DNA of 32,925 nucleotides from Thermoflexales bacterium. GTDB taxonomy: Bacteria; Chloroflexota; Anaerolineae; B4-G1; DUEL01. The stretch's first letter is position 1. The number at the start of each line of letters is the position of its first letter. Both the position numbers and the translations under genes were made by a program. The notes beneath the pieces are model-generated. The model saw only the letters and a program-made list of their open reading frames with translations. It was not told the origin of the DNA and ran no database searches. The stretch is taken from NCBI GenBank assembly GCA_037445395.1, contig JBBIKR010000020.1, positions 16,098 to 49,022 on the forward strand, in the 5' to 3' direction. This document shows, piece after piece, positions 1 through 32,925 of the stretch.

Positions 1-115
1 GGGGGTGGGTGGGGGGGGGGGGTGGGGGGGCCCACCCACCCCCGCCGGGGGGCTGGGTTGGTGGGGGGGGGGGGGGGGGGCCCCCTGCGCCCGCCCGCCC
101 AACCCCCATACCCTC
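1..115. repeat. G/C homopolymer-rich low-complexity block (G-quadruplex-prone) at window edge
   Basis: G runs at 1-30 and 47-80, including an uninterrupted G18 at 63-80, alternate with C-rich blocks at 31-44 and 81-115. GGGTGGGTGGG and CCCACCCACCC form an inverted repeat. G3+ tracts with short spacers occur on both strands. Confidence 0.8.
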
Positions 116-169
116 CTCAGGCGCGACGCGCCTCGCAGGAGACCCGGCAAAAGCCCCACCAGCACGCGC

Positions 170-814
170 TTATACCGAATCCAGCAGGGCCAGGAATTCC
201 GCCAGGATGATGGCCGTCGCGCCCCAGATTTTGTAGCCGTGCACGGCGTAGTACGGGATCACCACCTCCAGCCCGGCCTGCTCCATTCGGTCCTCCCCGC
301 GGATGGCCGGGTCCCGGAACGTCGCCAGGGGCACTTCCAGGAGTTCTGCCACCTCCAGCGGGTCGGGCTGAAAGGCCGGGCGGCGCGGGGCAAGGGCGAC
401 AAAGGGATGGACCATGTTGTGGCTGGGCGGGATGTAGAGGGGGGTCAGCGGGCCCAGCACCTCTATCTCCCCGGCCGAAATCCCCAGTTCCTCCCGGGTC
501 TCCCGGAGCGCCGTCTCCATCAACGAGGCATCCCCCTCCTCCCACCCGCCGCCGGGAAAGGAGACCTGCCCGGCGTGATAGTCCAGATGGGCCGGGCGGA
601 CGGTAAAGACCAGGTGGAGGTGGCCCCCGACCGGGTACAGCAGGAGCAACACCCCGGCCTGGCGGGGCGTGGACCCCTCCGGAGGGTGGAAGGGGCGGGG
701 GCGAGGGGCCATGGTGACCTGAGCGGCCATCCCCGGCAACGGGCGTCGCATGGCGGCGCGGACCTCTGCCTCGCCCCACTCCGTCCTGTTAATCGCGCAG
801 CACATGGCGGGCAA
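170..814 (-). CDS. NUDIX hydrolase, CoA pyrophosphatase-like
   Basis: Nudix box visible: FPGGGWEEGDASLMETALRETREELGI (GX5EX7REUXEEXGU pattern). Size is about 200 aa. The start is uncertain: 814 overlaps the upstream gene by 26 nt, and in-frame alternatives exist at 751, 730 and 712. Confidence 0.8.
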   Translation of the reverse strand: MPAMCCAINRTEWGEAEVRAAMRRPLPGMAAQVTMAPRPRPFHPPEGSTPRQAGVLLLLYPVGGHLHLVFTVRPAHLDYHAGQVSFPGGGWEEGDASLMETALRETREELGISAGEIEVLGPLTPLYIPPSHNMVHPFVALAPRRPAFQPDPLEVAELLEVPLATFRDPAIRGEDRMEQAGLEVVIPYYAVHGYKIWGATAIILAEFLALLDSV

Positions 815-1931
815 TGACCAGGCGCTGGATTTCGTTCGTCCCCTCGCCGATGGCGCATAACCGCTGGTCCCGGTACATCCGCTCCACCGCGTACTCCCGG
901 ATGTAGCCGTAGCCGCCGTGAATCTGGATGGCCTTCCGGCAGACCCGTTCGGACATCTCGGTGGTGAACAATTTGGCCATAGCGGCCTCTTTGGTAAAGC
1001 GCACCCCCTTCGTGCGCATCAGGGCGGCCCGGTAGACCATCAGGCGGGCCGCATCAATTTCCGTTGCCATTTCGGCAATCATCCACTGGATGGCCTGGAA
1101 GTTGGCGATCGGCTGGCCGAACTGGACCCGTTGTTTGGCGTACGCCACGGAGCGCTCAAAGGCCCCCTGGGCCAGTCCCAGGGCCATCGCGGCAATGGCC
1201 ACCCGACCGGCATCCAGGGTGGTCAGGAACTGTTTGAACCCCTCGTTTTCTTTCCCCAGCAGGTTTTTCGCCGGAATGCGGCAGTCCTCAAAGAATAATT
1301 CTGAGGTGACGGAGCCCCTCAGCCCCATCTTCTTCTCATCCCGTCCGGGGCGGAACCCCGGCGTCCCCTTCTCCACGATGAAGGCGGAGATGCCCCGCGT
1401 GCCCGCCTCGGGGTCCGTCCTGGCGGTGAAGACGACCACATCGGCGACGGAGCCATTGGTGATGAAGCACTTTTGCCCGTTGATGACCCAGAAGTCGCCA
1501 TCCCGGACGGCGCGGGTGCGGGTGGCGCCCGCATCGGAGCCGGCCTGTGGCTCCGTCAGCCCGAAGGCGCCGATTTTCTCCCCGCGCGCCAGGGGCACCA
1601 GGTACTTCCGCTTCTGCTCCTCGGTGCCGAAGAGGTAGATGGGCTCGCAGCAGAGGGAGGTATGGGCGTCCAGGATAATCGCCATCGTGCCGGAGACACG
1701 GGCAATCTCCTCCAGGGCCAGGACCAGCGCAATGTAGTCGCCGCCGGAGCCGCCGTACTCCTCCGGGAACGGCAACCCCAGAATGCCCAGTTCCCCCATC
1801 CGGCGGAAGAGGTCTTCGGGGAAGCGGTCGGTTTCATCTATCTCCTCGGCGCGGGGAGCGATTTCCTTCTCGGCGAACTCCCGCACCATGCGCTGAATCA
1901 TGCGGTGTTCTTCGGAGAGTTCAAATTCCAT
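789..1931 (-). CDS. acyl-CoA dehydrogenase (short/medium-chain, butyryl-CoA dehydrogenase-like)
   Basis: 380 aa with typical ACAD N-terminus (MEFELSEEHRMIQRMVREFAEKEIAP...), GLTEPQAGSDA, and C-terminal IHGGYGY...YRDQRL..IGEGTNEIQRLVIAR. Confidence 0.93.
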   Translation of the reverse strand: MEFELSEEHRMIQRMVREFAEKEIAPRAEEIDETDRFPEDLFRRMGELGILGLPFPEEYGGSGGDYIALVLALEEIARVSGTMAIILDAHTSLCCEPIYLFGTEEQKRKYLVPLARGEKIGAFGLTEPQAGSDAGATRTRAVRDGDFWVINGQKCFITNGSVADVVVFTARTDPEAGTRGISAFIVEKGTPGFRPGRDEKKMGLRGSVTSELFFEDCRIPAKNLLGKENEGFKQFLTTLDAGRVAIAAMALGLAQGAFERSVAYAKQRVQFGQPIANFQAIQWMIAEMATEIDAARLMVYRAALMRTKGVRFTKEAAMAKLFTTEMSERVCRKAIQIHGGYGYIREYAVERMYRDQRLCAIGEGTNEIQRLVIARHVLRD

Positions 1932-1984
1932 CGTTGCACTCCTGCTGTGAAGGTTGGAGAATGGGAGCGGATCATCATGTCACT

Positions 1985-2030
1985 CAAAGACACAACGGCA
2001 CGAAGAAATCTTTGCGCCTTTGTGTCTTTG
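1985..2030. promoter_or_regulatory. 11-bp inverted repeat (CAAAGACACAA-N24-TTGTGTCTTTG) upstream of the acyl-CoA dehydrogenase gene; possible operator
   Basis: Perfect 11-bp arms at 1985-1995 and 2020-2030, in the relatively AT-rich 111-bp gap between the kinase stop (2043) and the ACAD start (1931). No U-tract follows, so it is not a classic terminator. Confidence 0.3.
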
Positions 2031-2042
2031 TGTGAGATACCC

Positions 2043-3278
2043 TCACCGGTCCGGAGTGGAGAGGGGGAGGCGGACGTAGAAGCGGCTGCCCTCGCCCGGC
2101 GTGCTTTCCGCCCACACCCGTCCGCCGTGCCGTTCCACCAGTTCTTTGACGATGGAAAGCCCCAGTCCCAATCCCCCATAGCGGCGGGTCATCGGGTCTT
2201 CCGCCTGATAGAACCGTTCAAATATCCGTGGGAGTGCTTCGGGTGGGATGCCGATTCCCGTATCGGCCACAACGATTTCGGCCATTTCGGGCCGGCAAAC
2301 CGCGCGCACCTCCACCCGTCCCCCCTGAGGAGTGAACTTCACCGCATTGGAGAGCAGGTTGTCCAGCACCAGGCGGATCTTCTCCCGGTCCGCCCGGACA
2401 ATGAGCGGCGTCTCCGGAAGGACGCACTCTATGGTCAGTGCGCTGGCCTCTGCCAGGGAGCGGTAGGTCTCGCAGGCCAGAGCGACCTCCTCCCGGAGGT
2501 CAAACACTTCCCGGTAGAGCACCATCTCTCCGGTTTCCAGGTAGCGCAGGTTCAACATCGTCTCAATGATGTTCTTCAGACGGGTCGCTGCGCGCAGGAC
2601 TCCCTCCAGTTCCCGACCCCCGGTACCCTGTTGCTGAAGCAGAGAGGCGTAACCCAGAACCAGGCTGAGCGGCGTCCGAAGTTCGTGGGACGCGATGGCG
2701 ATGAAGTCCGACTTGAGCCGGTCCAATTCTCCCAATTTCCGGTAGGCGGCCCGCAGCGCTTCCACCAGGCGGGCATTCTCAATGGCGACGGTCGCCTGCG
2801 CCGCCAGCGCGGTCAGGATTTCCGTGTCCTCCTGAGTGAAACCGCCCGGGTCCCGTTTGTTGACGGCTTCCAGCACCCCGATGCAGCGATCCCGGGCCTG
2901 AAGCGGGACCGCCAGAAGGGAACGGGTCTGAAACCCCGTCTGCAGGCCGACCTGGCGGAAATGGCGGGGGTCGGTTGTCGCGTTGGTCACGATGAGGGGC
3001 TGCCGGTCGGTCAACACTTTGCCCGCGATGGAGCCGTGCACAGGCACGGGAATCTCCTTTAGACGGGCGCTCATCTGTGGGTCGGCCGCCGTACAGAAGC
3101 GCAGGTCGCCGCTCCGCTCATCCAGCAGGAGGATAGACGCCCCCTCGCTGTCGGTCAGTTCGGCGGCGGTGGAGACAATACGGTCCAGCAGGGGGCTCAA
3201 CTCTACCGTGGAGACCAGTTCCAGATTGACTTCCAGGATGCGCTCCAGTTGCCGCAACCGTTTTTCTGTAGAATTCAT
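2043..3278 (-). CDS. GAF-domain sensor histidine kinase
   Basis: N-terminal GAF-like region, H-box SHELRTPLS, and an HATPase_c region (DNLLSNAVKFTP..., DTGIGIP, GGLGLGLSIVK). GAGGAGG RBS upstream of the ATG. No adjacent response regulator. Confidence 0.9.
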   Translation of the reverse strand: MNSTEKRLRQLERILEVNLELVSTVELSPLLDRIVSTAAELTDSEGASILLLDERSGDLRFCTAADPQMSARLKEIPVPVHGSIAGKVLTDRQPLIVTNATTDPRHFRQVGLQTGFQTRSLLAVPLQARDRCIGVLEAVNKRDPGGFTQEDTEILTALAAQATVAIENARLVEALRAAYRKLGELDRLKSDFIAIASHELRTPLSLVLGYASLLQQQGTGGRELEGVLRAATRLKNIIETMLNLRYLETGEMVLYREVFDLREEVALACETYRSLAEASALTIECVLPETPLIVRADREKIRLVLDNLLSNAVKFTPQGGRVEVRAVCRPEMAEIVVADTGIGIPPEALPRIFERFYQAEDPMTRRYGGLGLGLSIVKELVERHGGRVWAESTPGEGSRFYVRLPLSTPDR

Positions 3279-3331
3279 GGGCCCTCCTCAGCCCGAAGGG
3301 ATGGGGACGTTGCGGCAGCGTTGCAGAATCA

Positions 3332-4531
3332 TCAGCGTGTCTCTTGAGGAAACGGAGACGTGAAGTGAACCCAGACCGGCGTGCCCACATCGGCCCAATC
3401 GTAGAGCCAGCGGGCGTCCCGGGGAGCCAGGTTCACACACCCGTGACTGCGGGTAAACCCGAAGGAATCGTGCCAGTAGGCGCCGTGGAGCGCGTACGGC
3501 CCGTTGAAATACATCGTCCAGGGCACGTCCTCCAGGTAGTACCAGGCGGGACTCCCGTCCCTCGCGTCGGGGTTGCTCATCTTGGCGGCGGGGAACTTAC
3601 CCCAGATGCGAAACAGCCCGGACGGCGTCCAGGTGGAGCCGGGTCGGCCGCTGGAGATCAACGTGGCGTAGACCATCCGCTCCCCTTCGTACGCCGCCAG
3701 CGTCTGCTCAAAGAGGTCCACCTCTACCCACCGCGCGCCCGGCGGCACCCCGGCAGGCGGCGGGTCCACCGTCACTCTGGAAATGTACTTCTGCTCCACC
3801 CACTGGTCGGGGCCGATGAGATACCACAGTTCCTCCGGCGCCCGGAACTCCTGGGCATAGATGGTGACGACCTGATAGCGCTGGTACAGCGGCGCGGCGT
3901 CATCCGGTGGCCCCTGGGGGACGCGGGAGGGGCGCACGGGACGGTTGATCCAGCCGAAGGGATACAACGGCTGTTCCGAGAGGTACACTCCCTGGAAACG
4001 GGAGGGGCGGCCGAACGCCAGGGCATCGGCGGGGACGAACTCGTCCGCATTGATCTGAATCCATGTCTGCCCCTCGTACTCCACCCGACCCACCACACTG
4101 ACCCACTGGTCGCCGGAGTAGAGGACCCGCACCGGCGGCAGGCCCAGCGCGGCCTCCATCGGGTGGCGGTAGATTTCCAGGGGGAGGCGGCGGACGTAGG
4201 CGTAGGTGTACGGGACCACCTCCTCTTCGGGGTCGGGCTTCAGTTCCACCACCGGCAGTTCCGGGAGGGGGTTGGGGAGACGGATGTGGGCGACCCGGTA
4301 GGCGGTGGCGCCGGGGCCGTACTCGGGACAGGCCGCCCGCCAGCGCCAGAGCCGCCCGGGCGTGCAGACGATGTCGCTCACCTCAACCCCGGGGACAGAG
4401 GGAGAGAGCAGGGCACGCGGCATCTCCCGCGCGAAAGACGCGAAAAGCGCGAAAGACACGAAAGACGCGAAAGACACGAAAGGTGCGAAAAGACGCAAGG
4501 GTTCCCCCATACTCCATACTCCGTACTCCAT
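3332..4531 (-). CDS. L,D-transpeptidase (YkuD domain) with repeat-encoded hydrophobic N-terminus
   Basis: C-terminal YkuD signature: ...LHGAYWHDSFGFTRSHGCVNLAPRDARWLYDW. The start is ambiguous: ATG 4531, ATG 4510, ATG 4423, or TTG 4576. Starts at 4531 or 4510 keep a signal-peptide-like segment, LFAPFVSFASFVSFALFASFA, which is expected for an exported enzyme. Confidence 0.8.
   Translation of the reverse strand: MEYGVWSMGEPLRLFAPFVSFASFVSFALFASFAREMPRALLSPSVPGVEVSDIVCTPGRLWRWRAACPEYGPGATAYRVAHIRLPNPLPELPVVELKPDPEEEVVPYTYAYVRRLPLEIYRHPMEAALGLPPVRVLYSGDQWVSVVGRVEYEGQTWIQINADEFVPADALAFGRPSRFQGVYLSEQPLYPFGWINRPVRPSRVPQGPPDDAAPLYQRYQVVTIYAQEFRAPEELWYLIGPDQWVEQKYISRVTVDPPPAGVPPGARWVEVDLFEQTLAAYEGERMVYATLISSGRPGSTWTPSGLFRIWGKFPAAKMSNPDARDGSPAWYYLEDVPWTMYFNGPYALHGAYWHDSFGFTRSHGCVNLAPRDARWLYDWADVGTPVWVHFTSPFPQETR
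4429..4500. repeat. Tandem 9-nt repeat (CGCGAAAGA-like, about 8 units)
   Basis: cgcgaaaga/cgcgaaaag/cgcgaaaga/cacgaaaga/cgcgaaaga/cacgaaagg/tgcgaaaaga... read directly. On the minus strand it is in frame with the L,D-transpeptidase ORF and encodes the F-[VA]-S periodic peptide. Confidence 0.85.
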
Positions 4532-4544
4532 ACTCCGTACTCCC
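4510..4544. repeat. Tandem heptamer repeat (RTACTCC x5; minus strand GGAGTAY)
   Basis: atactcc atactcc gtactcc atactcc gtactcc. On the minus strand each unit supplies GGAG, and some units supply ATG (ggagtATGgagt). Confidence 0.85.
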
Positions 4545-4653
4545 CCAAGTATAGGTTGACTTTCTCCACTTGTCAAATGGCGCGTTTGGAAGTATCATCT
4601 TTTACAACGCCCGCTGCAAAATTCGGGGATGGGCGAACGAGTACTTGACCGCA

Positions 4654-4835
4654 GTGAATTCTGGTGATATGGCTTAGCCGCTGTAGCGCAGGATTCATCC
4701 TGCGTTGGATGGATCCTGCATTGGGGCAGGAAGCCACGCGGAACAGGATACATCCTGGACTGCAAGGTGAATTCTGGTCGTCTGGTTTGGCCCTATGGGC
4801 AGCAGCGTTAACACCAAAAATCAGTGGGGTGAAAT
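4654..4835 (+). repeat. Interspersed about 130-180-nt element, copy 1, immediately upstream of plsX
   Basis: 4707-4835 aligns by hand with the reverse complement of 30412-30540 at roughly 108 of 129 positions. Identical blocks include aaggtgaattctggt, gtctggtttggccc and taacaccaaaaatcag. It contains three GGAT-N-ATCC palindromes and an internal 12-nt direct repeat, gtgaattctggt, at 4654 and 4767. Confidence 0.6.
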
Positions 4836-4859
4836 ACGAGGCCGAGGAGGAGGAAAAAT

Positions 4860-5912
4860 ATGCGCATCGTTCTGGACGCGATGGGCTCCGATGGCCGGCC
4901 GGTGCCGGACGTTGCCGGGGGGGTTCTGGCGGCGCGGGAATGGGGCGACGAGATCATCCTGGTCGGCCCCGAGGAGGTGGTGCGGGCCGAACTGGCCAAA
5001 CACGACACCGCGGGCCTCCCCATCACCGTCGTCCATGCCCCCGAAGTGATAGAAATGCACGAGCACACCGACGCGGTGAAGCGCAAGCGGGATTCCTCCA
5101 TCCGCGTTGGCATGCGAATGGTGCGGGACGGTCAGGCCGACGCCTTCGTCTCCGCCGGGAACACCGCGGCGGTGCTGGCATCGGCCATCTTTGACCTGGG
5201 CCGCATTCGGGGCATCCAACGGCCCGCGCTGGCGACCATTTACCCGGTCGCCCCGAACCCTGTCCTCCTGCTGGATAACGGTGCCACCGCCGACTGCAAG
5301 CCGGAATACCTCCTCCAGTTCGCCCGGATGGGCGTCGCCTACGTGGAGCGGGTCTGGGGCATCTCCAACCCCCGGGTGGGACTGGTCTCCAACGGCGAGG
5401 AGCCGGATAAGGGGAATATGCTGGTGCGGGATACGTACGCCCTGCTGGCCCGGAGCGACCTGAATTTCGTGGGCAATGTGGAGCCCAAAGAGGTCACCCG
5501 GGGCGCCGCTGATGTGGTCCTCACCGACGGCTTCACCGGCAACGTGATGCTGAAGACGACGGAGGCCATCGCGTCGTTCCTCTTCCGTTTCCTGCGGCGG
5601 GAGTTGACCGGGGGCACGTTGAACAAGGTCGCGCTGGTGCTGCTGCTACCGGGACTGGTGGCGATGTTGCCCGGGCTGGCGCTGCTGGTGCCCTCTCTGC
5701 GGCGGGTGGCGAAGCGGCTGGACTACGCCGAGTACGGCGGCGCGCTGCTGATGGGGGTGGACGGAGTGGTCATCATCGGGCACGGACGCTCCAACGCCAA
5801 AGCGGTGAAGAACGCCGTCGGGCAGGCCCGGCGGGCAGTGATGAGCAATGTCCTGGAAGCCGTGCGCGCGGGGGCATCCCAGGCCGTCCCCGAAGGAGAA
5901 GGGGAAGAATGA
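4860..5912 (+). CDS. plsX: phosphate acyltransferase PlsX
   Basis: 350 aa. MRIVLDAMGSD..., ...DAFVSAGNTAA..., ...GVDGVVIIGHGRSNAKAVKNAV. Strong GAGGAGGAGG RBS. The stop overlaps the fabF start (ATGA at 5909-5912). Confidence 0.93.
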   Translation: MRIVLDAMGSDGRPVPDVAGGVLAAREWGDEIILVGPEEVVRAELAKHDTAGLPITVVHAPEVIEMHEHTDAVKRKRDSSIRVGMRMVRDGQADAFVSAGNTAAVLASAIFDLGRIRGIQRPALATIYPVAPNPVLLLDNGATADCKPEYLLQFARMGVAYVERVWGISNPRVGLVSNGEEPDKGNMLVRDTYALLARSDLNFVGNVEPKEVTRGAADVVLTDGFTGNVMLKTTEAIASFLFRFLRRELTGGTLNKVALVLLLPGLVAMLPGLALLVPSLRRVAKRLDYAEYGGALLMGVDGVVIIGHGRSNAKAVKNAVGQARRAVMSNVLEAVRAGASQAVPEGEGEE

Positions 5913-7147
5913 GCCGGCCGCGTGTGGTCGTCACCGGCGTGGGCGCGGTCACCCCGCTGGGACTGACCGCCGAGGAGACCTGGCAGGGGCTGCTGGCGGG
6001 CCGCTCTGGCATCGGCCCCATCACCCAGTTTGACCCCTCCCACCTGCCGGTGCGCATCGCCGGGGAGGTAAAGGGGTTTGACCCGGCCCGCTATATGCCC
6101 TTCAAAGAGGCGCGGCGCGTGTCCCGCGCCTCCCAACTGGCCCTGGCGGCGGCACAGGAGGCACTGGCGATGGCAGGACTCACGCCGCCGCTGGGGGAAC
6201 GGGCCGGAGTCGTCATCGGCACCGGCATCGGTGGGCTGGAGTGGGCCTTTGCCCAGGCGCGTATCCTCTGGGAGCGGGGCTGGGAGCGGGTCAGCCCGTT
6301 CGCCATCACGGCCTCGCTGGCGAATATGCCCTCCCACCACATCAGCGAGTGGGCACAGGCGCTGGGGCCGATTCTGACCCCTGTCACTGCGTGTGCGGCC
6401 GGGACCCAGGCGGTGGGGGAGGGAGCGGAGGTCATCCGGCGCGGCGCCGCCGATGTGGTCATCGCCGGAGGGGTGGAGGGGTTCGTCCATGAGGTCGCCA
6501 TCGCGGGTTTCGCGGCCATGCGGGCCATCTCCACCCGCAACGACGAGCCCCAGCGGGCCAGCCGCCCCTTTGACGCGCAGCGGGACGGATTTGTGCTGGC
6601 AGAAGGGGCGGGCGTCCTGGTCCTGGAGCGCCTGGAGCACGCACAGGCGCGCGGCGCGCCCATCCTGGCAGAAGTGGTGGGATGGTCCTCATCGTCGGAC
6701 GGGTTTCACGTGGCCCAGCCGGACCCGGAGGGGCAGGGGGCGATGCGGGCGATGCGCTGGGCGCTGCAGGACGCGGGGGTGCAACCCGAGGAAGTGAACT
6801 ACATCAACGCCCACGGCACGGCGACCCCCCTCAACGATGTGGTGGAGACGCGGGCCATCAAGGGGGTCTTCGGCCCCCACGCCTATCAGGTCCCCATCAG
6901 CGCCACCAAGTCCATGACCGGCCACGCGATGGGCGGGTCGGGGGCCATAGAGGCGGTGGTCTGCGTGATGACGCTGCGGGACCAGGTCATCCATCCGACC
7001 GTCAACCTGGAGGAGCCGGACCCGGAGTGCGACCTGGACTACGTCCCCGGGCAGGCCCGCCGGGCCCGGGTGCGGGTGGTGCTCTCTAACTCCTTCGGGT
7101 TGGGAGGACAGAACGCCTGTCTGGTCCTCCGGGCCTGGGAGGAGTAG
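5909..7147 (+). CDS. fabF: beta-ketoacyl-ACP synthase II
   Basis: 412 aa. Active-site context ...VTACAAGTQAVGEG..., the two His motifs INAHGTATPLND and TKSMTGHAMGGSGA, and C-terminal SNSFGLGGQNACLV. Confidence 0.93.
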   Translation: MSRPRVVVTGVGAVTPLGLTAEETWQGLLAGRSGIGPITQFDPSHLPVRIAGEVKGFDPARYMPFKEARRVSRASQLALAAAQEALAMAGLTPPLGERAGVVIGTGIGGLEWAFAQARILWERGWERVSPFAITASLANMPSHHISEWAQALGPILTPVTACAAGTQAVGEGAEVIRRGAADVVIAGGVEGFVHEVAIAGFAAMRAISTRNDEPQRASRPFDAQRDGFVLAEGAGVLVLERLEHAQARGAPILAEVVGWSSSSDGFHVAQPDPEGQGAMRAMRWALQDAGVQPEEVNYINAHGTATPLNDVVETRAIKGVFGPHAYQVPISATKSMTGHAMGGSGAIEAVVCVMTLRDQVIHPTVNLEEPDPECDLDYVPGQARRARVRVVLSNSFGLGGQNACLVLRAWEE

Positions 7148-7151
7148 AAAC

Positions 7152-7178
7152 CACGGATTGCACGGATGACACAGATAG
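7152..7178. repeat. Tandem 9-nt repeat (CACGGATTG / CACGGATGA / CACAGATAG)
   Basis: Three consecutive related nonamers directly after the fabF stop. Confidence 0.7.
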
Positions 7179-7191
7179 GACTTACGCACCT

Positions 7192-7281
7192 GGAGATTGC
7201 TTCGGCACTTCGTGCCTCGCAATGACATCTTCCCGAGCCCGAAAAGGTCATTGCGAGCGGCGAAGCCGCGAAGCAATCCCC
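7192..7281. repeat. Inverted pair of 'cattgcgag...gaagcaatc' palindromic units (REP/MITE-like)
   Basis: Unit at 7192-7226, ggagattgcttcg-gcacttcgtgc-ctcgcaatgac, and unit at 7247-7281, gtcattgcgag-cggcgaagccgc-gaagcaatcccc. Each has an internal GC hairpin. The same family recurs at 30610-30695. Confidence 0.8.
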
Positions 7282-7342
7282 TCACTGAAGCCCAACTGCG
7301 TAACTCCTAACAGATTTCAGGTTTGCCCATTCGGGAGGATTG

Positions 7343-8041
7343 ATGCGCATTATCGCCAACGAGAAACATATCCGCCGCCGCGCCTTCATCGGGCGCTACG
7401 CCAGCATCGCCGGGCTCCTGGTCCTGCTGGTCTCGTTCATCCTCTCCATTTTCTGGACGCGCGAGTCGGCCCTGATTCCGCTGGGGATGTGGCTGGCGCT
7501 GCTCGTCGGTGTGGGGCTCTCCATCGTCGGCGGCTACTACGCCGAGCGGTTTGAGGGGCCGCGCGCCCACTACCGGAGCGTGCGGGAGGCGCTGAAGGGG
7601 CTGGATAACCGCTACACCCTCTATCAGCACATCCTCCCCTCTCCCCACGTCCTCTTGGGGCCGGACGGCCTGACGGTGCTGGTGGTCCGCTCCATCCCCG
7701 GCGAGGTGACCTATGCGAACGGCCGCTGGCGGTGGCGGCAACGGTTCAAGTTTCTGCGCTCGCTGGCCGGGCAGGAGGGGCTGGGGGTACCGGAAGCGGA
7801 GGTGGAGTACGAACTGCGGCGGATGGCCCGCTATCTGGGCAAGATTCTGCCCGGCGTTTCGGTCCCGATGCGGGGGGTGGTGCTGTTCACCCATCCGGAC
7901 GTGCAACTGGAGGTCAAAGACCCGCCGGTCCCGACCCTGCTGGCGCGGAAGTTCAAGGACTGGCTGCGAGGACCCGGGGCGGCCAAAGCCATGCCCGCAG
8001 CAGTGCGTCGGCAACTGGAGGAGGCCCTGCCGGGAGAATAG
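7343..8041 (+). CDS. membrane protein with NERD-like (nuclease-related) domain
   Basis: Two N-terminal hydrophobic helices, then ...HILPSPHVLLGPDGLTVLVVRSIPGEV..., which resembles the NERD core (DHxxIGPxGvfvIExK). GGGAGG sits upstream of ATG 7343; the ORF track starts at TTG 7340. Confidence 0.5.
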   Translation: MRIIANEKHIRRRAFIGRYASIAGLLVLLVSFILSIFWTRESALIPLGMWLALLVGVGLSIVGGYYAERFEGPRAHYRSVREALKGLDNRYTLYQHILPSPHVLLGPDGLTVLVVRSIPGEVTYANGRWRWRQRFKFLRSLAGQEGLGVPEAEVEYELRRMARYLGKILPGVSVPMRGVVLFTHPDVQLEVKDPPVPTLLARKFKDWLRGPGAAKAMPAAVRRQLEEALPGE

Positions 8042-8047
8042 GGCTTG

Positions 8048-8076
8048 GATGGCGGCGGCCTTCGGCCGCCGCCATC
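8048..8076 (+). terminator. GC-rich hairpin after the NERD-like gene (weak terminator or REP-like)
   Basis: gatggcggcggcc-ttc-ggccgccgccatc, a 13-bp perfect stem, followed only by a weak T stretch (acccctttac). Confidence 0.35.
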
Positions 8077-8105
8077 ACCCCTTTACTGGACTGTAGGAGG
8101 GCCCA

Positions 8106-8849
8106 ATGAACATCGGTTCCACCCTTCCGCAGTTGCTCTGCTCCTGCGGCTCGCTGTTCTTCGCGGGGGTGGCGGCGGTCTTCGCGGTCCTCCTCCTTCG
8201 GAGCGCCCGCCAGCGCCAGCAACTCCAGACCACACTGGCGAGCATCCCCCTGCAATCGGTCGCCGATCTCCAGCCCGGGCAGGGACTGGTCCGGCTGAGG
8301 GGCGTGATCGCCCAGGTTCCCGAGCCGGTCCCTCCTCTGCTGGACATCGCGGTGGTGCGCGTGGCGTTGGAAACCGGGAGGCCCGGTAGAGAGGACCGGC
8401 AACAGATGGACCGGGTGCAGGCGCGGCCGTTCCTCCTGGATGACGGCACCGGGACGGTGTGGGTGGACCCGACCGGCCTGGACCGCTTCCTGCTGGGTGA
8501 GGGGATCACCCTGGAGGACGCCGAGAGAGCCGCCGCCCTGCAGGCCGTGGGGCTTCCCTCCACCCTCCGGGCTGGGCCCGTCCAGGCCTGGGTGCTGCGC
8601 ACCGGGCAGGAGGTCACCGTCGTGGGGACCGTCCAGCAGAAAGGCGACCAGACCGTCATCGCCAAGGCGAAGGGGCAACCCCTGGTCGTCGCCCCGGGCG
8701 ACATCCCGGATGTCGCCGTTCAGACCGGACGACAGTCCACAGGGGCCTGGGTAGGGGCGGGCGTGCTGGGCCTGATCATCCTGTGCCTGCTGTCGGCGTC
8801 CGGGGTTCTGCTGATCAGAGCGCTGGCAACCCTGTTGTGTTCAGGATAA
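8106..8849 (+). CDS. membrane protein, GIDE-like domain (function unknown)
   Basis: N-terminal and C-terminal TM helices flank a soluble region with VRLRGVI...[20 protein letters not shown], resembling bacterial GIDE-domain proteins. AGGAGG RBS 6 nt upstream of the ATG. Confidence 0.45.
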
Positions 8850-8869
8850 ATGGGTTGTGTTGGCCGACC

Positions 8870-9652
8870 GTGAAGCAGAAATTGGTCATTGCCCTTTGCT
8901 GTCTGCTGCTCACCGCGTGCCGGCCGGTGAGTTCACCTGTCCCGTCGCCGACCGCCGCGCCGGTGGACGACGCCCGCTACGTCCAGATGAGGGAGCGAAT
9001 GGTGATTGAGACGATTCAGGCCCGGGGAATCCGGGACGAACGGGTACTGGAGGCGATGCGGACCGTCCCCCGCCACCTCTTCGTGCCGGAAGAGGAGCGC
9101 CCCCATGCCTACGGCGATTATCCGCTGCCCATCGGCTTCGGCCAGACCATCTCCCAGCCCTACATCGTCGCGCTGATGACGGAACTCCTGGACCTGAAGC
9201 CCGGCGATCGGGTGCTGGAGGTGGGTACCGGCTCCGGCTATCAGGCCGCCGTCCTGGCCTCCATCCCCGGCGTGGAGGTCTACTCGGTGGAAATCATCCC
9301 CGAACTGGCCCGCAGCGCGCAGGAGCGGTTGAGGGAGTTGGGCTATCCGGTGACCTGTAAGCAGGGGGACGGTTACTACGGCTGGCCGGAGTACGCTCCC
9401 TTTGACGCCATCATTGTCACTGCGGCGCCGGACCACATTCCTCCGCCGCTGGTGGAGCAACTGGCCGTGGGCGGGCGAATGGTCATCCCGGTGGGGCCAC
9501 CGGGCGGGTATCAGGTGCTCTGGAAACTGGTCAAGCAGCCGGATGGGGAGTTAAAGGCCTACAACTACGGCGGTGTGGCCTTCGTCCCCCTCACCGGGCC
9601 GGGGGTCCAGCAGCACCGGATGCAGGAGACCGCCACGCCCAGGCCGAAGTGA
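8870..9652 (+). CDS. pcm: protein-L-isoaspartate O-methyltransferase, lipoprotein form
   Basis: ...[10 protein letters not shown]...[27 protein letters not shown]...[16 protein letters not shown]...[25 protein letters not shown]. The GTG at 8870 gives [17 protein letters not shown], a lipobox signal, and avoids overlap with the upstream gene. The ORF track start at 8783 lies inside the previous gene. Confidence 0.88.
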
Positions 9653-12071
9653 GCCGCGCCCCCAGGTAGGCCACCGCCCCGGCCAGCAGGACGGCCCGGA
9701 AGCCCCAGGAGAGGGCCATCAGGGCCGCCAGGACGGACGCGACGACCGAGAGGGCCCCGTTGACCCCCCATGCCCAGGGCACCAGCGCCGGTTCCTGCTC
9801 CTGCAGGGCCCCCAGCAGGCGCGGGAAGGGCATCCCCATCGCCACCCCCAGCGGGGCCAGGCCCAGGCCGGTGACGGCCGCGCGCGCCCAGAAGGGCAAC
9901 CCCAGCAGCGGGCCCGACAGCAGGGACATCCCCAGACCGTAGAGGACGACCACCCCCACCACCCCCTCCAGCGCCCGGCGCGGAGGGACGCGCGCGGATA
10001 GAAGGCTCCCCAGTCCCGAAAAGAGCAACAGCGCCCCCAGCACCCCCGCCATCGCGTAGGCCGGATGCCCCAGAAATAGGATGAACCGCTGCAATAGGGG
10101 GATTTCCACCAGCATAAACCCCAGCCCCAGAAAGCCGAAGGGCGCCAACCGTAGGGGCAACCCTTGCGGTTGCCCGGCGGGTTTTCGTCCTGCCAGCGGC
10201 AGGAGAATCAGCACGCCCGCCGCGACGACGGCGATCCCCAACAGCGCCAGCACCACCAGATACCCCGCCCCACCGAACGGCTGCCAGACGTGGCCTGCCA
10301 TCGCCAGCACCTCCGGCATCTGCCGCCAGCGGAAAAAATGGCCGAAGAACGGGCGGTCGTCGGTGGGCGGCGCGACGTCAAAGGGGTAGTCGGCCAGCCA
10401 GCGGGCGCGGTCCTCGGCCTCCATCAGCCCGACGAAGGCCAGATAGTGCTCCGGGGTAGGCATCACGTTGTAGCGGTTGGCCTCTTCGGGGCGGATGTCG
10501 GGCGCGTAGGCCAGGTCCAGGGAGCGGGCGGCCGCAAAGGCCCGGATGGCCGCCAGTTCCCCGGGGGTGAAGGGGCCCCGGCGGGCCAGGATGAGCACCT
10601 GGTTGTAACTGCGCAGAGCGACCAGGCTCCGCGCCGGGTCGCCGCCGGTCCGTTCCACCGCCTCCACCGCCAGCGCGAAGGCCCGCACCTCCTCGGAGGG
10701 CGGCGACTGGGCCCAGCGGACCACTGTTAGCAGGCCCCCGTTGGTCAGGCGGCGCATCGCGGCGACGAAGCCCTCCACCGTGTACCGGTAGTTCTCCGCC
10801 AGACTGTAGGCGCCGGAGGTGACGGGGTGGTACGGCGCCGACAGGGCCATCAGGATGACGTCGTACTCCGGGCCGGCGCGGGCCAGGAAGGCCCGCCCGT
10901 CCTCCACAAAGAGGGTCACGCCGGAGCGGTCGTAGAGGTCTCCTGCCCAGGCCCCCTGTGCGCGGACAGCGGCGACGACCAGGGGGTTCGGCTCCACGGC
11001 CGTCACCGCCCGCGCGCCCAGCGCCTGCGCGACCCAGAGGTCCCAGCCGCCGCGCGGGTCCAGGACCAGCGCCCGGGCCCCCGGCCGCAGGCGGTACGGC
11101 AGCGCGGTCAGCAGACAGTCGGTCAGCGGGGCCAGTTCCGCCGGGTCTGTGACATGGGTGATGGGGCTGAGGTCGTCCCCGTCCACAAAGAGCGCCCGCT
11201 GCGGCGGCGGCTGTCCCCGGCAGGCGATGCCCTGCCCGGGGAGGCTCCGGATGAGGGAGGACTCCACCACATCCACCCGGGAGATGCCGTTCCAGGCGCG
11301 AAAGAGGAGGCGGCTATCCGGGTACTGGAGGGCGTAGGAGAGGCCCTTGTAGGGGGAAAGGCGGATTTCCAGGACGGGCGGGAGATGGAAGGCCGTCAGC
11401 CACAATCCCCCAGCGACGGCCAGTTGGAGGAGCGCGCTGGGCAGGCGGGAGCGGGAGAAGAGAAGGGCCGAGAGGCCGCCCAGCCCGGCGGTCAGGAATA
11501 CCATGCCCTCGGCGCCGGTAAGAGACGGAAGGGTGACCGCCAGCAGGCACCCCAGGGCCGACCCGGCCAGATTGGCCGCATAGGTCGGGCCCACCGCGCC
11601 CCGCCGAAGGGAGAGGAGCAGGCCTGTGGCTGCTCCGGCGCAGAAGAAGGGGAGGGAGAGGGCCACATAGTGGAGGGCCAGAATGCCCCACTGCCGGGGG
11701 TCCAGCGCGACGCGGAAGGAGTCAAAAGGGAGCGCCTGCGTCAGCCCGCAGGAACCGACGGCGGTGATGGCAAATCCCCAACTCAGCAGGGAGAGGGCCC
11801 GCCCGGGACGGCGGGCGATGCCCCCGGCCAGGCTCAGAAAAGTCCCGCTGGCGCCGAAGCCCAGCAGGGCCAGGCTGACCGTCATAAAGGCGAAGTGGTA
11901 GAACTGGGCGACGGAGAAGAGGCGGGTGAGGTTGACCTCAAAGGCCAGGGAGGCGGCGGAAAGGAGGAAGAGGGCCAGGAAATCGCGGGGCGCAGGGCGC
12001 GGGGGATAGCGCTCCGCTCCGCTGCCCACCGGACGAAAAGCGGAACGCCGGGGCGCATGCCCTTCGTACAT
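9591..12071 (-). CDS. polytopic membrane protein with central spermidine-synthase-like (class I MTase fold) domain
   Basis: 826 aa. N-terminal multi-TM region ([30 protein letters not shown]), a central soluble region ([30 protein letters not shown]...DVILMAL), and C-terminal TM helices ([16 protein letters not shown]). Confidence 0.7.
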
Positions 12072-12108
12072 TGTTTATCGTCCGTGGTCGGGTGCCGGTC
12101 GTCCGTCC

Positions 12109-12531
12109 TCAGGCGATGTCCTCGTGCTCCCGCAGAAGGATGCTCTGGCGGACGTAGTAGAGGGCCAGGGATTCGGCGATGCCGCTGGCGATGCGACGGC
12201 TCACCTGTGCGGCCACGTCCACAGGGTAGGGCATCCCCCTTTCAGTGGGACAGACAACGGTCAATTGCCCGCCGTCGCTCTGGTGGATGGCCCACTCCCC
12301 GTTGTGGCGTCGGCGAAAGACCTCCCCGACGAAGGCCACCCAGAGAATCTGGAGCGACCGTGGAGGGGAGGGGCTCCGTTCAATCCATTCGTCCAGCAAC
12401 TGCAGCGCGGTGGCGTCATACTGGACCGGCTGACCGGCGAACCGTTCCAGTTGCCGCCGGGCCTGCTCGGCCAGTTCCACCAGTTGCCGGGCACGATCCG
12501 GGCTCAGTAGTTGCAGCGATGACTCCATCAT
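12109..12531 (-). CDS. hypothetical protein
   Basis: ORF with start MMESSLQLL... chosen at 12531. An extended -10-like TGATATACT and a GGGAAGG RBS lie upstream on the minus strand. No motif I can name. Confidence 0.5.
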
Positions 12532-12587
12532 GGCCTTCCCGCATACAGAGTATATCACAAAAACATCCAGCCGCAAGCGTATCCCCT

Positions 12588-12616
12588 TTGCCGATTCCGC
12601 TATCCCATGTTAGAAT
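12588..12616 (+). promoter_or_regulatory. sigma-70-type promoter for uvrA (TTGCCG-17-TAGAAT)
   Basis: -35 at 12588-12593 and -10 at 12611-12616, 22 nt upstream of the uvrA ATG. Confidence 0.5.
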
Positions 12617-12638
12617 ATCCGTTCGCAGCAGGTGCGAA

Positions 12639-15503
12639 ATGGAACAGATCATCGTCCGGGGCGCCCGGCAGCACAATCTCAAAAACATCACCGTGGAGAT
12701 TCCCCGCAACCGTCTGGTCGTCATCACCGGCATCTCCGGTTCGGGGAAGTCCTCCCTGGCCTTTGACACCATCTTCGCCGAGGGACAGCGCCGCTACGTG
12801 GAGTCCCTCTCCGCCTACGCGCGCCAGTTCCTGGGCGAGATGCAGAAGCCCGACGTGGATTCCATTGAGGGCCTCTCCCCCGCCATCTCCATTGACCAGC
12901 GGGGCGTCTCCCACAACCCCCGCTCCACCGTCGGCACCGTCACCGAAATCTACGACTATCTCCGTCTCCTCTACGCGCGCATCGGCATTCCCCACTGCCC
13001 CCAGTGTGGCCGGGAAGTCACCCGCCAGTCCGCCCAGCAGATTGTGGACGCCGTCCTGGCCCTGCCTGCCGGAACCCGCTTTATGGTACTGGCCCCCCTG
13101 GTCAAGGACCGCAAGGGCCACCACCAGGCCGTCTTTGAGGACGTGCGCAAGGCGGGCTTTGTCCGGGTCCGGGTGGACGGCGTGGTGCGGGACGTGGACG
13201 AGGAGATAGAACTGGACCGGTACAAACTCCACACCATAGAGGCGGTGGTGGACCGGCTCATCATCCCCGACGAGATAGACGACGGATTTCGCACCCGCCT
13301 CACCGATTCGGTGGAGACGGCGCTCCGTCTGGGCGACGGCGTCGTGGTCATCAACGACGTCTCCGCCGACCCGCCGCGCGACCTCCTCTACTCCGAACAC
13401 CTGGCCTGCCCGGTCTGCGGGATCAGTTTGCCGGAGATAGAGCCGCGGACGTTCTCCTTCAACAGTCCTCACGGCGCCTGCCGGACCTGCCAGGGGCTGG
13501 GGACGCGCACCGAACTGGACCCCGACCTCATCGTTCCCAACCCGGACCTCTCCCTGGAAGAGGGGGCCATCGTCGCCTGGAACACCGACGACCACGACGG
13601 CTACTACTGGCAACTGCTGGAGGCGACCGCGCGCTACTACCACATCCCCACCGACCGGCCCTGGCGGGAACTGACCCCCGCCCAGCGACAGACCATCCTT
13701 TACGGGAGCGGCGGCGAGGAGATTCCCATCACCTACACGGCGCGGGACGGTGGTCGGCGCATCTACCGCACCCCCTTTGAGGGCGTCATCCCCAACCTCC
13801 AGCGCCGCTACCGGGAGACGACGTCCGACTACATCCGCGCCAAAATAGAAGAATTTATGACCCGACGCCCCTGCCCGGCCTGCGGCGGGGCGCGCCTGAA
13901 GCCGGAGGCCCTGGCCGTCACCGTGGCCGGGAAAAACATCTACGAACTCACCCGGATGACGGCCAAACAGTTGCTGGAGTGGCTGGATGACCTGCCGTTG
14001 ACCGAGAAAGAGCGCATCATCGCCGACCGCATCCTGAAAGAAGTCCGCTCCCGGCTCCAGTTCATGGTCAACGTCGGCCTGGACTACCTGACGCTGGATC
14101 GGACCGCCGAGACCCTCTCCGGCGGCGAGGCCCAGCGCATCCGCCTGGCGACGCAGATCGGCTCCCAGTTGACCGGCGTCCTCTACGTCCTGGACGAGCC
14201 GACCGTCGGCCTGCACCAGCGGGATAACGACCGCCTCATCCGCACCCTCCAGGCGATGCGGGACCTGGGGAACACCCTCCTGGTCGTGGAGCACGATGAG
14301 GCGATGATCCGCTCCGCCGACTGGATCATAGACCTGGGGCCGGGGGCCGGGGAGAAAGGTGGGGAAGTTGTGGTCGCCGGGACGCTCCAGGACGTCCTCA
14401 ACCATCCCGTGAGCCTGACCGGGGCATATCTCTCCGGCCGCCGTCGCATCCCCCTCCCCCGCCGACGCCGCCCCGGCAACGGCCAGTTCCTGGTCGTCCG
14501 GGGGGCACGGGAGCACAACCTGAAAAATATTGACGTCCGCATCCCCCTGGGGATGTTTGTCTGCATCACCGGCGTCTCCGGCTCCGGCAAGTCCACCCTG
14601 CTGGTGGACGTCCTCTACCGTCGGCTGGCGCAGATGCTCCACGGCTCCCGCGAGCCCGCAGGAGAGCACGATACCATTGAAGGCGTGGAGCACGTAGATA
14701 AAGTCATCAATATTGACCAGTCCCCCATCGGGCGGACGCCCCGCTCCAATCCGGCCACGTACACCAACCTCTTCGGCCCCATCCGCGACCTCTTCGCCTC
14801 CCTGCCGGAGTCCAAAATTCGCGGCTACCGGCCCGGGCGGTTCTCCTTCAACGTCAAGGGGGGGCGGTGTGAGGCGTGCGAGGGGCACGGCGTCCTGCGC
14901 ATAGAAATGCAGTTCCTCCCTGACGTCTACGTCCCCTGCGACGTCTGCCACGGTCGGCGGTACAACCGCGAGACGCTCCAGGTGCGCTTCAAGGGGAAAA
15001 ACATCGCCGAGGTGCTGGATATGACGGTGGACGAGGCGGTGGAGTTCTTCTCCGCTTTTCCGGCCATTCAGCGCAAGTTGCAGACGCTCCAGGACGTGGG
15101 GTTGGGGTACATCCGGCTGGGCCAGCCCGCGCCGACCCTTTCCGGCGGCGAGGCCCAGCGGGTGAAACTGGCGCGGGAACTCTCCAAGATTGCCACCGGC
15201 CGCACCCTCTACGTCCTGGACGAGCCCAGTGTCGGCCTGCATGCGGCGGACGTGGACAAACTGGTGGCGGTCCTGAACCGGCTGGTGGACGCGGGCAACA
15301 CGGTGGTCATCATTGAGCACCACCCGGACATTATTAAAGTCGCCGACTGGATTATAGACCTGGGGCCGGAGGGAGGCGATGCCGGAGGCTGGGTCGTCGC
15401 CGAGGGCCGGCCCGAGGATGTGGCGCGAGTGGAGGCCAGTTACACCGGTCAGTTCCTGCGGCGGATTCTGGGGGAGTATGTCCTCCAGCCGATGTCTTTT
15501 TGA
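12639..15503 (+). CDS. uvrA: excinuclease ABC subunit A
   Basis: 954 aa starting [24 protein letters not shown]. Two ABC ATPase modules ([24 protein letters not shown]), LSGGEAQR signature twice, and zinc-finger cysteines (CPQCG, CPVCG...[14 protein letters not shown]...CDVCHG). The ORF track's 10827 start is an upstream stop-free extension. Confidence 0.96.
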
Positions 15504-16074
15504 CCACCTGACCACAGGGTATGACCTGGGTATGCTCCCGCTGGAGGTCGCCGTGTTGCGGCGCATGCGGCGGCGGGCGTTCCCAACGGTGGCGGGGCGG
15601 GTGCTGGAGGTGGGCGTCGGCACAGGGGTCAACCTCCCCCTCTACCCACCCGGCGCGGCCGTCGTCGCGCTGGACTTCAGCGCGCCGATGCTCCGGCAGG
15701 CCCTCCGCCGCCCCGCCCGCGCCCGCGTGCGCGCGGTCCAGGCAGACATCCACCACCTCCCCTTCCGGGACGGCGCCTTTGACGCCGTGACCGGCTCCCT
15801 GGTCTTCTGCTCCGTCGCCGAGCCGGAGCGGGCGCTGGGGGAGGTGTACCGGGTCCTCCGGCCCGGAGGGCGCCTGCTCCTCCTGGAGCACACCCGGGGC
15901 CGGGGCGCGGGCGCCTGGCTGACGGACCGCCTTCACCCTCTCTGGTTCGCCTGGAACGGCGTCTGCCACCTGAATCGGGAGACGGTCCGAACCCTCCAGG
16001 AAGTTGGGTTTCAACTCCACCGCGAGGAGACCCGCATCCTGGGCATCTTTCGGCTAATACAAGGAGTGAAGTGA
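15478..16074 (+). CDS. class I SAM-dependent methyltransferase (Methyltransf_11-like)
   Basis: [12 protein letters not shown] (motif I), ...ALDFSAPML..., ...[11 protein letters not shown]..., ...[16 protein letters not shown] 15478 overlaps the uvrA end by 26 nt. An alternative ATG lies at 15532. Confidence 0.8.
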
Positions 16075-16502
16075 ACGCGATAGGAACGATGCTCTACGAC
16101 CTGCTCCGGCAGAACTGGGTCCTTCTGCTGGTGCTCGGCCTGCTGGCGGGCGCCTGGCTCTTCCTGCGCACGCCAGCCGACCGGGTCTCCATAGACCTCT
16201 TCCAGCAGGAGATTCACGGCGGCCGGCCCGTCGTGGTGGAATTTTTCTCCAACACCTGAAGTGCCTGCCTGATGGCCAAACCTGCCGTGGACAGGTTAGA
16301 GCGGGAACTGAACGGGACAGCGAAAGTGTTGCGGATAGACGTGATGAGCCAGACCGGGCCGGCGCTGGCCCAGGAGTACGGCGTGCGCGCCGTACCCACC
16401 TTTATCGTCTTTGACGGGAAGGGGCAGGTGGTCTACGCCCAGGCCGGCCTGCCCGACCGGGCGGCCATACGGGAGGCCGTCCAGGCCGCCGCAGGCCCGT
16501 AA
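16071..16502 (+). CDS. membrane-anchored thioredoxin-like protein with in-frame TGA at the CxxC position (candidate selenoprotein, or pseudogene)
   Basis: ORFs 16071..16259 and 16272..16502 share one frame. Read-through gives an N-terminal TM helix, then RPVVVEFFSNT-[TGA 16257-16259]-SAC-LMAKPAVDRLEREL...YGVRAVPTFIVFDGKG. That is the Trx beta1 strand, a redox motif U/C-S-A-C, and a cis-Pro (VPT). Start is GTG 16071 (AAGGAG upstream) or ATG 16089. Confidence 0.6.
16275..16302 (+). promoter_or_regulatory. candidate bacterial SECIS-like stem-loop downstream of the in-frame TGA
   Basis: AACCUG (16279-16284) pairs with CAGGUU (16292-16297). The 7-nt apical loop is CCGUGGA and contains GU. A few extra pairs below an A.A mismatch extend the helix. 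The loop lies about 26-32 nt 3' of the UGA. Confidence 0.35.
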
Positions 16503-16522
16503 ACTCGCTTTTGGGGGCATTT

Positions 16523-17275
16523 GTGGAACTCTCATCTCCGTTGCTGACCATCATCATCCCTGCCTACAACGAGGAGCACCGCCTGCCGGTGACCCTCCCC
16601 CAGGTCGTCGCCTTCGCCGAGGCGCAGGCGTACCCGGTGGAGGTGCTGGTGGTGGATAACGCCAGCACCGACCGGACGGCCGATGTGGTCCGGGCGATCG
16701 CGGCCGAACACCCCATTGTCTCCCTCCTCTACCAGCCCATACGGGGGAAAGGGGCCGCCGTCCGGAAGGGGATGCTGGAAGGTCGGGGGGAATACCTGTT
16801 CATCTGTGATGCCGACCTGGCGATGCCCATTGAGCAGGTGTCCCGTTTTCTCCCTCCGGCGCTCTCCGACTACGACGTCGCCATCGCCTCCCGCGAAGCA
16901 CCGGGCGCGCGCCGGTTCAACGAGCCCTGGTACCGCCACCTTATGGGGCGCGTCTTCAACACCGTTGTGCGCCTGCTGGCGGTCCCGGGCATCCAGGACA
17001 CCCAGTGCGGCTTCAAGTGCTTCCGCCGGAAGGTGGCGCGCGACCTCTTCTCGGTGCAGAGGCTGGACGGCTGGGCGTTTGACGTGGAAGTGCTCTACAT
17101 CGCCCGTCGGCGCGGCTATCGCATCGTGGAAGTGCCGATTGACTGGTCCTACGGGGAGGGAAGCCGCGTCAGCCCGCTACGGGATTCCTGGAATATGTTC
17201 TGGGAAGTCATCCGCATCCGCCGCAACGGGCAGGCAGGGCTGTATGACCCGCCGAATACCCGCTTGACGGAGTAG
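16523..17275 (+). CDS. family 2 glycosyltransferase (polyprenyl-phosphate glycosyltransferase-like)
   Basis: LTIIIPAYNEEHRL..., VVDNASTDRT..., ICDADLAMP (DxD), ...QCGFKCFRR.... The start is uncertain: GTG 16523, TTG 16511 or TTG 16541. Confidence 0.85.
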   Translation: MELSSPLLTIIIPAYNEEHRLPVTLPQVVAFAEAQAYPVEVLVVDNASTDRTADVVRAIAAEHPIVSLLYQPIRGKGAAVRKGMLEGRGEYLFICDADLAMPIEQVSRFLPPALSDYDVAIASREAPGARRFNEPWYRHLMGRVFNTVVRLLAVPGIQDTQCGFKCFRRKVARDLFSVQRLDGWAFDVEVLYIARRRGYRIVEVPIDWSYGEGSRVSPLRDSWNMFWEVIRIRRNGQAGLYDPPNTRLTE

Positions 17276-17290
17276 TCGGAAAATGGCATA

Positions 17291-18325
17291 ATGGGGACAG
17301 CGAACGGCCGGAGTCCACCGCCGGACGCCGCCCACTACCCTCCATCCCGGAGACAATCGGTGTCATCGTTGCCGTTTTTCCACCCGATCCAGGACGACCT
17401 TCAGCGAGCAGAGGGCCTCTTGCAGGAACCGGCGCCGGACCAGCATCCGGCGATTACCGGTGCGGTGGAACTTCTGCTGGGAAGCGGCGGCAAACGGCTG
17501 CGCCCCGCTCTGGTCTTCCTGTCGGCCCGCCTGTGCGGGGCGGACCCCGATGTGGCGCTCCTCGCCGCCGCTGGCGTGGAGATGCTCCACACCGCCACCC
17601 TGGTCCACGACGACCTCATTGACGGCTCTCTGATGCGCCGGGGCGCGGAGACCCTCAACGCCCGCTGGTCTCCGGCGGCCACCGTCCTCACCGGCGATTA
17701 CCTCTTCGCCCGTGCCGCCTACTGGGTTGCCCGGACCGAAAATCCCCGCCTGGTGCAGCGGTTTGCCGAGACCCTGATGGTCATCTGCAACGGAGAAATC
17801 CGGCAGATGTTTGACGGGCGGGGGAAAGTGCCCTCCTTCCAGGAGTACGAACAGCGCATCTACGCCAAAACCGCCTCTCTGATCGCCCTCTCCGCGGAGT
17901 CGGGAGCCATCCTGGCCCATGCTGACGAAGCCGCCACCGCTGCCATGCGAACTTACGGTGAGCGGCTGGGTCTGGCTTTCCAGGTCGTGGATGACATTCT
18001 GGATTTCGTCGCCGACGAGCGGACCCTGGGCAAGCCGGTCGGCAGCGACCTCCGTCAGGGATTGGTCACGTTGCCCGTCATGCTCTTCCTGGAACAAAGC
18101 GGCGACCACCCGGCCCTCCGCCGTATCCTCAACCACGGCTCATCCGACCCGACGGTGCAGGAAGCGGTCCAGGCCATTGCGGCCTCCCCGGCCATTGAAC
18201 GCTCCCTCCAGGTCGCCCGCGAGTACATCCGGGAAGCGAAAGAGGCCCTGCAACCCTTCCCGTCCTCCGAATACCGGACTGCCCTCCTGGACCTGGCCGA
18301 CTTCGTCGTCCAGAGAAAGTTCTGA
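17291..18325 (+). CDS. polyprenyl diphosphate synthase (long-chain trans-prenyltransferase)
   Basis: First Asp-rich motif LHTATLVHDDLIDGSLMRRG and second motif FQVVDDILDF. An alternative GTG start at 17360 has GGAGA upstream. Confidence 0.88.
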   Translation: MGTANGRSPPPDAAHYPPSRRQSVSSLPFFHPIQDDLQRAEGLLQEPAPDQHPAITGAVELLLGSGGKRLRPALVFLSARLCGADPDVALLAAAGVEMLHTATLVHDDLIDGSLMRRGAETLNARWSPAATVLTGDYLFARAAYWVARTENPRLVQRFAETLMVICNGEIRQMFDGRGKVPSFQEYEQRIYAKTASLIALSAESGAILAHADEAATAAMRTYGERLGLAFQVVDDILDFVADERTLGKPVGSDLRQGLVTLPVMLFLEQSGDHPALRRILNHGSSDPTVQEAVQAIAASPAIERSLQVAREYIREAKEALQPFPSSEYRTALLDLADFVVQRKF

Positions 18326-19254
18326 TGGTGGACCTCTCCGTCATCATCGTCAACTGGAACGTCCGGGACCTTCTCCGGCGCTGTCTCCAATCCATTTTTG
18401 CAAACCTGCCCGCCTGCCGACTGGAAATCATCGTTGTGGACAATGCCTCCGGCGACGGGAGCGCAGAGATGGCGCGGACGGAGTTCCCCCAGGTCCGCCT
18501 GATCGCCAATCCCGACAACCGGGGCTTTCCGGCGGCCAACAACCAGGGGCTGGCAGTCGCCCGGGGCCGCTACGTCCTGCTCCTGAACCCGGATACCGAA
18601 GTCCTGAGCGACGCTCTGGAGACCATGGTCGCCTTCGCCGATACCCACCCCGACGTCGGCGTGGTCGGCCCGCAACTGCTGAATCCTGACGGGACGGTGC
18701 AGTCCTCCCGCCGCCGCTTCCCCACCCTGGCGACGGCCCTCTTTGAGTCCACCTGGCTTCAGCCCTACGCCCCGCGCCGTCTGCTGGAGCGCTACTACGT
18801 CCTGGACCGCCCCGACGACCAGGTACAGGATGTGGACTGGGTAACTGGCGCGGCGCTGATGGCCCGGCGGGAGGCAGTGGAGCAGGTGGGGCCGCTGGAT
18901 GAGGGGTTCTTTATGTACTGCGAGGAACTGGACTGGTGCCGCCGGTTTCGGGAGGCTGGCTGGCGGGTGGTCTATCTGCCCACGGCGCGCATCGTCCACC
19001 ACGTCGGGAAGAGCAGCGAGCAGGTGTTACCCGCCCGGCACATCCACTTTCAGACCAGCAAGGTGCGCTATTTCCGCAAGTACCACGGCCCGGTCGCGGC
19101 GGAACTTCTGCGCTGGGTTTTGCTGGGCAACTACCTCTGGCAGATAGGACTGGAGGGAGTCAAGTGGCTTTTGGGCCACAAGCGGCCCCTGCGGGCCGGA
19201 CGAATCGCCGCCTACGGGCAGGTGGTGCGCAGCGGTCTACGTGTACGGAGATAA
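18325..19254 (+). CDS. family 2 glycosyltransferase
   Basis: LSVIIVNWNVRDLLRRCL..., VVDNASGDGS, NRGFPAANNQG, LLNPDT (DxD-like). The start overlaps the previous stop (ATGA-type junction at 18325). Confidence 0.88.
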   Translation: MVDLSVIIVNWNVRDLLRRCLQSIFANLPACRLEIIVVDNASGDGSAEMARTEFPQVRLIANPDNRGFPAANNQGLAVARGRYVLLLNPDTEVLSDALETMVAFADTHPDVGVVGPQLLNPDGTVQSSRRRFPTLATALFESTWLQPYAPRRLLERYYVLDRPDDQVQDVDWVTGAALMARREAVEQVGPLDEGFFMYCEELDWCRRFREAGWRVVYLPTARIVHHVGKSSEQVLPARHIHFQTSKVRYFRKYHGPVAAELLRWVLLGNYLWQIGLEGVKWLLGHKRPLRAGRIAAYGQVVRSGLRVRR

Positions 19255-19257
19255 CCA

Positions 19258-20478
19258 GTGCGCATCGGCCTTATCACCGGCGAATTTCCCCCCGACCAGG
19301 GCGGCGTAGGCGACTTCACTGCCTGCCTGGCGCGAAGCCTGTCCGAACTCGGCCACGACGTCCATATCGTCACGGGTCCCCCTCGCTCCGATGCGCCCTG
19401 TGACCTGCGCCCTGCGACCTGTACTGTCCACCGCGCCGTCCCCCACTGGCGCTGGGGCTGCTGGCGGGATGTGCTCCGGGTAGCCCGCGAGGCACGCCTG
19501 GATGTCCTGAACCTCCAGTACCAGGCCGCTGCCTACGGGATGCATCCGGCCATCCACTTCCTCCCCCGCCGCACCCGGCGTCCTCCGGTCGTGGTGACCT
19601 TCCACGACCTGCGGGTCCCCTACCTGTTCCCCAAAGCCGGCCCCCTGCGCCGCTGGGTCGTCTTCTTCCTGGCCCGTCGCGCCGACGGGGTCATTGCCAC
19701 CAACGAAGAGGACTTCCGCGCACTGGAAGAGACCGCGCATCCGGCCCGGCTGGCCCTCATCCCCATCGGTAGCAACATCCCGCCTGCCCCACCCCCGAAC
19801 TACGACCGGGATGCCGAACGGGCCCGCTGGGGTGTGGGACCGGACGACCTGCTCCTGGGCTACTTCGGCTTCCTGAACGAGAGCAAGGGTGGGGAAGAAC
19901 TGATCCGCGCCCTGGCATTGCTGGTGGAAGGGGGAATTCCGGCCCATCTCTTAATGGTCGGTGGGCCGGTGGGCACCTCCGACCCCACCAACCGGGCCTA
20001 CGCCGAGCGGGTCAGGGCGCTGATCGCCGAACTGGGACTGGCAGACCGGGTCCACTGGACCGGGTATACCGACCCGCCGTCGGTCTCGGCAGGCCTGCTG
20101 GCCACCGACATCTGCGTCCTCCCCTATCGGGACGGCGTCTCCTTCCGCCGGGGGACGCTCCATGCCTGTCTGGCCCACGGGCGGGCCATCGTCACCACCT
20201 GGCCAGCCCTGCCGCTGCCAGAGGTGCGGGACAGGGAGAACATGCGGCTGGTGCCGCCCCGCGACCCGCGCGCGCTGGCGGCCGCGGTGGTGGAAATCCA
20301 CCGGAACCCGGACCTGCGGGTACGCCTGGAGCGGGGTGCGCAGGCCCTCGCCGCCGAATTCTCCTGGGAGCGTATTGCCCGCCGAACAGCATCGTTCCTG
20401 GAACAAATTCTCACGGAGCACGAACCACGGAATCCGCACTACGCCATACGGAATACGCCACACGGGGGTACCCAATGA
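19258..20478 (+). CDS. family 4 (GT-B) glycosyltransferase
   Basis: MRIGLITGEFPPDQGGVGDFT... N-terminus. The C-terminal half has ...LPYRDGVSFRRGTLHACLAHGRAIVTT.... GTG start with GGAG 7 nt upstream. The last ~15 codons are encoded by a heptamer repeat. Confidence 0.85.
   Translation: MRIGLITGEFPPDQGGVGDFTACLARSLSELGHDVHIVTGPPRSDAPCDLRPATCTVHRAVPHWRWGCWRDVLRVAREARLDVLNLQYQAAAYGMHPAIHFLPRRTRRPPVVVTFHDLRVPYLFPKAGPLRRWVVFFLARRADGVIATNEEDFRALEETAHPARLALIPIGSNIPPAPPPNYDRDAERARWGVGPDDLLLGYFGFLNESKGGEELIRALALLVEGGIPAHLLMVGGPVGTSDPTNRAYAERVRALIAELGLADRVHWTGYTDPPSVSAGLLATDICVLPYRDGVSFRRGTLHACLAHGRAIVTTWPALPLPEVRDRENMRLVPPRDPRALAAAVVEIHRNPDLRVRLERGAQALAAEFSWERIARRTASFLEQILTEHEPRNPHYAIRNTPHGGTQ
20425..20466. 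repeat. Heptamer tandem repeat (NNACGNN x6) forming the 3' end of the GT4 gene
   Basis: ccacgga atccgca ctacgcc atacgga atacgcc acacggg. Same family as 4510-4544, 26853-26880 and 32046-32080. Confidence 0.7.
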
Positions 20479-22718
20479 CCCGCACTCCCATCCCTTCATC
20501 CCCATTGCCCCGGCGCTTTCTCTGGCCGGTCCTCGTCCTCTACCTAGTCCTGGCCCTCCTCCACAGCGCGGTGAACCCTCTTTTTGAATCCTCCGACGAG
20601 ATGTGGCACATCGGTATGGCGGTCCGCCTGGCGCGGGGCGAGGGCCTGCCGGTCCAGCACCCCGGCGAAGAGACTCCCTGGCGGCAGGAAGGGAGCCAGC
20701 CGCCCCTTTATTATGCCTTTCTGGCCGGACTCACCCGTCTATCAGGCCTGCCCCTGAGCGACTTTGAAAGCATCTACTTTCCAAATCCCCACGCCTGCCT
20801 TGGGGATGCCTCCTGTATTGCGGCGCGAAATCACGTGCTACATCACCCTCAAGAAGCCTTCCCCTGGCGCGGGGCCGTCCTCACCCTCCACCTCTGGCGC
20901 CTGGTCTCCGTCCTCCTGGGCCTTCTGACCGTACTGACAACGGCGAACGCTGTCCACCTCCTCTTCCCTCACCGCCCCGGTTGGGCTCTGGGGAGCGGCC
21001 TGCTGGTAGCCGTCAACCCGATGTTCCTCTTCATTGCCGCCTCAGTGAACAACGACAATCTGGTCAACGCGGCCACCGCGACGGGCCTCTGGCTCCTGGC
21101 CCTCCGCCTCCGGCGGGGCTTCTCCTGGCCGCGCGCCGTTCTCCTGGGCCTGACCCTGGGTGCGGCCGCGCTGGCCAAACTCAGCGGTCTCACCCTCTGG
21201 CCCCCGGCCCTCCTCTTCCTCCTGGGCGTCGCGTGGCAGGAACGGCGGTGGCGGCGCGGGCTTCTGGAGACGGCCGTCGTCTTCGCCATCGCCCTGGCCC
21301 TCTGCGGCTGGTGGTTCTGGCGCAACTGGACCCTTTACCGCGACCCCTTCGGCCTCCCGGTCATGCTGGACATCGTCGGGCGGCGGTCGGCCACCATCGC
21401 CGATCTCCTGCGGGAGTTCCAGGGCTTCCGCTACTCCTTCTGGGGCGTCTTCGGCGGGATGAACGTCCTGATGCCCGAATGGACCTACGTCCTTCTGGAC
21501 CTGTGGACGGCTCTCTGTGCCCTGGGTCTTCTTCTGGCCGTGGGACGGGCCGCCCATGAGGCCGCGCGCACCCGCCGCTGGGGAACAGAGTGGCTCCTGG
21601 GGCTATGGCTGCTGGCCTACGTCGCCGTCCTCTTCATTGCCTTCCTGCGCTGGACAGCGCAGACCCCGGCCTCTCAGGGGCGGCTGATGTTCCCCGCCAT
21701 CGGCCCCATCTCCCTGGGGCTATGGGTAGGTTGGGAGCAGATCGCGCGGTCCTCACCCCTCCCCCGCCGCCTGCGGCGGTTAGGAGGAGGGGTGAGGCTC
21801 CTCCCCGCCATCTTCCTGGCCGCGCTGGCCCTGCTGGCGCCCGTCCTCTGGATCGCCCCGGCCTACCGCCCTCCCGATCTGCCCATCCCGGCGGAAATCC
21901 CCAACCCCCTGAAGGCAACCTTCGGCGACGAGTTCCGCCTGCTGGGGTACGACCTTCACCCGTCCGCGCTGGAGCCGGGGGACACCGTAAACCTGGTCCT
22001 CTACCTGGAAACCCTCCGGCCCCCGACGCGGGACTGGAGCCTTTTCGTCCATCTGGTAGACGACCTGGAGATCATCCTGGCCCAGGACGACCGCTACCCC
22101 CGTCAGGGGCTGGTCCGGGCGACCCAATTGCGGGCAGGGGAGCGCTGGGCGGAGATCGTCCGGCTGCGGGTCCCGGAGACGGCCGTCGCTCCGGCGCGCC
22201 TGACCCTGATGGCAGGCTTCTACGACCTGCGCACGGGAGAGCGGATGCCGGTGGCGGGGCAGGCGGATAGCCTGCGCTTCGTTTCTTTCGGAGAACTGGC
22301 GCTCCGGCCCCACCCCGGCCCGTATCCCAACCCCGTCTCCTATCGCTTCGGCGACCGGATAGAACTGGTGGGGTACGAAATGGCCCCCCGACGAGTGCGC
22401 CCCGGCGAAACGGTGGTGCTGACGCTGTACTGGAAATCCCTCGGCCCCACGGAGCACGACTACACCGTCTTCACCCACATCCTGGAGCCGCCGCAGACCA
22501 TCTGGGGGCAGGAGGACCGTCCGCCGACCCCGCCCACCTCTCAATGGCGGCGCGGGGAAGTGTATCGGGAAACTTACCATCTGACCGTCAAACCGGAAAC
22601 CCCTGGCGGCTTCTACGAAGTGGAGATCGGCCTCTATCGCCCCGATACCGGCGAGCGTCTGCGCCGGGATGACGGACAGAACTTCTTGCTCCTGAGCCGT
22701 ATTCGGGTGGACCGATGA
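20475..22718 (+). CDS. polytopic GT39/ArnT-like (GT-C) glycosyltransferase with duplicated C-terminal soluble domain
   Basis: 747 aa. Many TM helices, with the early loop NPLFESSDEMWH. The C-terminus has two related modules: FGDEFRLLGYDLHPSALEPGDTVNLVLYLETL... and FGDRIELVGYEMAPRRVRPGETVVLTLYWKSL.... The ATGA overlaps the GT4 stop. Confidence 0.8.
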   Translation: MTRTPIPSSPLPRRFLWPVLVLYLVLALLHSAVNPLFESSDEMWHIGMAVRLARGEGLPVQHPGEETPWRQEGSQPPLYYAFLAGLTRLSGLPLSDFESIYFPNPHACLGDASCIAARNHVLHHPQEAFPWRGAVLTLHLWRLVSVLLGLLTVLTTANAVHLLFPHRPGWALGSGLLVAVNPMFLFIAASVNNDNLVNAATATGLWLLALRLRRGFSWPRAVLLGLTLGAAALAKLSGLTLWPPALLFLLGVAWQERRWRRGLLETAVVFAIALALCGWWFWRNWTLYRDPFGLPVMLDIVGRRSATIADLLREFQGFRYSFWGVFGGMNVLMPEWTYVLLDLWTALCALGLLLAVGRAAHEAARTRRWGTEWLLGLWLLAYVAVLFIAFLRWTAQTPASQGRLMFPAIGPISLGLWVGWEQIARSSPLPRRLRRLGGGVRLLPAIFLAALALLAPVLWIAPAYRPPDLPIPAEIPNPLKATFGDEFRLLGYDLHPSALEPGDTVNLVLYLETLRPPTRDWSLFVHLVDDLEIILAQDDRYPRQGLVRATQLRAGERWAEIVRLRVPETAVAPARLTLMAGFYDLRTGERMPVAGQADSLRFVSFGELALRPHPGPYPNPVSYRFGDRIELVGYEMAPRRVRPGETVVLTLYWKSLGPTEHDYTVFTHILEPPQTIWGQEDRPPTPPTSQWRRGEVYRETYHLTVKPETPGGFYEVEIGLYRPDTGERLRRDDGQNFLLLSRIRVDR
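21751..21797. repeat. REP-like palindrome embedded in the GT39-like coding region
   Basis: cctcacccctcc (21751-21762) pairs with ggaggggtgagg (21786-21797) as a perfect 12-bp stem enclosing a ccgcc-tgc-ggcgg hairpin. The first 29 nt are identical to intergenic 31266-31294. Confidence 0.75.
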
Positions 22719-22751
22719 TTACGGGACGCGGATGAACGCAGTGGGCTCCAG

Positions 22752-22799
22752 AAAAAGGGGCTGGAGCGGCGGCCCGGGCCGCCGCTCCAGCCCTTTTTT
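22752..22799. terminator. bidirectional intrinsic terminator between convergent genes
   Basis: aaaaa-gggctggagcggcggcc/ggccgccgctccagccc-tttttt: a 17-bp perfect GC-rich stem flanked by an A5 and a T6 run. It lies between the GT39-like stop (22718) and the ferredoxin stop (22826). Confidence 0.85.
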
Positions 22800-22825
22800 G
22801 TGAGCCTCCAGGGGTGCTGGTCGGC

Positions 22826-23227
22826 CTACGGTGTGGGCGTGGGCATCTCCACCAGAGCCAGCGCGTCCGCGGGGCACTCCTTCACACACTGCCCGCAGGC
22901 CACGCACTTGAACGGCTCCAGCAGGTCCGGATGGTAGAACATCGCCAGGTACGGGCAGAAGCCGACGCAAGAGAGGCACCCCACACAGAGTTGCTTGCGC
23001 AACCGGACAATGCCCTGCTTATCCCGATACAGGGCCTGGGTCGGGCAGACGGCGATGCATTCGCCGCACTGGATACAGAACGTGGCCTGCAGAGGACCCG
23101 AACCCTCATCCCGAATCACGATGCTGGACTTCGCCGCGTCGGGGGTCTTGAACCAGGTCTCCGCGCAGACCTCCTCACAGATATGGCAGCCAACGCAGAG
23201 TTCGGCATTATAGGAGAGGACTTTCAT
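22826..23227 (-). CDS. 4Fe-4S dicluster ferredoxin-type protein
   Basis: 133 aa from MKVLSYNAELCVGCHICEEVC.... Several CxxCxxC(xxxCP) motifs: CIQCGECIAVCP, CVGCLSCVGFCP, CVACGQCVKECP. GAGGAG RBS. The ORF track's upstream extension to 24100 runs through repeats and the antisense strand of yceD. Confidence 0.88.
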   Translation of the reverse strand: MKVLSYNAELCVGCHICEEVCAETWFKTPDAAKSSIVIRDEGSGPLQATFCIQCGECIAVCPTQALYRDKQGIVRLRKQLCVGCLSCVGFCPYLAMFYHPDLLEPFKCVACGQCVKECPADALALVEMPTPTP

Positions 23228-23270
23228 GGCTGTTCTCCTCGCGCAGATGGGACTGTTCCGGTGCAACCGT

Positions 23271-23299
23271 ATATTACCAGAAAATGCCCCAACGGGCAA
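23271..23299 (-). promoter_or_regulatory. sigma-70-type promoter for the ferredoxin gene (TTGCCC-17-TAATAT on minus strand)
   Basis: Plus-strand gggcaa at 23294-23299 and atatta at 23271-23276, about 44 nt upstream of the start codon. Confidence 0.45.
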
Positions 23300-23334
23300 A
23301 CCGAGCAGATTGAGGCCTGTGTACCCAATCCCCT

Positions 23335-23434
23335 GGGGGAAGCGTCGCGCCCATAAGGGGAGGGTACGGGTTTTGCGGGCGGGCTGCGCTTGCCCGCAAA
23401 ACCCCAACCCCTTTCCAGCCCACTGGGGGCGAAT
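23335..23434 (+). repeat. about 100-nt hairpin element (GGGTTTTGC-GGCGGGCTGCGC-GCAAAACCCC core), copy 1
   Basis: Core at 23368-23405: gggttttgcgggcgggctgcgcttgcccgcaaaacccc. Flanks (ggggaagcgtcgcgcccat...ggggag... / ...ctgggggcgaat) match copy 2 at 25325-25422 in the same orientation. Confidence 0.8.
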
Positions 23435-23468
23435 TGTCGCAAAAACCCAAAACTGGCGCCAAAAACCC

Positions 23469-23497
23469 TTGACGAAAGCCTTCTTTTCTGTTATAAT
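23469..23497 (+). promoter_or_regulatory. near-consensus sigma-70 promoter (TTGACG-17-TATAAT)
   Basis: -35 at 23469-23474 and -10 at 23492-23497, with a 17-nt AT-rich spacer. Located 127 nt upstream of the yceD ATG. Confidence 0.7.
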
Positions 23498-23534
23498 ATG
23501 TGTAAATCCAGCACAAAAGGCGGTTGAACGATTC

Positions 23535-23623
23535 AGTACCAGGCACTTTCCCGATGGATTCAGCGACTTCTTTTTCCTGAGACCGACATGGCCTGAGGAA
23601 GTGCCTGGTACTTTTGTGTTTCT
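23535..23623 (+). ncRNA. structured leader or small RNA: 14-bp perfect helix closing a ~50-nt insert, followed by a U-rich tract abutting the yceD start
   Basis: agtaccaggcactt (23535-23548) pairs with aagtgcctggtact (23599-23612), then tttgtgtttct (23613-23623), then ATG 23624. No purine-rich SD lies between the helix and the ATG. Confidence 0.4.
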
Positions 23624-24121
23624 ATGGTTCAGATAGACCTTTCCCCGCTCATCGGGGCGCGTCCGGGTGAGCGCCTCTCCTTCACTCTGGATGAAGGCCC
23701 TCATCATCTGGATGACATCTCGGTGGCCTTCCTCCGTGGCCCCATTCAGTTCACTCGCGTCCAGGGCGGTATTCTGGTGGAAACCCGGATAGAAACCCGC
23801 GTGGAGATAGAATGCGTCCGGTGCCTGGAACCATTTCCCTATGACACCGTCCTGGAGGTAGAGGAGACCATCGGTCTGAGTGGACGGCCACGCCCCGGCA
23901 TTTCGTACACCCTGACCGAAGAGGGATGGTTTGACCCCCTGCCCTTGCTGCGAGAGCAAATCTGGGTCAATCTCCCGATGAAACCGCTGTGCCGCCCGGA
24001 CTGCAAGGGCATCTGCCCGGAGTGCGGAGCAAATCTGAACCTGGAACCCTGCCGCTGTGGAGAAGAGAGAGTAGACCCCCGACTGGCTCCCCTGGCTCAA
24101 TTTCTCGGGAATCAGAAGTAG
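23624..24121 (+). CDS. yceD: YceD/DUF177 family protein
   Basis: 165 aa with the family's C-terminal cysteine cluster, [23 protein letters not shown], followed by DPRLAPL. Confidence 0.85.
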
Positions 24122-24140
24122 GGATCAGGGAGTAAGGATT

Positions 24141-25271
24141 ATGGATATACTGGAAGAACTGCTGGAGAAAGCGGAAGCCCAGGGGTATCTGACGACCAGC
24201 GATATTCTGGACCTGCTGCCGGAGGCCGACTGCTCCCCGGAGCAACTGGATGAAATCATCGCGCTGTTGAGCGAAGCGGGCATTGAGGTATATGACGAGT
24301 TACCTGCCGCAGAGGCGGAAGACCCGACCGAACTGGCCGAGGTAAACCTGGATGACCTGAGTGGAATTGCGGCGGACGACGCGGTGGGTCTCTACCTTCG
24401 GGAAATGGCCCGGGTGCCGTTGCTCTCACTGGAAGAAGAGTCTCGTCTGGCGCACATCATTGAATTGGGGCGCCAGGCGGAGCGAGTGCTGGCGAACAAT
24501 GGGACCGACCCGGTGGAGCGGGCCCGACTGGAAGCGCTGGTGGAGGAGGCCCGGGCCGCGCGGGAACACCTGATCAAGGCCAACACCCGCCTGGTGGTCA
24601 GCATCGCCAAGAAGTACATCGGTCGTGGGGTCCCGTTTCTGGACCTGATTCAGGAAGGGAATCTTGGCCTGATGAAAGCGGTGGAGAAATTTGACTACCG
24701 GCGAGGTTATCGCTTCAGCACCTATGCGACCTGGTGGATTCGTCAAACGATCAGCCGGGCCGTGGCCGATCAGAGCCGGACCATCCGCGTCCCCGTCCAC
24801 ATGTCCGACCGCATCCGCCGTCTCTACAAGACGGCCCAGCAACTGGAGCAGGAGTACGGCCGTCCCCCTACCCCCGAAGAGATTGCCGCCGAACTGGATA
24901 TGGAACCGCGCAAGGTCCAGTGGATGCTCCGTGTCTCGTGGCGGCCGCTCAGCCTGGAGCACCCGGTGGGGGAAGAGGAAGATAACGAACTGGGGGCATT
25001 TATTGAGGACGATTCCACCCCTACCCCTCCCCAGAGTGCATATCAAAAGATGCTGGCGGAGAAGATAGAGGAGGTGCTATCCACGCTCAGCCCCCGGGAA
25101 GCCCGCATCCTGCGCCTCCGCTTTGGGCTGGGAGGAGGCCGCAGCCACACCCTGGAGGAAGTGGGGCAGAAATTCGGCCTGACGCGCGAGCGAATCCGCC
25201 AGATTGAGGGCAAGGCCCTCCGCCGGCTGCGTCACCCTCGCCGCAGCCGACAACTGCGGCAGTATCTGTAA
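24141..25271 (+). CDS. rpoD: RNA polymerase primary sigma factor
   Basis: 376 aa. Region 1.2 ([12 protein letters not shown]), region 2 ([16 protein letters not shown]...[37 protein letters not shown]), region 3, and region 4.2 ([29 protein letters not shown]). Confidence 0.96.
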
Positions 25272-25283
25272 TCTGTCATTGAG

Positions 25284-25323
25284 AAGATGACGGTCGCCTC
25301 AAGGGCGACCGTCATCTTATTTC
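25284..25323 (+). terminator. intrinsic terminator after rpoD
   Basis: aagatgacggtcgcc (25284-25298) pairs with ggcgaccgtcatctt (25304-25318) as a 15-bp perfect stem, followed by atttcc. Confidence 0.7.
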
Positions 25324-25324
25324 C

Positions 25325-25422
25325 GGGGAGCGCCGCGCCCATCGGAGAGGACATGGGTTTTGCAGGCGGGCTGCGCCCGCCTGCAAAACCCCATACCTCT
25401 CCCTTGCCCCCAGGGGGCGAAT
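25325..25422 (+). repeat. about 100-nt hairpin element, copy 2
   Basis: Core at 25355-25392: gggttttgcaggcgggctgcgcccgcctgcaaaacccc (perfect hairpin). Flanks are shared with 23335-23434. Confidence 0.8.
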
Positions 25423-25451
25423 GGCTGTGCAAGCCCCACATAGCAAGCGGC

Positions 25452-25479
25452 TTGCAATTCCCATCAAACGCGGTAGAAT
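25452..25479 (+). promoter_or_regulatory. sigma-70-type promoter for folC (TTGCAA-16-TAGAAT)
   Basis: -35 at 25452-25457 and -10 at 25474-25479, 22 nt upstream of ATG 25502. Confidence 0.5.
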
Positions 25480-25501
25480 GGTTCTTTTGAAAGGGGAACC
25501 G

Positions 25502-26854
25502 ATGACCTACCGCGAAGCGATAGAGTACCTTCATAGCCTGACCGACTACGAGAAACGGCGGATTGAGCGCTACTCGCCGGAGACGCTGGACCTTTCCCGC
25601 GTGGAGCGTCTGCTGGACATGGTGGGCAACCCCCACCGCCTCTACCCGTCCGTCCACGTCGCCGGAACCAAGGGGAAAGGCTCCACCTCGGCGATGATAG
25701 AATCGGCCCTGCGCGCGGCCGGATACCGGACCGGCTTCTACACCTCCCCCCATCTCCACACCTTCCGCGAGCGCATCCGCATCGGCGCCGACCTGATCTC
25801 CCGCCAGGACGTCATCGCGCTGGTGGAGGAATTCCGCCCGCTGATTGCTCGCATCCCCGGCGTGACCACCTTTGAGGCCATCACTGCCATTGCCTTCACC
25901 TACTTCGCCCGCCGGAAGATAGACGTTCTGGTCGCCGAGGTCGGTCTGGGTGGACGGCTGGACGCCACCAACGTCATCCGCCCGGAGGTAGCCGTCATCA
26001 CCTCCCTGAGCCTGGACCATACCTATCTCCTGGGAAACACGCTGCCGGAAATCGCGGCGGAGAAGGCCGGCATCATCAAGGACGGTATCCCCGTCGTCAC
26101 CGCGCCGCAGCGCCCGGAGGCGCTGGCCGTCATAGAGGAGACGGCGCGCGCCCGCCAGGCCCCCCTGGTGGAAGTGGGACGGGATTGGGTCTGGGAGCCC
26201 GGTCCCTTTGACCTGAAAGGGCAGTCCTTCACCGCCCGCCGCGTCGGGGAGGGGCGAGACGATCTGGCCGGGGAGTACTGGATTCCCCTGCTGGGCCGTC
26301 ATCAACTGGAAAACGCGACCACGGCCCTGGCCGCGCTCCAGATTCTCCTGGAACGGGGCTTCCGCCTCCCCCGCGCAGCCGTGGAGGAGGGGCTCCGGAA
26401 GGTGGAGTGGCCGGGGCGGCTGGAAATCCTCAGCACCGACCCGCTGGTGGTGGTGGATTGCGCCCACAACCCGTACTCCACCGAAGTCCTGCGGGAGACG
26501 CTGCGGGAGTGGTTCCCGGGCCGTCGGTGGGTGCTCATCTTCGGCGCGTCGGCCGACAAGGACATCCCCGGGATGATGCGGGCCCTCCTCCCCATTACCG
26601 ACTACCTCATCGTCACCCGCTCCGACCATCCCCGCTCCGCCACCCCGGTGGAACTGGCGGACATCGCCGCGTCGGTGGGCGGAGGGGCCGAGATCGCCGT
26701 CAACATCCGGCGCGCGTTCCAGCGGGCCCTGACGCTTCTCAGGCCGGATACCGGCATCCTGGTCACCGGCTCCATCTTCCTGGTCGCCGAGGCCCGGGAA
26801 GAATGGGCCGACCGCAACGGCCAACCCCTGCCCGAAAACGACCGAACCGAGTAA
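25502..26854 (+). CDS. folC: bifunctional folylpolyglutamate synthase / dihydrofolate synthase
   Basis: 450 aa from MTYREAIEYLHSL.... P-loop VAGTKGKGST, ...SPHLHTFRERI..., ...EVGLGGRLDATNV..., ...VVVDCAHNP.... Confidence 0.92.
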   Translation: MTYREAIEYLHSLTDYEKRRIERYSPETLDLSRVERLLDMVGNPHRLYPSVHVAGTKGKGSTSAMIESALRAAGYRTGFYTSPHLHTFRERIRIGADLISRQDVIALVEEFRPLIARIPGVTTFEAITAIAFTYFARRKIDVLVAEVGLGGRLDATNVIRPEVAVITSLSLDHTYLLGNTLPEIAAEKAGIIKDGIPVVTAPQRPEALAVIEETARARQAPLVEVGRDWVWEPGPFDLKGQSFTARRVGEGRDDLAGEYWIPLLGRHQLENATTALAALQILLERGFRLPRAAVEEGLRKVEWPGRLEILSTDPLVVVDCAHNPYSTEVLRETLREWFPGRRWVLIFGASADKDIPGMMRALLPITDYLIVTRSDHPRSATPVELADIAASVGGGAEIAVNIRRAFQRALTLLRPDTGILVTGSIFLVAEAREEWADRNGQPLPENDRTE

Positions 26855-26880
26855 ACGGTATACGCAATACGGAGTACTGT
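26853..26880. repeat. Heptamer tandem repeat filling the folC-lon spacer
   Basis: aaacggt atacgca atacgga gtactgt. The GGAG of the third/fourth unit sits 7 nt before the lon ATG. Confidence 0.65.
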
Positions 26881-26881
26881 T

Positions 26882-29452
26882 ATGAACCGCGATTGGGGTG
26901 AATGGTGGACACAAATGGGCTGGTCACAGCCCGGGTTTTTCCCGTATTTTGACCAGTACGAGGAACAGGAGTTCCCCGAGGAACAGACGGAGGAGATCAT
27001 TGAGGGGCCGCTCCTGCCGCTGAGGGACATGGTCTTCTTCCCGCGCATGGTCGCCCCGCTGGTGGTGGCGCGGCCGTCGTCCATTGAGGCCGTAGAGGTG
27101 GCGCTGGAACTGGACGAGCCGCTCATCGCCGTGGCCCAACGGGACCCCCAGGTGGAAGAGGCGGGGCCGGAAGACCTCTACAACTTCGGCACCGACATCA
27201 TCATCGGGCGCATGCTCCGCATGCCCGACGGCACCATCAGCATCCTGGCCCAGGGCCATCAGCGGGTGCAGATTCTGGAGTACGTCCATCTGGAGCCCTA
27301 CATCCGGGTGCGGGCCATGCCCATCGTGGAGCCGACGGAGCGCTCCCGGATGACCGAGGCGCTGATGCGGGCCGTCCTCAACCTCTTTGAGCGGGTGGTC
27401 CAGTTGAGCCACAACCTGCCCGAAGACCTCTACGTCTTCGCCCTGAACATCCGGGAGCCCGGCTGGCTGGCGGACCTGATCGCCCAGAGCCTCAACCTGG
27501 ATACCGCCCAGCGGCAGGAGGTCCTGGAGACGCTGGACCCCACCGCCCGCCTGCAACGGGTCAACGTCCTGCTGGCGAAGGAACTGGACGTCCTGGAACT
27601 GGAGGACAAAATCCACTCCCAGGTCCAGCAGGAGATGGACCGCTCTCAGCGGGAGTACTTCCTGCGGGAGCAGATGAAGGCCATCCAGACGGAACTGGGG
27701 GAGACGGATACCTTCACCCAGGAGTTGAATCAGTTGCGGGAGCGGATAGAGCAGGCCCAGTTCCCGCCGGAGGTGCGCGCCCAGGCGGAGCGGGAACTGG
27801 CCCGGCTGGCCGCCATGCCGCCCATGGCCCCCGACGTCGGCATTATCCGCACCTACCTGGACTGGCTGCTGGAACTCCCCTGGACCGAGGAGACGGAGGA
27901 CAATCTGGACCTCAACCACGTCGCCGAGGTGCTGGAATCTTCCCACTACGGCCTGCCGAAGGCCAAAGAGCGCATCCTGGAGTACATCGCGGTCAAAAAA
28001 CTGGCCCCCGAGAAGATGCGCAGTCCCATTCTCTGCTTTGTGGGCCCTCCGGGGACGGGAAAGACCAGCCTGGGGCAGGCCATCGCCAAAGCGCTGGGCC
28101 GTAACTTCGTCCGGGTGAGTTTGGGCGGGGTGCGGGACGAGGCGGAGATTCGCGGACATCGCCGGACGTACATCGGTGCTCTTCCGGGCCGCATCATCCA
28201 GACCATGCGCCGCGCCAGGACGATCAACCCCGTCTTCATGCTGGACGAGGTGGACAAACTGGGGCTGGATTTCCGGGGCGACCCGGCGGCGGCGCTCCTG
28301 GAAGTCCTGGACCCGGAGCAGAACCATGCCTTCTCCGACCACTACCTGGAGGTCCCGTACAATCTCTCCAAAGTCTTCTTCATCACCACGGCCAACACCC
28401 TGGACCCGGTACCGCCCGCGCTGCGGGACCGAATGGAGGTGATAGAGTTTCCGTCCTACGTGGAGGAGGAGAAACTGGAAATTGCCCGCCGGTTCCTCAT
28501 TCCCCGGCAGATAGAGGAGAACGGGCTGAACGGGCACCCGGTCACGTTCACCGATGCGGCCCTGCGGCGCATCATCCGGGAGTACACCTACGAGGGCGGG
28601 GTGCGCAATCTGGAGCGGGAGATTGCCAACATCTGCCGCAAAGCGGCCCGGCGGCTGGCGGAGGGGAAGAAGCCGTTGACCCGGGTCGCTCCGGCCGACC
28701 TGCCCCGCTATCTGGGCCCGCCCCGCTACCCGCGCGACGAGGCGGAGGAGAAGGACGAGGTCGGGCTGGCCATGGGGCTGGCGTGGACGGAGGCGGGCGG
28801 CGACCTGATGCCCGTGGAGGTCGCCCTGATGCCCGGCAAGGGCAACCTGACCCTCACCGGTCAACTGGGCGAGGTGATGCAGGAGTCGGCCCAGGCGGCG
28901 CTCAGTTACGCCCGTTCCCGCTCCAGAGACCTGGGCGTGAACCCGGAGACCTTTGAGAAGACGGATATCCACATCCACCTGCCGGAGGGGGCCATCCCCA
29001 AAGACGGCCCCTCGGCGGGCATCACTATGGCGACGGCGCTGATCTCTGCCCTCACCCACCGCCCGGTGCGGCGGAAAGTGGCGATGACGGGCGAAATCAC
29101 CCTGCGGGGACGGGTCCTGCCCGTGGGCGGGATCAAGGAGAAACTGCTGGCCGCCCACCGGGCCGGTATGAAGGAAGTCATCATCCCCAAGCGGAACCAG
29201 CCGGACCTGGTGGAGATTCCCCGCAAGGTGACGCGGGAACTGAAGGTGCGGCTGGTGGAGCAGATGGACGAGGTGCTGGAGATGGCGCTGCTCCCGCCCC
29301 GGCCATCAGAGGAGTCCGCTCAGCATCAGCCGAAGGCCCACCGGCCCCGCCGGTCGCGGACCCGCCAGAAGGAGCGGGAGGCCCCCACCGCCGGGTCGCC
29401 CCCGGCCCCCGGCCCCTCCCCTGCGAACGTCCCGGCGGGCGCGGCGATGTAG
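26882..29452 (+). CDS. lon: ATP-dependent Lon protease
   Basis: 856 aa. Lon N-domain ([23 protein letters not shown]), Walker [10 protein letters not shown], Walker B FMLDEVDK, and the protease Ser in [15 protein letters not shown] with a downstream Lys ([14 protein letters not shown]). Confidence 0.96.
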
Positions 29453-29457
29453 GGCAC

Positions 29458-29506
29458 AGAGGGGATGAGGGGGGGCGGCGTCCGGCCGCCGCCCCTCATC
29501 CCCTCT
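29458..29506. terminator. GC-rich hairpin between convergent lon and glycosidase genes
   Basis: agaggggatgag(ggg)ggggcggcg / ccgccgcccctcatcccctct: about 16 bp with a 3-G bulge. Only a pyrimidine-rich tail follows, with no clean U-run. Confidence 0.45.
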
Positions 29507-29542
29507 TCTCTCCCCCGGCGGCTTTGCCGTCCCCTTCTCCGA

Positions 29543-30388
29543 TCACCGCTCCGCGACGATCACCGCCGGCACCGAAACACCGGAATCTATCTGCACCGTT
29601 GCCCTGCCTGTCCGGAAGTACAGGCCGGTAGACTGCCCTCCGTCCAGATTGAGCGCCACGTCCAGGTCCAGGTCCGACTCCAGCAGCCAGCGGGCCAGCG
29701 CGTGGAGCGAGAAGAAGCCATCCTGCGCAACGATGAACAGGACCCATCCGCTACGGTCCTGCGCCACCACGGTCCGGCGGGCCGTACGGCCATCGTCGGC
29801 ATCGGGAGGAAATCCCAGAACCCCGCCCGGTCGGACCAGTACTGGAAAGGACTGGACAGCCTCCACCAGAACCTCTGCGGGGTCGTAGGGGCGGGCCACC
29901 AGCCAGCGGACCTCCACCCTCCTGCCGGGGAGAACCGCAAACATCCCCCCGAAACCCGAATAGGTGGTCCCATACACCCGCCCGTTGCTGACCAGGAGGC
30001 CGGTGGCGGTATACTCCGGCGTGAAGTAGCCCCCGTTGACCACCAGCAGCGGCGACCACCCGGCATCCCTCAGCGAGGAAACCCACTCCGACACCCGCCG
30101 CCCCTCACCGGGATTATAGAGGACGCGAAAGCGGACCTGCCCCGGGTCCAGCCGAACCAGCGTCACCCGCTCCACCATCCCACCGTCCACCGCTACCCGC
30201 ATCCGGCGGATTTCGGCCCCGTCCCCCGCACCCAGCCAGCCCGTATCCGGCGGCTCAGGCGTGGGAGTGGGTGGCAGAGTCGGGGTCGCCGTCGGGGTGG
30301 GCGTGGGCGTCGGGGCGGGGAGAAGCCCGCAGGCCAGAGAAAGAAACAGCAACGATGTTGCCACCCATACTTTCAGACGATGCGGCAT
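29543..30388 (-). CDS. phosphodiester glycosidase family (DUF2233) lipoprotein
   Basis: From MPHRLKVWVATSLLFLSLACG (lipobox), a Pro/Thr-rich linker, then ...LLVVNGGYF...GLLVSNGRV...RTVVAQDRSGWVLFIV...ALNLDGGQSTGLY. The ORF track start at 30460 would read through the upstream repeat element. Confidence 0.8.
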   Translation of the reverse strand: MPHRLKVWVATSLLFLSLACGLLPAPTPTPTPTATPTLPPTPTPEPPDTGWLGAGDGAEIRRMRVAVDGGMVERVTLVRLDPGQVRFRVLYNPGEGRRVSEWVSSLRDAGWSPLLVVNGGYFTPEYTATGLLVSNGRVYGTTYSGFGGMFAVLPGRRVEVRWLVARPYDPAEVLVEAVQSFPVLVRPGGVLGFPPDADDGRTARRTVVAQDRSGWVLFIVAQDGFFSLHALARWLLESDLDLDVALNLDGGQSTGLYFRTGRATVQIDSGVSVPAVIVAER

Positions 30389-30411
30389 ATCACTGCACCC
30401 CTGCAACCACC

Positions 30412-30540
30412 ATTTCACCACGCTGATTTTTGGTGTTACCGCCGTAGCCAATCGGGCCAAACCAGACTACCAGAATTCACCTTGTAGTATGGGATTTATC
30501 CTGTTTCGCGCCACTTCCTGTCCCAATGCAGGATAAATCC
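30412..30540 (-). repeat. Interspersed about 130-nt element, copy 2, immediately upstream of the glycosidase gene
   Basis: The reverse complement aligns with 4707-4835 at about 108 of 129 positions by hand. Its ggtgaaat end lies 23 nt from the downstream ATG, against 24 nt for copy 1 and plsX. Confidence 0.6.
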
Positions 30541-30776
30541 CAATGGCACTAACTTTTCGCAGTTCCGCAAGACTCACTCTATGGGCAGTGCGATATGGCC
30601 CTGTTCCGTGTCATTGCGAGGGCGCAGAGCGCCCGAAGCAATCTCCTGAATGGCTTGTGGAGATTGCTTCGCCGCCTTTGGCGGCTCGCAATGACAGAGT
30701 GAGTTTTGCGTGATCGCCTTTCCGGGCTGCCGGCAGGCTCAAAAGCCCGCCCCACGTCCAAATGTTAGTGGCATTG
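30541..30776. mobile_element. MITE-like insertion (about 236 bp) with 13-bp terminal inverted repeats and a 10-bp flanking direct repeat
   Basis: TIRs are caatggcactaac (30541-30553) and gttagtggcattg (30764-30776), complementary at 12 of 13 positions. They are flanked by ggataaatcc at 30531-30540 and 30777-30786. No ORF of transposase size. The interior carries the cattgcgag palindrome pair. Confidence 0.45.
30610..30695. repeat. Inverted pair of 'cattgcgag...gaagcaatc' palindromic units, second locus
   Basis: gtcattgcgag-ggcgcagagcgcc-cgaagcaatctcc (30610-30646) and ggagattgcttcg-ccgcctttggcgg-ctcgcaatgac (30659-30695). Additional flanking inverted repeat actcactct/agagtgagt. Confidence 0.8.
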
Positions 30777-30903
30777 GGATAAATCCTGCGCTACAACGGT
30801 CATACAGTTCACATTCTGGCCCCATAGCGGCTAATCCTTATCACCAAAATTGTGATCAAATACTACCTGCCCTCTCCGGTCGGTAGCCCATTCTGCCCCT
30901 TCC

Positions 30904-31061
30904 CTTTTCCCGGTCGGCGAAGGCTGACCGAAGGCCGGAAGCCCAGAGAGGACGACTTCAGAAATCGGCCTGCCGGGCGCTTTCGCGCCCTCGTCGGCCC
31001 ACGCCGGCATCTTTTCCCGGTCGGCGAAGGCCGACCAGGCTGGAAGCCCAGAGAGGACGAC
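30904..31061. repeat. Two direct copies of a ~50-nt unit, about 107 nt apart
   Basis: cttttcccggtcggcgaaggc[t/c]gacc..ggc.ggaagcccagagaggacgac at 30904-30956 and 31011-31061. Each contains a ggtcggc-gaag-gccgacc hairpin. Confidence 0.75.
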
Positions 31062-31208
31062 GCCTCGGGCGAGCCCCACGGGGCGAGGCCCCTCGGGCCG
31101 TGGCCCTCGGCGTGGCCCTTCAGTCGGCGCTACCGGCGGCCAGACCGCGCCGCCGCCCCTGCCCTCCCTCCCCAGTATGCCGCAAAAACAGGTTTCGGTC
31201 AAGCCGGA

Positions 31209-31236
31209 TTGCCGATTAGGGATTCTGGGTTATAAT
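31209..31236 (+). promoter_or_regulatory. sigma-70-type promoter for the MBL-fold gene pair (TTGCCG-16-TATAAT)
   Basis: -35 at 31209-31214 and a consensus -10 at 31231-31236, about 168 nt upstream of ATG 31404. Confidence 0.5.
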
Positions 31237-31265
31237 TTTCGGAGAGGAGATAACGATTCAGGCTT

Positions 31266-31369
31266 CCTCACCCCTCCCCCGCCGCCTGCGGCGGCACCCC
31301 TTCCCCTCTCCTGACCTTCGGTCAGGAGAGGGGAAGGGGTAGCGGTGAAGCCGCTGGGGGTGGGGCTGA
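31266..31369 (+). repeat. Composite palindromic element predicted to fold as a four-way junction
   Basis: Outer stem cacccctccccc / gggggtgggg. Inner hairpins are ccgcc-tgc-ggcgg (31282-31294), a perfect 20-bp stem at 31297-31316 / 31320-31339, and agcgg-tgaag-ccgct (31341-31355). Confidence 0.7.
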
Positions 31370-31403
31370 ACAGTTACGGAAGAAGTCGATTGAGGAGTAA
31401 ATT

Positions 31404-32039
31404 ATGGAAATCATCTGGTACGGCCTCAACTGTTTCCGGTTAACGGAACGGGGAATGGCCACCGTCGTCACCGACCCCTATGGGCCGGAGGTCGGATTGA
31501 CCCTGCCCCGCCCCAAAGCCGATATTGTCACCGTCAGCCGGGACGTCCCGGAGTGCAACCATACCCGCGCCGTGCGGGGGCCGTTCCGGGTGCTGGATAC
31601 CCCCGGCGAATACGAAATCGGCGGCGTCTTCATCACCGCGATCCCCGCTTATACCGACAAGAAGAAGAGCGCGCTGAGCACCATCTTCCATTTTGATTAC
31701 GACGGGCTGACCATCTGCCACCTGGGACATCTGGGGCAGGCACCGACCCAATCACAGGTGGAGGCGCTGGGGGCGGTGGACATCCTGCTGATCCCCGTCG
31801 GCGGGGACGGCGGGCTCACCCCTGCCGAGGCGTCGGAGGTCATCAGCCTGCTGGAACCGGCCATCGTGGTGCCGATGTGGTACAAAATCCCCGGCCTGAC
31901 CCTCTCCCTGGGCACCCTGACCCGTTTCCTCAAACAGATGGGGGTGGAAAAGGCGGAACCACGGGATTCCCTGAAAATCGGGCAGGGAAACCTGCCGGAG
32001 GAGACCGAGATCGTCGTGCTGGCGCCCAGGATGGAGTAG
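31404..32039 (+). CDS. MBL-fold hydrolase-like protein with degenerate metal-binding motif
   Basis: 211 aa. MEIIWYGLNCFRL...VVTDPY...ADIVTVSRDVPECNH sits where HxHxDH is expected. ...GGVFITAIPA...ICHLGHLG...DILLIPVGG.... GAGGAG RBS. Confidence 0.75.
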   Translation: MEIIWYGLNCFRLTERGMATVVTDPYGPEVGLTLPRPKADIVTVSRDVPECNHTRAVRGPFRVLDTPGEYEIGGVFITAIPAYTDKKKSALSTIFHFDYDGLTICHLGHLGQAPTQSQVEALGAVDILLIPVGGDGGLTPAEASEVISLLEPAIVVPMWYKIPGLTLSLGTLTRFLKQMGVEKAEPRDSLKIGQGNLPEETEIVVLAPRME

Positions 32040-32045
32040 GGGCGT

Positions 32046-32080
32046 GATACGCAATACGGAATACGTGAAACGTGAAACGT
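32046..32080. repeat. Heptamer tandem repeat (RAWACGN x5) in the spacer between the two MBL-fold genes
   Basis: gatacgc aatacgg aatacgt gaaacgt gaaacgt. atacgcaatacgga is shared with 26859-26873. Confidence 0.8.
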
Positions 32081-32097
32081 GATTCAGGAGAGGGAAA

Positions 32098-32739
32098 ATG
32101 ACACCGGAAGAACTGGTTCAACGACTGCACTGGCTGGGACACGACAGTTTTCGGCTGGACGGTCCCCCGGTCATCTACTTTGACCCCTGGAAACTGAAGG
32201 GGAAACCACCGGTAGCGGACCTGATCCTGGTGAGCCACGAGCACTTTGACCATTGCTCGCCGGACGACGTGGCGAAGGTCTGCGGGCCGAATACGGTGGT
32301 CCTGACCGGAGGCACGGCGGCAGGGCAACTGAAGGGTGCCCGCGCTGTCCGCCCCGGCGACCGGATGACGGCGGCGGGGGTAGAGGTGGAGGCGGTCCCG
32401 GCCTACAACATCAACAAGTTCCGCGCCCCAGGCCAGCCCTTCCACCCCAAAAACGCCGGGCATGTGGGCTATGTGGTCACCGTAGAGGGGGTTCGCCTCT
32501 ACTTCGCCGGAGATACCGACGCCATCCCCGAAATGGCCCGGATCGCCTGCGACGTGGCGCTCCTGCCCGTCAGCGGGACCTACGTGATGACGGTGGAGGA
32601 GGCGGTGGAGGCCGCCCGGACGCTGAAGCCGGCCATCGTCGTCCCCATGCACTACGGAGCCGGTATCGGCACGCCGCAGGACGGAGAGCGGTTCACCACC
32701 CTCTACCCGGGTCGCACGATGGTGTTGCGCGTAGAGTAA
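32098..32739 (+). CDS. MBL-fold metallo-hydrolase
   Basis: 213 aa. Intact LILVSHEHFDHCS (HxHxDH), ...GHVGYVV...YFAGDTD...LLPVSGTYVM...[18 protein letters not shown]. Confidence 0.85.
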   Translation: MTPEELVQRLHWLGHDSFRLDGPPVIYFDPWKLKGKPPVADLILVSHEHFDHCSPDDVAKVCGPNTVVLTGGTAAGQLKGARAVRPGDRMTAAGVEVEAVPAYNINKFRAPGQPFHPKNAGHVGYVVTVEGVRLYFAGDTDAIPEMARIACDVALLPVSGTYVMTVEEAVEAARTLKPAIVVPMHYGAGIGTPQDGERFTTLYPGRTMVLRVE

Positions 32740-32756
32740 GAGCGTGTCTGAAAATT

Positions 32757-32925
32757 CGCTCGTAGTCCGGCACGGAGCGCCGTGGAGTGCCGGTACAGGC
32801 GCGACTCCGCTTCGCTTCGTAGCGCACTACAAACGCCCCCGCGTTCGTAGTCCGGCACGGAGCGCAGCGGGTGCCGGTACAGGCGCGACTCCGCTTCGCT
32901 TCGTAGCGCACTACAAACGCCCCCG
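32757..32925. repeat. 84/85-bp direct tandem repeat, two copies, running off the window edge
   Basis: cgtagtccggcacggagcgc...gtgccggtacaggcgcgactccgcttcgcttcgtagcgcactacaaacgcccccg starts at 32761 and again at 32846. The copies differ only in a ~12-nt patch (cgtggagt versus agcgggt, a 1-nt indel) inside a ccggca/tgccgg hairpin. Confidence 0.85.

Follow-up and report, generated by a model that had tools for sequence, protein, structure and literature searches.

The window, by which we mean the whole stretch of 32,925 nucleotides from a Thermoflexales bacterium analysed here, contains a short thioredoxin (Trx)-like gene whose reading frame is interrupted by a TGA codon. The genes at this locus and the elements of the Trx-like gene are the following:

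15379 to 16074, + strand: class I SAM-methyltransferase gene, upstream (Pfam Methyltransf_11/25 and Ubie_methyltran in relatives), ending in TGA
16061 to 16066, + strand: Shine-Dalgarno-like AAGGAG, read from the sequence, 4 nt before the GTG start; putative function
16071 to 16502, + strand: coding sequence of the candidate Trx-like selenoprotein, 143 codons plus TAA, with a single in-frame TGA
16116 to 16166, + strand: predicted N-terminal transmembrane (TM) helix, residues ~16-32, WVLLLVLGLLAGAWLFL, hydrophobic and helical in the P0001 model
16257 to 16259, + strand: in-frame TGA, proposed selenocysteine (Sec) codon (residue 63), at the N-terminal nucleophilic Cys position of CxxC
16266 to 16268, + strand: TGC, the resolving Cys in U-S-A-C (residue 66), an invariant column in protein alignment A1
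16395 to 16397, + strand: CCC, cis-proline P109 (invariant column) of the fold's V-P-T element, which is itself invariant and aligns with thioredoxin I-P-T
16511 to 17275, + strand: family-2 glycosyltransferase gene, downstream (Pfam Glycos_transf_2 in relatives; 87-95% amino-acid identity)
17291 to 18325, + strand: polyprenyl synthetase gene (Pfam polyprenyl_synt in relatives; synteny), ending in TGA

The true start of the methyltransferase gene probably lies downstream of 15379, and its TGA stop is overlapped by the GTG start of the Trx-like gene (GTGA, 16071-16074); in the orthologues the start lies at this position too, as ATG. Between this GTG and the TAA the frame contains one TGA only, at 16257-16259, on the first Cys of CxxC. 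The open reading frame (ORF) track gives a 62-aa ORF at 16071-16259, beginning with GTG, and one of 76 aa at 16272-16502, and the ORF list and the sequence bear out the preliminary description, in which the two were said to share a frame and to be separated only by the TGA and four codons (AGT GCC TGC CTG). A GC1/GC2/GC3 coding signature is seen on both sides of the TGA, and conceptual read-through yields the product ...RPVVVEFFSNT[TGA]SACLMAKPAVDRLERE...GVRAVPTFIVFDGKG... The glycosyltransferase gene is a conserved neighbour, in the same position, in Thermoflexales and Anaerolineae. Because the gene order methyltransferase-Trx-glycosyltransferase-polyprenyl synthetase is limited to these groups and no recurrent gene neighbours were found in the Dehalococcoidia loci, a functional partner cannot be named.

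The genetic code is standard, since TGA terminates neighbouring genes: three genes in the window, uvrA, the methyltransferase gene and the polyprenyl synthetase gene, have it as their ordinary stop. This bears on the idea that TGA has been reassigned organism-wide to Trp or Gly (code 4 or 25), which finds some encouragement in the ENA gene calls of the marine homologues P0006 and P0008, where the codon is rendered as W, i.e. code 4 was chosen by the caller. Reassignment is contradicted by these three TGA stops, by the lack of any further ORF with a coding signature that is broken by TGA in the 33-kb window (the remaining matches are antisense shadows), and by the hosts, which belong to Chloroflexota, a phylum that uses the standard genetic code. 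Its probability is negligible.

The read-through product had been described as a membrane-anchored Trx-like protein with the TGA on the first Cys of CxxC, and profile searches and modelling agree with both parts of this description. It matches Pfam Thioredoxin (PF00085) with E = 7.4e-14 and 52.1 bits (cut-off 23.5). With a score that exceeds the gathering cut-off, a helix 1 that opens with a CxxC-type motif, and a cis-Pro loop, it belongs to the Thioredoxin-fold superfamily. When phmmer was run against the PDB, the TGA column stood opposite the first Cys of CGPC in solved thioredoxins. The AlphaFold2 model of the Cys orthologue P0001, which is 85% identical to the window protein, has a pLDDT of 86 and shows a helix at residues 3-32 followed by the Trx fold, with a strand at 54-59 and then a helix at 64-79; Foldseek returned thioredoxins as its best matches, with a target-normalised TM of ~0.8. 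The TM helix is predicted from a hydrophobic stretch of 19 residues with a mean Kyte-Doolittle value of 1.97, and the charge distribution across the family, read by the positive-inside rule alone, suggests that the thioredoxin domain faces the cell exterior.

Within the superfamily, the protein falls outside several named groups. Its scores fall below the cut-offs for canonical TrxA/TrxC (TIGR01068, 59.9 vs 96.8 bits; NF006898, 36.8 vs 138; NF008229, 37.4 vs 125), and it has a T-U-S-A-C active-site motif and a membrane anchor, in contrast to the W-C-G-P-C of these proteins. The cut-offs for TlpA/ResA/DsbE-type proteins are also missed (Redoxin, 22.1 vs 26.6; AhpC-TSA, 17 vs 26; TIGR00385 dsbE, 20.6 vs 123), and the protein is without the insertion that characterises TlpA, ResA and DsbE; the window protein is not a member of this group, yet it may have a similar role as an anchored extracytoplasmic reductant. 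None of the curated NCBIfam selenoprotein models reaches its cut-off, and only TsoB NF045694 (22.3 vs 805) and PDO_seleno_TRX TIGR02187 (16.5 vs 185) appear.

The reading of the TGA as a Sec codon is supported by the comparison with relatives. The competing explanation offered at the outset was that a TGC or TGT had changed to TGA, killing an ordinary membrane Trx-like gene in one genome, or that the base call was wrong in one assembly. TGA and TGC differ by one substitution, and the closest full-length match in the protein database is the Cys form P0001 (85% identity). This explanation is refuted by the finding of an identical TGA at the Sec column in 116 of 127 independent homologous loci, from many assemblies and lineages, the remaining 11 having TGC or TGT. 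Among species-representative genomes the proportion is 28 of 29 (Thermoflexus, Anaerolineae, Dehalococcoidia, SAR202). Because the TGA stands at the same codon in these loci, even in homologues down to 25-35% amino-acid identity, a chance origin of its placement is excluded on the aligned sequences. Moreover, both halves of the gene are under purifying selection (median dN/dS over 55 pairs: 0.28 before the TGA, 0.31 after it), invariant residues are found on both sides of it, and the window's USACLMAKP and hairpin resemble those of the TGA relatives, whereas the Cys forms read CSVCLMSKP. That the TGA is a pseudogene mutation or a sequencing error is thus extremely improbable.

The Cys forms have TGC in loci L010-16 and L022 and TGT in L082-84. 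The nearest relatives of L010 are the window and L018, that of L014 is L021, and those of L082/83 are marine TGA forms; since the nearest relatives of all 11 Cys forms are TGA forms, the Cys state looks derived from the TGA state. The question whether orthologues carry Cys or TGA at this column, posed in the preliminary description, is therefore answered by a large majority of TGA together with Cys homologues at the redox-active column, the Cys/Sec pairs by which bacterial selenoprotein genes are recognised. Two further marks of such genes, conservation of the UGA in other organisms and coding constraint across it, are likewise present.

Another account keeps UGA as a terminator and has two separate products, a membrane peptide of 62 aa and, translated from the ATG at 16272, a C-terminal fragment of 76 aa. 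An ATG is indeed found four codons past the TGA in the window and in the Thermoflexales/Anaerolineae relatives, and gene callers annotate precisely these 62-aa and 76-aa ORFs. However, neither half contains a complete Trx fold, no Shine-Dalgarno sequence can be read upstream of the ATG at 16272, and the start codon is not a family trait: 45 of the 73 distinct TGA members are without ATG within 15 codons past the TGA, and 15 of the 73 have neither ATG, GTG nor TTG in those codons. The halves stay in frame and conserved even where start codons are absent, and the stop falls invariably on the catalytic Cys column. Expression of the downstream ORF as a separate protein, which had been named as a possible refutation of the selenoprotein proposal, is on these counts very unlikely.

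Under the reading of the TGA as a Sec codon, a SECIS element is expected inside the coding sequence, and two structural features come into question:

16279 to 16297, + strand: SECIS-type hairpin, stem AACCUG/CAGGUU; inside it a C.A mismatch, then a GUG loop (16287-16289) closed by a C-G pair
16260 to 16309, + strand: possible lower stem, tentative, pairing 16260-16262 with 16307-16309 and 16264-16270 with 16298-16305, in the window only

The hairpin, encoded within the codons of K-P-A-V-D-R-L, is present as first described, with the loop CCGUGGA at 16285-16291, 26-32 nt past the UGA. Bacterial SECIS (bSECIS) elements are modelled with an apical loop of 3-9 nt, an upper stem of 4-16 bp, a UGA-to-loop distance of 16-37 nt, a G within the first two nucleotides of the loop following the pattern N1-G-[G/U]-N-N2, and a minimum free energy no higher than -7.5 kcal/mol (PMC13188914). 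The C-G-U-G-G of the window fits this pattern, with a stem of 6-8 bp and a UGA-to-loop distance of 25-27 nt; if it is read as the 7-nt loop CCGUGGA, the G rule fails. The window hairpin is among the weakest of the family (core -5.2 to -6.2 kcal/mol, above the limit of the model if the lower stem is not counted), and the core hairpin alone reaches -7.5 kcal/mol or lower in 75% of the distinct family hairpins. Folded alone, the window segment does no better than shuffled sequences (Z-scores 0.06 and -0.44), and its free minimum-energy structure uses a competing fold; when the hairpin is enforced and the lower stem included, the energy is -15.5 kcal/mol, vs -16.4 for the free fold. This lower stem differs in close relatives such as L018. 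Rfam searches of the window at the gathering threshold, and of 16200-16360 with E allowed up to 10, turned up no SECIS family, only chance matches. The significance of the hairpin comes only from the sequence comparison with relatives.

This comparison showed that both the hairpin and the nucleotide conservation 3′ of the TGA persist in the TGA orthologues, the point on which the preliminary description had asked for a check. RNAalifold, applied to 77 distinct TGA sequences, independently predicted the identical 6-bp stem. By this comparison 89.6% of cells are paired, vs 14-39% with slid partners, and compensatory changes occur at three stem pairs (20 cells); the observed score was reached in 0 of 500 shuffles. 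In L073 the Arg has been replaced by Gly (CCC...GGG) and the base pair kept. Synonymous sites are frozen within the hairpin: its Pro codon is CCT in 83 of 87 cases and its Arg codon AGG in 85 of 87, vs 19% and 13% for other Pro and Arg codons. Part of the nucleotide conservation is driven by the protein, because the K-P-x-V-D-R-L peptide is itself conserved. Among the Cys forms the hairpin has been lost in L082-84 and carries a mismatch in L010; by our summary count, three of the four Cys forms show its loss or weakening. The median hairpin energy is -7.6 kcal/mol for TGA forms and -1.1 for Cys forms.

A hairpin of this kind would also be needed if the UGA were recoded by a SelB-dependent route as Cys, through a tRNA(Cys) that resembles tRNA(Sec) and carries the anticodon UCA; near-cognate read-through as Trp or Cys is a further form of non-Sec recoding. 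Vargas-Rodriguez and co-workers are said to have documented, in 2018, UGA-to-Cys recoding with SelB in some anaerobes. Such systems are rare, however, and the repeated replacement of the codon by a genuine Cys codon, followed by hairpin decay, is the classical Sec/Cys pattern. Also against it, one of the hosts, Dehalococcoidia bacterium UBA1141 (source of L040), is reported with 49 selenoprotein genes in a listing of Sec-pathway species (PMC13326102). Recoding to another amino acid therefore has a very low probability. SelB has been reported from Anaerolinea and Anaerolineales single-cell genomes (PMC4959059). No selA, selB, selD or tRNA-Sec gene was seen in the window or the fetched loci, which at ~0.86 Mb searched says little: ARAGORN found no tRNA-Sec in the window and 50 loci, and tblastn with E. 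coli SelA, SelB and SelD against the window and fetched loci gave only TypA/BipA (L043) and IF-2 after NusA (L109), and no SelB.

Given a conserved TGA, Cys/Sec pairs, coding constraint that continues across the codon, a conserved and covarying hairpin and a Trx fold, the in-frame "stop" of this gene very probably codes for selenocysteine, and the UxxC selenoprotein proposed in the preliminary description is supported by the same evidence. We have high confidence that a single intact gene, 16071-16502, encodes a small membrane-anchored Trx-fold protein with the active site U-S-A-C, in which Sec63 is encoded by the UGA at 16257-16259. By analogy with the established bacterial mechanism, the hairpin at 16279-16297, lying inside the conserved K-P-x-V-D-R-L codons and presenting its C-G-closed GUG loop 27 nt downstream, would recruit SelB-GTP-Sec-tRNA(Sec) to the ribosome at the UGA, and Sec would be inserted instead of termination taking place. 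Thioredoxin-family chemistry suggests a thiol/selenol-disulfide oxidoreductase, in which Sec63 would act as the attacking nucleophile and form a selenenylsulfide with the substrate, to be resolved by Cys66. Less firmly, the charges around the TM helices would put the catalytic domain outside the cell.

No kind of bacterial selenoprotein is commoner than the Trx-fold UxxC proteins. The understanding of Sec decoding is unchanged by this finding: the window gene is a well-supported Trx-fold UxxC selenoprotein of an unsurprising type. The nearest known system is the Sec-containing thioredoxin (PF00085, UxxC; e.g. in Treponema denticola), an experimentally verified prokaryotic selenoprotein family (PMC13188914), with which it shares the PF00085 Trx fold, Sec in place of the N-terminal Cys of CxxC and a SECIS inside the coding sequence just past the UGA. 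Unlike Sec-thioredoxin, the window protein is predicted to carry a membrane anchor at its N-terminus (Dehalococcoidia members have two TM helices), its active site is [FY]-S-N-x-U-x-x-C instead of W-U-G-P-C, it lies far under the TrxA equivalog cut-off (TIGR01068, as above), and its family, as sampled, is confined to Chloroflexota. Predicted bacterial Trx-fold UxxC selenoproteins include a thiol:disulfide interchange protein (PF13098), thiol-disulfide isomerase-like/TlpA-like proteins (cd02966), the redoxin family, DsbA-like proteins, SaoT and a HUIPC-motif Trx-like protein (PMC13188914, Table 1). Several of these are membrane-anchored or exported, and all were identified via Cys/Sec pairs and bSECIS; the thiol-disulfide oxidoreductase logic with Sec at the attacking position is shared, whereas the window protein misses the NCBIfam selenoprotein, Pfam Redoxin and AhpC-TSA cut-offs. 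With the E. coli fdhF SECIS/SelB system it has in common an in-frame UGA followed by a coding-region hairpin, dual-coded with protein, and a small apical loop presenting G and U; the sequence is unrelated, the putative window loop is a C-G-closed GUG where fdhF has GGUC with a bulged U, and the window stem begins 19 nt past the UGA.

A literature search, covering sources other than the BSepDB supplements, did not find this specific Chloroflexota Trx-like Sec family described. It is possible, though we hold it with more doubt than conviction, that it constitutes a distinct selenoprotein family absent so far from curated lists: a membrane-anchored seleno-thioredoxin, probably facing outside, phylum-wide in Chloroflexota (Thermoflexales, Anaerolineae, Dehalococcoidia, SAR202) and almost obligately Sec-dependent (~90% of sampled loci have TGA), whose SECIS is hard-wired into the invariant K-P-x-V-D-R-L so that RNA and protein constraints are locked together. 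Once recognised, the family would serve as a selenoprotein marker for Chloroflexota, among them thermophilic relatives of Thermoflexus and the abundant marine SAR202/Dehalococcoidia, and, if the Sec reading is true, would indicate lineages that invest selenium in a membrane-bound redox function. The family is also a clear natural instance of a SECIS fixed inside a conserved stretch of peptide, and the hairpin decays in several Sec-to-Cys reversions. In public MAG records the gene is routinely cut into 62-aa and 76-78-aa ORFs named "thioredoxin family protein", and because the records either split the gene or, under code 4, translate the codon as Trp, the active-site half and the Sec trait are invisible there.

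The gene at window positions 16071-16502 (+) forms one reading frame, with a GTG start preceded by AAGGAG and a TAA end, and the TGA at 16257-16259 is its sole interruption. The ORF listing bears out the splitting of the locus described previously, namely a 62-aa and a 76-aa ORF that share the frame, with the TGA and four codons between them. Read-through yields a product of 62 residues followed by TGA-SACLMAKPAVDRLERE...GVRAVPTFIVFDGKG... and, with Cys put at the TGA, it matched Pfam Thioredoxin with E = 7.4e-14 and 52.1 bits (cut-off 23.5). In a phmmer search against PDB sequences, the segment FFSNT-C-SVC-LMSKP of a Cys orthologue was aligned to FWAPW-C-GPC-RMIAP of thioredoxins. Because of this alignment, the TGA column can be equated with the attacking Cys and V-P-T with the cis-Pro loop, and the placement of the TGA on the first Cys of a CxxC motif was upheld. 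In the AlphaFold2 model (mean pLDDT 86) of the Cys orthologue P0001, residues 3-32 form an N-terminal helix and a Trx fold comes after it, with strand 54-59 running into helix 64-79; its top structural matches are thioredoxins (target-normalised TM ~0.8), in agreement with the membrane-anchored Trx-like product proposed earlier. By homology, the window protein is probably a thiol-disulfide oxidoreductase with Sec63 as nucleophile and Cys66 as resolving residue. At window 16071-16074 (GTGA), the GTG start shares bases with the TGA that ends the upstream methyltransferase gene, an overlap that suggests translational coupling; in the proposed reading, the same triplet is a stop at the methyltransferase end and Sec 186 nt downstream.

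At the protein level, three full-length Cys homologues were retrieved (P0001, P0002 and P0003, with 85%, 77% and 48% identity), together with three 78-aa proteins that start exactly at MAKP and correspond to C-terminal halves. All contigs of the latter carry a 62-aa ORF, the TGA, S-A-C-L and the 78-aa ORF. A scan with the family alignment over species-representative genomes and metagenomes raised the number of loci to 127; the codon at this column is TGA in 116 of them and Cys in 11 (TGC in 8, TGT in 3). TGA is present in 28 of the 29 species-representative genomes, in members assigned to Thermoflexus sp., Thermoflexales, Anaerolineae, Anaerolineales, Dehalococcoidia and SAR202-type Chloroflexota, and amino-acid identity to the window drops to 25-35% within this set. 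The window itself groups with Thermoflexales, and its neighbouring family-2 glycosyltransferase (GT2) and polyprenyl synthetase are 92-95% and 85-94% identical to theirs.

Coding constraint extends beyond the TGA. For 55 pairs of Thermoflexales/Anaerolineae sequences, the median pairwise dN/dS was 0.28 upstream of the TGA (61 codons) and 0.31 downstream (72 codons). Both flanks show the GC1/GC2/GC3 coding signature and, antisense shadows aside, no other TGA in the 33-kb window is flanked in this way. Judged from these sequence signatures, translation runs through both gene halves in a single frame. Independent initiation of a downstream protein was rejected as a conserved option: 45 of the 73 distinct TGA members have no ATG within 15 codons past the TGA, and 15 have no ATG, GTG or TTG there at all. 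In the window, TGA is the ordinary stop of uvrA and of the upstream methyltransferase and polyprenyl synthetase genes, and the organism therefore uses the standard code.

The preliminary description had also placed a stem-loop downstream of the TGA, which was found in the window sequence:

16279-16297, + strand, hairpin with stem AACCUG/CAGGUU and loop CCGUGGA, read in the window sequence

Taken alone, the window hairpin does not stand out from shuffles (z-scores of 0.06 and -0.44). Its persistence among TGA orthologues became apparent in a gap-free alignment of 77 distinct TGA-bearing segments, from which RNAalifold, unaided, recovered a 6-bp stem and a 7-nt loop at the columns matching 16279-16284/16292-16297. 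In an 8-pair version, 89.6% of cells hold standard pairs, compared with 14-39% when the 3' partners were slid by 1-3 columns. Two-sided changes occur at three pairs (20 cells), with the second changing between G-C and A-U, the fifth from U-A to G-C or C-G and the sixth from G-C to A-U; none of 500 shuffles reached the observed covariation score. Synonymous sites in the hairpin are frozen: within the K-P-x-V-D-R-L codons, CCT encodes the Pro in 83 of 87 distinct genes and AGG the Arg in 85 of 87, whereas these triplets make up 19% and 13% of the other Pro and Arg codons in the same genes. In one locus (L073 1441-1489), the peptide reads K-P-I-V-D-G-L (CCC ATC GTG GAT GGG) and the hairpin remains fully paired despite the Arg-to-Gly change; there, RNA structure appears to take precedence over conservation of the protein.

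The consensus bacterial SECIS (bSECIS) model calls for a loop of 3-9 nt with G within its first two nucleotides (pattern N1-G-[G|U]-N-N2), a stem of 4-16 bp, a UGA-to-loop distance of 16-37 nt and an MFE no higher than -7.5 (PMC13188914). The window element agrees with it in spacing, loop and stem, provided that stem AACCUG is taken to be followed by a C.A mismatch and a C-G pair that closes a GUG loop 27 nt past the UGA. Its core alone gives -5.2 to -6.2 kcal/mol; the energy limit is reached only with a predicted lower stem (-15.5 kcal/mol, hairpin enforced), which is not conserved. Median core energy is -7.6 kcal/mol in TGA forms and -1.1 in Cys forms. Among the latter, the hairpin is wholly lost in L082-84 (peptide K-P-A-I-D-D-L) and disrupted by CCC in L010; only L014 retains it.

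For every Cys lineage, the closest sequence is a TGA form: the window and L018 for L010, L021 for L014 (89.6%; the other Cys form is more distant) and marine TGA forms for L082/83. Because of this, Cys looks derived, at least two and probably three times. The loci in which Cys (TGC or TGT) has replaced Sec, and which nest within TGA relatives, are L010-L013 (10187), L014-L016/L022 (6625) and L082-L084. Both Thermoflexales Cys lineages read C-S-V-C-L-M-S-K, and their nearest TGA relatives U-S-A-C-L-M-A-K; the common motif may reflect parallel change after Sec loss or shared ancestry beyond the resolution of a short gene.

Neither tRNA-Sec nor, by tblastn, SelA, SelB or SelD homologues were found in the window and all fetched loci (~0.86 Mb in total); two SelB-like matches proved to be TypA and IF-2. 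Published work gives indirect support: locus L040 comes from Dehalococcoidia bacterium UBA1141, which is listed among the ten bacteria richest in selenoprotein genes (49) in a set of Sec-pathway species (BSepDB paper, PMC13326102), and there are reports of SelB for Anaerolinea thermophila and Anaerolineales single-cell genomes (PMC4959059). Non-Sec recoding of the UGA is a small possibility. TGA conservation, coding constraint on both sides and the covarying hairpin support the UxxC selenoprotein interpretation, and the window gene very probably does encode Sec and carry a functional SECIS. The finding is well supported and useful for annotation and for Chloroflexota selenium biology, and would not surprise a specialist.

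Trx-fold UxxC proteins are the commonest bacterial selenoprotein type. Known families include Sec-thioredoxin, thiol:disulfide interchange protein, TlpA-like, redoxin and DsbA-like proteins (Table 1 of PMC13188914). The window protein differs from TrxA/TrxC in falling below the equivalog cut-offs (TIGR01068, 59.9 versus 96.8 bits), and it fails the DsbE, Redoxin and AhpC-TSA models and all curated selenoprotein models, of which only TsoB and TIGR02187 come up, far under their cut-offs. It is thus placed by model matches in the thioredoxin superfamily, outside every more specific model tried. No papers on this family were found in the literature searched. Public records either split the gene into two ORFs or give a truncated "thioredoxin family protein", and the selenoprotein is systematically mis-annotated in public MAGs. 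NCBI MAGs GCA_026415475.1, GCA_025062415.1 and GCA_034432695.1 carry a nameless 62-aa ORF and a 78-aa 'thioredoxin family protein'. The NCBI MAG loci with split annotation are:

L001, 6306-6743, selenoprotein gene
L002, selenoprotein gene
L005, 6914-7351, selenoprotein gene

Two marine homologues, P0006 and P0008, have an apparent Trp at the TGA column in ENA gene calls. For P0006 this was rejected: the fetched contig (L017 444-446) reads TGA, and its gene caller had therefore used code 4. Evidently, code 4 was chosen for the short marine contigs of both, and a false W-x-x-C hides the Sec codon.

A single N-terminal transmembrane helix, with Arg/Lys before and acidic residues after it, is present in Thermoflexales and Anaerolineae members. 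Dehalococcoidia/SAR202 members (L032-L046 and marine metagenome loci) have two, separated by a basic loop in Dehalococcoidia. By the positive-inside rule, the Trx domain might lie outside the cell in both arrangements. The active site is U-[IVL]-[AGT]-C in these Dehalococcoidia/SAR202 members and U-P-P-C in some Anaerolineae members.

Only within Thermoflexales/Anaerolineae is the gene order methyltransferase-Trx-GT2-polyprenyl synthetase maintained, with further glycosyltransferases after it; no recurrent neighbour was seen in the Dehalococcoidia loci compared. Downstream of the selenoprotein gene, window 16511-30487 encodes GT2, polyprenyl synthetase, a second GT2, GT4 and a DUF2142-type large membrane protein (identities from Pfam matches in the syntenic loci L010/L011), and looks like a polyprenol-linked glycan cluster. 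At 9591-12071 (-) lies a gene for an 826-aa Leu/Ala/Gly-rich polytopic membrane protein, whose relatives (822 aa in L010) have no Pfam matches on record; the 10-12 kb block around it is the most GC-rich part of the window (0.707) and is strongly AT-skewed (0.29). In L005, from an Anaerolineae MAG, the selenoprotein locus adjoins an RtcB RNA ligase gene interrupted by an intein (Pfam Intein_splicing; 3135-6113, -), with an archease gene (6340-6765, -) beside it.
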